Virus genome (UHGV): UHGV-0149611
Reading direction: 5' to 3' (one strand)
DNA length: 14,327 nt
From: a virus
Shown here: one piece after another, positions 1 through 14,327 of the stretch
Numbering within the stretch: the first letter of the stretch is position 1
How the letters are laid out: every line of letters begins with the position of its first letter
Notes under the pieces: model-generated
What the model was told of the DNA's origin: nothing
The model's database searches: none
The model's input: only the letters and a program-made list of their open reading frames with translations
Translations under genes and position numbers: made by a program

Positions 1-74
1 CTGTAAATTGTCAATCAACGGGGAGGGAATGACCTTCCCCACTAAATAAAACCCTTAAACTAGGAGATTCAAAA
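1..74 (+). repeat. Intergenic cassette copy 1 (stop codon TAA 4-6, hairpin 20-40, CACTAAATAAA, GGAG, ATG at 75); possibly truncated at window edge
   Basis: Near-identical to 1162-1233 and similar to 568-636 and 1492-1563; 8-bp stem GGGGAGGG/CCTTCCCC with 5-nt loop; GGAG lies 9 nt before the ATG. Confidence 0.8.
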
Positions 75-416
75 ATGGCTTATGTAACCGTAATTACCGA
101 TAAAGCTGGCGCATCTTGGTCAACTCAAGTAAGTGATAAGATGTCACCTATGCAGTGCCTAAAATACTTTGAACAGTGGAACAAAGGCGAGGACACAAGC
201 CCCTTTCAAGTGATGCAGATTATCCATGTAGATAACGAAGGGAATAAAACGGTTTTAAATAGTGAATACTACGCAAGCCGTTTTGAAACGAGAAGTAAAA
301 CAATGAAGCTTTTACGTGAATCCGGTTATGCCCATATCGCCGCGTTAATCTGGGATGACCTGCTAAAAAACCAACGTATCAGCTATGTAAAGCCTGAAAA
401 AATATTCATCAGTTAA
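75..416 (+). CDS. hypothetical protein (113 aa)
   Basis: ORF with GGAG Shine-Dalgarno upstream, supplied by the conserved cassette; no recognisable motif. Confidence 0.65.
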   Translation: MAYVTVITDKAGASWSTQVSDKMSPMQCLKYFEQWNKGEDTSPFQVMQIIHVDNEGNKTVLNSEYYASRFETRSKTMKLLRESGYAHIAALIWDDLLKNQRISYVKPEKIFIS

Positions 417-448
417 TCAATAACTTACAAAAAACTTTTAAAAAAGTG

Positions 449-477
449 TTGACAATACCCCTTGACATTGGTAACTT
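449..477 (+). promoter_or_regulatory. sigma70-like promoter candidate: A-rich upstream, TTGACA (449-454), 17-bp spacer, TAACTT (472-477); a second TTGACA at 462-467
   Basis: Exact -35 hexamer preceded by TTTTAAAAAAGTG, the same context as the other TTGACA sites in the window; weak -10. Confidence 0.4.
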
Positions 478-567
478 TGTTCGAGGGGGTTTATCTAAAA
501 GGGATTCACTTAAAAGATTCTTTATAGATAAGCTCAAAAAATTACTTGCAATCAACTATCAAAACAA

Positions 568-636
568 GTAAATTACTAATCAACGGGAAGGCAATAACCT
601 CCCCACTAAATAAAGTCCTAAACTGGAGATTCTAAA
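568..636 (+). repeat. Intergenic cassette copy 2 (carries its own TAA at 569-571 although no ORF ends there)
   Basis: Aligns with copies 1, 3 and 4; hairpin arms GGGAAGG/CCTCCCC differ from copy 1 but pairing is largely retained. Confidence 0.8.
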
Positions 637-1167
637 ATGAACAAATTTCAAGCTATCAACTTCATTCGTTCAAATGCTGTAATGTCTAAGCCTGTAAAAG
701 ATACATACGAATTCCGTTGTAATGGGGTACATTTCGCAACAATCACCAAATCAGAAAACGGGGCTTATTACGTTCATCGTCGTAATGTTTCCACTGTTGT
801 AGTCTCTCACTTTATGCAAGCTGTAGCGGAATTATTACCGTTATTCTTAGAGATTTACTTAGATGAGTGTAAAAACGTTCACAACCACGTTAAAAACCTT
901 TTAAACGGTTATAAAATGGCTTATGAACGTTCTATCAAGTCCTTAAACAAGTTCTATAAAGCCCCTGAAAACTCTGTTGCTTCAGCCTATGGCGTAGGCG
1001 GTTGGACTGTTAGTCTCTTCGAAGTGGAAGAAATCGAGCTTTACGACCATCGACCTAACGGTTACTCTAAGACTCTCGGTGAAGGTTTAACGTTCAATAT
1101 CAAGAACTTAGAAAAAACTTTAAAAGATATTGAAAAAGATATTGACGAGACAATAAAAAGTCTGTAA
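637..1167 (+). CDS. hypothetical protein (176 aa)
   Basis: ORF directly after cassette, GGAG 8-9 nt upstream of ATG. Confidence 0.7.
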   Translation: MNKFQAINFIRSNAVMSKPVKDTYEFRCNGVHFATITKSENGAYYVHRRNVSTVVVSHFMQAVAELLPLFLEIYLDECKNVHNHVKNLLNGYKMAYERSIKSLNKFYKAPENSVASAYGVGGWTVSLFEVEEIELYDHRPNGYSKTLGEGLTFNIKNLEKTLKDIEKDIDETIKSL

Positions 1168-1233
1168 ATTGTCAATCAACGGGGAGGGAATGACCTTCCC
1201 CACTAAATAAAACCCTAAACTGGAGTTATCAAG
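1162..1233 (+). repeat. Intergenic cassette copy 3 (its TAA 1165-1167 is the stop codon of the 637-1167 ORF)
   Basis: Almost identical to copy 1. Confidence 0.85.
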
Positions 1234-1497
1234 ATGGAAAACGTAGAATTAACCACACTTTTACAAATTGCAACTGACAAAGAAGATGTAGCACTGTTTC
1301 ACCGTATCGAAAGCGATTTATTCAATGGTGAAATCATCAAAGAGTCTTACGAAGTTGTCGGATTCAAAGATGGTAAAGCGTTTGGCTTTTTTGACCTCGA
1401 CAAAGGCAACGCTGTCACAAAGTATGATGTCGTATCTTGTGAGATTCTTACAAAATACAACGAAAAAAGGCTTGCAACATACGCCAATATGCAGTAA
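1234..1497 (+). CDS. hypothetical protein (87 aa)
   Basis: ORF directly after cassette with GGAG upstream. Confidence 0.65.
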   Translation: MENVELTTLLQIATDKEDVALFHRIESDLFNGEIIKESYEVVGFKDGKAFGFFDLDKGNAVTKYDVVSCEILTKYNEKRLATYANMQ

Positions 1498-1563
1498 ATT
1501 ACTAATCAACGGGAGGCGATAACCTCCCCACTAAATAAAACCCTTAAACTAGGAGATTCAAAA
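1492..1563 (+). repeat. Intergenic cassette copy 4 (TAA 1495-1497 is the stop of the preceding ORF)
   Basis: Aligns with other copies; hairpin GGGAGG/CCTCCCC variant. Confidence 0.85.
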
Positions 1564-1812
1564 ATGGCAACTATCCGCGCTACTGTCAATGCCTATGGCT
1601 GTTATACTCTGGACGTTAAATTCGATATTGGTGGAACTGATGAGTGTTTTTCATTAGTGAAGACAGTTATCAAACAAGTTATTCCAGATTATAACCCTAC
1701 TGATGACTTCTGGAAAGATGCTGTAAAAGAGGCATTAAACGACGAGCATCACTATCATTACTGGGGTGACTTGATTGTTTCCCTGTACTACAATAAACAA
1801 GGTTACAACTAA
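1564..1812 (+). CDS. hypothetical protein (82 aa)
   Basis: ORF directly after cassette with GGAG upstream. Confidence 0.65.
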   Translation: MATIRATVNAYGCYTLDVKFDIGGTDECFSLVKTVIKQVIPDYNPTDDFWKDAVKEALNDEHHYHYWGDLIVSLYYNKQGYN

Positions 1813-1822
1813 TCGACGCAGC

Positions 1823-1876
1823 GGGGCTAAATAGCCCCAGATACCTCAACAGCCCCTATTTAAAGGGGCTTTTTTA
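1823..1876 (+). terminator. Rho-independent terminator: hairpin GGGGCT/AGCCCC (1823-1838), then AGCCCCT-ATTTAA-AGGGGCT (1851-1870) followed by TTTTTT (1871-1876)
   Basis: Perfect 7-bp GC-rich stem plus a 6-T tract immediately downstream of the last rightward small ORF. Confidence 0.8.
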
Positions 1877-3420
1877 CGTCTATTGAATCCTTATACAATC
1901 CCTTTCCAGAATCTTATCAGACCTTAAAAGCAATAACTCTATAGTCTACTCTATAACCTCTTATCAAATCAACTTAAATAAAAGCCAATAACCCCCAGAA
2001 AGGGGATGGCCCATTTAAACGCTCTATAAAGCTCTATAACAGCCTTATCAACCTAACTTAAGGGATTGCATTAACCAACCTTAAAAAGCTCTTTACAGGG
2101 CTTTATAGAGACTTAAAAGAATCTTATAAGGGTGTAAGCTTTATCATCTCGTTAGTATCTTGTGAATAACTAAAAAGGGCTATGAGATAGGAATCTATCG
2201 AATCCTATTGTTAGTGTCTTAAAAGTATGTTATAGGGGCTTAAAAGTTACTTCAAAGTTACGTAAAAGGGGTTATAAAGTTACGTAAATGCTAACCCCCT
2301 TAACATTATCTTAACAATCCCTACATAGTTATGCTTGTTAGAGACTTGTTAGCCACTTGTTAAATCTCTGTTAAGACCACGTAAAAGCCTTGTAAGAGTC
2401 TTTGACATAGCCTTAAAAGTTCCTGTAAAGCCCTATAAAGAGGTGTCTGTATAGTTGGGGTGTAACTACTAGGAAGAGACTTAAAAGGGGCTATACAGAG
2501 CTATAGAGAGCTTTTAAGAGGTATGTTTAAGGAATCACTAAGAAGGGAAAGGGAACGATAAGAAAGAGATAGTGACCATGTTAATAGCTTGTTAAAAAGA
2601 TTAAACACTTGTTAGAGACTTGTTAATTATCTTAACAAAATAACTCTTAAAAATTAACTTGTTAGCTCTTGTTAGTCATCTGTTAAGATTCTGTAAAGCC
2701 CATGTATCAACTGTTAAGAAACTGTTAAGCCCTTGTTAGTTCTGTTAAGAATCTGTTAAGACCTATGAAGAGTTGTTAAGAGCTTGAGAGAGTTGTTAAG
2801 AAATTGTTAAGGATATTTTAAAATTTTGCAAAGTACTTGTAAGGGAGTTGTTAAGGGCTACCAAGCAGATATACACCCTATTCAGATATTTTTGAGTTCC
2901 TTCAAAGACCCTAAAAAATGACTTGATAGTCCTATTTTATAAAAATTTTAAGATTCTGAATAATTACCTAGACAGTCTTTTAAAAATACAGGTAATAACA
3001 GGCTTATAAGATACCTTGTTAGTACCGTGTTAGACCTTGTGAGATAAGGTCTGTAAAGATATTCCTGTTAAGTTTGTTAAAACAGTCTATATAGAGGCTT
3101 AGTAATACCTAGTGAACACCTATAGAGAGTAACATAGCTGACATAGAGATTAAGAGGTGTATAGGAGCTTCTAAGAGGGTATAGAGAGATGGTTAAGGTG
3201 ATTGTATAGGTTGTTTAGAAGGCTTGTTAGAAGAGTGTTTAGAAGGGCTATTTAGAAGGGTTATACAGAGGGCTATTAAGACCACTAGATAGTTACTAAG
3301 ATACTATATAGTACTATATAACTATATAGAGAGTAAGATTAAGAAGGTTGTTAAGAAGGATAGATATTTTATTCACATATGATGGTGACCAAGAGGTTGG
3401 GACAACCGATAAAATTTTAT
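1877..3420. repeat. ~1.5-kb non-coding region of degenerate short words (CTTAAAAG, CTATAAAG, CTTGTTAG, CTGTTAAG, TTAGAAG, CTATATAG), partly phased at ~10-11 bp
   Basis: No ORF of 60 aa or more on either strand; stop-rich in all frames; YTGTTARG words starting at 2588, 2609, 2619, 2659, 2669, 2680, 2711, 2722, 2732, 2742, 2753, 2773, 2793, 2804. Confidence 0.8.
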
Positions 3421-3451
3421 AAAAATTAAAAAGCCCCCAATTAAGGAGGCT
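3421..3451 (-). terminator. Rho-independent terminator candidate at the end of the leftward gene block
   Basis: On the minus strand: AGCCTCC-TTAATT-GGGGGCT hairpin followed by TTTTTAATTTTT, just downstream of the stop at 3463. Confidence 0.6.
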
Positions 3452-3462
3452 CTTAAGATATT

Positions 3463-4086
3463 TTAAATCAGTGTTTCCAGAACTGTCTTCAGTGATGACT
3501 TGGTTGTCTGATAAAAATGAGTAAATCCATTGTTGTTATCGAATATCTGCATCATGATATCATCACCCTTGATTGGGTAAACTCGGATATCATAGTGAAA
3601 ACCATTAAAGACACAAGAGCCATTACAGAATGCACTAAAGTCATCAACTGAGATATACTCTTCATGTCCTGTGATTTTTATACAAACGCCTTTACTCGGT
3701 CTCTTAGGGTTGATATCTTCCATCACAGACATACTCTGTCCACCAAGAGATACCATAGTGACCACTTTACGGTTCTTCTGTTTAAAGTACATCTTAACTT
3801 TCTGCAAAGTGTCTTCATAGAATGGATAAGACTTCTCTACAAAGATTCCTTCAAGTGGCTCTTTACCATTTTCAACTTCTCGGTTATGCCGTACTGCAAA
3901 GATAATTTGTTCGAACCAGTCAAGATTTTCTTCGGAGAGTGCTTCCCGAACATCCTTCCAGTCAAGTACTAAGTAGTTACCTTCAACTTCTTTTAAGTTA
4001 TCTTTTTCCATATCTATCACACCATTATCGTAAAACTTGATATTCTGGTACTGCGAATTTATTACTATTATTCTTGATGAGGTCAT
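3463..4086 (-). CDS. hypothetical protein (207 aa); start uncertain
   Basis: Long ORF; first ATG overlaps the upstream gene by 62 nt and has a poorly spaced SD; an internal ATG near 4011 is an alternative. Confidence 0.55.
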   Translation of the reverse strand: MTSSRIIVINSQYQNIKFYDNGVIDMEKDNLKEVEGNYLVLDWKDVREALSEENLDWFEQIIFAVRHNREVENGKEPLEGIFVEKSYPFYEDTLQKVKMYFKQKNRKVVTMVSLGGQSMSVMEDINPKRPSKGVCIKITGHEEYISVDDFSAFCNGSCVFNGFHYDIRVYPIKGDDIMMQIFDNNNGFTHFYQTTKSSLKTVLETLI

Positions 4087-4489
4087 CCTCTGAAACTAAA
4101 AATGTAATACCACATAAGTGTCTGTAACGACTATCATACTCGAATATCTTAAACAGATATTTACCATCATGATAAACCTGTTGCACTTCACCTTCTGCAA
4201 CAATCTCGCCTGTAATAAAATTTTTTAGTTTATACACATTACCAACCTTAGGTACTGTTTTCATCTCAGGCTCTTTTAGTGCTACACCTATTTTTACATC
4301 ACCGAGTAAATGAGAACTCTCAAAAGCTACGTGTTTCATATAGGCTTCTGAGCATTCCCAAATAAAACAATGTACAAGAACCTTAGCAGCATGTCTTGAG
4401 CAGTTCAACTTATCACAAATTTCTGTGTACATCTCATCTTTAGTAGAATTGTCAAGCATTGCTCTTTGCACTACTTCTTTAATTTTCAT
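4025..4489 (-). CDS. hypothetical protein (154 aa)
   Basis: ORF in leftward block, 11-nt overlap with upstream gene. Confidence 0.6.
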   Translation of the reverse strand: MKIKEVVQRAMLDNSTKDEMYTEICDKLNCSRHAAKVLVHCFIWECSEAYMKHVAFESSHLLGDVKIGVALKEPEMKTVPKVGNVYKLKNFITGEIVAEGEVQQVYHDGKYLFKIFEYDSRYRHLCGITFLVSEDDLIKNNSNKFAVPEYQVLR

Positions 4490-4907
4490 AAGCTCTCCGA
4501 ATAACCCTATTAAGCATCTCTAAAGTCAGCTTTCCAGATTCTAAATGTGGCATAACAAGCTTTAAAGCTTTTTCAACATCATGCACAACATCTATTATAC
4601 CTTCCGCGTAGGCTTCTACAAGGATATCTTTTACATTTTGTGATTTACCTTTTTGTGGTATCACTAGACGCATATCAAACTCATTTGCTTGAGGATGGTT
4701 CTTACCACGCCAGAAACCGTCCTTATCAAAGCTTATAAAGTTATCCTCATTAAAATTAATACCACAAACCTTAAACTTATCTAAAACTATGCAGTTGAGA
4801 GGGTAATCATCACTTGCATCATTCATTCCAAGAAACTTAACAGTAGCTATATACCTCTGTGTCTTTGCATCTACAACGTCAAGCTCTTTACCTATAAGTT
4901 CTTTCAT
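4479..4907 (-). CDS. hypothetical protein (142 aa)
   Basis: ORF in leftward block. Confidence 0.6.
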   Translation of the reverse strand: MKELIGKELDVVDAKTQRYIATVKFLGMNDASDDYPLNCIVLDKFKVCGINFNEDNFISFDKDGFWRGKNHPQANEFDMRLVIPQKGKSQNVKDILVEAYAEGIIDVVHDVEKALKLVMPHLESGKLTLEMLNRVIRRAYEN

Positions 4908-4960
4908 TTCGCTACCTTCTAAGTTCCTACAAAGGGGCTATCAAGTAACCCCTCAAGTTA

Positions 4961-5185
4961 TTACTCAGATTTTTCAGTCTTCTTATCAGATTTCTTACTA
5001 GTCTTCTTCTCAGCTTTCTGTTCAGGCTCCTTCTCAGAAGTTGCCTTAATAACCATATCAAGAAGCTCTGATAAGTCACTCTTCAGAAGTGTTACAGGCT
5101 GCTCGTTGTAGAAGTTTTTGTCAAGATAAACTTTGAATTCTTCTATAGAAGGAAATCCAAAAATTGGTACAGGTGTCTTAATCAT
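4961..5185 (-). CDS. hypothetical small protein (74 aa) with lysine-rich C-terminus
   Basis: ORF in leftward block; C-terminal KAEKKTSKKSDKKTEKSE tail. Confidence 0.5.
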   Translation of the reverse strand: MIKTPVPIFGFPSIEEFKVYLDKNFYNEQPVTLLKSDLSELLDMVIKATSEKEPEQKAEKKTSKKSDKKTEKSE

Positions 5186-5261
5186 TACTTAGTCTCTCCA
5201 TAGGCATCTTTTAAGATTGCCTTGTTAATCATTTCAGCGATTGCAAAACGAACACATACAG

Positions 5262-5795
5262 CTATAATTGTAGGTTGCATTCTTTACTTACCTCTTCAAG
5301 TTTAACCTCAGAATCCTTAAGTCGTTTCTTATGAACTCTGAATCTTAGTAGTGAGATAATGATACCAGCTAAAGGAACAGCATACAAGTACCATACATCA
5401 TATACCTTTGCAGTAATCTGTGTGATAGTTAAATCTTGAGCTATGTAGCTGATTGCTGATACTGCCAGTAACATTGCTAAGAAGAACGCCAGTACCATAA
5501 CAATACTTAGGCAGCCTCTGGCATGGTGTTCATGCTTAATACACTTATTCTTCTCTTCAACAACCCTGTTGTAGTCATTTGTAAAATCTCTGTAGAAAGC
5601 TTTCAAGTATTCTTGAGTGTAGCCTTCAAAGCAACCTGTACCGTACCAATAATCACCACCAAAATGTGCTATGATACCAGTATCCCCATTTGGTTTGGTT
5701 ACTCTTAGTGAAGTATGATGACCAGTCTTCTGATAATCTATCTTGTATCTTTCTTCGTAAATCATTTCCCAACCCCTCTCAATCGTTTGTTCCAC
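5262..5795 (-). CDS. hypothetical membrane protein (177 aa), two predicted transmembrane helices
   Basis: Hydrophobic stretches LSIVMVLAFFLAMLLAVSAISYIA and VWYLYAVPLAGIIISLL followed by a basic stretch. Confidence 0.6.
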   Translation of the reverse strand: MEQTIERGWEMIYEERYKIDYQKTGHHTSLRVTKPNGDTGIIAHFGGDYWYGTGCFEGYTQEYLKAFYRDFTNDYNRVVEEKNKCIKHEHHARGCLSIVMVLAFFLAMLLAVSAISYIAQDLTITQITAKVYDVWYLYAVPLAGIIISLLRFRVHKKRLKDSEVKLEEVSKECNLQL

Positions 5796-5980
5796 TCAAG
5801 GTCAACAAGCCTTTGCAGGACTTTACCTCTAGGTGTTACACCTTTTAAATCTGCATCGTAGCAACGGTAAAAGTCACCTTCAGCGTGTTTACCGTAGCAT
5901 TTTCTGATATTCTGGCTCCTACGATACTGCTCTAACAGGGACAGTTTGTAGTAGTCTTCAACTGTAGTTAGTTTTTTCAT
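5762..5980 (-). CDS. hypothetical protein (72 aa)
   Basis: ORF overlapping the downstream gene by 34 nt; weak SD. Confidence 0.4.
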   Translation of the reverse strand: MKKLTTVEDYYKLSLLEQYRRSQNIRKCYGKHAEGDFYRCYDADLKGVTPRGKVLQRLVDLEWNKRLRGVGK

Positions 5981-6005
5981 TCTTTTACCATGTCTCTTAT
6001 CTAGA

Positions 6006-6038
6006 AACTAAAAAGGGAACTACCTCTCGATAGCTCCC
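6006..6038 (-). terminator. Possible internal terminator or attenuator
   Basis: On the minus strand: GGGAGCT/AGTTCCC imperfect 7-bp stem followed by TTTTTAGTTT, after the stop of the 6064-6645 gene. Confidence 0.35.
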
Positions 6039-6063
6039 ATCATAATCAGTGTTGTATACTCGG

Positions 6064-6645
6064 TCAAGAGTATTTTTTAGGCAGCAATGCACTGCGCTTG
6101 TTACTCTCTTCACTCAATAGTGCAATGAAATCATCACTTTTACCTTTCCACGGGCTGAATGAAGGGATATGTTCGCGGATAGCCTCAATCACTGTTTTAA
6201 GTGCTGTGTTCTTCATCCACCAATCAGAATCTGCTGATGCTACCACGTAGTATCCACCGTCATCAGTTAAAATTGGCTCTGAAATACATGGTGAAATCAA
6301 AGTGGTGATGATTGAACCGTTGTTCATGTAGTATGTGCGCTTCATAACCTTTTCAAGAAGCTTGTGAAGGTCACCAAACAGTGTTACAAGTTCTTTGTGG
6401 TCGATGTCTTTTTCGAGGCTTGCTCGGTACTTCAATAGTGCGGCATCAACCTCTCTGTCATTGAACTTGAAATATTGAACTTCTTCAACAAGGCAAACAC
6501 TGATGTTGTTAACATTCATAGTCAACTTACAAACTTTTACAGGAGAGTTGATATTTGGTTGAAAAAGTGCAATACACCCTTCAATATTTCCAAAATGCTG
6601 TACCAGTGTTACTTGTGGAGTGATATTCTGTTGCTCTTCGGACAT
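6064..6645 (-). CDS. hypothetical protein (193 aa)
   Basis: ORF; start overlaps the upstream stop by 1 nt. Confidence 0.6.
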   Translation of the reverse strand: MSEEQQNITPQVTLVQHFGNIEGCIALFQPNINSPVKVCKLTMNVNNISVCLVEEVQYFKFNDREVDAALLKYRASLEKDIDHKELVTLFGDLHKLLEKVMKRTYYMNNGSIITTLISPCISEPILTDDGGYYVVASADSDWWMKNTALKTVIEAIREHIPSFSPWKGKSDDFIALLSEESNKRSALLPKKYS

Positions 6646-6989
6646 TACAGTTTCCTCATTAAATACTTTTTAAGTTGTGTGTTTGGTTTCTCAAAAACTT
6701 CTATAGAAGATATCTTTACAGATTCACCACGCATACCAGTATGTTTGAATATATAGTACTCTAACATCCCTATGTACTTTGCTGGCAAGTCATACTTGAC
6801 ATACACCGTTACAGAATCTTCAAACTCAACAACCTTTGTACCATCTTTGTAGTTAAACTCTTTAGGATGGTTGTAGTTGTCTATATCGTACATTAAGAAG
6901 AGTCTTTTACGTTGTAAGTCAAGCTTATTTGTTAAAGACTCTTTAATATCTGAGAAGTTTTTGTAAACTGTGACATGGAGCTTACTCAT
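6645..6989 (-). CDS. hypothetical protein (114 aa)
   Basis: ORF in coupled leftward array. Confidence 0.6.
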   Translation of the reverse strand: MSKLHVTVYKNFSDIKESLTNKLDLQRKRLFLMYDIDNYNHPKEFNYKDGTKVVEFEDSVTVYVKYDLPAKYIGMLEYYIFKHTGMRGESVKISSIEVFEKPNTQLKKYLMRKL

Positions 6990-7275
6990 CGTTAAACTCT
7001 CTGACGAAGAAATAGTTGACTTTATTATTACCTACCATAAGGTCAAAGCAGGTGTTCTCAAAAGGCTTGTTGTAGGCATCATATGAAGTGTACGTATCAG
7101 CTACTTGCTTAGTAGTGAGCTTTTTACTTGATGGATTTAAGAGGCCACCATACAGTTTCTTGATAGCCTCTTCTACAACAGACCATATAATTTCGTCAGT
7201 AATTTCTTCGTACAGGTCAAGTTCACGCTCTAGTGAGAAGTCACAAATAGGGAAAATAACCTGTACTTTACTCAT
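6982..7275 (-). CDS. hypothetical protein (97 aa)
   Basis: ORF in coupled leftward array. Confidence 0.6.
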   Translation of the reverse strand: MSKVQVIFPICDFSLERELDLYEEITDEIIWSVVEEAIKKLYGGLLNPSSKKLTTKQVADTYTSYDAYNKPFENTCFDLMVGNNKVNYFFVREFNDE

Positions 7276-7673
7276 TAACGAATCACCTGTGAGACTTGAA
7301 TTGCTTCAGTTACTGACAAGTCACCTACTTTCTCTTCTTTGATAAAGGTGAAGGTAAGTTCAACAGGCTCTCGCTCTTCTTGCTCAACTGGAACACCATT
7401 AAGCTCATCAAAGATTGATTGGGTTGTCCAATCTTCACCACCATCTGGGTAGTGGATTGCGTAAAGAGGGAACTCCCTGTCAAACCAACCAAATACAGGA
7501 CAACCATCTTCATCATCTCGTACTCGATGAAGTGTGCTTCCAGACCCTGTAAACTGAAGGAATAAATCTCCGTTGCACTTGTATATTACTGCATCGGCAA
7601 AACCTATATCTTCTCGACCATCATGGCCAAACGTGTCAACTTTTACTTGGATATCTCTAACATCTTTATTCAT
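7275..7673 (-). CDS. hypothetical protein (132 aa)
   Basis: ORF in coupled leftward array. Confidence 0.6.
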   Translation of the reverse strand: MNKDVRDIQVKVDTFGHDGREDIGFADAVIYKCNGDLFLQFTGSGSTLHRVRDDEDGCPVFGWFDREFPLYAIHYPDGGEDWTTQSIFDELNGVPVEQEEREPVELTFTFIKEEKVGDLSVTEAIQVSQVIR

Positions 7674-8064
7674 AAAAACCTCTCTCTGCTTGTTCGATTT
7701 TTGCTTTTAGAACTTCACACCGTTCAATGTGATATCTGGCTTCATGCTCATGTGTCGCCAAAGTTCTTTCAAGAATGGTTTTATAGTAACCTGCAAGTTG
7801 CTCTCTTGTCAATGGGTTCTCTGAAATAATATCGAGACCACTTTCACCTAGAGTATTAAACTGTCCATGCTCATTTACATGGTAAGTTTCAAACTTGAAT
7901 AAACCATTATTAGCAGACTCAATAGGCGATAGTTCAACCAACTCAACAGTAAACCTTGTATGTACCCTATCTCCAACTGTAACAACGTTACTTCCAATGA
8001 TACGTACAAGCGAGCCGTTACGAGTGTACTTAAAAGTTCCAAAGTCACTAGCCCAAAGCTTCAT
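7666..8064 (-). CDS. hypothetical protein (132 aa)
   Basis: ORF with AGGAG 8 nt upstream of ATG on the minus strand. Confidence 0.65.
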   Translation of the reverse strand: MKLWASDFGTFKYTRNGSLVRIIGSNVVTVGDRVHTRFTVELVELSPIESANNGLFKFETYHVNEHGQFNTLGESGLDIISENPLTREQLAGYYKTILERTLATHEHEARYHIERCEVLKAKIEQAERGFYE

Positions 8065-8078
8065 AGTTTTCTCCTTAG

Positions 8079-8106
8079 AAAATAAAAAAGGCTCCCGAAG
8101 GAGCCT
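8079..8106 (-). terminator. Rho-independent terminator downstream of the lysozyme gene
   Basis: On the minus strand: AGGCTCC-TTCG-GGAGCCT hairpin followed by TTTTTTATTTT. Confidence 0.7.
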
Positions 8107-8115
8107 ATGAAGATA

Positions 8116-8580
8116 TTACTTTGGGTATACACTGTCAAGATAAATGTCAGCTTCCATTCTACGTCTGTTTTTCAGTCCGTTTGAAGTGACCTTCTGACCT
8201 TTGACTGTAACCTTGTTCCACCACTGCATAGCTTCTGCACAACCTACCTTATTACCAGCATTGTGGCGCTTGATAAATGTAGAATCCTGCATAGCTGTGA
8301 TACCGATGTTGTATGTTTCACTTACAAGTGCATCGAACTCATTCTGAGAAGTTGGAACCTTGATGGCTTTGTTCACTGCTACAACGAACTTTTCAACATC
8401 TGCGAGAAGATACTGTTCAGCTTGTTCAGCAGTAATTTTCATACCCATCTTAACAGGTTTTCCGTCAATACGGATTGTCCCATACCCAATTGTTGGGATT
8501 CCGGCAGAGTCTTCGTAAGCCTCTAACTTCAGACCTTCGAAGAACTTAATAGCATCTAAACCTTTTCTTGAGAGTTGCAT
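8116..8580 (-). CDS. lysozyme / endolysin, glycoside hydrolase family 24 (T4 e / P22 gp19 type)
   Basis: N-terminal catalytic signature EGLKLEAYEDSAGIPTIGYGT (Glu, then Asp 9 residues on, then Thr); overall resemblance to P22-type lysozyme including a C-terminal NRRR..E..L region. Confidence 0.85.
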   Translation of the reverse strand: MQLSRKGLDAIKFFEGLKLEAYEDSAGIPTIGYGTIRIDGKPVKMGMKITAEQAEQYLLADVEKFVVAVNKAIKVPTSQNEFDALVSETYNIGITAMQDSTFIKRHNAGNKVGCAEAMQWWNKVTVKGQKVTSNGLKNRRRMEADIYLDSVYPK

Positions 8581-9467
8581 TATGCCTCCCCTGCTGGATT
8601 AACTGTAACTGTTGCTGCATCTGAGGTAACACTTGTTCCACCCTCTCCAGATACAACACAAGTGTATGAACCAGCATCAGAAGGTGCTACTGACTGTTTT
8701 GTGTAAGTTGCAGAATTGGCACTAGGGATGTCCTCACCATCCTTCTTCCACTGATATCCAGTGGCGTTAGTTGCTAGAATGCTTAGAGTAAGTGTGCCAC
8801 CCTCATTGACTGTTTGACCTGTCGGTTGCTGAGTGATGACAGGAAGTGCATTCACAGTCACTGTTGCTGCATCTGAGGTAACACTTGTTCCACCCTCTCC
8901 AGATACAACACAAGTGTATGAACCAGCATCAGAAGGTGCTACTGACTGTTTTGTGTAAGTTGCAGAATTGGCACTAGGGATGTCCTCACCATCCTTCTTC
9001 CACTGATAACCTGTCGCACCTGTTGCCACAACATTCAGTGTTAAGGTCTCACCTTCAGTGATTTCTTGATTGGTTGGTTGCTGAGTAATTGCTGGTGACT
9101 TAATAGCATCCTTCAACTTAGCATTCAACATTGAGAACGGCTTAACTCTTGCCAACCATTCACAGTAAATTGTGTCAACATCTTTACCATTGATGATTGC
9201 ATACTGCAAATCCATGAAGAAATCAGCAGTTCTCATCTGTGCACCAACACTGTAAAGCAATTCATCACTAAATGGAACTTTGTAGTCTGGTTTGTAGTCA
9301 AACTTCTCAACTTCTGCAATATCAGCTTCAGGCCAATATGAACTATAGGTAAGTGGTAAAATAGCCTCTTGATATGTTCTAAAATCATACCTCTTACCAG
9401 CCTTTACATTTGCAATGAAACCCTTCACAAACTCTTTGAAGTCTGGGTAAGTCTTTGCTTTAATCAT
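8580..9467 (-). CDS. protein with ~120-aa N-terminal domain of unknown function plus two tandem Ig-like (I-set type) domains (295 aa)
   Basis: Two ~84-aa repeats of ITQQPT..EG.TLTL..ATGATGYQWKKDGEDIPSANSATYTKQSVAPSDAGSYTCVVSGEGGTSVTSDAATVTV, an Ig-fold pattern (W, Y.C, alternating beta residues); N-terminal domain paralogous to 9464-9835. Confidence 0.75.
   Translation of the reverse strand: MIKAKTYPDFKEFVKGFIANVKAGKRYDFRTYQEAILPLTYSSYWPEADIAEVEKFDYKPDYKVPFSDELLYSVGAQMRTADFFMDLQYAIINGKDVDTIYCEWLARVKPFSMLNAKLKDAIKSPAITQQPTNQEITEGETLTLNVVATGATGYQWKKDGEDIPSANSATYTKQSVAPSDAGSYTCVVSGEGGTSVTSDAATVTVNALPVITQQPTGQTVNEGGTLTLSILATNATGYQWKKDGEDIPSANSATYTKQSVAPSDAGSYTCVVSGEGGTSVTSDAATVTVNPAGEA
8608..9008. 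repeat. Tandem direct repeat, 252-bp period; 8608-8756 is 100% identical to 8860-9008, the rest of each unit diverged
   Basis: Direct comparison of the two segments; they encode the two Ig-like domains. Confidence 0.9.
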
Positions 9468-9835
9468 TTCTTTTTAGCCTCTAAATGTGCGTTTAGTCTA
9501 AAATAACCTTTGTGATGCGGAGATACATCACCAACAACAATACCTTTAACCTTATAACCTTTACCAATTACATACTGGATATCCATAAGGAATCTTCCAA
9601 GTCCAACAATATGGAACATTGGATATAATAGGTTCTCAGAATCTGGAATATTGATTTCAGGTTTGTAGGTACGCTGTTCGATTGTTGGTGTAATATCTTC
9701 TTCAGGCCATTTGCTGAGTCTCCATGTCAAAGGTGTTGGGATAACATCATTAAGGTTGTACCTTTCACCATTTTGCACGGAATTGATATAGGATTGTAGG
9801 AAGCAATAAAAGTCTTTTGCACTCTTAGCTTTCAT
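9464..9835 (-). CDS. hypothetical protein (123 aa), standalone paralogue of the N-terminal domain of the Ig-like protein
   Basis: Shared motifs with the 8580-9467 N-terminus (K.F..F...YI..V..G.RY, W.EED/W.EAD, YKP, L.Y, FLMD.QY.I); AAGGA SD 6 nt upstream. Confidence 0.65.
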   Translation of the reverse strand: MKAKSAKDFYCFLQSYINSVQNGERYNLNDVIPTPLTWRLSKWPEEDITPTIEQRTYKPEINIPDSENLLYPMFHIVGLGRFLMDIQYVIGKGYKVKGIVVGDVSPHHKGYFRLNAHLEAKKK

Positions 9836-9844
9836 TAAATATCC

Positions 9845-9873
9845 TTATAAATAGTTAAAGGGGCATCAGCCCC
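9845..9873 (-). terminator. Possible terminator or attenuator between leftward genes
   Basis: On the minus strand: GGGGC-TGAT-GCCCC hairpin followed by TTTAACTATTTATA. Confidence 0.35.
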
Positions 9874-9882
9874 TATTCACAC

Positions 9883-10473
9883 TTAAGCTTTGGTCTTAAG
9901 TAGGTTCTTAAGTTTTTTAAGATTCATACTCTCATCAAACTTAAAACCAAATTCATTGACATAATCAATGAACTCGGATTTCTTACTGAGTGACAATGCG
10001 TAACTCATATCAAAGTTCTTACTTGTTTCTGCGTCTGGACTAGAGTTCACATCAAATGAAATTTCTGTAGGCTCTTGCTTACTTTTTCTCATATTATCAA
10101 CCAACAAACATGTATAGTTTGCTGGATAGAAATTTACACTACCATCAACGTAGCTGCACTTATTATTATGGATAAGGTTGGAAAATACCTTAAGGAATGT
10201 TTCTGAGTCGTGGCAAACAAGTTTGAATTGGCTGCTCTCTCCAAGCGCAACTAATGAGTACGGACTTTCACTATCAAAGTCATAATTTTGATTCGATGCC
10301 GTTACTGTTACACGCATCAAGTTATTAGCAATAGTCTTCTGTTTAAAAGAATTTTGAACATAGTGAAGACCTCTATCACACTGATTGACTAGCTCTTTAA
10401 GCAGGTCATTTGCATATGGTGAATTAATTGATACAGAGCCATCACTATTGTAATTAAAACTTACTGTTAACAT
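9883..10473 (-). CDS. hypothetical protein (196 aa)
   Basis: ORF with GGAG 9 nt upstream of ATG. Confidence 0.65.
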   Translation of the reverse strand: MLTVSFNYNSDGSVSINSPYANDLLKELVNQCDRGLHYVQNSFKQKTIANNLMRVTVTASNQNYDFDSESPYSLVALGESSQFKLVCHDSETFLKVFSNLIHNNKCSYVDGSVNFYPANYTCLLVDNMRKSKQEPTEISFDVNSSPDAETSKNFDMSYALSLSKKSEFIDYVNEFGFKFDESMNLKKLKNLLKTKA

Positions 10474-10700
10474 TTTTCAGTTCTCCTGCGGTTTATAATT
10501 TTGCTGCAATAGAGAAACGAAGTAAACTCACTGGAAGAAACCATTAAGTGTTGTTCACTAGATTGAGCCATTGCCCTGAAATACATTCCAGTCAAAGCAT
10601 CATAGTGACTATTCTTTCCAATTGAGGTTATATAGCCATGACTCTTTGCAGTTTGATATAAATCTATAATATCTGCGATTTCTAATTGGGAACTACACAT
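10467..10700 (-). CDS. hypothetical protein (77 aa)
   Basis: ORF with GAGGA 6 nt upstream of ATG. Confidence 0.55.
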   Translation of the reverse strand: MCSSQLEIADIIDLYQTAKSHGYITSIGKNSHYDALTGMYFRAMAQSSEQHLMVSSSEFTSFLYCSKIINRRRTEKC

Positions 10701-10843
10701 AGATAATCCTCTTGTCTTCTGTAATTTTGAAAGAACAGGTACAGACCAATTTCAGAGGATGAATAGTAGATTAACTCTACCCTTTTTGATTCCTTACAGT
10801 GATTGGTATTCTTACCTTTCTTCGGTTTATTTGATTTTCTCAT
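10682..10843 (-). CDS. hypothetical small basic protein (53 aa from ATG at 10843; the ORF track begins at a TTG at 10864)
   Basis: GGAGA 5 nt upstream of the ATG at 10843-10841; lysine-rich N-terminus; overlaps the next gene by 19 nt in another frame. Confidence 0.4.
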   Translation of the reverse strand: MRKSNKPKKGKNTNHCKESKRVELIYYSSSEIGLYLFFQNYRRQEDYLCVVPN

Positions 10844-10888
10844 TAAGTCTCCTTTGTAGAACAAGGCAGACCTACAGCTTTAAGTAAG

Positions 10889-10917
10889 ATGGTACAGTAA
10901 TCCATACAACAAGTCAA
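10889..10917 (-). promoter_or_regulatory. Candidate leftward promoter: TTGACT, 17-bp spacer, TACCAT (minus strand)
   Basis: Hexamers read on the reverse complement; weak -10. Confidence 0.3.
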
Positions 10918-10930
10918 GAACTATTGCAAG

Positions 10931-10979
10931 TTAAAAAAGTTGTTGACAAAGTACTTGACAAGGTGTAGGCTTATAAATA
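10931..10979 (+). promoter_or_regulatory. Rightward control region: A-rich upstream, tandem TTGACA boxes (10943-10948, 10955-10960), TATAAATA (10972-10979)
   Basis: Same AAAAAGTTGTTGACA context as other promoter candidates; spacing to TATAAAT is not canonical for sigma70 (11 or 23 bp). Confidence 0.3.
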
Positions 10980-11092
10980 CTTAGAAGATAACTTAAAAGG
11001 TTCCTCTAAAAAGGCTATTTAAACAGATATCTTTCTGGATATCTATCTTTTATCTTAAAAGCCTTTTAAGAGGTCTTATAAGAGGCATACCA

Positions 11093-11464
11093 ATGAAAAA
11101 CAGAACAAACAAAGGCCAGTTTAAAAAAGGCCAGTCTGGAAACCCATCTGGAAGACCAAAAGGCTCTCGTAACAAAAGCTCACTTGTAAAAGCTCAACTG
11201 ACCATTGATAATTCTGCTGAGTTTGCTGCAAAGTTGTTTGAGGCGGTTGTTACAAGGGATGCTGCTAAGCTTGCAGAGTTCGGTTTGACGACTGACGATG
11301 TAAACCTGAAGTCGATGATGGAGGCTGGTAAAACCATCATGACTCACTCAGCAGGTGAGATGAAAGCGATTGCAGCAGACACTAAGAAGACCCCTGATAA
11401 TGGTGGTCAGTCTCAGACAGATAACAAACCAACGTTCTCTGCTGTAGCGACTCTCAAAAAATAA
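11093..11464 (+). CDS. hypothetical small basic protein (123 aa) with N-terminal GNPSGRPKGS (AT-hook-like) motif
   Basis: AAGAGG 7 nt upstream of ATG; GRP core flanked by basic residues; Ala-rich probably helical C-terminal part. Confidence 0.65.
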   Translation: MKNRTNKGQFKKGQSGNPSGRPKGSRNKSSLVKAQLTIDNSAEFAAKLFEAVVTRDAAKLAEFGLTTDDVNLKSMMEAGKTIMTHSAGEMKAIAADTKKTPDNGGQSQTDNKPTFSAVATLKK

Positions 11465-11476
11465 TTTTAAAAGGTG

Positions 11477-11506
11477 TTGACAGACTCTACAAAGTTGCTC
11501 TAAAGT
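11477..11506 (+). promoter_or_regulatory. sigma70-like promoter candidate: TTGACA (11477-11482), 18-bp spacer, TAAAGT; overlaps inverted repeat GACAGACT/AGTCTGTC
   Basis: Exact -35 with TTTTAAAAGGTG upstream; 8-bp inverted repeat spans the spacer and -10. Confidence 0.4.
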
Positions 11507-11545
11507 CTGTCACATCAACAAACAAATGAGAGAAGAGAGTAAAAT

Positions 11546-12961
11546 ATGAGCGAATTATTTAAACATGCGCACCTTCATGCAGGTCGAACTGAAAATGGTG
11601 CTGTAAACCATACTTCATCAATGTCTGCTCTTGTAGACTTTTACAAAGCTGCTGGTTCAAGCCGTAGCAACGTAGAAATCTTACCAGACCTGTTCTACAA
11701 AGCTTTGCGTGAGGATGTTGATGTTGCAGTTCGTATTTTGCTTCATATGCGAGATGTACGAGAAGGTATGGGTGAGCGTAAAGCCTTCAGAACTGTTTTA
11801 CTTCAAGCGATTGAAGACAAAGTTTTAGAGCCTACGCAGGTTCTTCGCATTATGGATAAGATTGCAGAACTTGGTCGTTTTGATGACTTCAAAATCTTCG
11901 TAGGTACTCGTTTCGAGACAGATGCCTTCAAACATCTAGAAGCAGCATTACTAGACCCTGCAACAGCAGGTTTGGCGGCTAAGTGGTTACCACGAGTCAA
12001 ACCACGTCATAAGCAGTTTGTAAAACGTTTCTGCAAGTTTGCCAACTTGAGTGAGAAAGAGTACCGCACACTGTTGTCTGCACTATCTGATACAGTTGAG
12101 CAAAAAATCTCTGCTAATGAGTTTGGTAAGATTGACTACAGTAAGATTCCTTCACTTGCTGCTGCACGTTACCAAAAACTGTTTAACCGCAAAGATGGAG
12201 AACGCTACAAAGCTTACATCGAGTCCTTATCAAAGGGTGAGACTAAGATTAATGCTGGTGCTGTTTACCCATACGATGTAATTAAATCTGTTAAGCATGG
12301 TAATGCAGATGTTGCTAATGAGCAGTGGAAAGCACTACCAAACTGGATGGCAGAGGGTGAAAACATCTTGTGTATGTCTGATGTTTCAAGCTCAATGTCT
12401 TGGGTGAATTTTGGTTCAATTACTGCTCTTGATATTGGTGTTTCACTTGCATTGTATGTAGCAGAACGTAATACAGGTTGCTTTAAGAATGAGTTGATGG
12501 TTTATTCAACAAACCCTCACTTCATCGAACTGAGTGGTGATTTACGAAACCGTCATCGTCAGGTGATGCGACACGTTGAATATGGCTCAACTAACTTACA
12601 AGCAGCTTTTGACCGTATTCTTGAAACAGGTAAAAGAAACAACTTGACTCAGAAAGATATGCCAAGTAAGCTTATCATCTTCTCCGATATGGAGTTCAAT
12701 CAGGTTGATGGAGCTAACGGTCGTACAAACTTTGAAGCAATTCGTAGTAAGTACAAAAAAGCTGGATACGAAATGCCTCAACTGGTATTCTGGTACTTAG
12801 CAAACCGTAATGGTACTTGCGAAGTGTCTGTTAAGGATAACGGTGTAGCAATGGTATCTGGTTTTTCTCCAGCTACTTTAAAAGCTCTGCTTGGTGGTGA
12901 GAAGTTTGACCCAATCAGCGTAATGCTCAAAGCAGTAATGATTGACCGTTATATCTGGTAA
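11546..12961 (+). CDS. von Willebrand factor A (vWA) domain protein with complete MIDAS motif (471 aa); possibly Ro60/TROVE-like
   Basis: C-terminal ~190 aa: ILCMSDVSSSM (DxSxS), GSTNL (Thr), LIIFSDME (Asp) in the expected order of a vWA fold; N-terminal ~270 aa appears helical; Ro60-like architecture is inferred only. Confidence 0.8.
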   Translation: MSELFKHAHLHAGRTENGAVNHTSSMSALVDFYKAAGSSRSNVEILPDLFYKALREDVDVAVRILLHMRDVREGMGERKAFRTVLLQAIEDKVLEPTQVLRIMDKIAELGRFDDFKIFVGTRFETDAFKHLEAALLDPATAGLAAKWLPRVKPRHKQFVKRFCKFANLSEKEYRTLLSALSDTVEQKISANEFGKIDYSKIPSLAAARYQKLFNRKDGERYKAYIESLSKGETKINAGAVYPYDVIKSVKHGNADVANEQWKALPNWMAEGENILCMSDVSSSMSWVNFGSITALDIGVSLALYVAERNTGCFKNELMVYSTNPHFIELSGDLRNRHRQVMRHVEYGSTNLQAAFDRILETGKRNNLTQKDMPSKLIIFSDMEFNQVDGANGRTNFEAIRSKYKKAGYEMPQLVFWYLANRNGTCEVSVKDNGVAMVSGFSPATLKALLGGEKFDPISVMLKAVMIDRYIW

Positions 12962-12979
12962 AAAGTTTTAAAAAGGGTA

Positions 12980-13008
12980 TTGACAATGTGTTTGATGCCC
13001 TTTAATAT
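12980..13008 (+). promoter_or_regulatory. sigma70 promoter: TTGACA (12980-12985), 17-bp spacer, TAATAT (13003-13008)
   Basis: Near-consensus hexamers with canonical spacing and TTTTAAAAAGGGTA upstream; about 120 nt upstream of the first tRNA. Confidence 0.55.
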
Positions 13009-13070
13009 GTTCTACATAGAAACGAAACGAGAGCTTTTCTAAGATACTGAAAAATATTTTAAAAAAGTTC

Positions 13071-13100
13071 TTGACAACCACTAAAAAATAATGTTAAAGT
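13071..13100 (+). promoter_or_regulatory. sigma70-like promoter candidate: TTGACA (13071-13076), 18-bp spacer, TAAAGT (13095-13100)
   Basis: Same architecture as 11477-11506; 27 nt upstream of tRNA-Pro. Confidence 0.45.
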
Positions 13101-13126
13101 GGTTACATAGAGTTTGAAAAGTTTAT

Positions 13127-13203
13127 CTCTGTTTAGCTCAGCTTGGTAGAGCGTTCCGTTTGGGGCGGTAAGGCCGGAGGTTCAAGTCCTCCAACAGAGA
13201 CCA
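13127..13203 (+). tRNA. tRNA-Pro (anticodon UGG), CCA encoded
   Basis: Acceptor CTCTGTT/AACAGAG, D-loop AGCTTGGTA, anticodon loop TTTGGGG, T-arm GGAGG-TTCAAGT-CCTCC, discriminator A, CCA; C1:G72 as is typical for tRNA-Pro. Confidence 0.85.
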
Positions 13204-13210
13204 AATTAAT

Positions 13211-13288
13211 GTTCCAGTAGACAAAATGGTAAAGTCACCACTCTTTCAAAGTGGATATCTGAGGGTTCAAATCCCTTCTGGAACGCCA
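13211..13288 (+). tRNA. tRNA-Glu (anticodon UUC), CCA encoded
   Basis: Acceptor GTTCCAG/CTGGAAC, anticodon arm CCACT-CTTTCAA-AGTGG, T-arm GAGGG-TTCAAAT-CCCTT, discriminator G, CCA. Confidence 0.75.
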
Positions 13289-13295
13289 GTTTTGA

Positions 13296-13367
13296 CAGAA
13301 GACCAATTACAGCAAACTTAATCTACTCATCTGACACGAAATCGGACAAAGAAGATATTTGGTCTGG
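13296..13367 (+). ncRNA. Stem-bounded element a: CAGAAGACCAA ... TTGGTCTGG
   Basis: 7-bp arms AGACCAA/TTGGTCT enclosing 52 nt; conserved flanks CAGAAGACC and GGTCTGG shared with elements b-d. Confidence 0.4.
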
Positions 13368-13378
13368 TCATTGAGAAT

Positions 13379-13455
13379 TGCGGGTATAGAGAAAGGGCGT
13401 CTCACATGTCTCATTAGCATGGTATCGGCAGGTTCGACTCCTGCACCCGCCTCCA
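13379..13455 (+). tRNA. tRNA with anticodon CAU (Met or Ile2); atypical features
   Basis: T-arm GCAGG-TTCGACT-CCTGC, acceptor 3' ACCCGCC plus U plus CCA, D-arm GAGA/TCTC, anticodon arm CATGT-CTCATTA-GCATG; register of the 5' acceptor strand ambiguous by 1 nt; position 37 is U. Confidence 0.55.
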
Positions 13456-13461
13456 ATTTTG

Positions 13462-13521
13462 CAGAAGACCGTATTCAGCAACAAAATACTTTTTGCGGAT
13501 AAAAGAAAAAACACGGTCTGG
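13462..13521 (+). ncRNA. Stem-bounded element b: CAGAAGACCGT ... ACGGTCTGG
   Basis: 7-bp arms AGACCGT/ACGGTCT enclosing 40 nt; arm sequence co-varies relative to elements a and c. Confidence 0.4.
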
Positions 13522-13532
13522 CAATGTATTAA

Positions 13533-13609
13533 GGTTAGGAAGCACATAAGGTATGTGCGGTCGCCTGTTAAGCGAATGGCACAGGGTTCGAATCCCTGAC
13601 TAACCGCCA
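13533..13609 (+). tRNA. tRNA-Asn (anticodon GUU), CCA encoded
   Basis: D-arm GCAC/GTGC, anticodon loop CTGTTAA, T-arm CAGGG-TTCGAAT-CCCTG, acceptor 3' ACTAACC, discriminator G, CCA. Confidence 0.8.
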
Positions 13610-13618
13610 AATTTAAAT

Positions 13619-13706
13619 GTGTCGTTATCCCGTAGATGGTAGCGGTGGGGACTGTAAATCCCTTGTCATTGAGACTCGGTAGGTTCGACTCCTACACGAC
13701 ACACCA
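13619..13706 (+). tRNA. tRNA-Tyr (anticodon GUA), long variable arm, CCA encoded
   Basis: Acceptor GTGTCGT/ACGACAC, anticodon arm GGGGA-CTGTAAA-TCCCT, ~15-nt variable arm, T-arm GTAGG-TTCGACT-CCTAC, discriminator A, CCA; 88 nt. Confidence 0.85.
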
Positions 13707-13711
13707 ATAAA

Positions 13712-13789
13712 GGTTATGTAGTTTAATTTGGTTAAAATACTACCCTGTCACGGGAGATGATGAGGGTTCAAATCCCTTCGTAACCGCCA
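13712..13789 (+). tRNA. tRNA-Asp (anticodon GUC), CCA encoded
   Basis: Acceptor GGTTATG/CGTAACC (one G-U), anticodon loop CTGTCAC, T-arm GAGGG-TTCAAAT-CCCTT, discriminator G, CCA. Confidence 0.8.
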
Positions 13790-13814
13790 ATTTTGAGAGG
13801 GCTATTTAGCCCCT

Positions 13815-13848
13815 CCCTTAAAGAGTTCTTACGAGTATTCTTTAAGGG
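13815..13848 (+). other. Perfect 10-bp hairpin CCCTTAAAGA / TCTTTAAGGG with 14-nt loop; a smaller GGGCT/AGCCC hairpin sits at 13799-13812
   Basis: Exact reverse-complementary arms; no U-tract follows, so not a classic intrinsic terminator. Confidence 0.5.
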
Positions 13849-13850
13849 AG

Positions 13851-13924
13851 CAGAAGACCAAATACAGCAAGAATGTATGAAATTTCAAGCCAATTTAATT
13901 TTGAAAATTTAAAACTTGGTCTGG
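13851..13924 (+). ncRNA. Stem-bounded element c: CAGAAGACCAA ... TTGGTCTGG
   Basis: 7-bp arms AGACCAA/TTGGTCT enclosing 54 nt of AT-rich sequence. Confidence 0.4.
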
Positions 13925-13937
13925 CTCAACAAATTTA

Positions 13938-14070
13938 CAGAAGACCGTTTACAGCAAAACTTAAACAATCTATTTCTCCGGTAAAGAAAAGGCGAAGGTT
14001 CGATTCCTTCACTCGGCAGATGTCGAGTTGGTGTAATGGTAGCACTTAAGATGATAAACAACGGTCTGGT
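13938..14070 (+). ncRNA. Stem-bounded element d enclosing a circularly permuted tRNA-like domain; candidate Y-RNA-like tRNA mimic
   Basis: 8-bp arms AGACCGTT (13942-13949) / AACGGTCT (14060-14067); inside, in order: hairpin TTTCT-CCGGTAA-AGAAA (13973-13989), T-arm GAAGG-TTCGATT-CCTTC (13994-14010), acceptor 3' ACTCGGC (14011-14017), 4-nt link AGAT (14018-14021), acceptor 5' GTCGAGT (14022-14028, pairs 7/7 with one G-U), then U8 and D-arm GTGT-AATGGTA-GCAC (14031-14045). Confidence 0.45.
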
Positions 14071-14212
14071 AATTATCTTTGTAGATAAGTTATTAAGCTT
14101 ACCTGTGAGTATGCGACCACAAAGGGTGAAAGGGTAAATTCTAGATTTAAACCCAAAAAGGCACATCGCTACAGACCTTAAGCAAGTCTGGGTAGCTTAT
14201 CTACAAAGATAA
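14071..14212 (+). repeat. 19-bp perfect inverted repeat AATTATCTTTGTAGATAAG (14071-14089) / CTTATCTACAAAGATAATT (14194-14212) enclosing ~104 nt
   Basis: Exact reverse complementarity; the enclosed segment contains a compact CAGACC-TTAAGCAA-GTCTGG version of the element motif (14171-14190). Confidence 0.7.
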
Positions 14213-14218
14213 TTTAAT

Positions 14219-14278
14219 GGAAGTGTAGCAGAATGGTGATGCGGCAGACTTTTAATCTGACAGGCGATGGGTTCGAAT
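14219..14278 (+). tRNA. tRNA-Lys (anticodon UUU), 3' end truncated by the end of the real insert
   Basis: Acceptor 5' GGAAGTG, D-arm GCA/TGC, anticodon arm GCAGA-CTTTTAA-TCTGA, T-stem 5' ATGGG plus T-loop TTCGAAT, then adapter begins. Confidence 0.55.
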
Positions 14279-14327
14279 CTGTCTCTTATACACATCTCCG
14301 AGCCCACGAGACACTCGCTAATCTCGT
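14279..14327. other. Illumina Nextera adapter read-through (not biological sequence)
   Basis: CTGTCTCTTATACACATCT + CCGAGCCCACGAGAC + 8-nt index ACTCGCTA + ATCTCGT, the transposase mosaic end followed by the i7/P7 adapter layout. Confidence 0.95.

What the first reader, a model, noticed from the sequence alone, without database searches (positions are those of the whole stretch)
1..1563. Four copies of a portable stop / hairpin / SD / start cassette framing small ORFs
Each of the four rightward small ORFs is preceded by the same ~70-bp unit: TAA, AATTGTCAATCAAC, a G-rich hairpin, CACTAAATAAA, then GGAG and ATG. The hairpin arms vary between copies while keeping pairing. Copy 2 carries the TAA although no ORF ends there, so the stop is part of the element. 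This is what a mobile regulatory cassette would look like, one that lets small ORFs be inserted or shuffled with their own translation signals. It resembles the promoter-early stem-loop cassettes described in T4-type phages, but I cannot confirm identity. CACTAAATAAA could be a phage-specific promoter element.
Basis: partly seen in the sequence, partly recalled or inferred. Interest (0 to 1): 0.65.

Follow-up and report, generated by a model that had tools for sequence, protein, structure and literature searches.

The report
Promoter–hairpin gene cassettes in Felix O1-like phage
The four repeats are the tail end of a tandem array of 8–15 self-contained "promoter + hairpin + ribosome-site" units that drive small accessory genes in Felix O1-like phages and act as recombination joints for swapping those genes. 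They are the same kind of element as the PeSL cassettes of T4-type phages, seen here in another phage subfamily.

Summary
Four ~75-nt repeats end at the ATGs at 75, 637, 1234 and 1564. The core motifs occur 4 times against 0.03–0.14 expected by chance.

The window is a Felixounavirus (Felix O1-like myovirus). The "TAA" is the start of a sigma70 -10 hexamer, TAAATT. A TTGACA-like -35 lies exactly 17 bp upstream, inside the end of the preceding ORF. Across 25 different upstream contexts the match to TTGACA is 4.4/6 at spacer 17 and about 1.4/6 at every other offset.

Each unit is therefore promoter, G-run/C-run hairpin (10 nt after the -10, about +4 of the transcript), A-rich leader, GGAG, 8 nt, ATG. 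Relatives carry 8–15 such units in one region only, next to the genome's terminal repeat.

Single cassette+ORF modules are present or absent between relatives. ORF 1234–1497 is found in roughly half of them. Junction cassettes are chimeric, and one ORF sits at different junctions in different genomes.

This matches the defining architecture of PeSLs from T4-type phages, without sequence homology and in another subfamily (Ounavirinae). CACTAAATAAA is not a separate promoter. Promoter activity, hairpin function and mini-circle formation remain untested. Verdict: a new member of a known kind, of moderate interest.

The parts
1..77 (+). Cassette copy 1 (type A), cut at the window start. -10 TAAATT 4-9; ATCAAC 14-19 (predicted start at about A17); hairpin 20-40 (GGGGAGGG 20-27, loop 28-32, CCTTCCCC 33-40); leader ACTAAATAAA 41-50; SD GGAG 63-66; ATG 75-77.
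   Evidence: In relatives the -35 is TAGACA, 17 bp upstream, which is off-window here.
75..416 (+). Small ORF, 113 aa (homolog of Felix O1 ORF21; phrog_4318, unknown function).
   Evidence: Felix O1 ORF21 transcript is maximal at 5 min (PMC3185647 Table 3).
417..565 (+). Highly conserved non-coding spacer holding an extra sigma70-like promoter (UP-like AAAAAACTTTTAAAAAAG; -35 TTGACA 449-454; 17 bp; -10 TAACTT 472-477). A hairpin, CCCCTTGA 458-465 / TCGAGGGG 481-488, spans the spacer and -10. A CTTAAAAG box lies at 509-516.
   Evidence: (91-100% nt identity, even where the flanking ORFs are about 70%).
546..639 (+). Cassette copy 2 (type A). -35 TTGCAA 546-551; 17-bp spacer; -10 TAAATT 569-574; ATCAAC 579-584; hairpin 585-604 (one mismatch); leader ACTAAATAAA 605-614; GGAG 625-628; ATG 637-639.
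637..1167 (+). ORF, 176 aa (homolog of Felix O1 ORF22; phrog_4725). Its last codons encode the A-rich tract and the -35 of the next cassette, and its stop TAA is the first half of that cassette's -10.
   Evidence: Felix O1 ORF22 transcript is maximal at 5 min.
1142..1236 (+). Cassette copy 3 (type A). -35 TTGACG 1142-1147; 17 bp; -10 TAAATT 1165-1170; ATCAAC 1175-1180; hairpin 1181-1201; leader 1202-1211; GGAG 1222-1225; ATG 1234-1236.
   Evidence: (listed by the promoter scan, 9/12).
1234..1497 (+). ORF, 87 aa (phrog_7022). This is a variable module: absent from Felix O1 and VpaE1, and present in 123 phage records against about 250 that carry the neighbouring ORF.
1472..1566 (+). Cassette copy 4 (type A). 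-35 TTGCAA 1472-1477; 17 bp; -10 TAAATT 1495-1500; ATCAAC 1505-1510; hairpin GGGAGG 1511-1516 / CCTCCC 1523-1528; leader 1530-1539; GGAG 1552-1555; ATG 1564-1566.
1564..1812 (+). Last ORF of the array, 82 aa (homolog of Felix O1 ORF23; phrog_4559).
   Evidence: Two allele classes that do not track the neighbouring ORFs.
1851..1877 (+). Canonical intrinsic terminator (AGCCCCT...AGGGGCT + TTTTTT) that closes the cassette array. It corresponds to Felix O1 t23.
   Evidence: PMC3185647 Table 2.

Best explanation
The four repeats are the last four units of a tandem array of PeSL-like early-gene expression cassettes at the right end of a Felix O1-like (Felixounavirus) genome. Relatives carry 8-15 units in one orientation, bracketed by two intrinsic terminators. 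The array ends about 0.5 kb before the terminal repeat.

Each unit has the following parts, in order:
- an A-rich UP-like tract and a TTGACA-like -35, usually inside the last codons of the preceding ORF;
- a 17-bp spacer;
- the -10 hexamer TAAATT, whose TAA often doubles as the upstream stop codon;
- a predicted start at the A of ATCAAC, 7-8 nt downstream;
- a G-run/C-run stem-loop beginning 10 nt after the -10, at about +4;
- an unstructured A-rich leader;
- GGAG, 8 nt, then ATG.

Inferred: host sigma70 RNA polymerase fires each unit immediately after infection, so every small accessory gene has its own promoter. The hairpin acts in + strand RNA. In the unit's own transcript it is a 5'-terminal stem-loop, which would shield the mRNA from 5'-end-dependent decay. 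In read-through transcripts it lies 13 nt after the upstream stop, where it would attenuate transcription or stabilise the 3' end, so that modules are insulated from each other.

Shown by comparison: the 75-105 nt of shared sequence serve as homology for recombination. That recombination deletes, inserts, relocates and re-promotes single ORF modules without breaking expression.
For: Identity of the phage.

Promoter:
- In 25 upstream-context clusters (<70% identical) the mean match to TTGACA is 4.44/6 at a spacer of 17, against 0.6-2.5 at every other spacer from 8 to 29. 21 of 25 have >=4/6 at exactly 17 bp.
- The -35 variants (TTGACA, TTGACT, TTGACG, TTGCAA, TTGATT, TAGACA, TTTACA) sit in otherwise unrelated 3' ends of different ORFs.
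- A+T content upstream of the -35 is 64-95%.
- Felix O1 ORFs 16, 20, 21 and 22 of this array peak at 5 min.

Hairpin:
- All 33 sequence variants from 111 type A cassettes fold (-6 to -15.6 kcal/mol). Most are more stable in sense than in antisense because of G.U pairs.
- The distance from the -10 to the hairpin is 10 nt in 113 of 113 cassettes.
- Other genera keep a hairpin with different, compensated arms: GGGGC/GCCCC, GGGA/TCCC, GGTGTTT/AAGCACC, GGGGTTAT/ATAACCCC, and GGGGG-TTAAAAT-CCCCC.

Translation signals: the GGAG-to-ATG spacing is 8 nt in 152 of 204 cassettes.

Confinement to one region: there are no cassette hits in the other halves of the VpaE1 and Felix O1 genomes.

Shuffling:
- Gene-order matrix over 22 loci shows single modules present or absent.
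- ORF 1234-1497 occurs in 123 records, against about 250 for its neighbour.
- Junctions lacking it carry chimeric cassettes with at least three different crossover positions.
- The same ORF family follows a type A cassette in one genome and type B in another.
- The fam13 ORF module (an 82-aa ORF family of the gene-order matrix, absent from this window) sits before or after the fam10 module (a neighbouring 67-aa family) in different genomes.
- A 7-codon deletion scar lies between two back-to-back cassettes.
- Identity classes are discordant across cassette boundaries.

The architecture equals the published PeSL definition.
Against: No transcript 5' or 3' ends, reporter data or half-life data exist for these phages in the literature I could search. 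Promoter use and start site are therefore inferred.

Individually the window's promoters match the consensus only 8-9 of 12. The generic scan flagged just one of them and found no more promoter-like sites than in shuffles.

The hairpins lack a U-tract, so termination is not the canonical intrinsic kind.

In type B cassettes the hairpin lies wholly upstream of the predicted start, so a 5'-protective role cannot be general.

Felix O1 ORFs 17, 19 and 23 of the array peaked at 25 min, not 5 min.

The hairpin arms are low-complexity G/C runs, so within-genus covariation is weak evidence. Conservation of spacing could simply reflect homogenisation of a young repeat.
Confidence: 0.8

Rival explanations
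1. RNA punctuation only. The array is transcribed as one polycistronic early RNA from the first strong promoter. The hairpin plus the AU-rich single strand ACUAAAUAAA is an endonuclease (RNase E-type) processing site. Cleavage would leave the upstream mRNA with a protective 3' hairpin and release the downstream cistron. On this reading the -35/-10 matches are incidental.
For: The hairpin lies 13-15 nt after the upstream stop in both cassette types, and in type B it lies upstream of the predicted start. It is followed by a conserved A/U-rich unpaired stretch. There is no U-tract. The first cassette of the array has the best promoter and UP element. G.U pairs point to sense-strand RNA.
Against: This cannot explain a TTGACA-like hexamer at exactly 17 bp in 21 of 25 unrelated upstream contexts, including inside coding sequence. 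It also cannot explain the conserved TAnnnT hexamers in type B, Suspvirus and Kolesnikvirus cassettes whose sequences otherwise differ. Processing and promoters are not mutually exclusive.
Confidence: 0.1
2. The G-run/C-run hairpin acts at the DNA level. It would be an operator or a structure-specific target for a phage protein (regulator, nuclease or recombinase) that shuts off the array or catalyses cassette exchange. It would not be an RNA element.
For: The hairpin is kept in four genera while its position relative to the promoter changes: downstream of the -10, spanning the spacer and -10, or with the -10 in the loop. That fits something that overlaps and occludes the promoter. Arbiol et al. 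raised the same idea for PeSLs. The phage encodes endonuclease VII and several HNH endonucleases.
Against: G.T wobble positions make the structure weaker on the complementary strand (antisense z about -1), which is unexpected for a cruciform or duplex palindrome site. Arm sequences differ widely between cassettes within a single genome, which fits poorly with one sequence-specific binder. Crossovers fall at several positions along the cassette, not at one site.
Confidence: 0.1
3. CACTAAATAAA is the core of a phage-specific (middle or late, T4-late-like TATAAATA) promoter. The cassette would then be transcribed by modified RNA polymerase rather than by sigma70 early promoters.
For: The motif resembles TATAAATA and is invariant in the four window copies. 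Some array ORFs peaked at 25 min in Felix O1.
Against: ACTAAATAAA occurs only inside type A cassettes, and nowhere upstream of replication, structural or lysis genes in two complete genomes. It varies to ACTAAGTAAA, ACTAACTAAC and CAACAATCC in relatives. A transcript starting after it would leave only about 10-15 nt before the SD. The Felix O1 paper found no polymerase-modifying or sigma-like genes.
Confidence: 0.03
4. The repeats are a neutral product of local tandem duplication, or a selfish MITE-like repeat, with no regulatory role.
For: The repeats are confined to one region and one orientation.
Against: The ORFs between the repeats belong to 19 mutually unrelated families, so genes were not duplicated. 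Every copy is positioned with GGAG 7-10 nt before an ATG. The architecture is retained across Felixounavirus, Mooglevirus, Suspvirus and Kolesnikvirus with diverged sequence. There are no terminal inverted repeats or target duplications.
Confidence: 0.03

Closest known systems
PeSLs (promoter-early stem-loops) of T4-type phages RB49/phi1, T4/PST and KVP40/nt-1 (Arbiol et al. 2010, PMC2839356; Comeau et al. 2014, PMC4122927)
   Same: Both have the upstream stop codon in an A/T-rich stretch, a sigma70-like -35, N17 and a -10. The published consensi TTGACA..TATAAT, TTTACW..TAYWAT and TTGYVH..TAWWAT compare with TTGMMR..TAAATT and TTTACA..TAAAGT here. Both have a G(n)-loop-C(n) stem-loop at a variable position relative to the promoter, and an SD plus ATG at the 3' end. 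Both are clustered in a hyperplastic region of small ORFans. In both, indels between close relatives are bounded by cassettes with a chimeric cassette left behind.
   Different: The host lineage is different (Ounavirinae, about 87 kb, versus Straboviridae/T4-like, 160-250 kb). There is no detectable sequence homology: a blastn search with the cassette finds only Ounavirinae. There is one contiguous array next to the terminal repeat, rather than several HPRs. In the dominant type the hairpin lies downstream of the predicted start (about +4), so it is in the cassette's own transcript; the published subclass 'downstream of -10' is described as lying before the start site. The -35 and -10 are routinely embedded in the upstream coding sequence and stop codon. 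Promoter, terminator and mini-circle activities are untested here.
Morons of lambdoid phages (promoter-gene-terminator units; from my own knowledge, also discussed in PMC2839356)
   Same: Both are autonomous expression modules for accessory genes, inserted between resident genes.
   Different: Morons are individually unrelated insertions. They lack a shared repeated linker, so they do not provide homology for shuffling.
5'-terminal stem-loop mRNA stabilisers such as the ompA 5' UTR (Emory, Bouvet and Belasco 1992; from my own knowledge)
   Same: Both are stable hairpins with no more than about 3 unpaired nt at the predicted 5' end, followed by a single-stranded leader and SD.
   Different: The start site and any effect on half-life are unmeasured here. 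Type B cassettes do not place the hairpin in their own transcript.
Direct repeats already recorded in Felix O1 and wV8 (Whichard et al. 2010, PMC3185647; GenBank EU877232 features DR_1 to DR_9)
   Same: These are the same sequences. The 39-bp repeat TTGACACTGGTTTTTAGATAGATTAAATTACACATCAAC is the -35 to start-site part of type A. The 57-bp repeat is type B.
   Different: They were listed only as repeats. They were not interpreted as promoters, cassettes or recombination joints, and the Felix O1 paper's promoter list does not include them.

Membership tests
PeSL (promoter-early stem-loop) cassettes | Sigma70-like -35 and -10 boxes at about 17-bp spacing, with an A/T-rich region upstream | tested here: met
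   match to TTGACA is 4.44/6 at spacer 17 against about 1.4 elsewhere; 21 of 25 contexts have >=4/6. The -10 is TAAATT, TAATAT, TAGTAT or TAAAGT. Upstream A+T is 64-95%.
PeSL (promoter-early stem-loop) cassettes | Stable stem-loop, typically G(n)...C(n), adjacent to or overlapping the promoter | tested here: met
   all 33 variants fold. Type A lies 10 nt after the -10. Type B and the 449-488 element span the spacer and -10. The Erwinia phage has the -10 in the loop.
PeSL (promoter-early stem-loop) cassettes | Bounded by the upstream gene's stop codon and by the SD plus start codon of the downstream gene | tested here: met
   The stop lies in the -10 (TAAATT), in the -35 (TAGACA, TTGATT) or just upstream. 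GGAG is 7-10 nt before the ATG in 204 of 204 cassettes.
PeSL (promoter-early stem-loop) cassettes | Concentrated in a hyperplastic region of small, non-essential ORFans | tested here: met
   hits fall only in the 5-7 kb array, with none in the other genome halves; all four window ORFs match PHROGs of unknown function and no Pfam family. Non-essentiality was not tested.
PeSL (promoter-early stem-loop) cassettes | Indels or replacements between close relatives are flanked by cassettes, leaving a chimeric cassette | tested here: met
PeSL (promoter-early stem-loop) cassettes | Demonstrated promoter activity and stem-loop terminator/attenuator activity (lacZ fusions) | not testable with these tools
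   No reporter or transcript-end data were found for Ounavirinae. The only data are coarse RT-PCR timing.
PeSL (promoter-early stem-loop) cassettes | Formation of cassette+ORF mini-circles by recombination between flanking cassettes | not testable with these tools
   This needs inverse PCR or long reads from infected cells or virions.
PeSL (promoter-early stem-loop) cassettes | Occurrence in T4-like myoviruses, or sequence relatedness to their PeSLs | tested here: not met
   The window is Felixounavirus. A blastn search with the cassette finds 246 records, all Ounavirinae. It is the same kind of element, not a homologous family.
Rho-independent (intrinsic) terminator | GC-rich hairpin immediately followed by a U-tract | tested here: not met
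   no cassette hairpin is listed. The tails are ACTAAATAAA (type A) or AGATAAAGAG (type B). Only 1851-1877, after the last ORF, qualifies.
Phage-specific (T4-late-like) promoter at CACTAAATAAA | Motif recurs upstream of co-regulated genes across the genome | tested here: not met
   ACTAAATAAA is found only inside type A cassettes in the VpaE1 and Felix O1 genomes.
Known RNA families (Rfam 15) | Match to a curated covariance model | tested here: not met
   no match with E<=1 in window 1-3500.

The most novel reading that the evidence does not exclude
The array is an integron-like gene-capture platform of a virulent phage that works without an integrase. The conserved G-run/C-run hairpin would be a specific target for a phage structure-specific nuclease or recombination protein, rather than passive homology. 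Cassette+ORF units would then be actively excised as mini-circles and re-inserted at other cassettes. This would explain why the same ORF (fam13, an 82-aa ORF family of the matrix) is found at different junctions, and why four genera keep a hairpin while its sequence and position drift.
Probability: 0.12. Interest if true: 0.7.

Novelty: new member of a known kind. Interest (0 to 1): 0.4.

Why it matters
This extends PeSL-type promoter/stem-loop linkers beyond the T4-like phages, the only group where they have been described. They appear in a second, unrelated group of virulent myoviruses (all four Ounavirinae genera examined).

It suggests convergent use of "promoter + hairpin + RBS" linkers as a general way for lytic phages to hold and exchange accessory early genes, which are likely host-takeover or anti-defence functions.

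On the practical side:
- It gives the missing early promoters of Felix O1-like phages. The Felix O1 paper could not explain early transcription of this region.
- It explains why assemblies of these therapeutic or biocontrol phages often break here.
- It marks natural, self-expressing insertion sites for engineering.

Tried and rejected
- An exact-motif scan of IMG/VR with CCCCACTAAATAAA returned mostly single chance hits. Only the ~87-90 kb Felix-like contigs had multiple copies, so it was not useful beyond that.
- A MAFFT alignment of the 33 hairpin variants puts the sliding G/C-run arms out of register. Column-wise covariation counting (count of structure pairs or a covariance model) was therefore not attempted. 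Per-variant folding and between-genus comparison were used instead.
- The generic promoter scan is uninformative by itself: 5 sites against 6.2 expected.
- The 41-aa ORF 446-571 was checked against all array proteins and has no meaningful similarity, so I treat it as non-coding.
- T4 MotA-box reading of type B (GCTTTACA resembles TGCTTtA, from memory; PmSLs): rejected. The box would lie 19 nt from the -10 instead of about 12. TTTACA-N17-TAAAGT fits sigma70, and no MotA/AsiA-like genes are reported.
- Literature searches for TSS or RNA-seq data on Felix O1-like phages found nothing usable. The wV8 paper text does not mention the repeats. The PhageMaP paper on the Felixounavirus Bas63 gave no per-gene data for this region in the text retrieved.
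- Rfam: no hits.
Full report
**What the window is.** Megablast places the whole window in Felixounavirus (Felix O1-like myoviruses; 299 records, 83 covering >=80% of the query). The annotated relatives VpaE1 and Felix O1 show the same gene order. The order is: small rightward ORFs, about 1.6 kb of non-coding DNA, a leftward block (endolysin, tail protein), then rightward genes and a tRNA cluster. An IMG/VR contig (L126) is 100% identical over every segment tested.

**Checking the observation.** The four repeats are real and far above chance. CCCCACTAAATAAA occurs 4 times against 0.14 expected, and TAAATTRYYAATCAACGGG 4 times against 0.03. The four copies align at 83% column identity, and each ends at the ATG of an ORF. 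The leaders fold into a 5' hairpin with z-scores of -3.0 to -3.5 for copies 1, 3 and 4, and -1.45 for copy 2, whose stem has a mismatch. The reverse complements are unremarkable (z about -1).

In relatives the unit clearly extends upstream. For example, in VpaE1: aaaaattttcTTGACA-ctggtttttatgtaggt-TAAATTacacATCAACGGGG. The "TAA" is therefore the start of a -10 hexamer, TAAATT.

In the window the -35 hexamers are:
- TTGCAA at 546-551;
- TTGACG at 1142-1147;
- TTGCAA at 1472-1477.

Each lies exactly 17 bp before TAAATT, and each is inside or just after the end of the preceding ORF. The -35 of copy 1 is off-window (TAGACA in relatives).

I collected 204 cassettes from 22 loci: the window, VpaE1, Felix O1 and 20 IMG/VR contigs. 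I clustered their upstream 50 nt into 25 contexts less than 70% identical. The mean match to TTGACA is 4.44/6 at spacer 17 and 0.6-2.5 at all other spacers from 8 to 29. In 21 of 25 contexts the match is >=4/6 at exactly 17 bp. This positional signal sits in unrelated coding 3' ends. It is the main evidence for promoters. Individually the window's promoters match only 8-9 of 12, and the generic scan is not informative.

**Two cassette types.**
- Type A (all four window copies): -35, N17, TAAATT, N4, ATCAAC, G-run hairpin, ACTAAATAAA, leader.
- Type B: TTTACA, N17, TAAAGT, with a GGGGCTTA...TAAGCCCC hairpin spanning the spacer and -10 and ending at the predicted -1.

Both types share the 3' leader CCACTAAAT..CCT(T)AAAYT(A)GGAGATTCNAAAATG. 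These are the 39-bp and 57-bp "direct repeats" listed without interpretation in the Felix O1 paper. They are also the DR_1 to DR_9 features of the wV8 GenBank record.

**Anatomy and likely operation.**
- The -10 to hairpin distance is 10 nt in 113 of 113 type A cassettes.
- GGAG to ATG is 8 nt in 152 of 204 cassettes.
- With a start 7-8 nt after the -10 (C-1/A+1 of ATCAAC; inference from general sigma70 behaviour), the type A hairpin begins at about +4.
- All 33 hairpin sequence variants fold (-6 to -15.6 kcal/mol). Most are more stable in sense than antisense because of G.U pairs, which points to + strand RNA.

In type B the hairpin is upstream of the cassette's own start, so it can act only on read-through RNA or on DNA. 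No cassette hairpin has a U-tract. I therefore infer two things. The hairpin insulates modules by attenuating read-through or stabilising the 3' end. In type A it also gives a protective 5'-terminal stem-loop. These steps are inferred, not shown.

The only expression data are coarse. Felix O1 RT-PCR has ORFs 16, 20, 21 and 22 of the array maximal at 5 min, and ORFs 17, 19 and 23 at 25 min.

**Distribution.** Profile searches find cassettes only in one 5-7 kb region. There are none in the other halves of the VpaE1 and Felix O1 genomes. All are on one strand, with 8-15 per genome. The array starts after a strong terminator and ends at the terminator at 1851-1877. It lies about 0.5 kb before the ~0.6-kb direct terminal repeat annotated in UAB_69.

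A blastn search with the cassette hits 246 phage records, all Ounavirinae. Suspvirus phiSUSP1 and the Erwinia Kolesnikvirus vEam_S_24 have analogous arrays with diverged sequences. The promoter spacing is retained, and the hairpins are re-made with different arms, including one with the -10 in the loop. ACTAAATAAA occurs nowhere else in two complete genomes, so it is not a general phage promoter. Rfam has no match.

**Shuffling.**
- The ORFs between cassettes fall into 19 unrelated families. All four window ORFs match PHROGs of unknown function and have no Pfam hit.
- Gene order is conserved, but single cassette+ORF modules come and go.
- The window's ORF 1234-1497 is absent from Felix O1 and VpaE1. 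It is present in 123 records, against about 250 for its neighbour.
- Where it is absent, the single remaining cassette is a chimera of copy 3-like and copy 4-like parts. The crossovers fall at three or more positions: at the -10, between ATCAAC and the hairpin, and between the hairpin and the leader.
- The same ORF family follows type A in one genome and type B in another.
- The fam13 module (an 82-aa ORF family of the matrix, absent from this window) sits after the fam10 module (a neighbouring 67-aa family) in three genomes and before it in two.
- One genome has a 7-codon scar between two back-to-back cassettes.
- Nucleotide identity to the window jumps between allele classes across cassette boundaries. 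In Felix O1, for example, the 637-1167 ORF is 91.7% identical and the 1564-1812 ORF 69.5%.

**Comparison with the known.** The published PeSL definition covers the following:
- the stop codon lies in an A/T-rich stretch;
- sigma70 -35, N17, -10;
- a G(n)-loop-C(n) stem-loop at a variable position, in five subclasses;
- SD plus ATG;
- location in hyperplastic regions;
- indels bounded by cassettes.

Every feature I could test is met. Reporter activity and mini-circles are not testable here. Lineage and sequence homology are not shared. PeSL papers deal only with T4-like phages, and no paper in the library pairs "PeSLs" with "Felix". I therefore call this a new member of a known kind. Its "portable stop" and "CACTAAATAAA promoter" readings were not.

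Noticed in passing
window 417-565: The non-coding spacer is more conserved than the ORFs around it: 91-100% nt identity in all 20 loci where this segment is present, including Mooglevirus, where the ORFs are about 70%. It holds an extra UP/-35/-10 promoter (449-477) overlapped by a CCCC...GGGG hairpin (458-488), and a CTTAAAAG box (509-516). It may be a regulatory node or a small transcript. It gives ORF 637-1167 two tandem promoters.
   Followed up: partly
window 1813-3460: This 1.65-kb non-coding stretch lies between convergent gene blocks and is dense in short repeats. CTTAWAAG occurs 20 times in the window against 2.5 expected, clustered at 1923-2518 and 10992-11082. CTGTTAAG occurs 12 times against 0.9 expected, clustered at 2368-3072. 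By homology with UAB_69 it contains the ~0.6-kb direct terminal repeat, that is, the physical genome ends (about window 2290-2910). The repeats may be packaging, replication or regulator sites.
   Followed up: partly
all cassettes (window 53-66, 617-628, 1214-1225, 1541-1555): The leader exists as CCTAAACTGGAG or CCTTAAACTAGGAG. The extra T and extra A always co-occur (81 with both, 121 with neither, 0 with one). This adds a U-A pair to a tiny CC(U)/(A)GG helix that includes half of the SD. It could be a weak SD-sequestering stem, or just two tightly linked alleles.
   Followed up: partly
window 10943-10971, 11477-11506, 12980-13008, 13071-13100: Further sigma70-like promoters share the UP-like TTTTAAAAAAG(N)GTTGACA motif. 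They lie ahead of the DUF5681 gene, the 471-aa 'RNA-binding protein' gene (annotated DUF2828/vWFA in some relatives) and the tRNA cluster. The one at 12980 has its -35 inside the hairpin GGGTATTGACA...GATGCCC, which the Felix O1 paper lists as bidirectional terminator t42/t43. That is another promoter/stem-loop overlap.
   Followed up: partly
window 11, 625, 1523-1526 (relative to GenBank records JH2, EC6, FSL SP-010/SP-012): Several deposited assemblies start or end exactly inside a cassette. The repeats appear to break or arbitrarily open assemblies of these phages.
   Followed up: no
window 1816-1843: GCGGGGCTAAATAGCCCCAGATACC, just after the last ORF, resembles the 3' half of a type B cassette (..TAAGCCCCAGATAAAG). 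It has no promoter or ORF and looks like a cassette remnant ahead of the terminator.
   Followed up: no
window 8595-9089 (- strand ORF 8580-9467): A 243-nt tandem duplication (86% identity, 252-nt period) lies inside the 295-aa tail protein gene.
   Followed up: no
L134 4931-4954; L131 6245-6391: One relative has a 7-codon mini-ORF between two back-to-back cassettes, a deletion scar. Others carry an extra 48-aa hydrophobic ORF module ahead of the homolog of window ORF 75-416.
   Followed up: partly
VpaE1 record position 61941 (+), inside the minus-strand DNA polymerase fragment gene: An isolated TAAATT-N4-ATCAAC match with no hairpin lies outside the array. It is rarer than expected by chance for a 12-base motif.
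   Followed up: no

Follow-up and report, generated by a model that had tools for sequence, protein, structure and literature searches.

The gene-free island at positions 1877–3420 of the viral DNA studied here (UHGV-0149611; the whole stretch of 14,327 nt is called the window) is probably a concatemer junction, in which an array of TGTTAR words would dock the packaging machinery and words framed as CT-N4-AG would be sites of an architectural protein. The genome ends and the terminal repeat of the phage very probably lie within this island, at 2294–2862, judging by homology. These findings offer a testable handle on the recognition and cutting of concatemers by myoviruses with a short direct terminal repeat (DTR), and on the purpose of repeat arrays at phage genome ends. 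They are also relevant to the engineering of these phages, which are in wide use for the biocontrol of Salmonella and E. coli, since recoding of genes or rebooting of genomes might disrupt the motif or the junction.

Lineage and borders of the island

The window matches 256 phage records at 80–93% identity, nearly all of them named Felixounavirus; by sequence it is Felixounavirus DNA, from a Felix O1-like myovirus. An initial annotation described the island as non-coding, dense in stop codons and bracketed by convergent terminators. Its non-coding character is borne out: the six frames contain stop-free stretches of at most 46 codons and start-to-stop ORFs of at most 35 aa. Stops are indeed dense, but their number is unremarkable, because 33% GC alone yields such a count (270 against 274±9 in dinucleotide shuffles). 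That long open frames are absent is slightly out of the ordinary, 3% of shuffles being equally poor. Tiny ORFs of 25–49 aa are annotated at the island in some records. Both terminators are present:

1851..1876, + strand, Rho-independent terminator at the end of the rightward gene block (7-bp stem with 5 GC pairs, T-run)
3421..3454, − strand, Rho-independent terminator at the end of the leftward gene block (10-bp stem with 5 GC pairs, T-run)

The stems, at 1851–1870 (+ strand) and 3454–3429 (− strand), are each followed by the T-run, and both terminators are annotated at homologous places in the relative ASO1A. They shut the island off from the flanking genes. Within 1877–3420, Rfam in E-value mode gives no match, its two sub-threshold matches falling in the zone of the leftward terminator (3421–3557). 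A tRNA scan of the island finds none, and a sigma70 promoter scan returns 10 weak matches (5.8±2.3 expected), none of them convincing.

Terminal repeat and genome ends

Where the terminal repeat lies in Felix O1-like phages has been established before, through GenBank annotation and two papers. The repeat of UAB_Phi87 measures 608 bp by Bal31 digestion and run-off sequencing (PMC4837284), that of Pr103Blw 581 bp by PhageTerm (PMC8303462), and the terminases of Felix O1-like phages are grouped in a DTR cluster (Bardina et al.). In the window, the corresponding features are:

2294..2862, unstranded, homologue of the short exact DTR, 569 bp, from homology to the ends of relatives' records
2298..2317, − strand, inverted pair of TGTTAA words, 11 bp apart, just within the left repeat boundary
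2792..2833, + strand, most widely conserved core, GTTGTTAAGAAATTGTTAAGGATATTTTAAAATTTTGCAAAG, from blastn to distant Ounavirinae
2863..2875, + strand, AAGCAGATATACA directly outside the right repeat boundary, identical in the junctions of Felixounavirus, Mooglevirus, Suspvirus and Kolesnikvirus

Exact repeats occur at both ends of the records of HP1 (570 bp), ZX4221 (591 bp) and SPJ41 (613 bp); they begin with GCCCCCTTAACA and finish with GTTAAGGGCTACC, with boundaries as in the window. The annotated ‘DTR’ of UAB_69 maps to window positions 2292–2864, and further records begin or finish at these positions. In the Kolesnikvirus SPARTY, an exact 439-bp repeat stands at both ends in the same layout, with AAGCAGATATACA directly beyond the right end. 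The left boundary, GCTA followed by (A/G)CCCCCTTAACA, and the right boundary, GTTAAGGGCTACC followed by AAGCAGATATACA, are common to the window and its relatives, and an exact 21-mer across the latter is present in 28 IMG/VR contigs. In the window the DTR-homologous stretch is single-copy, as it should be when a record has been opened at another point. By this homology the virion genome ends fall mid-island, in keeping with the ‘packaging site’ that the initial annotation listed among its candidates, and the terminase would cut between 2293 and 2294 and between 2862 and 2863.

Hairpins at the repeat boundaries are non-significant (z=−0.8 and +0.3). The inverted pair at 2298–2317 is an inverted copy of 2793–2812 (20 nt, 90% complementary), and SPARTY carries two inverted TTAACA words at the equivalent place near its left boundary. 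In distant Ounavirinae, the core at 2792–2833 is all that blastn can still find of the island: the match in Pectobacterium phage Arno18 covers window positions 2790–2833 at 91% identity, and those in Erwinia and Hafnia phages span 2767–2875. This core is a candidate packaging recognition element.

A single frame for the words of the island

The island was initially said to be built of short words, and such words are strongly enriched, with 12 copies of TGTTAAG (0.35 expected) and eight of CTTGTTAG (0.05 expected). The initial annotation overlooked that every word it listed fits a single frame, CT-N4-AG, and that this frame is over-represented throughout the genome. The island holds 61 copies of CT-N4-AG where 10.8±3.1 are expected (z=16). 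Other spacers (N1–N3, N5, N7 and N8) are at or under expectation, and CT-N6-AG is weakly raised (21 against 10.6, z=3.8). No description of a single dyad-framed motif building a whole island was found in the literature searched. Strict sites number 14 in the left flank, 28 in the DTR and 18 in the right flank, distributed over the following segments:

1877..2293, unstranded, left flank of the junction, arrays of CTTAAAAG/CTATAAAG-type CT-N4-AG words (14 strict sites, one per 30 bp)
2377..2518, unstranded, dense CT-N4-AG array of the TAAAAG/TATAAAG/TATAGAG type within the repeat (10 strict sites in 142 bp, spaced 10–11 bp)
2531..2577, + strand, purine-rich stretch between arrays, almost free of words
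2863..3000, unstranded, AT-rich (27% GC), word-poor segment adjoining the repeat (conservation 0.63–0.85 among relatives)
3001..3360, unstranded, right flank arrays of CTTGTTAG, CTATAGAG, TTTAGAAGG and CTATATAG (14 strict CT-N4-AG)

In the virion, 1877–2293 is the unique DNA preceding the right-end copy of the repeat. Its mean conservation is 0.78 among 18 relatives, and at the equivalent place Kolesnikvirus has CTTCTAAG-type words with 11-bp spacing. Inside the repeat, the 60-bp block 2519–2578 is 75% purine and contains one CT-N4-AG. The top strand of 3001–3360 is G-rich (GC skew +0.46). This flank includes the best-conserved block of the island (3005–3104, 0.93) and a conserved hairpin at 3032–3052 (z=−3.9).

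Helical phasing of the TGTTAR words

TGTTAR, a subclass of the CT-N4-AG words, occurs 30 times in the island against 3.2 expected, and 23 of these copies lie within the DTR, among them:

2334..2376, + strand, four TGTTAR words at exact 11-bp spacing (sites 2336, 2347, 2358 and 2369)
2579..2857, + strand, helically phased TGTTAR array of 16 sites on one helix face (period 10.3 bp, R=0.84, P<1/3000)

The first group is reported by TRF as an 11-bp array. For the 16 (+) sites in 2570–2862, the coherence (R=0.84) is matched by none of 3000 random placements, and, of the TGTTAR(+) pair distances of at most 45 bp, 84% deviate from a multiple of 10.5 by no more than 1 bp, compared with 27% under the null. 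The initial annotation claimed helical phasing of the stricter word YTGTTARG in 2588–2811, and the formal analysis agrees: the sites at 2680, 2711, 2722, 2742, 2753, 2773, 2793 and 2804, with spacings of 31, 11, 20, 11, 20, 20 and 11, have a Rayleigh coherence of 0.97 at a period of 10.3 bp. Autocorrelation and Fourier analysis of word positions find helical multiples enriched, with phasing that is only local across the whole island. Pair distances peak at 10–11, 20–22, 31–33 and 41–44 bp and then decay, and the island-wide Fourier peaks are divided among 10.4, 11.1 and 11.6.

The TGTTAR array and its period are also found in Mooglevirus, Suspvirus and Kolesnikvirus, with conserved site positions. 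No description of such a one-face array, with positions conserved across genera, was found in the literature searched. As initially suggested, the phased sites look like a protein-binding array, a prediction from sequence.

Over-representation of the frame across the genome

CT-N4-AG is enriched 2.0–2.3-fold in the window and ASO1A and 1.7–2.0-fold in Kolesnikvirus and Arno18; the control phages lambda (0.88-fold), T4 (0.82-fold) and PAK_P1 (1.08-fold) set the comparison. When all dinucleotide pairs with spacers 1–8 are scanned without bias, the frame ranks first. In the CDSs of ASO1A, 325 copies stand against 167±9 after synonymous-codon shuffling (z=17), and all three codon phases are enriched. 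A codon-phase artefact is rejected, since the N1 and N7 spacers show no enrichment and the excess is not reproduced by synonymous shuffling; so is a host-driven bias, lambda and T4 being without enrichment. No description of this approximately 2-fold, genome-wide excess in Ounavirinae, probably the product of DNA-level selection and not seen in lambda, T4 or PAK_P1, was found in the literature searched. The excess suggests a DNA-binding protein; since the CT..AG frame is identical on both strands, the sequence also leaves room for an RNA-level cause. Outside the island, pair spacing peaks at 11–12 bp, and the island is the sole CT-N4-AG hot spot in 87.6 kb. Small phased clusters occur directly downstream of sigma70-like promoters.

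Because CT-N4-AG is dyad-framed, spaced 10–12 bp and over-represented about 2-fold across Ounavirinae, even at synonymous sites, the words may belong to a dimeric architectural protein, a reading with roughly even chances. As the single densest array, the island would therefore likely nucleate or anchor that protein at the genome ends. It is tempting, if rather speculative, to propose an Ounavirinae ‘self’ code, in which CT-N4-AG, kept at about one site per 100 bp by a selection that would reach even synonymous codon positions, would be read by a phage protein that coats or organizes the whole chromosome, with the island as a nucleation centre coupling genome organization to end recognition and packaging. 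If true, this would be a phage chromatin specified by sequence and loaded at a telomere-like site.

Another use of such a protein is fairly unlikely: the arrays would be its loading or sink site, serving end protection, silencing or condensation in the manner of phi29 p6, and the terminase would read the boundaries only. The DNA-level enrichment throughout the genome with its 11–12-bp pairing, the location of the single hot spot at the genome ends and the clusters downstream of promoters all fit this account. TGTTAR does not, being unenriched outside the island, concentrated in the repeat and kept at the same positions relative to the cut in three genera; this points to a function tied to the genome ends themselves. 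Nor was any candidate protein found.

Proposed packaging scheme

In the concatemer-junction reading, the terminase would recognize the replicated junction via the conserved core at 2792–2833 together with the phased TGTTAR array, which may wrap around, or align along, an oligomeric phage protein such as the small terminase. That the array is such a docking site is a putative assignment, about as apt to hold as to fail. Cuts at both repeat boundaries would follow, with packaging yielding a second copy of the repeat, as it does in other short-DTR phages. The generic CT-N4-AG words would serve as sites of a lineage-specific dimeric DNA-binding protein. The flank arrays need not be required for packaging, because their analogues, the short-repeat arrays at the genome ends of T7, reportedly proved largely dispensable when screened by knock-in (bioRxiv 10.1101/2024.10.10.617714).

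Searched against Pfam and PHROGs, the predicted proteins of the window show no recognized DNA-binding domain, and no small terminase is annotated in ASO1A. The ‘AT-hook-like’ protein at 11093–11464, initially put forward as a binding partner, is not supported in that role: it is a DUF5681 member in Pfam and nothing else, and domain, sequence and structure searches lend no support to DNA binding. NCBIfam and PDB sequence searches give no match, none of its 54 homologues has a functional name, and its AlphaFold model (pLDDT 68), in which two long helices accompany a disordered basic arm, has no Foldseek match in the PDB (E>3). Literature searches on the motif, DUF5681 and this island returned nothing relevant.

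Comparison with known systems

The closest parallel is T7, whose short-repeat arrays flanking the 160-bp terminal repeat were reportedly named SRL and SRR by Dunn and Studier in 1983. Like the island, the T7 junction is non-coding and has a short exact terminal repeat with short-word arrays within and beside it, and its terminase cuts at both repeat boundaries, as proposed here. In the T7 genome (NC_001604; repeat of 160 bp), CCTAAAG occurs 13 times within ±260 bp, where about 0.2 are expected. This word is mostly spaced 13 bp, whereas CT-N4-AG recurs at 10–11 bp and is unenriched at the T7 ends (3 against 4.5). The Felix O1-type island is moreover about three times larger, helically phased (10.3 bp) and built on a frame over-represented genome-wide. 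Thus, since word and period differ, the island arrays are an analogue, not a member, of the T7-type short-repeat arrays. T7 packaging is also coupled to T7 RNA polymerase; in contrast, the annotation of ASO1A includes no gene for a phage RNA polymerase.

The pacL/pacR sites of SPP1, the pac hexamers of P1 and the cosB R sites of lambda are repeated recognition sites of small terminases. They resemble the island in having several short repeats near the cut, along which DNA could wrap on an oligomeric small terminase, putatively so here. Such pac and cos regions cover 100–300 bp with 3–7 sites and usually lie in or beside the terminase genes, whereas the island has 16–30 sites in 0.6–1.5 kb of gene-free DNA, some 16 kb from the large terminase gene as mapped in ASO1A. 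Their ends are headful or cohesive; those of the Felix O1 type are exact repeats.

The p6 protein of phi29 is abundant, binds along the genome with a repeat of about 12 bp and nucleates preferentially at the genome ends. The genome-wide CT-N4-AG sites, paired at 11–12 bp and densest at the ends, run parallel to this. What p6 reads is bendability, not a set word, and the phi29 genome bears terminal proteins but lacks a terminal repeat. The likeness concerns a possible way of working, not membership.

In iteron-type origins, such as lambda ori, phased direct repeats of 17–22 bp stand beside an AT-rich segment. In the island, phased 8-bp words adjoin the 27%-GC segment 2863–3000, a layout that could serve as an origin, but with the virion cut of relatives between the two. 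A replication origin was among the functions initially suggested: the phased words would be iterons for a phage initiator and 2863–3000 the unwinding element. That reading, in which the genome ends would lie there by chance or origin and packaging would be combined as at T7 phiOR, is unlikely. Consistent with an origin, the one-face direct repeats adjoin AT-rich DNA in a non-coding, highly conserved island, and the GC skew, negative in the left part, turns strongly positive through the DTR and the right flank, opposite in sign to that of the adjacent genes. However, the measured virion ends of relatives fall between array and AT-rich segment and would split the origin. The words are shorter than typical iterons, and the same frame is spread genome-wide; a divergent intergenic region beside the DNA polymerase gene of ASO1A is itself word-dense (7 CT-N4-AG in 236 bp). 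The flanking proteins are without known domains, no initiator-like gene adjoins the island, and the DnaA-box-like sites in it are two isolated one-mismatch matches, unclustered. A partition site, another initial suggestion, does not fit a lytic phage, and parA/parB-type genes are absent both from the window and from the annotation of the complete ASO1A genome.

Conservation and structural alternatives

Curved or anisotropically flexible DNA, a purely structural feature with no sequence-specific binder, is very improbable. In its favour, the AT-rich cores between CT and AG steps are phased at 10.3–11 bp. The intrinsic bend proposed in the initial annotation fails to appear in a wedge model, where curvature (10.25) is above neither shuffles (10.8±0.6) nor the rest of the window, a weak test based on our own implementation. 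Furthermore, the frame letters C, T, A and G of CT-N4-AG are better conserved among relatives than the spacers.

Among 18 relatives, mean conservation is 0.836 in the island compared with 0.67 and 0.745 in the flanking CDSs, and it exceeds even that of the first and second codon positions of these genes. The period-3 signal of variation is 0.1 in the island and 17–20 in CDSs. With no period-3 variation and conservation above the flanking genes, the island is not a decayed gene, the possibility left open at the outset and here ruled out by comparison with related phages. Neutral debris, in the form of tandem repeats made by slippage or of a decayed gene that the genome ends tolerate, is hardly credible: 11- and 22-bp indel units show that slippage or unequal exchange occurs, and the annotated tiny ORFs would suit it, but it is opposed by this conservation, by the lack of any open frame beyond 46 codons and by an architecture kept in genera that are otherwise no longer alignable. 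Compared with the window, 26 of 90 distinct indel events are 10–12 or 21–22 bp long, and variability among relatives within the DTR has a 10.5-bp period.

Setting of the island

By similarity to database records, the window is assigned to a Felix O1-like myovirus of the genus Felixounavirus. For the island, a gene-free stretch at 1877-3420, 256 phage records give matches with 80-93% identity; almost all of them carry the name Felixounavirus or are that group's Escherichia, Salmonella, Shigella or Citrobacter phages. A Felix O1-type island with 89% identity also occurs at 135421-137011 of GU169904.1, a 147-kb record named Staphylococcus phage SA1, probably a chimera or a mislabelled entry. The large tRNA block characteristic of Felix O1-like phages begins at 13127-13789 with six tRNA genes (Pro, Glu, Met, Asn, Tyr and Asp).

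Gene order around the island is the same in annotated relatives: small rightward genes, a terminator, the gene-free island, a second terminator and leftward genes, so that genes on both sides point towards the island and stop at the terminators. Both terminators, which the initial annotation had described as bracketing the island, were recovered by a scan, and a separately produced annotation of ASO1A (MZ726791.1, 87.6 kb), a relative with 93% identity, has them at matching positions. The reported lack of ORFs also stands, with a longest stop-free stretch of 46 codons in any frame and a longest start-to-stop ORF of 35 amino acids. Stop codons are dense as described (270 in the island), and this reflects nothing beyond base composition (274 ± 9 expected).

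Genome ends

Because the terminal repeats of relatives fall inside the island according to annotation, end-to-end records and published mapping, the island is identified by homology as the concatemer junction. The annotated 618-bp 'DTR' (direct terminal repeat) of Salmonella phage UAB_69 maps to 2292-2864. Exact repeats are present at both ends of the end-to-end records HP1 (570 bp), ZX4221 (591 bp) and SPJ41 (613 bp, opposite orientation); all start with GCCCCCTTAACA and finish with GTTAAGGGCTACC, which places the window's DTR at 2294-2862 (569 bp). Additional records begin or terminate at these boundary positions. Terminal repeats of 608 bp in UAB_Phi87 (Bal31 digestion and run-off sequencing; PMC4837284) and 581 bp in Pr103Blw (PhageTerm; PMC8303462) have been published; in the original Felix O1 paper, short terminal repeats were inferred only and the island region is not described (PMC3185647). 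On this homology, replicated DNA would hold a single repeat copy between right-end unique DNA (1877-2293) and left-end unique DNA (2863-3420). The terminal repeat had been described before this analysis; what appears to be novel is how the motif is arranged and that it is under selection genome-wide.

Outward from the repeat interior, both boundaries (2282-2317 and 2849-2875) finish in TGTTAAGGG...CTA. The word-to-cut distance differs by 2 nt between the ends (6 versus 8 in the window; 16 versus 18 from GTTAAC in the Hafnia phage SPARTY), which hints at symmetric staggered cuts with overhangs blunted before sequencing.

Repeated words and helical phasing

Every word listed in the initial annotation fits a single dyad-framed element, CT-N4-AG, found 61 times in the island against 10.8 ± 3.1 expected (z = 16). 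Spacers N1-N3, N5, N7 and N8 do not exceed expectation there, and N6 is weakly increased (z = 3.8). Individual words recur as reported (in the island, TGTTAAG 12 times versus 0.35 expected and CTTGTTAG 8 times versus 0.05). GC skew is negative at the island's left end and positive in the DTR and right flank.

Word and hairpin features of the island
1877-2293, left flank: words CTTAAAAG and CTATAAAG
2298-2317, just inside the left DTR boundary: inverted TGTTAR-type pair, 90% complementary to the core pair 2793-2812
2863-3420, right flank: words CTATAGAG, TTTAGAAGG and CTATATAG
3032-3052: perfect hairpin with an 8-bp stem (AGACCTTG/TAAGGTCT, z = -3.9), within the island's most conserved block (3005-3104, conservation 0.93)

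At 1991-2007, within the left flank, a small GC hairpin is replaced in UAB_69 and nataliec by another sequence also able to pair (CCCGAAAGGG); the fold alone is not statistically significant.

The TGTTAR subclass occurs 30 times in the island (3.2 expected), 23 of them inside 2294-2862 and 27 on the top strand, and is not enriched elsewhere in the genome (72 versus 82 expected). Formal testing upholds the helical phasing proposed initially: in 2588-2811, the eight strict YTGTTARG sites, spaced by 31, 11, 20, 11, 20, 20 and 11 bp, reach a phase coherence of 0.97 for a period of 10.3 bp. For the 16 TGTTAR sites in 2570-2862, coherence is 0.84, reached by none of 3000 random placements, and 84% of short pair distances lie at multiples of 10.5 bp (27% by chance). 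Alternating steps of 11 and 20 bp make 31 bp for every three turns; the sites are truly phased with the helix rather than just forming an 11-bp tandem repeat. Over the full 1.5 kb, phasing is merely local, 3-4 units long. The original observation is confirmed and its description accurate. Its interpretation is partly borne out: a packaging or end region is retained, bent DNA is not, and neither is a decayed gene.

A replication origin within the island is unlikely: the phased repeats do adjoin a 27%-GC segment, but the virion cut separates them from it, no initiator gene is adjacent and the island has no DnaA-box cluster. Intrinsic curvature is very improbable, a wedge-model calculation, itself a weak test, predicting none.

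Conservation within and beyond the genus

Eighteen distinct relatives, from GenBank and 28 IMG/VR contigs retrieved with a boundary 21-mer, were aligned. Mean conservation is 0.836 in the island versus 0.67 and 0.745 in the flanking genes (0.72-0.81 at their codon positions 1 and 2 only). The period-3 signal of variation is 17-20 in the flanking genes and absent from the island (0.1); inside the DTR, variation recurs with a period of 10.5 bp. Single-base changes account for 36 of the 90 distinct indel events; the longer ones most often measure 11 bp (12 events), followed by 12 and 22 bp (5 events each), so whole units are gained and lost. Frame and core positions of the words are more conserved than the 3-bp spacers. 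The island is constrained non-coding DNA. These comparisons reject a hidden gene, neutral debris or repeats, and a decayed coding region, the outcome that the initial annotation had named as refuting its reading.

In distant Ounavirinae (Erwinia phiEa21-4, Hafnia SPARTY and Pectobacterium Arno18), blastn finds only 2767-2875, chiefly 2790-2833, and each phage still has an island of 1.2-1.4 kb without genes where its gene blocks converge. The record of SPARTY, a Kolesnikvirus, has an exact terminal repeat of 439 bp that is organized like the window's. Its left flank carries CTTCTAAG-type words at 11-bp spacing, and the repeat starts at TA|GCC with two inverted TTAACA words. Its TGTTAAG array has spacings of 11, 11, 9, 20, 20, 20, 11 and 22 bp (11, 11, 9, 11, 20, 20 and 11 in the window), and its right end reads GATTTTGCAAAG, followed directly outside the repeat by AAGCAGATATACA. 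Array phase is 10.3-10.4 bp in Felixounavirus, Mooglevirus, Suspvirus and Kolesnikvirus, and the first three share site positions counted from the right end (-140, -129, -120, -109, -89, (-69), -58 and -14).

A possible packaging mechanism

Sequence comparison establishes the location of the repeat, the conservation of its boundaries and core (2792-2833) and the phasing of TGTTAR sites on one face of the helix. The most likely reading is that the terminase complex recognizes the junction via the core and the TGTTAR array, whose geometry would suit wrapping on, or lining up along, an oligomeric protein such as the small terminase. Terminase would then cut at both DTR boundaries, and the repeat would be duplicated in the course of packaging, as happens in other phages with short DTRs.

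The nearest known arrangement, of the same kind, is the T7 concatemer junction, where the record has a 160-bp repeat; 13 CCTAAAG words lie within or next to this repeat, usually at 13-bp spacing. The island differs in word, period, size and phasing, and in being tied to a motif that occurs genome-wide. Most positions at the T7 genome ends are reported to be dispensable (bioRxiv 10.1101/2024.10.10.617714), which calls for caution in taking the island's flank arrays as essential.

CT-N4-AG across the genome

CT-N4-AG is also in excess, about 2-fold, throughout the rest of the genome, and no description of this motif was found in the searchable literature.

Occurrence of CT-N4-AG outside the island and in other phages
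Window outside the island (1-1876 and 3421-14327): 130 versus 58 expected
ASO1A bases 1-45000, minus the island: 425 versus 206 expected
ASO1A bases 45001-87613: 382 versus 196 expected
Kolesnikvirus and Arno18 loci: 1.7-2.0x
Lambda: 0.88x
T4: 0.82x
Pseudomonas phage PAK_P1: 1.08x

Among all dinucleotide pairs, scanned without preselection at spacers of 1-8, CT-N4-AG ranks top. Synonymous-codon shuffling of 64 ASO1A genes gives 167 ± 9 sites against 325 observed (z = 17), with the excess in all three codon phases; a codon artefact is rejected, spacers N1 and N7 being without enrichment. There is DNA-level selection for CT-N4-AG. Along ASO1A the sites are evenly spread, with 40-56 per 5 kb over almost the whole genome, and the terminal island is the sole hot spot. 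Outside the island, pair spacings of 11-12 bp are favoured (18 and 19 pairs versus 4.2 expected), with a second preference at 21-24 bp.

The generic CT-N4-AG words may be sites of a lineage-specific, dimeric, cooperatively binding protein, of which the island would be the densest array. Protein p6 of phi29 binds periodically along the whole genome and nucleates chiefly at its ends; the periodic CT-N4-AG sites, densest at the genome ends, recall it, as a functional resemblance only. The window's proteins show no recognizable DNA-binding domain. The 'AT-hook-like' protein initially put forward as a binder (11093-11464, + strand) is a DUF5681 protein with an invariant N-terminal arm, KG..GNP.GRPKG, conserved across Ounavirinae; it has no functional annotation, and its low-confidence helical model gave no structural match. 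In ASO1A, its gene opens a rightward block that extends past the tRNA genes as far as those for the terminase and head.

Small phased CT-N4-AG clusters at 450-530 and 10930-11085 (words CTTAAAAG, CTTTATAG, CTTAGAAG and CTTATAAG) lie directly downstream of strong sigma70-like promoters, both with a duplicated TTGACA hexamer; therefore, the words may have a further role in the leaders of early transcripts or in promoter regions. At 4982-5037, five CT-N4-AG at exact 12-bp spacing encode the Lys/Glu/Ser-rich C-terminal tail of a CDS (4961-5185, - strand), which could be a coding repeat doubling as a carrier of the DNA motif. Finally, a divergent intergenic region beside the DNA polymerase gene (MZ726791.1, 64890-65125) holds seven CT-N4-AG in 236 bp and might be the kind of place for an alternative origin.

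Follow-up and report, generated by a model that had tools for sequence, protein, structure and literature searches.

The two immunoglobulin-like (Ig) units of a phage Hex-Dec gene have probably been rearranged by very recent, mostly non-reciprocal homologous recombination with each other. The gene lies in a stretch of 14,327 nucleotides of the virus genome UHGV-0149611, which was analysed at its full length and is called the window in the following. The allele is new and unique among 153 homologues: its first unit is a hybrid, the order of its modules is permuted, and a C-terminal part of the T type is lacking. It is missing from phage isolates, IMG/VR and the JGI metagenomes. The kind of event is ordinary and carries the signature of gene conversion or unequal crossing-over in tandem repeats.

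The window belongs to a Felixounavirus, since 251 phage records match it at 80-96% identity. The repeated units sit in an open reading frame of 295 amino acids on the minus strand (8580-9467). Its residues 1-123 gave no Pfam match, and residues ~125-290 form two Ig domains, for which Ig_3, Ig_2 and I-set were each found above the Pfam cut-offs in two stretches (Ig_3 with 84.7 bits, cut-off 30). A phmmer search against the PDB sequences identified 9ncf_S (E 4.9e-282), with nearly identical residues 1-123, and 9c2d_S (E 2.7e-152). The first is the Hex-Dec protein of Escherichia phage Bas63 (9NCF chain S; PMC12609058) and the second is gp20 of Shigella phage Sf14 (9C2D/9C3A chain S; PMC11821841). 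Both were described as monomeric Hoc-like decoration proteins, and cryo-EM located the monomer at the centre of the facet-edge hexamers of a T=9 capsid (PMC12609058; PMC11821841). The 295-aa protein matches phrog_3995, and matches to PHROG families named 'Hoc-like' cover residues 128-293 only, i.e. the Ig part. Judged by its sequence, the reading frame is thus assigned to the Hex-Dec/gp20 family of Felixounavirus Hoc-like decoration proteins. [quoted passage not shown] In databases the protein is labelled 'tail protein' or 'HK97 major tail subunit', wrongly and on the strength of the Ig domains only.

An AF2 model reached a pLDDT of ~95 for both Ig units, and the best Foldseek matches were proteins with tandem I-set Ig domains, Robo and titin among them. 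The model of CapBD was poor (pLDDT <60, shallow alignment), and this domain was read from the solved homologues instead. The gene order CapBD paralogue, Hex-Dec, endolysin is the same in Felix O1, FO1a, JLBYU32, humlepung, adrianh and NBSal004. The Hex-Dec gene is located more than 10 kb outside the structural module (PMC12609058). The upstream paralogue is coupled translationally to Hex-Dec by an ATGA overlap, its stop codon overlapping the Hex-Dec start, and its match to phrog_4463 is accompanied by a cross-match to phrog_3995. It may be a competitor for hexamer centres or fill others.

Further features of the window were recorded. As is typical of phages like Felix O1, the plus strand carries a cluster of six tRNA genes at 13127-13789 (Pro-TGG, Glu-TTC, Met-CAT, Asn-GTT, Tyr-GTA, Asp-GTC), and the reading frames called across it are spurious. 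Just upstream of the cluster and divergent from the Hex-Dec operon, a plus-strand gene (11546-12961) codes for a 471-aa protein with DUF2828 and DUF7788 (phrog_850, 'RNA-binding protein'). Short direct repeat arrays with units of the type TGTTAAGA were found at 2660-2801 and 3212-3281, with periods of 11, 20 and 31 nt and an additional array with a 25-nt period. They are placed within ~1.6 kb that contain no reading frame of at least 50 aa (1850-3462), and they look like iterons. The homologous region of the KhF1 record is annotated as 'direct repeat ... possible binding site of StbAB'. The window ends with 48 nt (14280-14327) of untrimmed Nextera adapter read-through (CTGTCTCTTATACACATCTCCGAGCCCACGAGAC, index, ATCTCGT). 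A related assembly (L034) runs on into phage sequence at this point, and the adapter truncates a seventh tRNA-like match (Rfam, 14219-14290). The terminal adapter indicates that reads were incompletely trimmed before assembly.

The initial annotation had described 149 bp of perfect identity between the two units, and this was confirmed: 8608-8756 and 8860-9008 agree base for base, at an offset of 252 nt. A repeat search placed the tract in a direct repeat of 243 bp with 86% identity (8595-8837 and 8847-9089), and TRF reported a period of 252 with 1.9 copies. All 33 mismatches of the 243-position alignment fall within the 94 positions outside the tract. For 33 uniformly placed mismatches, the probability of avoiding a pre-specified block of 149 nt is 4e-16, and a run of at least 149 was obtained in none of 200,000 permutations. 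In eight canonical relatives the homologous tract shows merely 64-71% identity between the two units. Among more than 30 relatives, only two have an exact in-register run exceeding 41 nt. Given the minus-strand orientation of the gene, the C-terminal ~50 residues of each Ig domain (YQWKK...SDAAT) are encoded by the identical tract and the N-terminal third by the diverged part. The divergence previously assigned to the last ~100 bp of the units is found there, but in gene orientation these positions are the first third of the unit. The diverged 5' parts of the two units differ at 29 of 81 positions (64% identity).

The origin of this pattern becomes apparent by comparison with a sister strain, represented by IMG/VR contig L004 and Logan contig L039 (SRR4305394). 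Over ~5 kb outside the array, the sister and the window are separated by only 3 SNPs; inside the array they differ at ~100 positions. Its array is canonical for two-unit Felixounaviruses: a first unit A (half-modules a5 and a3), a linker, a last unit T (t5 and t3) and a tail. Between its units, the tract homologous to the identical one is 70.5% identical, compared with 100% over 149 nt in the window. The parts of the window gene and its neighbours are the following, all on the minus strand.

8580-9467, minus strand: Hex-Dec gene, 295 aa (reading frame, Pfam, phrog_3995, PDB 9ncf_S and 9c2d_S)
9087-9467, minus strand: part coding for CapBD, gene nucleotides 1-381, including the junction of CapBD and array; 100% identical to L004, aligned with residues 1-123 of Bas63 Hex-Dec
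9076-9086, minus strand: patch p1, copy 1, 11 nt (coding strand ACTCAGCAACC; ITQQP, strand A according to AF2), common to both units in the window and in L004; switch from CapBD to t5
9009-9075, minus strand: half-module t5, the 5' part of unit 1; in the sister, the identical sequence forms the 5' part of unit T, the last one (painting against L004)
8860-9008, minus strand: copy 1 of the 149-bp tract, consisting of p2 (TATCAGTGGAAGAA; YQWKK, strand C), a3 and p3 (ATGCAGCAACAGT; strand G)
8835-8859, minus strand: linker VTVNALPVI between the units, as in the sister strain
8824-8834, minus strand: patch p1, copy 2; switch from linker to a5
8757-8823, minus strand: half-module a5, the 5' part of unit 2; in the sister, the identical sequence forms the 5' part of unit A, the first one
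8608-8756, minus strand: copy 2 of the 149-bp tract (p2, a3 and p3), in place of t3 of the sister
8580-8607, minus strand: C-terminal tail TVNPAGEA and stop codon, of the T-unit type; stop codon overlapping with the start codon of the endolysin
9464-9835, minus strand: upstream neighbour, 123-aa CapBD paralogue without Ig domains (BLASTP 38%, E 1e-16; phrog_4463)
8116-8580, minus strand: downstream neighbour, endolysin (Phage_lysozyme; PF00959, E 2.7e-40; phrog_7)

Base-by-base painting showed that each nucleotide of the window array equals, in register, unit 1 or unit 2 of L004, with no private changes. The array can be rebuilt exactly from L004 modules as cap+[p1 t5 p2 a3 p3]+link+[p1 a5 p2 a3 p3]+tail. 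Thus, a3 is present in both units, t3 is lost and the 5' modules are exchanged in position. The 149-bp identity results from both units now carrying a3. The switch points are the sole stretches common to both units, p1 with 11 nt, p2 with 14 nt and p3 with 13 nt; in the AF2 model they correspond to strand A (ITQQP), strand C (YQWKK) and strand G (AATV), respectively. The modules a5 and t5 are each 100% identical to the sister counterpart, and both are conserved at fixed positions throughout the genus. The order of the 5' half-modules, which the initial annotation did not mention, is swapped relative to every relative examined. In nearly all of the 153 homologues A is the first and T the last unit; hence A-T is regarded as the ancestral order.

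The three differences from the sister outside the array, at window positions 9583, 9953 and 10157, are all nonsynonymous, with no synonymous change in ~5 kb. The difference at 9583 affects residue 85 of the CapBD paralogue (D vs Y). A reading frame of 196 aa (9883-10473) differs at residues 174 (E vs G) and 106 (C vs Y). These two changes are derived and private to the window-type strain.

The following course is proposed for the preferred reading, the recombination between the two units. An ancestor with the array a5-a3-link-t5-t3-tail would have given rise to the window array t5-a3-link-a5-a3-tail after the units were misaligned by one repeat during recombination. The T unit would have been overwritten wholly by A sequence, from p1 through p3, and the 5' third of unit 1, from p1 to p2, by T sequence. 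At least two conversion-type events in which a misaligned sibling genome served as donor would be needed, or else a single gap repair during which the template was switched several times; how many events there were, in which order, and by which enzymes is inferred. The exchanges would take place at short patches common to all units, which are shared because they encode conserved core beta-strands of the Ig fold. Switches at such strand-coding patches preserve both frame and register, and every product should thus remain able to fold. Taking the form of unequal crossing-over, this process would also add or remove whole units across the genus. A perfect direct repeat of 149 bp within the array is predicted to make it more prone to further loss or gain of units. 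One unequal crossover, or excision of a 252-nt circle and its re-insertion, was considered and rejected, as the window array needs further conversion in addition.

Ten predicted intermediates or derivatives in the L004 background (TA only, TA-A-A, TA-T, A-A, TA-AT, A-TA-T, A-A-T, TA-A-T, A only and T only) were searched by exact look-up in ~15 billion proteins and none was found. Four switches at only 11-14 nt of identity are also much for lineages 3 SNPs apart, which counts against the proposed mechanism. Recent gene conversion had been suggested before from the tract, and the sister, 3 flank SNPs apart, indeed has a diverged T-type unit where the window has a second A-type one. This suggestion was essentially right yet incomplete; the process is best put as non-reciprocal recombination between units. 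The arrangement of modules fits a recent, non-reciprocal exchange and not a duplication followed by divergence.

The array might instead be an assembly artefact, either a chimeric path through a mix of closely related Felixounavirus strains or an array t5a3-(link-a5-a3)n, n>1, collapsed in assembly, though this is improbable. The window is the ENA contig ERZ652052 NODE_611, a SPAdes-style metagenome contig with a k-mer coverage of only 10.8 and an adapter at its end, and the canonical sister (L039, SRR4305394) comes from a run whose accession number is a neighbouring one. Furthermore, the 149-bp repeat exceeds usual k-mers, so that the copy number depends on read pairs, and two other window-type assemblies fail to traverse the tract. 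The junction patches of 11-14 nt, however, are below any usual assembly k, and each novel junction therefore needs spanning reads. All four junctions recur, identical, in a scaffold of a different BioSample and assembly, ERZ28648653 (SAMN10275302), which reads CapBD-t5-a3[N gap]a3-link-a5-a3-tail-endolysin. Its N gap falls inside copy 1 of the tract, and the two sides of the gap are 100% and 99.95% identical to the window. The junction of CapBD, t5 and a3 is also contained in ERZ28648386 and ERZ1742261, and both of these assemblies end in a fold-back after the first 35 nt of the tract. The two private derived SNPs are linked with the junction haplotype, and the window-type strain carrying them was present in six assemblies or runs. 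Given this set of junctions, the only alternative path through a single genome would contain extra (link-a5-a3) units in the same order. The module order is therefore very likely real.

The fold-backs were seen in L034 (6495-6533) and L035 (616-654), independent assemblies of the window-type strain. Both break off at window position 8974, within the 149-bp tract, in an inverted fold-back of 39 nt with CCTAGG at its centre. It is a tip artefact of the assembler, and a bogus truncated protein of 172 aa (P0129) in a protein database stems from it. The recurrence of the four unusual junctions in the scaffold of an independent sample speaks for the order of the pieces. A collapse of the repeat during assembly, which the initial annotation had also considered, is unsupported, but short-read assemblies may hide extra (link-a5-a3) units, and two assemblies break in the tract. 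That the tract troubles assemblers is correct. The window-type array is known from low-coverage short-read metagenome assemblies only, and these may have one cohort, or even one host, as common source. The junction of linker and a5 was found in one piece in none of 50,697 phage records, and a back-translated degenerate pattern of it gave no match in IMG/VR or the JGI metagenomes. A junction of this type was detected elsewhere only in the ENA contig L036, which belongs to a different lineage. Neither this junction nor a long perfect tract was found in any cultured isolate.

It is quite unlikely that the allele was imported whole from a co-infecting Felixounavirus already starting with T or ending with A. 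Potential donors of single junctions are known: CapBD is joined directly to t5 in adrianh, NBSal004 and phiWec177, and a3 is joined directly to the tail in JLBYU32 and FO1a. In addition, a dozen Felixounavirus strains were found in one metagenome sample. Against an import, every base of the array belongs to the sister's own modules without foreign substitutions, whereas other lineages differ by 4-10%, and the junctions of linker with a5 and of t5 with a3 occur in no known phage. A sibling genome of the same strain is thus the simplest donor, and the import shades into the preferred explanation.

A recent tandem duplication of one Ig unit with subsequent patchy divergence of its 5' third, as had also been proposed, is excluded for practical purposes. 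In isolation, a perfect tract beside a diverged one in a tandem repeat could look so. The diverged 5' parts (29/81 positions), however, are the old modules a5 and t5, each matching a pre-existing module of the sister that is conserved genus-wide, and with 3 flank SNPs only there was no time for such divergence. The template and variable repeats of a DGR, or an identity held by selection on DNA or RNA, were rejected as hardly conceivable: the ~150 bp repeat and the Ig-type virion target are superficially reminiscent of a DGR, but zero mismatches between the copies leave no adenine-specific pattern, no reverse transcriptase was found among the 18 reading frames scanned, canonical relatives do without the identity, and Rfam shows tRNAs only.

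The recombination between units proposed for the window is accompanied by a wide variation of the array within the genus. The number of units in relatives ranges from 1 to 4, with more than 20 different architectures among the 153 homologues, and the varying number of Ig modules between phages presumed in the initial annotation was thereby verified. Published data likewise report 1-4 predicted Ig domains across Felixounavirus species (PMC12609058). Genes with a single unit consist of T only in adrianh, NBSal004 and phiWec177, or of A plus the tail in JLBYU32 and FO1a; other single-unit hybrids are a5|t3 joined at p2 and joins at ATYTK and at SYTCVV. In general, isolates as well as metagenomes contain in-register hybrid units with varied breakpoints (T only, A only, a5|t3, b5|t3, b|c and others), and the genes with three units include b|c hybrids derived from four-unit arrays. 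Felix O1 (L055) and FO1a (L054) are one 249-nt unit apart, with flanks 100% and 99.9% identical, and the crossover lies within a 17-nt p3 patch. In the Felix O1 record the gene is split into overlapping coding sequences named 'HK97 major tail subunit'. The array evolves by in-register homologous exchange at strand-coding patches.

Long perfect tracts were also found in two other metagenome contigs. L036 contains a tract of 191 bp in an array A-A', the two copies having private substitutions in common, and L037 one of 263 bp in an array A-B-T-T. These tracts are of independent origin and represent events analogous to that of the window. A junction of T with T was found in no isolate; the perfect T-T duplication occurs only in the metagenome contig L037. 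The same contig lacks ~226 nt of the CapBD paralogue (window 9538-9763). In P0005, a protein of 436 aa with four units from ENA, the third unit has an in-frame internal deletion of ~25 residues (YQWKKG|TCVV). This removes strands D-E and should break that Ig domain; it may be a product of recombination out of register or an assembly error. In a large protein search the best 120 matches all had three or four units, since summed domain scores favour long arrays, and the frequency of two-unit variants is unreadable from this search.

More speculatively, the array could act as a fast recombination cassette in a host-associated population, its sub-domain modules, delimited by strand-coding microhomologies, being shuffled, converted, lost and gained within the time of few SNPs, which we regard as rather doubtful. 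If so, window-like alleles would make the length of the capsid fibre heterogeneous within one population, a trait resembling phase variation. This trait and the two private nonsynonymous changes in the adjacent 196-aa reading frame could then be selected jointly.

The results suggest a mechanism at the sequence level for a point left open by two cryo-EM papers, namely why Felix-O1-like phages have one to four Ig domains. Units or half-units would be exchanged, deleted and duplicated in register, even between otherwise near-identical genomes. At this locus, short-read assemblies are liable to break and may count the units wrongly, which is relevant for comparing, typing and engineering Felixounaviruses, e.g. 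for capsid display. A new kind of system is not revealed.

Bas63 (Escherichia phage JohannRWettstein) is of the same family and genus as the window and has a near-identical CapBD and I-set repeats of the A and T types, but four units (A-B-D-T) instead of two. The first unit of the window is a T/A hybrid, in contrast to the strong conservation of Ig repeat 1 noted in the Bas63 study, in which changes of the copy number are not explained (PMC12609058). The gp20 of Shigella phage Sf14 is a homologous Hoc-like decoration protein of an ounavirus with three Ig units and a more diverged sequence. It was detected in virions by mass spectrometry and located at the centre of specific hexamers (PMC11821841). 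Its authors note the variable Ig number and suggest a gain of domains from host genes, or loss (PMC11821841). The window data instead point to intragenic in-register recombination between existing units.

Orthologues from the type species are gp12 of Felix O1 ('HK97 major tail subunit', AF320576) and gp36 of FO1a. The crossover in FO1a uses the same p3 patch as the junction of a3 with the tail in the window. The FO1a case is a simple deletion of one unit, whereas the window shows a replacement and a swap with an unchanged number of units. T4 Hoc and T5 pb10 resemble Hex-Dec: in each case a monomer sits at the centre of the hexamer and a string of Ig-like domains projects from it. Adhesion or sensing of the environment have been proposed as roles of these strings. 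The capsid-binding domain is C-terminal in Hoc and N-terminal in Hex-Dec, and the two are topologically distinct (PMC12609058). Between T4 Hoc and the window protein no sequence similarity was found outside the Ig part. By this comparison of sequences, the window protein would work like T4 Hoc but is not a member of the Hoc family, with a reversed domain order and a different CapBD.

Tandem-repeat surface proteins undergo concerted evolution by gene conversion and unequal crossing-over. As in the textbook case, in-register repeats, identical tracts amid older divergence, polymorphism of the copy number and breakpoints in conserved patches were found here. Unlike the textbook case, the window exchanges sub-domain modules at strand-coding patches of 11-17 nt, and its 5' modules are permuted.

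What the first reader, a model, noticed from the sequence alone, without database searches (positions are those of the whole stretch)
11546..12961. vWA/MIDAS protein upstream of the tRNA and structured-RNA cluster: possible Ro60 (TROVE) orthologue
The 471-aa protein has an unambiguous vWA domain with all MIDAS elements (DVSSS, T in GSTNL, D in IIFSDME) preceded by ~270 aa of likely helical sequence. The Ro60/Rsr family has the same two-part layout, and in bacteria and some phages Ro60 genes are reported to sit next to their Y RNA genes. Here the gene is followed, after a promoter region, by tRNAs and the stem-bounded elements. The match is by architecture and neighbourhood only; the N-terminal part is shorter than I would expect for a full TROVE domain.
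Basis: inference. Interest (0 to 1): 0.8.

Follow-up and report, generated by a model that had tools for sequence, protein, structure and literature searches.

The report
Ro60-like phage protein with partner RNAs
This Felix-O1-type phage gene encodes a ring-shaped Ro60-like RNA-binding protein of a separate family (DUF2828), and four small RNA genes next to it belong to a previously unlinked RNA family that sits beside this gene in many unrelated phages and closely resembles the "Class I" RNAs of Dictyostelium.

Summary
ORF 11546-12961 (+) encodes 471 aa, with a helical N-terminal part of about 265 aa and a vWA domain. Its MIDAS residues (D279, S281, S283, T349, D381) are invariant in 88 homologues.

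This reading is already published for the 98%-identical Bas63 gp130, which counters the Ppl defence system.

What appears new is the RNA partner. Four elements downstream share a terminal 7-bp stem (AG-N5 / N5'-CU), then UUACAGCAA, then a variable interior. The same module flanks DUF2828 genes in 51 of 86 diverse phage loci, always on the gene strand and about ten-fold enriched within 300 nt of the gene.

- Short forms (55-65 nt) mirror Dictyostelium Class I RNAs.
- Long forms, including window 13939-14071, enclose a permuted tRNA-like domain as in bacterial YrlA.

Protein-RNA binding is inferred, not shown.

The parts
11093..11464 (+). Upstream gene, DUF5681 protein (123 aa). It is a lineage-specific neighbour, not a general partner.
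   Evidence: Pfam DUF5681 E 7e-14. tblastn finds it only in Felixounavirus-related loci (L001-L003, L006, L016-L021) among 95 loci.
11477..11506 (+). Sigma-70-like promoter candidate ahead of the Ro60-like gene (TTGACA-18-TAAAGT).
   Evidence: 10 of 12 matches. This is a consensus match only; the total count of sites in the region is not above shuffles.
11546..12961 (+). Ro60-fold protein of the DUF2828/DUF7788 family (471 aa), orthologue of Bas63 gp130.
11546..12340 (+). N-terminal all-helical part (residues 1-265), superposing on the Ro60 HEAT-repeat (TROVE) ring in the predicted structure.
   Evidence: 16 helices in the model. 398 of 471 residues align to 1yvp_A, which is far more than the vWA domain alone. 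No sequence-level TROVE signal.
12365..12958 (+). vWA domain with a complete, invariant MIDAS site (D279, S281, S283, T349, D381).
   Evidence: hhalign to the Ro60 vWA gives probability 91.5%, E 8.5e-7. vWA_Ro60 is sub-threshold in 13 of 88 members.
12980..13100 (+). Two sigma-70-like promoter candidates (12980-13008, 13071-13100) ahead of the tRNA and small-RNA cluster.
   Evidence: Each has 10 of 12 matches. Consensus matches only.
13127..13789 (+). Six tRNA genes (Pro, Glu, Met, Asn, Tyr, Asp) interleaved with the small RNA elements. They are the start of a cluster of about 26 tRNAs in related phages.
   Evidence: ARAGORN, Rfam, annotation of NC_041979.
13297..13369 (+). W1, a short Class-I-like RNA: AGACCAA / UUACAGCAA / variable interior / UUGGUCU-G.
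   Evidence: 38.1 bits, E 3e-8, with model R1, which was trained only on distant phages. MFE fold gives the terminal stem.
13463..13523 (+). W2, a short Class-I-like RNA.
   Evidence: R1 30.7 bits, E 3e-6. Weak Rfam RF01414 hit at 13467-13520, 24 bits.
13852..13926 (+). W3, a short Class-I-like RNA.
   Evidence: R1 23.5 bits, E 2.7e-4; fold.
13939..14071 (+). W4, the long form. It has the same terminal stem and UUACAGCAA motif, enclosing a V hairpin (13969-13992), a T-arm GAAGGUUCGAUUCCUUC (13994-14010), a closed 7-bp 'acceptor' hairpin (14011-14028) and a D-arm (14030-14046). This is a circularly permuted tRNA-like domain in the YrlA order V-T-AS-D.
   Evidence: Motif and stem. Four-way fold at -30.6 kcal/mol. 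Weak tRNA hit at 13961-14011. The same layout recurs in at least 9 other phage loci. The YrlA order is taken from PMC4201824.

Best explanation
The gene encodes a Ro60-type ring protein: a helical-repeat toroid closed by a vWA/MIDAS domain. It belongs to the large phage and eukaryote DUF2828/DUF7788 family. I propose that it assembles with the four small RNAs encoded just downstream (W1-W4) into Ro60/Y-RNA-like ribonucleoproteins. In this model the shared RNA module is the protein-binding site, as the conserved bulged helix is for Y RNAs. The module is a 7-bp terminal stem starting AG and ending CU, followed by single-stranded UUACAGCAA. The variable interior would supply the second function. 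In W4 that interior is a permuted tRNA mimic that could engage tRNA-recognising or RNA-decay enzymes, as YrlA tethers Rsr to PNPase. The invariant MIDAS site probably docks a protein partner. The RNAs lie between tRNA genes on the same strand, downstream of the same two promoter-like sites, so co-transcription and excision by host tRNA-processing nucleases is my assumption. By orthology with Bas63 gp130, the physiological output includes protection from the host Ppl (ATPase + PHP) defence system. Shown here: the fold, the family placement, the RNA family with its covarying stem, and its genomic linkage to the gene. Shown by others: the anti-Ppl phenotype of the orthologue. Inferred: protein-RNA binding, RNA processing, and how the RNP counters defence.
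Against: No direct evidence of binding or of expression of W1-W4. The N-terminal domain has no detectable sequence similarity to TROVE, so the ring and its RNA-binding surfaces rest on a predicted structure. The RNAs fall below the Rfam thresholds for YrlA (no window hit at E<=10) and for Class I RNA (best 31.2 bits against a gathering score of 41.5). About 40% of DUF2828 loci show no element within the 3 kb flanks searched. In the preprint, gp130 alone, expressed from a plasmid or from the T7 genome without the Bas63 RNAs, restored T7 growth on Ppl. The anti-Ppl activity therefore may not need these RNAs. My stem statistics are partly circular, because the elements were selected for complementarity. 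The strand bias, the positional enrichment and the unselected seventh pair are the independent parts.
Confidence: 0.6

Rival explanations
1. The protein is a Ro60-fold counter-defence factor that acts alone, for example by binding Ppl or a host RNA through its MIDAS site or ring. The neighbouring elements would be independent small RNAs that do not bind it.
For: gp130 alone, without the Bas63 RNAs, restored T7 plaquing on Ppl and even improved plating beyond the no-defence control (PMC11482910). About 40% of homologous loci have no detectable element nearby.
Against: This does not explain why the RNA module is about ten-fold enriched within 300 nt of the gene, on the gene strand only, in phages of Proteobacteria, Firmicutes, Actinobacteria and Campylobacterota. 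Host RNAs could substitute in the T7 experiment.
Confidence: 0.2
2. The elements are cis-acting signals of the tRNA cluster or of the gene's own mRNA (processing punctuation, terminators or autoregulatory operator sites) rather than stable trans-acting RNAs.
For: In the window they lie between tRNA genes and would be co-transcribed with them. In other phages they lie directly 5' or 3' of the gene, where UTR elements would be.
Against: They occur in tandem arrays of 2-6 with a conserved module but unrelated interiors, on either side of the gene, and also without nearby tRNAs. None occurs in the remaining 4 kb of the same tRNA cluster or in tRNA-rich TROVE-Ro60 loci. They have no T-run after the stem, as a terminator would. 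Some carry a full tRNA-like domain, which suggests a stable RNA.
Confidence: 0.12
3. The protein is an ordinary vWA/MIDAS adaptor working with an AAA+ ATPase (MoxR, CoxE or midasin type), and the Ro60 resemblance is an artefact of the prediction.
For: VWA_2 and VWA_CoxE give weak hits in 54 and 19 of 88 members. Midasin MIDAS domains are the best non-Ro60 structural hits. One Aeromonas phage has an ATPase gene about 1 kb upstream.
Confidence: 0.04

Closest known systems
Ro60/Rsr with Y RNAs (Xenopus Ro60 1yvp; Deinococcus Rsr 2nvo; Salmonella Rsr with YrlA and YrlB)
   Same: Two-part architecture of a helical ring plus a vWA domain with MIDAS. It is the best whole-protein structural match. The gene is encoded next to, and on the same strand as, small RNAs that join their 5' and 3' ends in a conserved stem. 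There is a long RNA with a permuted tRNA-like domain (V-T-AS-D) plus shorter RNAs, like YrlA and YrlB.
   Different: No sequence membership in TROVE. The ring is about 100 residues shorter than in vertebrate Ro60. The presumed binding module is AG-N5 stem + UUACAGCAA, not GNCGAAN0-1G or GGUCCGA. The Rfam YrlA model does not detect the window RNAs.
Bas63 gp130 (Escherichia phage JohannRWettstein, MZ501086; PhageMaP preprint PMC11482910)
   Same: Orthologue: 98.3% amino-acid identity over the full length, with the same flanking genes and tRNAs. It has already been described as structurally Ro60-like and upstream of the tRNAs, and shown to counter the Ppl defence system.
   Different: The preprint guessed that some annotated tRNA genes might be Y RNAs. 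The candidates found here are instead unannotated elements in the gaps between the tRNA genes.
Thermus phage phiLo Ro60 with Yrl1 and Yrl2 (9kop, 9l5y; PMC12135203)
   Different: It is deposited as a TROVE-domain protein. It was not found by a DUF2828 family profile at E<=10, so it belongs to a different sequence family.
Dictyostelium Class I RNAs (Rfam RF01414; PMC7919456)
   Same: Short terminal stem of variable sequence that starts with a conserved G preceded by A. An adjacent single-stranded motif: the Rfam consensus reads CCUUACAGCAA and the phage consensus UUACAGCAA. A variable interior, a 3' end CUG(U) whose C pairs with the 5' G, a length of about 55-65 nt, and genes in clusters.
   Different: Phage elements score 24-31 bits against a gathering score of 41.5. 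There is one nucleotide less between stem and motif. They have no eukaryotic DUSE promoter. Class I RNAs were reported as unique to Dictyostelia, and their known binder is the RRM protein Rnp1A. Whether Dictyostelium has a DUF2828 protein could not be checked here.
Mycobacteriophage and Streptomyces-phage 'Ro-like RNA binding proteins'
   Same: The same product name is used in GenBank for homologues of this protein (for example LilDestine gp55, 34% identity).
   Different: The label covers two distinct families. One is true TROVE + vWA_Ro60 proteins (Cali gp224, Jada gp106) with YrlA-like RNAs nearby. The other is DUF2828 + DUF7788 proteins (LilDestine gp55) with Class-I-like RNAs nearby.

Membership tests
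Ro60 / TROVE family (Pfam PF05731 + PF25045) | Sequence match to the TROVE domain HMM | tested here: not met
   No TROVE hit for the window protein at E<=1, and TROVE is not among the 25 most-matched of the 48 families found at E<=10 in 88 family members (only those 25 are listed). Control phage Ro60 proteins hit TROVE at E 1.7e-50 and 1.5e-36. hhalign does not align the N-terminal domains.
Ro60 / TROVE family (Pfam PF05731 + PF25045) | Ro60-type vWA domain with a MIDAS motif | tested here: inconclusive
   MIDAS is complete and invariant. hhalign to the Ro60 vWA gives probability 90-92%, E about 1e-6. vWA_Ro60 is sub-threshold in only 13 of 88 members, best E 7e-4. The curated Pfam family for this region is DUF7788.
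Ro60 / TROVE family (Pfam PF05731 + PF25045) | Three-dimensional architecture: helical-repeat ring closed by the vWA domain | tested here: met
Ro60 / TROVE family (Pfam PF05731 + PF25045) | Binds Y RNA on the outer ring surface and misfolded RNA ends in the cavity | not testable with these tools
   Needs RIP or CLIP, gel shift, or a solved complex.
DUF2828 / DUF7788 family (PHROG 850) | Matches to both Pfam models above their gathering scores, over the full-length family profile | tested here: met
   DUF2828 103.5 bits (cut-off 29) and DUF7788 148 bits (cut-off 27.1). PHROG 850 covers residues 1-471, E 5e-184. 8911 cluster representatives at E<=1e-3.
YrlA (Rfam RF02553) bacterial Y RNA | Score at or above the Rfam gathering threshold (69 bits) | tested here: not met
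   No YrlA hit in window 10800-14327 at E<=10. The positive control also falls below the threshold: canonical phage Ro60 loci give only 36.1 and 30.8 bits. Related DUF2828 loci give 23-29 bits.
YrlA (Rfam RF02553) bacterial Y RNA | Terminal stem enclosing a permuted tRNA-like domain in the order V, T, closed acceptor stem, D | tested here: met
   W4 MFE fold: V 13969-13992, T 13994-14010, 7-bp closed stem 14011-14028, D 14030-14046. The order is as described in PMC4201824. This rests on a single-sequence fold plus recurrence in at least 9 other loci, without a formal covariation test of the inner arms.
YrlA (Rfam RF02553) bacterial Y RNA | GNCGAAN0-1G motif near the 5' end (presumed Rsr binding site) | tested here: not met
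   The window elements carry CAGAAGACC...UUACAGCAA instead.
Dictyostelium Class I RNA (Rfam RF01414) | Score at or above the Rfam gathering threshold (41.5 bits) | tested here: not met
   Window W2 scores 24 bits. The best phage elements score 31.2, 30.7, 29.6, 28.0 and 26.1 bits.
Dictyostelium Class I RNA (Rfam RF01414) | Short stem joining the 5' and 3' ends, with structure conserved but sequence variable | tested here: met
   7 pairs, 100% paired in 29 sequences, all with double-sided changes. The inner 6 pairs were selected for complementarity; the seventh was not.
Dictyostelium Class I RNA (Rfam RF01414) | Conserved 11-nt motif next to the 5' stem strand, AAG start, and CUGU end with C pairing to the 5' G | tested here: met
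   Consensus AG-N5-UUACAGCAA...N5'-CUG(U/A/G). C14, G16, C17, A18 and A19 are invariant. The match to the Rfam consensus CUUACAGCAAU is shown. The features are as described in PMC7919456. The window elements end CUGG rather than CUGU.
Dictyostelium Class I RNA (Rfam RF01414) | DUSE promoter about 60 nt upstream, and dictyostelid host | tested here: not met
   These are phage sequences with sigma-70-like promoter candidates. The DUSE motif itself was not searched for.

The most novel reading that the evidence does not exclude
DUF2828 Ro60-fold proteins and 'terminal stem + UUACAGCAA' RNAs form an ancient ribonucleoprotein, parallel to Ro60/Y RNA, that is shared between many phages and eukaryotes. 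Under this reading, Dictyostelium Class I RNAs (abundant, developmentally important, of unknown mechanism and thought unique to dictyostelids) are the eukaryotic counterparts, with a DUF2828 protein as their unrecognised partner. The phage versions would be used for RNA surveillance or counter-defence.
Probability: 0.3. Interest if true: 0.85.

Novelty: new variant of a known kind. Interest (0 to 1): 0.68.

Why it matters
- **A second Ro60-type system.** It would have its own protein family (thousands of phage members, plus plant and other eukaryotic members) and its own RNA recognition module. Both are directly testable with Bas63, where gene 130 already has a knockout phenotype.
- **A candidate mechanism for a counter-defence gene.** Bas63 gp130 counters Ppl, and an RNP offers a way to explain how.
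- **Unannotated gaps explained.** Part of the unannotated space in phage tRNA clusters would be accounted for.
- **Annotation clean-up.** The 'Ro-like RNA binding protein' label covers two different families, and this work separates them.
- **An open question in Dictyostelium.** The near-identity of the RNA module with Class I RNAs gives a concrete hypothesis for a class of RNAs whose function has been open since their discovery.

Tried and rejected
- **Sequence search of the PDB.** The single protein gave nothing. The family profile gave only a non-significant Ro60 vWA hit (E 0.49).
- **Profile-profile comparison with a TROVE alignment.** Using 25 and then 88 family members, only the vWA domain aligned. 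Homology of the N-terminal domain therefore remains structural only.
- **Rfam at gathering and at E<=10.** No Y_RNA or YrlA hit in the window or in the full tRNA cluster of a related phage.
- **Supplementary YrlA alignments of Chen 2014.** Not held. Canonical phage Ro60 loci served as positive controls instead.
- **DUF5681 neighbour as a conserved partner.** Rejected, because it occurs only in the Felixounavirus-related group.
- **AAA+ partner idea.** Rejected, because annotated loci show no conserved ATPase neighbour.
- **AlphaFold-database fold search for a Dictyostelium homologue.** The library was unavailable.
- **Avesson 2011, on the proteins bound to Class I RNA.** Not held.
- **Literature searches.** Searches for DUF2828, UCP015417 and 'Ro-like' with tRNA and Y RNA found nothing on these RNAs.
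- **Yersinia phage P778 elements.** These have variant CAGC ends. They are visible by eye and to my scanner, but fall below E 0.01 with model R1.

Full report
**Origin and observation**

The window is a Felix-O1-type myovirus (Felixounavirus). Bases 11000-14279 are 99.7% identical to Escherichia phage vB_EcoM_ASO1A, and 294 phage records match.

ORF 11546-12961 (+) is real and encodes 471 aa. D279, S281, S283, T349 and D381 are invariant in an alignment of 88 homologues that share only 31-58% identity with the window protein.

An AlphaFold2 model built on a 25-sequence alignment is confident (pLDDT 85.8, pTM 0.86). It shows 16 helices in residues 1-265 and an alpha/beta domain in residues 274-471.

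Downstream on the same strand there are two promoter-like sites, six tRNA genes, a seventh truncated tRNA and four stem-bounded elements.

**What the protein is**

By sequence it belongs to Pfam DUF2828 (E 1.5e-29) plus DUF7788 (E 3e-43), and to PHROG 850, which is labelled 'RNA-binding protein' (E 5e-184). The family is very large: 8911 cluster representatives at E<=1e-3, and 710 deposited phage genomes of Proteobacteria, Firmicutes, Actinobacteria, Campylobacterota and Fusobacteria.

By predicted structure it is a Ro60.
- The 12 best Foldseek matches in the PDB are all Ro60 proteins aligned end to end (E about 4e-9, TM 0.65/0.59). The next matches cover only the vWA domain (TM 0.22).

Sequence-level membership in the Ro60/TROVE family is not met either.
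- Canonical phage Ro60 proteins (mycobacteriophage Cali gp224, Streptomyces phage Jada gp106) hit TROVE and vWA_Ro60 strongly. The window protein and its relatives from LilDestine and A511 hit only DUF2828 and DUF7788.
- None of 88 members shows TROVE among the listed families, and 13 show a sub-threshold vWA_Ro60 hit.
- hhalign between the two families aligns only the vWA domain (probability 90-92%, E about 1e-6).

I therefore call it a Ro60-fold protein of a separate family, not an orthologue.

**What was already known**

Bas63 (Escherichia phage JohannRWettstein, MZ501086) gene bas63_0130 is 98.3% identical over the full length and has the same neighbours.

The PhageMaP preprint (PMC11482910) reports several things about its product, gp130.
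- gp130 has high structural similarity to Ro60 and lies directly upstream of the tRNA genes.
- Its deletion impairs growth on a host carrying the Ppl (ATPase + PHP) defence system.
- gp130 transferred to T7, or supplied from a plasmid, restores T7 growth on Ppl.
- The authors speculated that some annotated tRNA genes might be Y RNAs.

Homologues in mycobacteriophages are already annotated 'Ro-like RNA binding protein'. The protein-level interpretation is thus correct in substance but not new.

**The RNAs**

The four elements in the window share CAGAAGACCNNNWNCAGCAA at their 5' side, with 4 matches against 0.01 expected. They share GGUCUGG at their 3' side. The related phage TP1 has the same four and none in the remaining roughly 4 kb of its 26-tRNA cluster.

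Yersinia phage P778 (protein 53% identical, same gene order) has four analogous elements. Their stem sequences differ in a compensatory way: AGACC/GGUCU becomes GGACU/AGUCC or GGAUU/AAUCC.

MFE folds give the same terminal helix in 6 of the 8 elements folded (W1-W4, Y2 and Y3, but not Y1 or Y4).

Vibrio phage BUCT194 is an N4-like podovirus whose protein is 37% identical. It carries at least five such elements in the 700-nt gap just upstream of its gene, with entirely different stems but the same UAACAGCAA or UUACAGCAA motif.

**Test of linkage**

I fetched 75 further diverse loci from IMG/VR (38-47% protein identity). I scanned 86 loci for WWWC[AC]GCAA preceded by a 6-nt strand whose complement lies 10-260 nt downstream.
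- There were 142 hits on the gene strand and 38 on the opposite strand.
- Density was 1.14 and 1.22 per kb in the 300 nt immediately upstream and downstream of the gene, against about 0.1 per kb inside the gene and further away.
- 52 of 86 loci had at least one hit within 600 nt of the gene.
- Of 82 motif occurrences near the gene on its strand, 96% had a 6-bp stem and 87% a 7-bp stem. The three background classes had a 7-bp stem in 15-40% of cases. Fisher p is 2e-17.

Two canonical TROVE-Ro60 loci, one of them rich in tRNAs, had no hits. Mycobacteriophage LilDestine has two elements directly after the gene and no tRNA within 5 kb. The link is therefore to the gene rather than to tRNA clusters.

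**Covariance model as an independent check**

I aligned 29 short elements from phages other than Felixounavirus and Moogle.
- The 7-bp terminal stem is paired in all 203 cells.
- All 7 pairs show changes on both sides, and slid controls drop to 32-45% paired.
- The outermost pair, which my scanner did not require, is A-U in 24 sequences and U-A in 5.

The model R1 built from this alignment finds W1 (38.1 bits, E 3e-8), W2 (30.7 bits, E 3e-6) and W3 (23.5 bits, E 2.7e-4) as the three best hits in the window. The 5' part of W4 is the fourth.

Over 652 kb of related loci, all 76 hits at E<=0.01 are on the gene strand. 47 of them were not in the training set, and 51 of 86 loci have at least one.

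**Two forms, and two known relatives**

The short form is 5' (A/U)AG-N5-UUACAGCAA, then about 30-40 variable nt, then N5'-CUG(U/A/G) 3', for a total of 55-65 nt. This is the description of Dictyostelium Class I RNAs (PMC7919456):
- length 42-65 nt;
- a short terminal stem of variable sequence with compensatory changes;
- a conserved 11-nt motif next to the 5' strand, with T, C, C, A, A invariant at positions 3, 6, 9, 10 and 11;
- a conserved AAG start, and a CUGU end whose C pairs with the 5' G;
- genes in clusters.

The Rfam consensus for RF01414 reads GaUcuCCUUACAGCAAU...GagAuCUG and aligns to the phage elements with the motif identical. Scores are 24-31 bits in five different phages, below the gathering score of 41.5. 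Formal membership is therefore not met.

The long form is 110-126 nt and keeps the same closing module. It encloses a hairpin, a canonical T-arm (GGUUCGAWUCC), a closed 7-8-bp stem and a D-arm. This is the V-T-AS-D order of the bacterial Y RNA YrlA. It is seen in window W4 and in at least nine other loci. One of these scores 28.7 bits full-length against the YrlA model, and BUCT194 has two partial YrlA hits. The window itself has no YrlA hit.

**Mechanism**

The best-supported reading is a Ro60/Y-RNA-like RNP in which the terminal stem plus UUACAGCAA is the protein's recognition module. The precedents are these.
- Bacterial and phage Ro60 genes lie next to their Y RNAs, within 4 kb and on the same strand.
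- phiLo Ro60 binds two phage-encoded Yrl RNAs and modulates PNPase.

Binding here is inferred only from conserved linkage. One published result cuts against an obligatory RNA role: gp130 alone suffices against Ppl in T7. Host RNAs might substitute, or the RNP might serve another function, such as quality control or protection of the phage's own tRNAs.

**Novelty and verdict**

The Ro60-like nature of the protein is already known for the orthologue. The identification of a conserved, gene-linked RNA family as its likely partner appears new in the literature I could search. So does that family's resemblance to both Class I RNAs and YrlA.

DUF2828 also occurs in plants: plant papers mention it, and an old annotation notes similarity to Arabidopsis T31B5.30. 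I could not check Dictyostelium.

I rate this a new variant of a known kind, with interest 0.68.

Noticed in passing
window 14283-14327: The last 45 bases or so (CTGTCTCTTATACACATCTCCGAGCCCACGAGAC...) look like an Illumina Nextera/Tn5 mosaic-end adapter (from my own knowledge). They are not matched by any related phage: megablast covers only up to window 14279. The contig end is an unclipped adapter that truncates the tRNA at 14219-14290, which is a tRNA-Lys in related phages.
   Followed up: partly
window ~1850-3460: A stretch of 1.6 kb without any ORF of 50 aa or more. It has low G+C (0.32-0.33) and strongly positive GC skew. It is conserved in Felixounaviruses, but only at about 93% against 99.7% elsewhere, and one record annotates it with 'repeat_region' and 'terminator' features. 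It may be an origin or regulatory region.
   Followed up: partly
L010 (Listeria phage A511) 2465-3016: A ROOL RNA match (87.5 bits, gathering score 99.1, E 3.7e-16). It lies between a tRNA-Pro gene and the DUF2828 gene, about 650 nt upstream of two Class-I-like elements.
   Followed up: no
L011 3624-3738; L007 1494-1610; L043 2218-2330: tRNA-model hits of 113-117 nt (49-50 bits). In L011 the alignment shows a 48-nt insertion in the anticodon loop. In L011 and L007 a UAACAGCAA-type motif lies inside the hit, which suggests non-permuted tRNA-like RNAs carrying the same module.
   Followed up: partly
L003 (Yersinia phage vB_YenM_P778) 6851-11074: The deposited record annotates no tRNAs here and instead lists about 12 tiny 'hypothetical protein' ORFs. 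ARAGORN finds 24 tRNA genes.
   Followed up: yes
L001 9395-9699 and L003 8009-8149 (tRNA-cluster gaps beyond the window's 3' end): Weak tmRNA and permuted-tmRNA model hits (29.2 bits, E 0.004; 18.1 bits, E 0.003) in large gaps of the tRNA clusters. They hint at further tRNA-like non-coding RNAs.
   Followed up: no
GenBank product names across phage records: 'Ro-like RNA binding protein' is applied both to true TROVE + vWA_Ro60 proteins (about 540-550 aa, cluster C mycobacteriophages and Streptomyces phages) and to DUF2828 + DUF7788 proteins (about 470 aa). These are different families with different neighbouring RNAs.
   Followed up: yes
L004 (Vibrio phage ValKK3) 6487-7011: A DUF458 protein gene lies immediately downstream of the DUF2828 gene in this T4-like jumbo phage. 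No tRNAs lie within 5 kb, and the scanner gave only one hit, straddling the gene start.
   Followed up: no

What the first reader, a model, noticed from the sequence alone, without database searches (positions are those of the whole stretch)
13296..14190. Family of elements bounded by co-varying inverted repeats (CAGAAGACC ... GGTCTGG) interspersed among tRNA genes
Four elements (13296-13367, 13462-13521, 13851-13924, 13938-14070) begin with CAGAAGACC and end with GGTCTGG. The pairing arms differ between copies yet stay complementary within each: AGACCAA/TTGGTCT in a and c, AGACCGT/ACGGTCT in b, AGACCGTT/AACGGTCT in d. That compensatory pattern points to selection on a stem (RNA or cruciform) rather than on sequence. 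Enclosed lengths range from 40 to 110 nt, and a compact version (CAGACC-TTAAGCAA-GTCTGG) sits at 14171-14190. I know of no such element in phage tRNA clusters.
Basis: seen in the sequence. Interest (0 to 1): 0.75.

Follow-up and report, generated by a model that had tools for sequence, protein, structure and literature searches.

The report
Phage Y-RNA-like RNAs beside Ro60-like gene
The four repeats between the phage's tRNA genes are most likely small structured RNAs that partner with the ring-shaped Ro60-like RNA-binding protein encoded next door, and the same undescribed RNA family turns up beside this protein in very diverse phages.

Summary
The window is a FelixO1-like phage (Felixounavirus). 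Four elements share one architecture: a (13293-13370), b (13459-13524), c (13848-13927) and d (13935-14072). Each has a 4-bp outer stem, an AGA/G internal loop, a 7-8-bp inner stem (AGACCNN/NNGGUCU), a conserved CAGCAA and a variable interior. Both stems covary.

The ORF directly upstream (11546-12961; Pfam DUF2828+DUF7788) has a Ro60 fold. It is the ortholog of Bas63 gp130, a reported counter of the Ppl defence.

A covariance model built from the elements finds the same module next to Ro60-like genes in 47 of 75 distantly related phage loci. Of 79 hits, 78 are on the gene's strand, and most lie within 450 nt of it. Across these hits 93% of cells are paired, and 10 of 11 pairs show compensatory changes. 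Listeria phage A511 and a cluster L mycobacteriophage carry tandem copies too.

Element d encloses a circularly permuted tRNA-like cloverleaf, as in bacterial YrlA Y RNAs.

No Rfam family matches, and the canonical CGAA motif is absent. My best reading is a new, widespread class of phage Y-RNA-like partners of a divergent Ro60-like protein, matured by tRNA processing. Binding is inferred, not shown.

The parts
11477..11506 (+). sigma-70-like promoter upstream of the Ro60-like gene (TTGACA-18-TAAAGT)
   Evidence: Also annotated as a promoter in phage ASO1A. This is a consensus match only.
11546..12961 (+). Ro60-fold protein gene (471 aa; helical ring domain plus vWA domain with intact MIDAS). 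It is the ortholog of Bas63 gp130.
   Evidence: Pfam gives DUF2828 + DUF7788 and PHROG 850 'RNA-binding protein'. The AF2 model has pLDDT 86. The Foldseek top 10 PDB hits are all Ro60/Rsr/phage phiLo Ro60, E 4e-8 to 4e-6, TM 0.5-0.65. D279/S281/S283/T349/D381 are invariant. The protein is 98.3% identical to bas63_0130.
12980..13100 (+). two sigma-70-like promoters (12980-13008 and 13071-13100) in front of the tRNA/RNA cluster
   Evidence: The repeated promoter block is family D6.
13127..13288 (+). tRNA-Pro(UGG) 13127-13203 and tRNA-Glu(UUC) 13211-13288
13293..13370 (+). element a: Y-RNA-like module with outer stem UGAC/GUCA, AGA/G loop, inner stem AGACCAA/UUGGUCU and CAGCAA
   Evidence: model R2 64.6 bits, E 2e-12; fold
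13379..13455 (+). tRNA-Met(CAU), starting 8 nt after element a
13459..13524 (+). element b: outer stem UUGC/GCAA, inner stem AGACCGU/ACGGUCU
   Evidence: R2 64.9 bits; fold. In other Felixounavirus genomes the outer stem is UUAC/GUAA, a compensatory change.
13533..13789 (+). tRNA-Asn 13533-13609, tRNA-Tyr 13619-13706 and tRNA-Asp 13712-13789
13848..13927 (+). element c: outer stem GAGC/GCUC, inner stem AGACCAA/UUGGUCU
   Evidence: R2 59.1 bits; fold
13935..14072 (+). element d: the same closing module (UUAC/GUAA; AGACCGUU/AACGGUCU) around a tRNA-like domain
   Evidence: R2 48.8 bits; fold
13973..14045 (+). tRNA-like domain inside d, in permuted order: anticodon/variable-like hairpin 13973-13989, T arm 13994-14010 (GAAGG-UUCGAUU-CCUUC), 7-bp acceptor-like stem closed by a 4-nt loop 14011-14028, D arm 14031-14045
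   Evidence: Rfam gives a partial tRNA hit at 13961-14011 (22 bits). ARAGORN calls a tRNA at its default threshold once the sequence is circularly permuted and the closing stem removed. The T and D arms are invariant, and the acceptor-like stem has 3 compensatory pairs between Felixounavirus and Moogle.
14071..14214 (+). separate long-stem structured RNA with 22-nt, 95% complementary arms.
   Evidence: I1; z = -6.1. Moogle has a structure of the same shape but different sequence, with hairpin CAAACC-CUUUAGCAA-GGUUUG. R2 does not hit it.
14219..14279 (+). tRNA-Lys(UUU), cut short by sequencing adapter

Best explanation
Elements a-d are four paralogous small non-coding RNAs of a Y-RNA-like class. 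They are encoded immediately downstream of, and on the same strand as, a Ro60-fold protein.

Shown:
- Each RNA closes with a covarying two-part stem that carries conserved unpaired nucleotides (5' AGA, 3' G, then CAGCAA).
- The interior is variable, and in d it is a permuted tRNA-like domain (T arm, closed acceptor-like stem, D arm), as in bacterial YrlA.
- The same module recurs next to Ro60-like (DUF2828-type) genes in very distant phages. In some phages a miniature copy overlaps the gene's own ribosome-binding site or start codon.

Inferred:
- The cluster is transcribed from the sigma-70-type promoters at 12980 and 13071 together with the tRNAs.
- The RNAs are released by the tRNA-processing machinery. 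The 3' outer stems of a and b end 8 nt before the next tRNA, where RNase P cuts. Elements a and b start 3-4 nt after the previous tRNA.
- The conserved closing module is the docking site of the Ro60-like ring protein.
- The variable interiors act as adaptor or tether modules that bring host factors to the particle, by analogy with Y RNA tethering Rsr to PNPase.
- The mini-modules on the gene's leader give autogenous translational control.

The Bas63 ortholog of the protein counters the Ppl defence system, so the particle probably serves RNA/tRNA quality control or defence evasion during infection.
For: 1. Architecture and covariation. Folds of all four elements give the same closing structure. 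On 72 distinct family members 92.6% of cells pair, against 59% shuffled and 26-48% slid. Ten of 11 pairs have double changes and 251 cells are compensatory. Orthologs show compensatory or G.U changes: UUGC/GCAA versus UUAC/GUAA, and Moogle.
2. Partner protein. The top 10 PDB fold matches are all Ro60/Rsr/phage Ro60, and the MIDAS residues are invariant.
3. Linkage.
- Model R2 gives 79 hits at E<=1 in 78 loci, 78 of them on the gene's strand.
- Forty-seven of 75 divergent loci (39-45% protein identity) have hits, and 59 of 68 of those hits lie within 450 nt of the gene ends.
- Thirty of the 47 loci have no tRNA within 4 kb.
- Yersinia phage P778 (53% protein identity) has 4 elements among its tRNAs with different stems.
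- Listeria A511 (29%) has 3 tandem copies behind a TTGACA promoter just upstream of the gene.
- Mycobacteriophage Rumpelstiltskin (34%, annotated 'Ro-like RNA binding protein') has 3 copies just downstream, the middle one carrying T and D arms.
4. Reverse test. Of 80 viral loci holding a 14-nt motif, 23 form the full module. Four of those 23 carry the Ro60-like gene in the stored stretch, against 0 of 57 non-module motif hits.
5. Operator-like mini-modules lie 7-17 nt upstream of the start codon, or overlap it.
6. The tRNA-like domain of d matches the YrlA plan V-T-AS-D described in PMC4201824.
7. Negative controls. The T4 and T5 tRNA clusters have no module.
8. Literature. Bas63 gp130 is Ro60-like and counters Ppl. 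The authors only guessed that some annotated tRNAs might be Y RNAs. bas63_0130 is the ortholog.
Against: - No binding, expression or end-mapping data exist for these RNAs.
- The canonical Ro60-recognition motif (GNCGAAN0-1G / CGAA) is absent. Felixounavirus has CAGAAGACC, and the wider family has AAGGAU...CAGCAA.
- The protein has no Pfam TROVE hit by sequence.
- In the motif-first scan, 19 of 23 true modules had no Ro60-like gene in the stored stretch and mostly sat inside tRNA clusters. The RNAs could therefore have a tRNA-related role that does not need the protein. Those stretches are short, however, and one of those contigs is known to carry the gene elsewhere (L090/L028).
- Single-sequence fold z-scores of a-d are modest, -1.4 to -2.2.
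- The covariance-model alignments lean towards the modelled structure.
- Twenty-eight of 75 divergent loci gave no hit at E<=1.
Confidence: 0.68

Rival explanations
1. The elements are punctuation or processing structures of the tRNA precursor. They would act as recognition or spacing elements for RNase P, RNase E or RNase III, or as stabilisers, and be discarded afterwards with no link to the Ro60-like protein.
For: The elements sit 3-8 nt from the flanking tRNAs. In the motif-first scan most true modules lie inside tRNA clusters on the tRNA strand, often with no Ro60-like gene in the stored stretch.
Against: Thirty divergent loci have the module next to the Ro60-like gene with no tRNA within 4 kb. 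A511 and Rumpelstiltskin carry tandem copies flanking the gene with a promoter in front (A511) or a terminator behind (Rumpelstiltskin). Conserved single-stranded nucleotides (AGA, G, CAGCAA) and variable interiors suit a protein-binding RNA better than a cleavage site. The T4 and T5 tRNA clusters lack the module.
Confidence: 0.12
2. They are free-standing phage small RNAs, such as tRNA mimics, decoys for host tRNA-targeting nucleases, or regulators. They would act without the Ro60-like protein, and the genomic linkage would reflect only a shared 'RNA/tRNA island'.
For: Element d and several relatives carry tRNA-like domains. Phage tRNA regions are known hot spots for small stable RNAs of unknown function in T4 and T5.
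Against: The conserved part is the closing module, not the tRNA-like part. Elements a-c and most relatives have no tRNA-like domain. Same-strand adjacency within a few hundred nt, and operator-like copies on the protein's own leader, point to direct recognition.
Confidence: 0.12
3. They are miniature mobile DNA elements or cruciform-forming DNA repeats bounded by terminal inverted repeats.
For: The elements have inverted terminal repeats and occur in several copies. The closing module occurs at varied positions within tRNA clusters of different phages.
Against: Orientation is 78:1 relative to the neighbouring gene. G.U-type changes pair only as RNA on the + strand. Positions are syntenic between Felixounavirus and Moogle. 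There are no further copies elsewhere in the 14.3-kb window, and no target-site duplications are evident.
Confidence: 0.03
4. They are decayed tRNA genes (pseudogenes) with no function.
For: Element d contains clear T-arm, D-arm and acceptor-like segments.
Against: Elements a-c have no tRNA features. The segments in d are circularly permuted, and its T and D arms are invariant while the acceptor-like stem covaries. The closing module is conserved down to 29% protein identity of the neighbouring gene.
Confidence: 0.03

Closest known systems
Bacterial and phage Y RNAs of the YrlA/YrlB type (Chen et al. 2014, PMC4201824)
   Same: They are encoded within a few hundred nt of a Ro60-type gene on the same strand, with several paralogs per locus. 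The 5' and 3' ends pair into a stem bearing conserved unpaired nucleotides. One paralog carries a tRNA-like domain in the order variable hairpin, T arm, closed acceptor-like stem, D arm. The T and D arms are nearly invariant. Element d has a 7-bp acceptor-like stem, the feature that makes M. smegmatis YrlA an RNase P substrate.
   Different: There is no GNCGAAN0-1G motif. The conserved motifs are instead (A)AGRAY...CAGCAA...RUYCU-G. The partner protein is DUF2828/DUF7788 by sequence, not Pfam TROVE. In Felixounavirus and many other phages the RNAs are embedded in tRNA gene clusters. The family is not in Rfam 15, and the 2014 survey was restricted to TROVE-annotated genomes.
Thermus phage phiLo Ro60 with Yrl1/Yrl2 (PMC12135203)
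   Same: A phage-encoded Ro60-fold protein (one of the best fold matches) sits next to two stem-bulge-stem RNAs. Binding and a ternary complex with host PNPase were shown there.
   Different: The phiLo RNAs carry the CGAA motif and lie upstream of a canonical TROVE protein. The present RNAs lack CGAA, and no binding data exist for them.
Bas63 gp130 (PhageMaP preprint, PMC11482910)
   Same: It is the same gene (98.3% identity). It was reported as Ro60-like by structure and as a counter of the Ppl defence system.
   Different: The preprint only speculated that some of the annotated downstream tRNA genes might be Y RNAs. The elements identified here lie between those tRNA genes and are unannotated. 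Element d is instead covered by a minus-strand ORF call (bas63_0137).
Stable RNAs of phage T4 (species 1/rnaC, species 2/rnaD) and T5 (RNAI, III, IV, 1, 2, 2H, 3, X) in tRNA clusters
   Same: They are small stable RNAs, some tRNA-like, interleaved with phage tRNA genes. From general knowledge, they are released by tRNA-processing enzymes. Their function is unknown.
   Different: They share no sequence or structure similarity with the module (best R2 scores 10-12 bits). From my own knowledge, those phages have no Ro60-like gene.
Metazoan Y RNAs
   Same: The terminal stem with a bulge or internal loop acts as the Ro60 site, and a variable loop region acts as the effector module. The Felixounavirus 5' strand C-AGAAG-ACC loosely resembles vertebrate C-CGAAG-GU (from memory; a lead only).
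   Different: Metazoan Y RNAs have no tRNA-like domain and are made by polymerase III. No homology can be demonstrated.

Membership tests
Y RNA (bacterial/phage YrlA-Yrl class) | Encoded close to a Ro60-type protein gene, on the same strand | tested here: met
   The gene 11546-12961 has a Ro60 fold, and elements begin 332 nt downstream on the + strand. Family-wide, 78 of 79 hits are on the gene's strand and 59 of 68 lie within 450 nt.
Y RNA (bacterial/phage YrlA-Yrl class) | 5' and 3' ends pair into a stem interrupted by a bulge or internal loop | tested here: met
   The structure is a 4-bp outer stem, an AGA/G loop and a 7-8-bp inner stem. Covariation is shown.
Y RNA (bacterial/phage YrlA-Yrl class) | Conserved GNCGAAN0-1G (CGAA) motif on the 5' strand | tested here: not met
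   The 5' strands read NNNC-AGA-AGACC. The family consensus is (A)AGRAY with no CGAA.
Y RNA (bacterial/phage YrlA-Yrl class) | At least one paralog with a tRNA-like domain (V, T, closed acceptor stem, D) | tested here: met
   Met by element d. Relatives in L008, L017, L018, L044, P778 and Rumpelstiltskin also have such domains.
Y RNA (bacterial/phage YrlA-Yrl class) | Physically bound by the Ro60 ortholog in vivo | not testable with these tools
   Needs immunoprecipitation or EMSA.
Ro60/TROVE protein family (for the neighbouring gene) | Pfam TROVE domain by sequence | tested here: not met
   Pfam hits are DUF2828 and DUF7788 only. There is no significant PDB sequence hit.
Ro60/TROVE protein family (for the neighbouring gene) | Helical-repeat ring plus C-terminal vWA domain with MIDAS | tested here: met
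   Full-length fold matches to Ro60/Rsr/phiLo Ro60 have TM 0.5-0.65. DxSxS...T...D is invariant.
Any curated Rfam family | Covariance-model match at or near the gathering score | tested here: not met
   The window gives only tRNA at gathering score. At E<=10 the only overlaps with the elements are far-below-threshold chance matches (Dicty_Class_I_RNA, IS605-orfB-II) and a partial tRNA match inside d. Fifteen related loci gave only tRNA and tmRNA.
tRNA gene | Contiguous cloverleaf with free acceptor ends | tested here: not met
   ARAGORN finds no tRNA at a-d. Element d scores as a tRNA only after circular permutation and removal of the closing stem, and its anticodon-like loop has C at position 33.
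Miniature inverted-repeat mobile element | Dispersed copies in both orientations, with target-site duplications | tested here: not met
   Orientation is 78:1. There are no other copies in the window. Positions are syntenic in Moogle.
T4/T5 stable RNAs of tRNA clusters | Sequence or structure similarity to rnaC/rnaD or the T5 RNAs | tested here: not met
   The best R2 hit is 10.1 bits in the T4 region and 12.3 bits in the T5 region.
Intrinsic terminator | GC-rich hairpin followed by a U run | tested here: not met
   No + strand terminator-like site lies at the elements.

The most novel reading that the evidence does not exclude
DUF2828-type Ro60-like proteins and 'CAGCAA-class' Y RNAs form a previously unrecognised ribonucleoprotein system. 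It would span Felixounavirus, T4-like and KVP40-like phages, Herelleviridae, mycobacteriophages and many uncultured phages. Its RNAs are matured for free by the tRNA-processing machinery. [quoted passage not shown] The protein autoregulates through a mini-copy of its RNA target. The particle's job would be to defeat host defences such as Ppl or to protect phage and host tRNAs.
Probability: 0.35. Interest if true: 0.85.

Novelty: new variant of a known kind. Interest (0 to 1): 0.7.

Why it matters
Ro60-Y RNA particles are a classic but still poorly understood RNA surveillance system, and only a few phage examples are known.

This finding supplies concrete, testable RNA partners for a protein that a genetic screen linked to evasion of the Ppl defence (Bas63 gp130). 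The authors of that screen could only guess at the RNAs.

It also defines a conserved binding-module consensus, which gives mutagenesis targets. It shows that the RNA family reaches across very distant phage lineages and is absent from Rfam. It gives a function-level hypothesis for some of the unannotated gaps in phage tRNA clusters. It flags spurious ORF calls, for example bas63_0137 and bas63_0138.

Tried and rejected
- Rfam at gathering score and at E<=10 on the window, and at gathering score on 15 related loci, gave nothing but tRNA and tmRNA.
- A strict AGAAGACC...GGTCT descriptor found only Felixounavirus-type copies.
- A generic 'stem-NGA-stem' descriptor was too noisy to use.
- The CAGCAA-anchored descriptor worked but gave 123 minus-strand background hits. 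It also gave false positives inside the protein gene, where codons for VSGFSPA read CAGCAA.
- MAFFT misaligned the 3' arms of divergent members. I therefore built the model from 11 well-aligned sequences and iterated.
- Permuting d with the first hairpin treated as a long variable arm was not recognised by ARAGORN. Treating it as the anticodon arm was recognised.
- The T4 rnaC/rnaD and T5 stable RNAs are not members.
- I could not map the three hyper-expressed regions of Listeria phage CKA15 (PMC12282133) onto the A511 modules. The CKA phage records returned by the search are unannotated, and the most transcribed region may be a different ~550-nt non-coding stretch.
- The supplementary tables of Chen 2014 and two Wolin reviews are not held.
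- A BLAST search for the long-stem RNA outside Felixounavirus found nothing, although Moogle has an isostructural RNA.
Full report
**What the window is.** The region 11500-14279 is 99.6% identical to Escherichia phage vB_EcoM_ASO1A and 96-99% identical to many other Felixounavirus (FelixO1-like) genomes. Window positions 13127 onward are the start of the phage's tRNA cluster. ARAGORN and Rfam find tRNA-Pro, Glu, Met, Asn, Tyr and Asp, plus a truncated Lys. The annotated relative continues with 16 more tRNAs. The last ~48 bases of the window are Nextera adapter.

**Checking the observation.**
- The four elements are present as described.
- AGAAGACC occurs 5 times against 0.55 expected, and GGTCTGG 6 times against 0.81 expected. 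In both cases 0 of 200 shuffles reach the observed count.
- The quoted arm variants are correct.
- With the outer helix included, the elements are a 13293-13370, b 13459-13524, c 13848-13927 and d 13935-14072.

**The neighbouring gene.** The ORF 11546-12961, on the + strand directly upstream, matches Pfam DUF2828 and DUF7788 and PHROG 850 'RNA-binding protein'.
- It has thousands of homologs, mostly from phages.
- An AlphaFold model built on 42 homologs is confident, with pLDDT 86.
- Its ten best PDB matches are all Ro60 proteins over their full length: Xenopus and human Ro60, Deinococcus Rsr and Thermus phage phiLo Ro60. E-values run from 4e-8 to 4e-6 and TM scores from 0.5 to 0.65. Isolated vWA domains come next.
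- The MIDAS residues DxSxS...T...D are invariant.
- Homologs in cluster L mycobacteriophages are already annotated 'Ro-like RNA binding protein'.
- The gene is 98.3% identical to bas63_0130 of phage Bas63.
- The PhageMaP preprint reports gp130 as structurally Ro60-like and as a counter of the Ppl defence system. [quoted passage not shown] It does not identify any such RNA.

**Element d looks like a YrlA-type Y RNA.** Inside its closing stem, d folds into four hairpins: a 5-bp stem with a 7-nt loop, a perfect T arm (GAAGG-UUCGAUU-CCUUC), a 7-bp stem closed by a 4-nt loop, and a D arm with the GG loop.
- Rfam's tRNA model gives a partial match.
- I circularly permuted the sequence at the closed stem and removed the closing module. 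ARAGORN then calls a complete cloverleaf at its default threshold. The anticodon-like loop has C33, so the RNA is unlikely to decode.
- Between Felixounavirus and Citrobacter phage Moogle, the T and D arms are invariant, the acceptor-like stem keeps 7 bp through three compensatory changes, and the first hairpin is not conserved.
- This is the plan described for bacterial YrlA: V, T, closed acceptor stem and D, with nearly invariant T and D arms. Chen et al. showed that a 7-bp acceptor-like stem makes M. smegmatis YrlA a substrate for RNase P and CCA addition.

**The family beyond Felixounavirus.** I fetched 80 viral loci encoding relatives of the protein, 75 of them at only 39-45% identity.
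- A strict Felix-type motif found nothing outside Felixounavirus.
- Yersinia phage P778 (53% protein identity) has four elements among its tRNAs with the same plan but different stems: GGACUGU/ACAGUCC, GGAUUC/GAAUCC and GGACUC/GAGUCC, with a 3' bulge of A. All keep CAGCAA or CCGCAA.
- A scan anchored on CAGCAA then revealed clear members next to the gene in many divergent loci.
- A covariance model built from 11 well-aligned sequences and iterated once gave 79 hits at E<=1 in 78 loci. Seventy-eight of them are on the strand of the Ro60-like gene.
- Forty-seven of the 75 divergent loci are hit, often with 2-3 tandem copies. Fifty-nine of the 68 hits lie within 450 nt of the gene's ends, although 4 kb of flank was searched on each side.
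- Thirty of these loci have no tRNA gene within 4 kb, so the linkage to the protein gene does not depend on tRNAs.
- The consensus is (A)A-AGRAY-NN(N)-U(U/A)-CAGCAA ... NN(N)-RUYCU-G.

**Covariation.** On the 72 distinct sequences, 92.6% of cells form standard pairs, against 59% after shuffling and 26-48% after sliding the partner. Ten of 11 pairs have double-sided changes, and 251 cells are compensatory. The inner helix is 98% paired, and one G-C pair is invariant (the first-round alignment gave the same picture). These alignments were fitted to the model, which inflates pairing somewhat. However, the anchors are conserved sequence, the hand scan found the same partners, and orthologous comparisons show compensatory and G.U changes.

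**Annotated phages.**
- Listeria phage A511 (protein 29% identical) has three tandem modules behind a TTGACA promoter in the 357-nt gap just upstream of gp57.
- Mycobacteriophage Rumpelstiltskin has three modules just downstream of its 'Ro-like RNA binding protein'. The middle one carries T and D arms, and a terminator follows.
- In Vibrio phage ValKK3 and several T4-like metagenomic phages, a 40-50-nt mini-module lies 7-17 nt upstream of the start codon or overlaps it and the Shine-Dalgarno sequence. That layout is typical of autogenous translational operators that mimic the protein's main RNA target. I regard it as the best indirect evidence that the protein recognises the closing module.

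**Reverse and negative tests.**
- A scan of IMG/VR for AAGGATNNNTACAGCAA returned 80 loci. Twenty-three form the full module and 57 do not.
- The Ro60-like gene is in the stored stretch for 4 of the 23 and 0 of the 57. By my own arithmetic the hypergeometric P is about 0.006.
- Most of the other true modules sit inside tRNA clusters on the tRNA strand, often in several copies. Interleaving with tRNA genes is therefore a general habit of this RNA family.
- Those stored stretches are short. One of the contigs (L090) is the same contig as L028, which does carry the gene. I could not establish genome-level co-occurrence.
- The tRNA regions of T4 and T5 carry their own stable RNAs of unknown function but contain no module. 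To my knowledge neither phage encodes this protein.

**How it probably works.** Perfect -35 hexamers at 12980 and 13071 precede the cluster. Elements a and b start 3-4 nt after the preceding tRNA and end 8 nt before the next one. Ordinary tRNA 5' and 3' processing would therefore release them. I infer that the conserved closing module docks the Ro60-like ring protein, and that the variable interiors, including the tRNA mimic in d, recruit other factors. The model for this is Y RNA tethering Rsr to PNPase, and phiLo Ro60-Yrl-PNPase. The only functional datum is the Ppl-counter phenotype of the Bas63 ortholog.

**What does not fit the known family.**
- The GNCGAAN0-1G/CGAA motif of bacterial and phage Y RNAs is absent.
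- The protein is not TROVE by sequence.
- No Rfam model matches.
- The 2014 survey looked only at TROVE-annotated genomes.

I therefore file this as a new variant of the Ro60-Y RNA kind, not as a member of YrlA.

**The 'compact version'.** The hairpin at 14172-14191 is the tip of a separate ~145-nt RNA (14071-14214) closed by a 22-25-bp stem (z = -6.1). It is 98-100% conserved in Felixounavirus. In Moogle an isostructural RNA of different sequence replaces it, and its tip hairpin shows a compensatory change and keeps the loop YUUWAGCAA. It resembles a minimal module (stem plus AGCAA) but is not scored by the model. Its role is unexplained.

**Literature.** Searches of the held library found no paper that describes these RNAs.

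Noticed in passing
window 14279-14327: The contig ends in Illumina Nextera adapter (CTGTCTCTTATACACATCT-CCGAGCCCACGAGAC plus index). This truncates tRNA-Lys(UUU), which starts at 14219. The Rfam 'tRNA' hit at 14219-14290 runs into the adapter.
   Followed up: partly
window 14071-14214: A ~145-nt RNA with a 22-25-bp closing stem and a multiloop (z = -6.1). Moogle has an RNA of the same shape but different sequence at L083 6526-6675 (z = -4.95), and the tip hairpin loop YUUWAGCAA is conserved. Its function is unknown. In Bas63 the region is annotated as a minus-strand ORF (bas63_0138).
   Followed up: partly
window 13799-13850: Two very stable hairpins (z = -5.2) lie between tRNA-Asp and element c, and the second shares bases with c's outer stem. 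There is no U run, so this is not a classical terminator. Yersinia phage P778 also has hairpins after its tRNA-Asp.
   Followed up: no
L012 1757-1800; L007 3950-3989; L018 2855-2893; L033 3945-3989; L086 2962-3011: Miniature copies of the module (40-50 nt) lie 7-17 nt upstream of the start codon and Shine-Dalgarno sequence of the Ro60-like gene, or overlap them, in T4-like and KVP40-like phages. They look like autoregulatory operators.
   Followed up: partly
L085 4439-4710 (Mycobacterium phage Rumpelstiltskin): Three tandem modules (GUGGNNNN-UAA-CAGCAA...NNNNCCA-G) lie just downstream of the 'Ro-like RNA binding protein', and a terminator follows. The middle module has T and D arms. They are unannotated in the record.
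   Followed up: partly
L084 2410-3070 (Listeria phage A511): A strong consensus promoter is followed by about 550 nt without a convincing ORF. This may be the hyper-transcribed CKA15_059-061 region of PMC12282133. It is not a member of this RNA family.
   Followed up: no
L066 3754-3855: Here a module encloses a non-permuted tRNA-like unit (D arm, anticodon arm, T arm) that ARAGORN and Rfam call as a tRNA. The tRNA-like inserts in this family therefore come in more than one topology.
   Followed up: no
L090, L093, L103, L109, L123, L134, L153: Metagenomic phage tRNA clusters carry 1-4 modules interleaved with tRNA genes on the same strand. No Ro60-like gene is present in the stored stretch.
   Followed up: partly
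window 13368-13610 (-) and 13909-14166 (-): Mechanical ORFs of 80 and 85 aa lie on the minus strand across tRNAs and elements b and d. Equivalent ORFs are annotated as hypothetical proteins in Bas63 (bas63_0137, bas63_0138) and are probably spurious.
   Followed up: partly
L082 6970-7660 (Yersinia phage P778): About 690 nt without predicted tRNAs contains isolated T-arm-like sequences (GGGTTCGATTCCC twice). They may be further tRNA-like RNAs. The record annotates no tRNAs at all, although ARAGORN finds 19.
   Followed up: no
L069 7696-8187: A tmRNA gene (Rfam 85 bits) lies about 2.3 kb downstream of the Ro60-like gene and its two modules in an uncultured phage.
   Followed up: no

What the first reader, a model, noticed from the sequence alone, without database searches (positions are those of the whole stretch)
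13938..14070. Circularly permuted tRNA-like domain closed by a long-range stem: candidate phage Y-RNA-like tRNA mimic
Between the co-varying arms AGACCGTT and AACGGTCT, the sequence holds every element of a tRNA cloverleaf except a closed anticodon loop, but in permuted order: a 5-bp/7-nt hairpin, a canonical T-arm (GAAGG-TTCGATT-CCTTC), acceptor 3' strand ACTCGGC, a 4-nt link, acceptor 5' strand GTCGAGT (7 of 7 pairs, one G-U), U8, then a canonical D-arm with the GG dinucleotide. The ends of the domain sit where the anticodon stem would be and are brought together by the flanking stem. As I recall it, this is the architecture described for bacterial YrlA-type Y RNAs (Ro60-binding stem plus tRNA-like module). 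It lies ~1 kb downstream of a vWA/MIDAS protein that could be Ro60-like. A permuted tRNA gene needing cleavage and ligation is the alternative reading.
Basis: partly seen in the sequence, partly recalled or inferred. Interest (0 to 1): 0.9.

Follow-up and report, generated by a model that had tools for sequence, protein, structure and literature searches.

The report
Phage Y-like RNA mimicking tRNA
A Felix O1-type phage encodes, just after a gene for a Ro60-shaped ring protein, a small RNA with a tRNA-shaped body in rearranged order; its closing stem and motif recur in many phages and closely resemble the unexplained "Class I" RNAs of social amoebae.

Summary
Window 13942-14067 folds as an 8-bp terminal stem enclosing a hairpin, a canonical T arm, a closed 7-bp acceptor-like hairpin, U8 and a canonical D arm.

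**Partner protein.** The upstream protein (11546-12961, Pfam DUF2828+DUF7788) has a predicted Ro60 fold. It is 98% identical to Bas63 gp130, a published Ro60-like counter-defence protein whose RNA partners had only been guessed at.

**Repeats of the module.**
- The element is one of four copies in the window of a terminal module: stem, UUACAGCAA, variable insert, stem, then G.
- The same module occurs on the gene strand within 1 kb of distant DUF2828 genes in 50 of 75 loci.
- About 16 of these carry the same permuted tRNA-like insert, with every stem compensated.

**Database matches.** Rfam's YrlA model hits the tRNA-like cores of relatives below its threshold. Rfam's Dictyostelium Class I RNA model hits the short modules below its threshold.

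**Best reading.** This is a Y-RNA-type partner of a divergent Ro60 paralogue, with a YrlA-like tRNA-mimic effector domain on a Class I-like protein-binding module. It is not a functional permuted tRNA gene and not tRNA debris. Binding, RNA ends and function are inferred, not shown.

The parts
11546..12961 (+). Gene for a 471-aa Ro60-like ring protein (alpha-helical repeat domain plus vWA/MIDAS domain). It matches Pfam DUF2828 and DUF7788, and PHROG 850 'RNA-binding protein'. It is the orthologue of Bas63 gp130.
   Evidence: Pfam; PHROGs; AF2 model; Foldseek top 11 PDB hits all Ro60; invariant MIDAS residues; 98% identity to bas63_0130.
12980..13100 (+). Two sigma-70-like promoters (TTGACA-N17-TAATAT at 12980-13008; TTGACA-N18-TAAAGT at 13071-13100) upstream of the tRNA/RNA array. 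No terminator-like site lies on the + strand between 13127 and 14290.
   Evidence: Consensus scan. The total count is not above the shuffled expectation, so this is only suggestive of co-transcription with the tRNAs.
13300..13367 (+). Short terminal module 1, in the spacer between tRNA-Glu and tRNA-Met. It reads AGACCAA-UUA-CAGCAA ... UUGGUCU-GG and has no tRNA-like insert.
   Evidence: Sequence; CM R1 hit of 28.4 bits; Rfam RF01414 hit of 17.5 bits.
13466..13521 (+). Short terminal module 2, between tRNA-Met and tRNA-Asn. It reads AGACCGU-AUU-CAGCAA ... ACGGUCU-GG.
   Evidence: CM R1 hit of 39.1 bits; RF01414 hit of 24 bits, E 0.017.
13855..13924 (+). Short terminal module 3. It reads AGACCAA-AUA-CAGCAA ... 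UUGGUCU-GG and lies directly upstream of the finding.
   Evidence: It is conserved in all seven Ounavirinae lineages aligned.
13942..13949 (+). Long-form element: 5' strand of the terminal stem (AGACCGUU).
   Evidence: Pairs with 14060-14067. Positions 6-8 covary between the four paralogous copies and among 16 distant members.
13950..13957 (+). Conserved single-stranded motif UACAGCAA (family consensus N-U-A/U-CAGCAA), adjacent to the 5' stem strand. It is the proposed protein-recognition motif.
   Evidence: It is present in all 14 elements that were found by a descriptor not containing it. Consensus from 71 modules: U at spacer position 2 in 70 of 71.
13973..13989 (+). V hairpin (UUUCU-CCGGUAA-AGAAA), the equivalent of YrlA's variable arm.
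   Evidence: The loop differs among orthologues (CCGGUAA, CUGGUAA, CUAUAAA; different in Moogle). Its length and loop vary or it is absent in distant members.
13994..14010 (+). T arm (GAAGG-UUCGAUU-CCUUC).
   Evidence: Three of its five pairs covary among 16 members.
14011..14028 (+). Closed acceptor-like hairpin (AS): ACUCGGC-AGAU-GUCGAGU, 7 bp.
   Evidence: Three compensated versions within the Ounavirinae. All seven pairs show double changes among 16 members.
14029..14045 (+). U8-G9 followed by the D arm (GUGU-AAUGGUA-GCAC) with A14, G18 and G19.
14060..14069 (+). 3' strand of the terminal stem (AACGGUCU) plus the conserved trailing GG (G in all family members).

Best explanation
The element is a non-coding RNA of the Y RNA kind. 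It is the RNA partner, or one of four partners in this phage, of the Ro60-shaped ring protein encoded about 1 kb upstream.

**Release (inferred).** The RNAs lie in spacers of the phage tRNA array. They are probably released from the polycistronic transcript when RNase P and 3' processing free the neighbouring tRNAs.

**Terminal module.** The 5' and 3' ends pair in a 7-8-bp stem. This pairing is shown by covariation. The stem, the adjacent single-stranded UUACAGCAA and the trailing G form a module shared by all copies. I infer that this module is what the ring protein recognises, as the Y RNA stem is recognised by Ro60.

**Effector module.** The variable interior is the effector part. In the finding it is a circularly permuted tRNA body: the T/D elbow plus a closed 7-bp acceptor-like helix, with the anticodon side open towards the stem. 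This is the same design as the bacterial YrlA RNAs.

**Likely function (inferred by analogy).**
- The tRNA-shaped handle would recruit or occupy a tRNA-recognising host factor. Candidates are PNPase (as in Ro60-Y RNA-PNPase complexes), RNase P, the CCA-adding enzyme or TruB.
- It may also gate the ring.
- The 7-bp helix makes RNase P cleavage in the AS loop likely, as happens in M. smegmatis YrlA.
- In this way the RNA would tune an RNA-handling or counter-defence particle during infection.
For: **Structure.**
- The fold is reproduced by MFE.
- RNAalifold on seven Ounavirinae lineages gives 27 pairs.
- The AS stem is fully compensated in three versions among syntenic orthologues.
- A manual structural alignment of 16 members has 99.4% of cells paired, against 36-46% when the register is slid. 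Nineteen of 23 pairs carry double changes.

**Protein.**
- Predicted Ro60 fold.
- Invariant MIDAS residues.
- 98% identical to Bas63 gp130. That protein is reported as Ro60-like and as a counter to the Ppl defence, and its authors only speculated that some annotated tRNAs might be Y RNAs (PMC11482910).

**Linkage, protein to RNA.**
- In 75 distant DUF2828 loci, the module descriptor gives 146 hits on the gene strand against 30 on the other strand.
- Of the gene-strand hits, 63 lie within 300 nt of the gene.
- 50 of 75 loci have one within 1 kb. These include phages with no tRNA genes at all.
- CM R1 gives 60 plus-strand hits against 4 minus-strand hits.

**Linkage, RNA to protein.**
- A motif-only scan of viral contigs returned 73 well-paired modules.
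- Of these, 24 have a DUF2828 gene in the DNA held. In 23 of the 24 the gene is on the same strand, mostly 40-650 nt away.
- None of 13 unpaired, chance-like matches has such a gene.

**YrlA-likeness.**
- Same module order.
- Rfam YrlA hits the tRNA-like cores of relatives at 25-39 bits, with E down to 2.6e-6.
- G15 goes with C48 in 5 of 6 members, and U48 occurs only with A15.
- N-CCA opens the AS loop in 4 of 8 long loops of the aligned set. A fifth case is seen in L087/L088.

**Precedents.**
- D. radiodurans Y RNAs are co-transcribed with a tRNA.
- M. smegmatis YrlA, which has a 7-bp acceptor stem, is cut by RNase P and receives CCA in vivo.
Against: - No expression, end-mapping or binding data exist for these RNAs.
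- Folding energy alone is unremarkable (z = -1.46).
- The window element gets no Rfam YrlA hit at E<=10.
- It lacks the GNCGAAN0-1G Ro-binding motif at the 5' stem. The one regex match, at 13991-13997, overlaps the T stem and is not conserved in Moogle, ESh22 or SUSP1.
- The protein has no significant sequence match to TROVE or Ro60. Pfam gives nothing at E<=10, and a PDB profile search gives E = 0.6.
- gp130 alone, from a plasmid or inserted in T7, restores plaquing on Ppl hosts. That activity therefore does not need the phage RNAs.
- In the reverse test, most modules (18 of 29 with at least 2 kb held on both sides) have no DUF2828 gene nearby. Adjacency is frequent but not obligatory.
- The 16-member alignment was selected with a pairing descriptor, so its pairing statistics are partly circular. 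The terminal stem and the motif were not part of that descriptor.
Confidence: 0.7

Rival explanations
1. The element is a tRNA-shaped decoy or processing element that works without the Ro60-like protein. It could be a sponge or competitive inhibitor for host tRNA-targeting nucleases or tRNA-processing enzymes. It could also be a punctuation signal that directs RNase P or RNase Z cleavage of the polycistronic tRNA transcript.
For: - It sits inside a tRNA array with no terminator between genes.
- The 7-bp acceptor-like helix plus T arm is a classical RNase P and CCA-enzyme substrate shape.
- Many modules in viral contigs lie in tRNA arrays without a DUF2828 gene in the DNA held.
- gp130 acts without the RNAs in T7.
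Against: - The shared stem + UUACAGCAA module also occurs directly next to DUF2828 genes in phages that have no tRNA genes.
- The gene-strand and distance bias is strong in both directions of the test.
- Short modules lack any tRNA-like part yet keep the motif, so the conserved feature is not a tRNA-processing signal.
Confidence: 0.15
2. The locus is a genuine circularly permuted or split tRNA gene, a tRNA-Thr(GGU)-like one. Its transcript would be cut in the acceptor loop and joined at the D-arm/anticodon-arm junction to give a functional tRNA.
For: - From 13973 to 14018 the sequence reads as a perfect tRNA 3' portion: a 5-bp stem with a 7-nt loop, a 4-nt variable region, the T arm, the acceptor 3' strand and A73. 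It scores 22 bits with Rfam tRNA.
- tRNAscan-based annotations call a 129-nt 'tRNA-Thr-GGT' here.
- In Sf13 and CHB7 the loop is a canonical CUGGUAA.
- Some relatives encode N-CCA after the acceptor strand.
Against: - The loop is not conserved among orthologues: CCGGUAA has C33, ESh22 has CUAUAAA, and Moogle has a different hairpin.
- In distant members the hairpin has 3-nt loops, has other lengths or is absent.
- Variants exist with no acceptor helix at all.
- The same terminal module carries non-tRNA inserts in three other copies in the window.
- The array already has a tRNA-Thr(UGU).
- Most AS loops are tetraloops without CCA.
Confidence: 0.05
3. It is not a functional unit. It would be either the junction of two decayed tandem tRNA genes or a small protein-coding region on the minus strand (window ORF 13909-14166; bas63_0137/0138).
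For: - It lies in a tRNA array where tRNA remnants are plausible.
- Some GenBank records annotate short hypothetical ORFs across it.
Against: - The 3' acceptor strand pairs with the following 5' strand in every lineage through compensatory changes. Decay would not preserve that.
- The arrangement recurs in unrelated phages, always inside the same terminal module.
- Lineages differ by indels that are not multiples of three in the AS loop, which is incompatible with a conserved ORF.
- A true tandem-tRNA junction (L054 tRNA-Ser/tRNA-Ser) was recognised and excluded.
Confidence: 0.03

Closest known systems
YrlA-type bacterial and phage Y RNAs (Chen et al. 2014, PMC4201824; Rfam RF02553), partners of Ro60/Rsr
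   Same: - The stem is formed by the 5' and 3' ends, followed by V, T, closed acceptor-like (AS) and D arms in that order.
- tRNA tertiary nucleotides are kept.
- It is encoded near, and on the same strand as, a Ro60-shaped protein.
- It comes together with shorter partner RNAs that lack the tRNA domain (the YrlB analogy).
- Like D. radiodurans Yrn1/Yrn2, it lies next to tRNA genes.
- Like M. smegmatis YrlA, it has a 7-bp acceptor-like helix.
   Different: - There is no GNCGAAN0-1G motif and no bulged Ro-binding helix. Instead it has a 7-8-bp stem + UUACAGCAA + trailing G.
- The protein belongs to Pfam DUF2828/DUF7788, not TROVE.
- The window element does not reach any Rfam YrlA score. Relatives reach 25-39 bits against a threshold of 69, and only in the T-AS-D core.
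Class I RNAs of dictyostelid social amoebae (Aspegren 2004; Avesson 2011; Kjellin et al. 2021, PMC7919456; Rfam RF01414)
   Same: [quoted passage not shown]
- The conserved motif (C)CUUACAGCAA lies directly after the 5' stem strand.
- The termini are conserved as AAG ... CUG(U).
- The interior is variable and A/U-rich.
- Length is about 42-65 nt, matching the phage short forms at 46-65 nt.
- The genes are multi-copy.
- In the loci not chosen by motif, the RF01414 hits above the reporting cut-offs fall on predicted modules. The hits in the motif-selected loci were not all checked against predicted modules.
   Different: - Scores are below Rfam's threshold: 17.5-33.7 bits against 41.5.
- The spacer is one nucleotide shorter.
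- The window's copies end in CUGG and start with CAGAAG.
- Genes are in a phage, are sigma-70-type and are co-transcribed with tRNAs, not Pol III/DUSE genes.
- The long form carries a tRNA-like insert unknown in Dictyostelium.
- The known direct binder in Dictyostelium is the RRM protein Rnp1A/CIBP.
- Whether dictyostelids have a DUF2828 protein could not be tested here.
Thermus phage phiLo Ro60 with Yrl1/Yrl2 (PMC12135203), and the mycobacteriophage Ro60/YrlA pairs
   Same: - A phage-encoded Ro60-fold protein has adjacent small structured RNAs on the same strand.
- A counter-defence or host-RNase-hijacking role is proposed.
   Different: - Those proteins are canonical TROVE proteins.
- Their RNAs carry the CGAA motif.
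- The phiLo RNAs are not described as tRNA-like.
Circularly permuted tRNA genes of Cyanidioschyzon merolae and other algae/archaea (own knowledge; reviewed in PMC3400036 and PMC4238349, listed)
   Same: The 3' half of the cloverleaf precedes the 5' half in the gene, and the acceptor strands are joined by a short linker.
   Different: - Those genes yield real tRNAs through a circular intermediate made at a bulge-helix-bulge site.
- Their anticodon loops are conserved.
- Here the break lies at the anticodon side, is closed by a long conserved non-tRNA module, and the 'anticodon-like' hairpin is not conserved.

Membership tests
YrlA / Y RNA-like (Rfam RF02553; Chen et al. 2014) | Order of elements: 5'/3' terminal stem enclosing the V arm, T arm, closed acceptor-like stem-loop and D arm. 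| tested here: met
   compared with the description and the Rfam consensus structure.
YrlA / Y RNA-like (Rfam RF02553; Chen et al. 2014) | GNCGAAN0-1G motif near the 5' end, in the Ro-binding stem. | tested here: not met
   A regex over 13281-14230 finds only GGCGAAGG at 13991-13998. That match overlaps the T stem and is absent in Moogle, HP1, ESh22 and SUSP1. The 5' stem region carries UACAGCAA instead.
YrlA / Y RNA-like (Rfam RF02553; Chen et al. 2014) | Score at or above the curated Rfam gathering threshold (69 bits). | tested here: not met
   The window has no YrlA hit even at E<=10. Relatives score 38.9, 28.7 and 25.2 bits in L078 and 30.9 bits in L167.
YrlA / Y RNA-like (Rfam RF02553; Chen et al. 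2014) | Encoded within about 4 kb of, and on the same strand as, a Ro60 orthologue. | tested here: inconclusive
   The element is on the same strand, 0.98 kb downstream of a protein with a predicted Ro60 fold. That protein is not a TROVE-domain orthologue by sequence.
YrlA / Y RNA-like (Rfam RF02553; Chen et al. 2014) | Bound by Ro60. Carries tRNA modifications (Psi55, D). Is a substrate of RNase P or the CCA-adding enzyme. | not testable with these tools
   Needs RIP or CLIP, modification mapping and in vitro RNase P assays.
Dictyostelid Class I RNA (Rfam RF01414; Kjellin et al. 2021), applied to the terminal module | A short stem joining the 5' and 3' ends, with structure but not sequence conserved. 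| tested here: met
   All seven terminal-stem pairs carry double changes among 16 members. The four window copies also covary.
Dictyostelid Class I RNA (Rfam RF01414; Kjellin et al. 2021), applied to the terminal module | A conserved ~11-nt motif (Rfam consensus CCUUACAGCAA) adjacent to the 5' strand of the stem. | tested here: met
   The phage consensus is N-U-(A/U)-C-A-G-C-A-A, three nucleotides after a 7-bp stem. The window copies read UUACAGCAA, AUUCAGCAA, AUACAGCAA and UUACAGCAA. The spacer is one nucleotide shorter than in the Rfam consensus.
Dictyostelid Class I RNA (Rfam RF01414; Kjellin et al. 2021), applied to the terminal module | Conserved termini: start AAG, end CUGU. | tested here: inconclusive
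   Distant phage modules read (A/U)-A-G ... C-U-G-(A/U). G, C and the trailing G were fixed by the descriptor. The A before the G (56 of 71) and the U after the C (56 of 71) were free. The window's copies read GAAGACC ... GGUCUGG, that is CUGG and not CUGU.
Dictyostelid Class I RNA (Rfam RF01414; Kjellin et al. 2021), applied to the terminal module | Length 42-65 nt with a variable interior. | tested here: not met
   The finding itself is 126 nt and has a tRNA-like insert. The window's three short copies (54-68 nt) and most phage short forms (46-65 nt) do fit.
Dictyostelid Class I RNA (Rfam RF01414; Kjellin et al. 2021), applied to the terminal module | Score at or above the Rfam gathering threshold (41.5 bits). 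| tested here: not met
   Scores are 17.5-33.7 bits. In the loci not chosen by motif, all eight hits coincide with independently predicted modules on the gene strand. Five further hits are in loci that were selected by the motif itself.
Canonical or permuted tRNA gene | Recognised as a tRNA. Has a conserved 7-nt anticodon loop with U33 and a conserved anticodon among orthologues. | tested here: not met
   ARAGORN makes no call. Rfam tRNA gives a partial match of 22 bits, below the 29-bit threshold. The loop varies: CCGGUAA, CUGGUAA, CUAUAAA or something else.
Canonical or permuted tRNA gene | Processing into a contiguous mature tRNA (circular intermediate or ligation). | not testable with these tools
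   Needs tRNA-seq or Northern analysis.
Ro60 / TROVE protein family (the partner protein) | Sequence match to the TROVE domain or to Ro60. | tested here: not met
   Pfam returns only DUF2828 and DUF7788 even at E<=10. phmmer against the PDB finds nothing. A profile against the PDB finds Ro60 only at E = 0.6-1.3, in the vWA part.
Ro60 / TROVE protein family (the partner protein) | Helical-repeat ring plus a C-terminal vWA domain with MIDAS (the Ro60 fold). | tested here: met
   The AF2 model has Ro60 structures as its 11 best Foldseek PDB hits over about 520-555 alignment columns. Canonical phage TROVE proteins appear among the BFVD hits. The DxSxS...T...D residues are invariant. This rests on a predicted structure, not a solved one.

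The most novel reading that the evidence does not exclude
The phage terminal module and the dictyostelid Class I RNAs are the same RNA class. Both would be the Y-RNA-type ligand of the DUF2828/DUF7788 branch of Ro60-like ring proteins.

That protein family is found in phages, in giant viruses of protists and in eukaryotes. Class I RNAs would then not be a Dictyostelia-specific invention tied to multicellularity. They would be the eukaryotic members of an ancient Ro60-paralogue RNP.

[quoted passage not shown] It would be the prime candidate for the ring protein.

In phages the same module has been fused to a YrlA-like tRNA mimic.
Probability: 0.45. Interest if true: 0.92.

Novelty: new variant of a known kind. 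Interest (0 to 1): 0.82.

Why it matters
**It names the missing RNA partners.** gp130 of the Felix O1 family is a Ro60-like phage counter-defence protein with a published knockout phenotype against the Ppl system. The RNAs described here are its likely partners. Bas63 is a tractable model, and the finding region itself (13938-14070) is identical in it (the whole tRNA-Asp to tRNA-Lys spacer is 98% identical).

**It extends the Ro60/Y RNA principle.**
- A second, sequence-unrecognisable protein family (DUF2828/DUF7788, more than 2,500 clusters) appears to follow the same logic: a ring protein plus a modular RNA.
- These proteins occur in many phages and giant viruses.
- tRNA mimicry has been combined with a different protein-binding module.

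**It connects to a 20-year-old puzzle.**
- The abundant Class I RNAs of Dictyostelium have no known mechanism and are published as unique to dictyostelids.
- If the resemblance reflects a shared protein partner, their function becomes directly testable.

**It corrects annotations.** Hundreds of phage genomes carry a spurious 'tRNA-Thr-GGT', a 'tRNA-OTHER' or small hypothetical ORFs over these RNAs.

Tried and rejected
**Dead ends and weak tests.**
- Thermodynamic significance of the fold was not significant (z = -1.46), so I did not use it.
- MAFFT alignment of divergent members misplaced the AS and 3' stems. I replaced it with a hand-built, N-padded structural alignment.
- The first reverse-scan pattern had a spacer one nucleotide too long. 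It returned 18 mostly chance matches and one real module 16 nt from a DUF2828 gene. I redid it with the right register.

**Sources that were not available.**
- The supplementary phage list of Chen et al. 2014 is not held.
- Avesson et al. 2011 is not held.
- The supplements of Kjellin et al. 2021 do not mention DDB_G0281243 or DUF2828.
- The PhageMaP supplements are not held. Knock-out phenotypes of bas63_0137/0138, which overlap the RNAs, could therefore not be read.
- The AFDB fold library was not available.

**Attempt to reach a Dictyostelium DUF2828 protein.** I walked from a giant-virus homologue (L130). This returned only unnamed marine metagenome proteins.

**Considered and rejected.**
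- Tandem-tRNA junction. One true case, L054, was recognised and removed.
- Intrinsic terminator or attenuator. No T-run follows, and the one terminator-like call, at 14012-13992, is just the T arm read on the minus strand.
- Minus-strand ORF.
- GNCGAA at 13991 as a Ro-binding site. It is not conserved.

**Neighbours of unlinked modules.** The recurrent neighbour of modules without a nearby DUF2828 gene is a GIY-YIG/NUMOD homing endonuclease. I read this as a mobile-element passenger of tRNA regions, not as a partner.
Full report
**Setting**

The window is a Felix O1-type phage (Ounavirinae, Felixounavirus). The 500 bases around the finding match about 250 phage records, and 190 of them at 95% identity or more. 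The last 49 bases of the window are a Nextera adapter.

The finding lies in a 430-bp spacer between tRNA-Asp (13712-13789) and a tRNA-Lys that the adapter truncates (14219 onward). The spacer sits near the start of the phage's array of more than 20 tRNA genes. That array begins about 170 bases after a 471-codon gene at 11546-12961.

**The observation**

- terminal stem AGACCGUU (13942-13949) with AACGGUCU (14060-14067);
- a 5-bp/7-nt hairpin (13973-13989);
- T arm (13994-14010);
- a closed 7-bp acceptor-like hairpin (14011-14028);
- U8-G9 (14029-14030);
- D arm (14031-14045).

The minimum-free-energy fold reproduces this arrangement. Its energy is not unusual: z = -1.46, and 13 of 200 shuffles fold as well. 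ARAGORN and Rfam call no tRNA here. Rfam's tRNA model aligns only the hairpin plus T arm, at 22 bits. Some GenBank records carry a spurious 129-nt 'tRNA-Thr-GGT' that ends at the acceptor 3' strand.

**Conservation within the subfamily**

I aligned the spacer from seven Ounavirinae lineages: Felixounavirus, Suspvirus (SUSP1, CHB7) and Mooglevirus (Moogle, HP1, Sf13, ESh22).
- The T arm, D arm and terminal stem are invariant or nearly so.
- The acceptor-like helix exists in three fully compensated versions: ACUCGGC-AGAU-GUCGAGU, ACCCUUC-GCCAAACA-GAAGGGU and ACACG-UUACGG-CGUGU.
- RNAalifold returns the five-helix structure.
- The hairpin loop is not conserved. It reads CCGGUAA, CUGGUAA or CUAUAAA, and Moogle has a different hairpin. 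This argues against an anticodon arm.
- Indels that are not multiples of three argue against the small minus-strand ORFs that some records annotate here.

**The protein**

The 471-aa product matches only Pfam DUF2828 and DUF7788 and PHROG 850, 'RNA-binding protein'.
- It has no significant sequence match to any solved structure.
- A family profile touches Ro60 only at E = 0.6, in the vWA region.
- An AlphaFold2 model built on 35 homologues (pLDDT 85, pTM 0.85) has Ro60/TROVE structures as its 11 best PDB matches over the full length. These include Xenopus Ro60, D. radiodurans Rsr and Thermus phage phiLo Ro60.
- Among viral models, DUF2828/DUF7788 proteins of phages and of giant viruses come first. 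Canonical phage TROVE/Ro-like proteins follow.
- The MIDAS residues are invariant.
- The protein is 98% identical to Bas63 gp130.

A 2024 preprint (PMC11482910) reports gp130 as structurally Ro60-like and as the counter to the Ppl defence system. It also reports that gp130 is active on its own when moved to T7. [quoted passage not shown] The finding region itself (13938-14070) is identical in Bas63; the whole tRNA-Asp to tRNA-Lys spacer is 98% identical.

**The same design elsewhere**

I fetched 75 loci around distant DUF2828 genes (about 40% identity). A strict descriptor was run on them: T arm, then a perfectly paired closed 7-bp hairpin, then U, then a D arm with GG.
- It found 14 non-tRNA instances on the gene strand and none on the opposite strand.
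- One tandem tRNA-Ser junction was recognised and set aside.
- All 14 turned out to be enclosed by a stem whose sequence differs in every case. The stem is followed on its 5' side by (U)UUCAGCAA or UACAGCAA and on its 3' side by G. None of these features was part of the descriptor.

A hand-built alignment of 16 such elements gives the following:
- 99.4% of cells paired, against 36-46% in slid registers;
- double changes in 19 of 23 pairs;
- double changes in all seven pairs of the terminal stem and all seven of the acceptor-like helix.

The pairing of T, AS and D is partly circular here, because those helices were selection criteria. The terminal stem is not.

tRNA-type tertiary features are kept:
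- U8, A14, G18, G19 and the T-loop are present.
- G15 goes with C48 in 5 of 6 members.
- U48 occurs only with A15.

The loop of the acceptor-like helix begins with N-CCA in 4 of the 8 long loops of the aligned set. A fifth case is seen in L087/L088. Variants exist with T and D arms but no acceptor helix. This suggests that the T/D elbow is the essential part.

**A shared terminal module**

A covariance model built from the Ounavirinae alignment also matched short sequences that keep the stem and motif but lack the tRNA-like part. Reading the window showed four copies of one module, 'AGACC(N2-3)-NUW-CAGCAA ... (N2-3)GGUCU-GG':
- three short copies (13300-13367, 13466-13521 and 13855-13924), two of which each lie in a spacer between two tRNA genes (the third follows tRNA-Asp, directly upstream of the finding);
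- the long copy, which is the finding.

The inner stem positions covary between copies. Bas63 has the same four copies and no more.

In the 75 distant loci, a module descriptor gave these counts:
- 146 hits on the gene strand against 30 on the other strand;
- 63 of the gene-strand hits within 300 nt of the gene;
- 50 of 75 loci with a hit within 1 kb, including phages with no tRNA genes.

The consensus of 71 distinct modules is (A/U)-A-G-(G/A)-W-U-N-N-N-U-(A/U)-CAGCAA ... N-N-A-W-Y-C-U-G-(A/U). Short forms are 46-65 nt long.

**Reverse test**

I scanned viral contigs for the motif alone, without reference to any protein.
- It gave 86 matches. In 64 of them all three unconstrained stem pairs form; chance would give about 5%.
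- A DUF2828 gene lies in the DNA held for 24 of the 73 well-paired modules. In 23 of the 24 it is on the same strand, mostly 40-650 nt away.
- No DUF2828 gene lies near any of the 13 poorly paired matches.
- Where at least 2 kb is held on both sides, 11 of 29 modules have the gene.

Linkage is therefore strong but not obligatory. Many modules lie elsewhere, often in tRNA arrays beside GIY-YIG homing endonucleases. At least two of these sit on contigs that carry the gene at another place.

**Comparison with known RNA families**

*YrlA.* Chen et al. 2014 describe YrlA as a 5'/3' stem carrying the Ro-binding motif GNCGAAN0-1G, followed by V, T, AS and D. Rfam's YrlA consensus shows the same order.
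- The window element has this order but not the motif. It gets no YrlA hit even at E<=10.
- Relatives are hit at 25-39 bits, with E down to 2.6e-6. The match lies in the T-AS-D core, and the outer stems are mismatched.

*Class I RNA.* Rfam's model of Dictyostelium Class I RNA (RF01414) hits the short modules at 17.5-33.7 bits, against a threshold of 41.5.
- In the loci not chosen by motif, all eight hits fall exactly on modules predicted independently, on the gene strand.
- Its consensus is GaUcuC-CUUACAGCAA-[A/U-rich]-GagAuC-UG.
- The published definition matches the phage short forms point by point, apart from a spacer one nucleotide shorter. That definition is: 42-65 nt, a short terminal stem, an 11-nt motif next to the 5' stem strand, start AAG, end CUGU and a variable remainder (PMC7919456).
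[quoted passage not shown] DUF2828 proteins occur in plants and in mimivirus-like sequences and in several giant viruses. I could not test whether dictyostelids have one.

**Interpretation**

*Shown.*
- A conserved, covarying RNA structure with a permuted tRNA-like body.
- Its membership in a widespread family defined by a common terminal module.
- The family's strong, strand-specific genomic linkage to a protein family with a predicted Ro60 fold.

*Inferred.*
- The ring protein binds the stem-plus-motif module.
- The RNAs are released by processing of the flanking tRNAs. Promoter-like sites lie at 12980 and 13071, and there is no terminator in the array.
- The tRNA-like body is an effector or decoy module that engages tRNA-recognising factors, as proposed for YrlA. 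RNase P probably cleaves in the acceptor loop, given the 7-bp helix.

gp130 alone counters Ppl in T7. The RNAs are therefore more likely adaptors or regulators than essential cofactors of that activity.

*Rivals.*
- A protein-independent tRNA decoy or processing signal: 0.15.
- A true permuted tRNA gene: 0.05.
- Decay products or small ORFs: 0.03.

**Novelty**

- Ro60-Y RNA particles, YrlA tRNA mimicry and phage Ro60 homologues are known.
- The Ro60-likeness of gp130 is in a preprint.
- I found no description of these RNAs in Rfam 15 or in the searchable literature.
- I classify the finding as a new variant of a known kind: a different Ro60-like protein family, a different RNA recognition module and the same tRNA-mimic idea.
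- The possible identity of the module with dictyostelid Class I RNAs is the most novel reading that the evidence leaves open. I give it a probability of about 0.45.

Noticed in passing
window 14279-14327: The window ends in Nextera transposase adapter sequence (CTGTCTCTTATACACATCTCCGAGCCCACGAGAC...). The adapter truncates tRNA-Lys(UUU), which starts at 14219. The contig end is therefore a library artefact, and Rfam's 31-bit tRNA call at 14219-14290 runs into the adapter.
   Followed up: yes
window ~1900-3450: This is a 1.6-kb ORF-free region between convergent gene blocks. It is also unannotated in Bas63 (70492-72155). It is packed with iterons phased at 10-11 bp, (C/T)TGTTAAG and CTTAAAAG-type, in both orientations. 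A sharp GC-skew change runs across it. It looks like a protein-binding array such as an origin, partition site or packaging site.
   Followed up: partly
window 14070-14214: A third structured element lies directly after the finding. An 18-20-bp long-range helix with compensatory changes between lineages (GUAG/CUAC to GCAG/CUGC) encloses a three-way junction. The last hairpin of that junction is a miniature of the module: CAGACC-UUAAGCAA-GUCUGG at 14172-14191 (Moogle: AAACC-CUUUAGCAA-GGUUU). It may be a further partner RNA.
   Followed up: partly
window 13795-13850: Two conserved hairpins directly follow tRNA-Asp: GAGAGGGC-UAUUU-AGCCCCUC, and a 12-bp stem CUCCCUUAAAGA...UCUUUAAGGGAG. Neither has a T-run. 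They could be a processing (RNase III-type) site or a protective structure.
   Followed up: partly
L001 3600-3728; L089 10749-11023; window 13909-14166 (-): Public records mis-annotate the RNA region in several ways: a 129-nt 'tRNA-Thr-GGT' (vB_EcoM_ASO1B, REP5-7), a 'tRNA-OTHER', or small minus-strand hypothetical ORFs (bas63_0137/0138).
   Followed up: yes
L039 5778-5898; L022 1520-1639; L033 5835-5943: Some variants of the long form keep the terminal module, T arm and D arm but have no acceptor-like helix. They lie immediately upstream of the DUF2828 gene. This suggests that the T/D elbow is the minimal functional part.
   Followed up: partly
L003 3580-3587; L059 7587-7593; L078 7867-7875 and 10551-10556; L087 62-72: The loop that closes the acceptor-like helix starts with N-CCA in five elements. 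The 3' end of a tRNA appears to be encoded there and could be exposed by RNase P cleavage and trimming.
   Followed up: partly
L112, L117, L119, L137, L158 and others (near modules): GIY-YIG/NUMOD (Seg-like) homing endonuclease genes are the most frequent neighbours of modules that have no DUF2828 gene nearby. An HNH endonuclease is likewise inserted in the tRNA array of phage garuso (L002 4007-4492).
   Followed up: partly
L054 11715-12132; L077 4253-4443; L087 3231-3307: Other RNAs turned up in related viral contigs. There is a phage-encoded tmRNA (88 bits), a group I intron-like sequence (40.9 bits, below threshold) next to tRNAs, and a tRNA with anticodon UUA that would read the UAA stop codon.
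   Followed up: no
L130 1558-3276 and 3479-3615; L144 9263-11416: Contigs labelled as giant-virus MAGs also carry a DUF2828 gene with one or two modules within 600 nt. In L130 the gene is divergently oriented. Whether these contigs are truly giant-virus DNA was not checked.
   Followed up: partly
window 11093-11464: A conserved 123-aa DUF5681 protein (PHROG 4114, unknown function) lies directly upstream of the Ro60-like gene and has its own promoter-like site. I did not examine whether it belongs to the same system.
   Followed up: no

What the first reader, a model, noticed from the sequence alone, without database searches (positions are those of the whole stretch)
14071..14212. Perfect 19-bp inverted repeat enclosing ~104 nt next to the tRNAs: candidate processed small RNA
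AATTATCTTTGTAGATAAG at 14071-14089 is the exact reverse complement of 14194-14212. A 19-bp perfect duplex in a transcript is long enough to be an RNase III substrate. Each arm is also nearly self-complementary (TTATCT-TTGT-AGATAA), so alternative local hairpins are possible. The enclosed segment contains a compact CAGACC...GTCTGG motif. It may be a stable small RNA of the kind known from the T4 tRNA region, or a DNA-level recombination or protein-binding site.
Basis: seen in the sequence. Interest (0 to 1): 0.5.

Follow-up and report, generated by a model that had tools for sequence, protein, structure and literature searches.

The report
Pseudoknotted small RNA beside phage tRNAs
The inverted repeat is the 24-bp closing stem of a conserved, doubly pseudoknotted small RNA of about 144 nt, not in Rfam, that Felix O1-like phages encode among their tRNAs just downstream of a Ro60-like gene and several Y-RNA-like genes.

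Summary
The repeat is real and far beyond chance, but its 3' arm lies at 14196-14214, not 14194-14212. With three G·U pairs it extends to a 24-bp helix (14071-14094 / 14191-14214).

The window is 100% identical here to Salmonella phage Felix O1. I found 17 homologues from about 12 lineages. All lie on the tRNA strand; wherever I checked, the gap to tRNA-Lys(UUU) is only a few nt. They share one architecture:
- a long closing stem P1, stacked directly on a terminal hairpin P4;
- pseudoknot PK1, between the 9-nt P4 loop and the strand just after P1;
- a second 4-5-bp long-range helix, PK2.

All four helices covary. P1 holds 45 G·U pairs against 2 A·C mismatches, so the + strand RNA is what folds. 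No Rfam family matches, and no ORF is conserved.

The upstream ORF (DUF2828+DUF7788) folds like Ro60. Four Y-RNA-like elements lie between the tRNAs, and the last one, which has a YrlA-type tRNA-like domain, abuts P1.

Most likely this is a stable RNA cut out of the tRNA precursor and working with the phage Ro60/Y-RNA system. That role, and RNase III cleavage, are inferred, not shown.

The parts
14071..14094 (+). P1, 5' strand of the closing helix (AAUUAUCUUUGUAGAUAAGUUAUU).
   Evidence: 24 bp (21 Watson-Crick + 3 G·U). In alignment A5, 8 of 23 pairs change on both sides. P1 is long in all 17 homologues although its sequence is unrelated between lineages.
14191..14214 (+). P1, 3' strand (GGUAGCUUAUCUACAAAGAUAAUU). 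The perfect 19-nt arm is 14196-14214.
   Evidence: It starts with no spacer after P4 in all 17 homologues.
14097..14101 (+). PK1, 5' strand (GCUUA), in the junction right after P1.
   Evidence: It pairs with UAAGC at 14179-14183. Covariation: HK3-type GCUAA/UUAGC, L218 UUGUUCA/UGAACAA, L090 UUACUA/UAGUAA. Swap test: own partners score 82 against 63.7±3.7 for permuted partners, 0 of 20000 permutations as high.
14104..14121 (+). Hairpin Pa (UGUG 14104-14107 / CACA 14118-14121). Its loop carries the PK2 5' strand.
   Evidence: RNAalifold and the counts on A5: UGUG/CACA changes to GGGG/CCCC in L006/L088.
14113..14116 (+). PK2 (P2), 5' strand (GCGA).
   Evidence: It pairs with UCGC at 14166-14169. 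L006 has GCGG/CCGC; other lineages have GAGU/ACUC, CAGU/ACUG or GGGU/ACCC at the same place. The four core columns are canonical in 56 of 56 cells. Helix 4 of A5 is 100% paired.
14132..14154 (+). P3 hairpin (GGGU...ACCC), with the apical sequence AUUCUAGAUU shared by the Felix O1-type and HK3-type alleles.
   Evidence: It is the most variable helix (79% of cells paired).
14166..14169 (+). PK2 (P2), 3' strand (UCGC). It is followed by the spacer UA (14170-14171), whose A is kept in all homologues.
14172..14190 (+). P4 hairpin: CAGAC / loop CUUAAGCAA (14177-14185) / GUCUG. Loop bases 14179-14183 form PK1.
   Evidence: The stem covaries: CAGUC/GACUG, CAAACC/GGUUUG, CUGUUC/GAACGG, CAACC/GGUUG, AGAGAC/GUCUCU. 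Pairs: 95 Watson-Crick + 2 G·U.
14215..14218 (+). Spacer UAAU of 4 nt between P1 and tRNA-Lys. It would be the 3' tail of the RNA after RNase P cuts at the tRNA 5' end (inferred).
   Evidence: Sequence; tRNA start. In relatives the spacer read off the printed gap sequences is about 3-12 nt; this was read by eye, not tabulated.
14219..14281 (+). tRNA-Lys(UUU), cut short at 14281 by sequencing adapter. It is the conserved downstream neighbour.
   Evidence: Rfam tRNA 31.2 bits. A full gene is annotated in relatives.
13936..14071 (+). Y-RNA-like element 4, of YrlA architecture. Closing stem UAC/GUA, bulge AGA opposite G, stem AGACCG/CGGUCU, motif UACAGCAA. Then V arm 13973-13989, T arm 13994-14010, closed acceptor-like stem 14011-14028 and D arm 14031-14045. 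It shares A14071 with P1.
   Evidence: (partial tRNA match at 13961-14011). The order V-T-AS-D is the one described for YrlA (PMC4201824). The acceptor-like stem covaries: ACUCGGC/GUCGAGU, ACACG/CGUGU, ACCCUUC/GAAGGGU.
13294..13369 (+). Y-RNA-like element 1 (context).
   Evidence: Descriptor scan.
13460..13523 (+). Y-RNA-like element 2 (context).
13849..13926 (+). Y-RNA-like element 3 (context).
11546..12961 (+). Ro60-like protein gene (DUF2828 + DUF7788, 471 aa), the homologue of Bas63 gp130 (context).
   Evidence: Pfam. AlphaFold2 model with pLDDT 86.8. Foldseek top hits are all full-length Ro60/TROVE structures: 2i91, 1yvp, 9nfa, 2nvo and Thermus phage phiLo 9l5y/9kop, TM 0.5-0.66, E about 1e-7 to 1e-8. 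Homologues of 33% identity are annotated 'Ro-like RNA binding protein' in mycobacteriophages.
13071..13100 (+). Sigma-70-like promoter (TTGACA-18-TAAAGT, with TG) upstream of tRNA-Pro; candidate start of the array transcript.
   Evidence: It is a consensus match only, and the region has no more such matches than its shuffles.

Best explanation
Shown: the inverted repeat is helix P1 of a discrete folded non-coding RNA of about 144 nt (14071-14214) on the + strand. The RNA has four further elements. P4 (14172-14190) is a terminal hairpin that starts where P1 ends, so the two can stack. PK1 joins the P4 loop (14179-14183) to the strand just after P1 (14097-14101). PK2 is a second long-range helix (14113-14116 with 14166-14169), whose 5' strand sits in the loop of hairpin Pa. 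P3 is a variable apical hairpin. The RNA lies inside the tRNA / Y-RNA-like array downstream of a Ro60-like gene.

Inferred: the array is transcribed as one precursor. RNase P cutting at the tRNA-Lys 5' end would leave the RNA with a 4-nt 3' tail. The 5' side either stays joined to the abutting YrlA-like RNA or is released by cleavage in or near the long helix; RNase III is possible. The mature RNA would work as a partner of the phage Ro60/Y-RNA system. In that model a long helix plus a short 3' tail docks on, or is tethered next to, the Ro60-like ring, and the pseudoknotted head engages a host factor such as a ribonuclease or a defence protein.

Confidence by step: a functional structured + strand RNA, about 0.9; excised as a stable small RNA, about 0.6; working with the Ro60-like protein, about 0.4.
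For: Structure:
- The repeat is far beyond chance and the fold has z = -5.2.
- 17 homologues from about 12 sequence lineages keep P1, P4, PK1 and PK2 although their sequences are unrelated.
- P1 has 286 Watson-Crick and 45 G·U pairs against only 2 A·C mismatches, and every P1 and P4 column has 2-5 pair types.
- PK1 swap test: 82 against 63.7±3.7, 0 of 20000 permutations as high.
- In my manual register, the PK1 core is canonical in 51 of 55 cells and the PK2 core in 56 of 56, both with changes on both sides.
- On the model-based alignment A5, 95% of cells pair, against 83% when shuffled and 34-40% when slid; 20 pairs change on both sides.
- Model R1 scores 179 bits on the + strand and 39 on the - strand. 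It also finds the HK3-type (E about 1e-13), L217 (9e-6), and L007, L216 and L215 (0.01-0.03) at the syntenic place.
- No ORF is conserved.

Context:
- The Ro60 fold of the upstream ORF.
- 166 Y-like descriptor hits against 5 in shuffles, all on the Ro strand in the loci that were oriented by the Ro gene.
- Y-like element 4 has the YrlA order of arms and abuts P1.
- In L007 the same pseudoknot module is closed by a Y-type stem, UUUGC-AAA-GAAUCU-UUCAGCA ... AGAUUC-CCU-GCAAG.
- A Y-like or ANA-G motif also sits at the base of P1 in L089, L215 and L216.
- tRNA-Lys always follows.
- Within the phage collection, records holding the element (271) and records holding a close Ro-like gene of at least 80% identity (251) are similar in number and cover the same host genera.
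Against: - There are no expression or end-mapping data; I found no RNA-seq for Felix O1-like phages.
- In the window itself P1 is a perfect helix. It lacks the bulge and the CAGCAA-type motif of the neighbouring Y-like stems, so there is no recognisable Ro-binding site in this RNA.
- Bas63 gp130 alone, from a plasmid or inserted in T7, counters the ppl defence. The Ro-like protein therefore does not need this RNA for that phenotype (PMC11482910).
- Linkage to the Ro-like gene may only reflect shared ancestry within one phage clade. Model R1 found nothing in 100 more distant Ro-like loci.
- PK2 is only weakly supported by the alignment-free swap test (4.3%).
- The PK1 and PK2 registers were set by hand, which favours pairing.
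Confidence: 0.5

Rival explanations
1. It is a structured RNA that acts independently of Ro60. It could be a decoy or inhibitor of a host defence or RNA-processing enzyme, or a structured 5' leader that controls maturation or stability of the tRNA-Lys(UUU) that always follows it.
For: tRNA-Lys follows in every lineage. The interior of the RNA is swapped between phages whose flanks are at least 97% identical and whose Ro-like protein is identical (45-77% identity inside), as expected for a part under arms-race selection. P1 in the window has no Ro-binding-type motif. gp130 works without phage RNAs against ppl.
Against: It is physically joined to, or enclosed by, Y-type stems in several lineages. 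Nothing identifies a target. A plain tRNA leader would not need two pseudoknots and a 24-bp stem.
Confidence: 0.25
2. It is only an RNase III processing signal. In this reading the long duplex exists to be cut, separating the upstream Y-like RNA from tRNA-Lys, and the interior has no function of its own.
For: There are 24 uninterrupted base pairs in the window and 22-25 in most relatives, more than is needed just to close a domain. From my own knowledge, E. coli RNase III needs about two helical turns.
Against: The interior is more constrained than a spacer would be: PK1, PK2, P4 and its loop sequence are conserved and covary. In L215, L216, L218, L219 and L007 the stem is broken by internal loops. 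Cleavage was not tested.
Confidence: 0.12
3. It is a catalytic or ligand-binding RNA: a new self-cleaving ribozyme that processes the array, or a riboswitch-like sensor.
For: It has a compact double-pseudoknot fold with invariant unpaired bases (the A before P4, and the loop's 5' C and 3' AA). From my own knowledge, small ribozymes are known next to phage tRNAs.
Against: Nothing in Rfam 15 matched at the element at E up to 10 in the window or up to 1 in six relatives; from my own knowledge Rfam holds the known small self-cleaving ribozyme and riboswitch classes. The topology differs from HDV-like, twister and pistol folds (my reading). No downstream gene is placed so as to be regulated.
Confidence: 0.08
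4. It is a DNA-level element (cruciform, recombination or protein-binding site, or origin), or a protein-coding gene (the 85-aa ORF at 13909-14166 on the - strand).
For: It is a perfect palindrome-like repeat, and some GenBank records annotate 'hypothetical protein' over it.
Against: G·U pairs outnumber A·C mismatches 45 to 2, so only the + strand transcript can form the helix in relatives. The pseudoknots make no sense for DNA. The ORF is absent from nearly all relatives, and no ORF is shared.
Confidence: 0.04

Closest known systems
Bacterial and phage Y RNAs (YrlA/YrlB of Salmonella, mycobacteriophage YrlA, Yrl1/Yrl2 of Thermus phage phiLo; PMC4201824, PMC12135203)
   Same: It is encoded on the same strand within about 1.1 kb of a Ro60-type gene. 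It is about 100-150 nt. Its 5' and 3' ends form a long stem that encloses a structured module. It sits in tandem with other Y-like RNAs. In one relative (L007) the same module is closed by a Y-type bulged stem.
   Different: The module is a double pseudoknot rather than a tRNA-like domain or a simple internal loop. In the window the closing stem is a perfect 24-bp helix with no bulge and no GNCGAA/CGAA-type or CAGCAA motif. Binding to Ro60 is untested.
T4 stable RNAs species 1 and 2 (rnaC, rnaD) in the T4 tRNA cluster
   Same: They are small RNAs of unknown function encoded among phage tRNA genes and, from my own knowledge, released from the tRNA precursor.
   Different: They share no sequence or structure with this RNA. 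rnaC is tRNA-like, with a T arm, and model R1 does not match the T4 region. T4 has no Ro60-like gene next to them.
RNase III processing stems (T7 early-region sites, rRNA precursor stems; own knowledge)
   Same: An uninterrupted duplex of at least 20 bp formed by sequences flanking a functional RNA in a polycistronic precursor.
   Different: Here the enclosed RNA has its own conserved tertiary fold stacked on the stem. Cleavage is not shown, and several relatives interrupt the stem.
Large structured phage-associated RNAs found near tRNA genes (ROOL, GOLLD; own knowledge)
   Same: Phage-encoded, next to tRNAs, elaborately folded, function unknown.
   Different: Those are 500-800 nt and have Rfam models. 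No Rfam family other than tRNA reached its gathering score anywhere in the window. This RNA is about 144 nt and was seen only in Felix O1-like phages and their relatives.

Membership tests
Y RNA (Ro60-associated ncRNA) | Encoded close to, and on the same strand as, a Ro60 orthologue | tested here: met
   The element starts 1110 nt downstream of ORF 11546-12961 on the same strand. The ORF has the Ro60 fold.
Y RNA (Ro60-associated ncRNA) | A terminal stem formed by the 5' and 3' ends that carries the Ro-binding site (a bulged helix or a conserved GNCGAA/CGAA-like motif) | tested here: not met
   P1 of the window RNA is a perfect 24-bp helix without a bulge or motif. The four neighbouring elements do have a conserved bulged stem, NNN-AGA-AGACC...GGUCU-G-NNN, plus CAGCAA. 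The L007 homologue has a Y-type stem.
Y RNA (Ro60-associated ncRNA) | Physical binding to Ro60 | not testable with these tools
   This needs a pull-down or gel shift with the 471-aa protein.
YrlA subclass of Y RNAs | A tRNA-like domain (V, T, closed acceptor-like stem and D arms) | tested here: not met
   There is no tRNA-model match inside 14071-14214. The neighbouring element 13936-14071 does have the domain.
RNase III substrate | A regular duplex of about two helical turns | tested here: met
   24 bp in the window; 22-25 bp with at most one defect in 11 of 17 homologues.
RNase III substrate | Cleavage by RNase III in vivo or in vitro | not testable with these tools
   No data found.
T4-type stable RNAs (rnaC/rnaD) | Sequence or structure homology to rnaC or rnaD | tested here: not met
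   The folds differ, and R1 has no match in L220.
Any curated RNA family (Rfam 15, which from my own knowledge includes the known small ribozymes and riboswitches) | A match to a covariance model | tested here: not met
   No match at the element at E up to 10 in the window or up to 1 in six relatives.
Protein-coding gene | An ORF conserved among relatives | tested here: not met
   The 85-aa ORF on the - strand occurs only in the window type, and no ORF is shared across lineages.

The most novel reading that the evidence does not exclude
The RNA is a previously unrecognised class of Ro60-system RNA: a double-pseudoknot effector module that phage Ro60 orthologues use alongside YrlA-type tRNA mimics to capture or block a host ribonuclease or defence factor. 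Its swappable interior (Felix O1-type versus HK3-type alleles) would then reflect an arms race. Alternatively, it is a new catalytic or ligand-binding fold.
Probability: 0.3. Interest if true: 0.8.

Novelty: new variant of a known kind. Interest (0 to 1): 0.62.

Why it matters
Felix O1 is a classic Salmonella typing and biocontrol phage, and its relative Bas63 is a current model for phage counter-defence. The Bas63 Ro60-like protein gp130 was recently shown to counter the ppl defence system. Its RNA partners were only guessed at ('some tRNA genes are possibly Y RNAs', PMC11482910).

This analysis gives exact coordinates for four Y-RNA-like genes, one of them a YrlA-type tRNA mimic. It also defines an additional, well-supported RNA fold that is absent from Rfam. 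That makes three questions directly testable:
- what phage Ro60 proteins bind;
- how the tRNA/ncRNA precursor is processed;
- whether these RNAs contribute to defence evasion.

It also corrects annotation. The region is labelled 'hypothetical protein' or left blank in hundreds of GenBank records, and the YrlA-like element is sometimes called a 131-nt tRNA-Thr.

Tried and rejected
- P4 as a miniature copy of the Y-like stem. In the window P4 (CAGAC...GUCUG) resembles the neighbouring AGACC...GGUCU stems. I rejected the idea because in other lineages the P4 and Y-like stems differ and do not change together.
- A MAFFT alignment of all 17 cores (A2) misaligned the 5' half and could not be used for pair counts. 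I used alignment-free swap tests, a manual register and a model-based alignment instead.
- PDB sequence search and NCBIfam gave nothing for the upstream ORF. Only fold comparison showed Ro60.
- An IMG/VR pattern scan for the P4 loop returned only close Felix O1-like variants plus chance hits in coding sequence.
- Protein-guided scans of IMG/VR and of metagenomes returned few or no relatives of intermediate distance. The informative ones came from Logan assemblies.
- A hand-written structure descriptor run over 220 loci recovered the known members with a long uninterrupted P1, plus AU-rich noise.
- T4 rnaC and rnaD were compared and are unrelated.
- The local hairpins within each arm are not conserved.
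- R1 gave a weak hit at window 2402-2528 (18.6 bits). I treated it as noise from an AU-rich repeat region.
- Not done: a covariance model built from all lineages, and a search of a whole public collection with such a model.

Full report
**1. Observation**

The 5' arm AATTATCTTTGTAGATAAG lies at 14071-14089. The repeat finder reports 22-nt arms at 95% complementarity. With G·U pairs allowed, the RNA helix is 24 bp without a break, 14071-14094 / 14191-14214.

The longest perfect inverted repeat in 100 dinucleotide shuffles of the window is 10-14 nt, against 19 nt observed. The MFE fold of 14060-14222 is -50.2 kcal/mol, z = -5.2.

**2. Where the window comes from**

The window is a Felix O1-like phage (Ounavirinae). 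Positions 14040-14240 are 100% identical to Salmonella phage Felix O1 AF320576.1, and 271 phage records hold a match.

The last 46 nt (14282-14327) are Nextera adapter, which cuts short a tRNA-Lys(UUU) that starts at 14219. ARAGORN and Rfam find seven tRNA genes on the + strand from 13127 onward. A sigma-70-like promoter match sits at 13071-13100 and no terminator-like site follows it on that strand.

**3. Homologues and architecture**

Divergent copies came from three sources:
- other Ounavirinae: HK3-type Felixounavirus, Mooglevirus and Suspvirus;
- Yersinia phage P778;
- eleven metagenomic contigs, reached through the neighbouring protein.

Seventeen copies from about 12 sequence lineages were compared. 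All lie on the tRNA strand and tRNA-Lys follows. All share these features:
- P1, a long closing helix of 13-25 contiguous pairs (6-10 where an internal loop splits it), whose sequence is unrelated between lineages.
- P4, a 5-6-bp hairpin with a 9-nt loop (consensus CUUWAGCAA). Its 3' strand is followed with no spacer by the P1 3' strand.
- PK1, pairing of 4-7 loop bases with the strand immediately after the P1 5' strand.
- PK2, a 4-5-bp helix between a segment 1-3 nt upstream of P4 and a segment that sits in the loop of an upstream hairpin (Pa).

**4. Evidence that the fold is selected**

- *P1 composition.* P1 has 286 Watson-Crick and 45 G·U pairs but only 2 A·C mismatches. Every one of the first ten P1 columns and every P4 column shows 2-5 different pair types. 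G·U becomes C·A on the other strand, so the + strand transcript is the folding molecule.
- *PK1, alignment-free.* Each junction matches its own loop better than the loops of other lineages: the summed score is 82 against 63.7±3.7, with 0 of 20000 permutations as high. Striking double changes include UUGUUCA/UGAACAA in L218, UUACUA/UAGUAA in L090, and GCUAA/UUAGC against GCUUA/UAAGC. L216 and L217 fit less well than the rest.
- *PK1 and PK2, manual register.* The four core PK1 columns are canonical in 51 of 55 cells and the four core PK2 columns in 56 of 56, with changes on both sides. Sliding the partner drops pairing to 16-50%. The register was set by hand, so these numbers favour the structure. 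The alignment-free test for PK2 is only marginal (4.3%).
- *Model-based alignment.* On alignment A5 (13 sequences, four lineages), 95% of cells pair, against 83% in shuffles and 34-40% when slid. Twenty pairs change on both sides.
- *Covariance model.* A model built only from Felix O1-type and L006-type sequences scores 179 bits on the + strand and 39 bits on the - strand of the window. It finds HK3-type copies (E about 1e-13), L217 (9e-6), and L007, L216 and L215 (0.01-0.03) at the syntenic position.

**5. What it is not**

- No Rfam 15 family matches the element in the window (E up to 10) or in six relatives (E up to 1).
- The 85-aa ORF on the - strand is confined to the window type, and no ORF is shared.
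- The T4 stable RNAs rnaC and rnaD are unrelated.
- The self-complementarity within each arm is lost in relatives.

**6. Surroundings**

*The upstream ORF.* ORF 11546-12961 (DUF2828 + DUF7788) gave a confident AlphaFold2 model (pLDDT 86.8). Its best PDB matches are all full-length Ro60/TROVE proteins, including Xenopus Ro60, Deinococcus Rsr and the Ro60 of Thermus phage phiLo. Homologues of 33% identity in mycobacteriophages are annotated as Ro-like. The Bas63 orthologue gp130 has been noted as Ro60-like and shown to counter the ppl defence. The authors only speculated that some 'tRNA genes' are Y RNAs (PMC11482910).

*The Y-like elements.* Between the tRNAs I found four copies of one element: NNN-AGA-AGACCRN-N3-CAGCAA ... 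NYGGUCU-G-NNN. They lie at 13294-13369, 13460-13523, 13849-13926 and 13936-14071, and both their stems covary. A descriptor for this element hits 166 times in the fetched loci against 5 in shuffles. In every locus that was oriented by the Ro gene, all hits are on the Ro strand.

*The fourth copy.* It contains, in the order V arm - T arm - closed acceptor-like stem - D arm, the permuted tRNA-like domain that defines YrlA-type Y RNAs (PMC4201824). It ends at A14071, which is also the first base of P1.

*Y-type motifs on the pseudoknot RNA in relatives.* In L007 the pseudoknot module itself is closed by a Y-type stem with the CAGCA motif. In L089, L215 and L216 a C-ANA-G motif sits at the base of P1.

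**7. Distribution and variation**

- The RNA was found only in Ounavirinae and in relatives whose Ro-like protein is at least about 52% identical. Model R1 found nothing in 100 more distant Ro-like loci, and a cruder descriptor found only noise there. R1 was built from one lineage, so distant copies could be missed.
- Two interior alleles, Felix O1-type and HK3-type, occur in phages whose Ro-like proteins are 100% identical. Identity is 45-77% inside the element and at least 97% in most of the flanks. This is a mosaic pattern, which other ncRNA segments of the array also show.

**8. Interpretation**

Shown: this is a conserved, doubly pseudoknotted RNA on the + strand within the tRNA / Y-like array.

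Inferred:
- release from a polycistronic precursor, with RNase P defining a 3' tail of 4 nt;
- the long helix as an RNase III site, or as a docking or spacer arm;
- a function together with the Ro60-like protein.

Three points count against the Ro60 link. The window's P1 has no recognisable Ro-binding motif. gp130 alone suffices against ppl. The genomic linkage could simply be inherited within one clade. For these reasons the Ro60 link carries only about 0.4 confidence. The main rival is an independent decoy or tRNA-Lys-leader role.

**9. Novelty**

The Ro60-like nature of the gene is published. As far as the searched literature and Rfam show, the Y-like elements and this pseudoknot RNA are not described. 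I file it as a new variant of a known kind: a modular ncRNA of a phage Ro60 / tRNA cluster. Membership in the Y RNA family is not established, because the stem-motif criterion was tested and not met in the window.

Noticed in passing
window 14282-14327: The last 46 nt are Illumina Nextera adapter (CTGTCTCTTATACACATCT CCGAGCCCACGAGAC...). The contig end is therefore an assembly artefact, and tRNA-Lys(UUU), which starts at 14219, is cut short.
   Followed up: partly
window 13294-13369, 13460-13523, 13849-13926, 13936-14071: Four Y-RNA-like elements with a conserved bulged stem and a CAGCAA motif lie between the tRNAs, with both stems covarying. The fourth has a YrlA-type permuted tRNA-like domain. 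They seem not to be annotated anywhere.
   Followed up: partly
L001 1591-1721 (Escherichia phage REP5, OQ174504.1): The GenBank record annotates a 131-nt 'tRNA-Thr GGT' over the region that holds the YrlA-like element. This is probably a mis-annotation caused by its T arm.
   Followed up: partly
window 1850-3460: A 1.6-kb stretch has no ORF of at least 40 aa on either strand. It is packed with short repeats (TGTTAAGA, TTGTTAG, CTTAAAAG, CTATAAAG, CTATAGAGAG) and matches no Rfam family. It may be an iteron, origin or packaging-type region.
   Followed up: no
window 14042-14221 versus L135 (OIXH01002422.1) and phage bumzen: Phages with 100% identical Ro-like proteins carry different interior alleles of the pseudoknot RNA (Felix O1-type or HK3-type). 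Other ncRNA segments of the array (about 13142-13201, 13442-13561 and 13742-13801) are also local hot spots of divergence.
   Followed up: partly
window 13797-13850: Two adjacent GC-rich hairpins (AGAGGGCUAUUUAGCCCCUCC and CUCCCUUAAAGAGUUCU...AGUAUUCUUUAAGGGAG) lie between tRNA-Asp and Y-like element 3. They are conserved in relatives, have no U-tract, and their function is unknown.
   Followed up: no
L214 1656-1796 (Yersinia phage vB_YenM_P778, PP693300.1): A tRNA-like gene carries an insertion of about 65 nt. Its acceptor and T arm are intact, and it gives a weak tmRNA-model match.
   Followed up: no
window 14136-14148; L006 and HK3-type equivalents: The apical part of P3 keeps a self-complementary hexamer: UCUAGA in the Felix O1 and HK3 types, and ACUAGU in L006, where both ends changed together. 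This could extend the hairpin or allow loop-loop dimerisation.
   Followed up: no
window 11093-11464: A DUF5681 gene sits directly upstream of the Ro60-like gene in every relative whose upstream genes were listed. It may be part of the same module.
   Followed up: no
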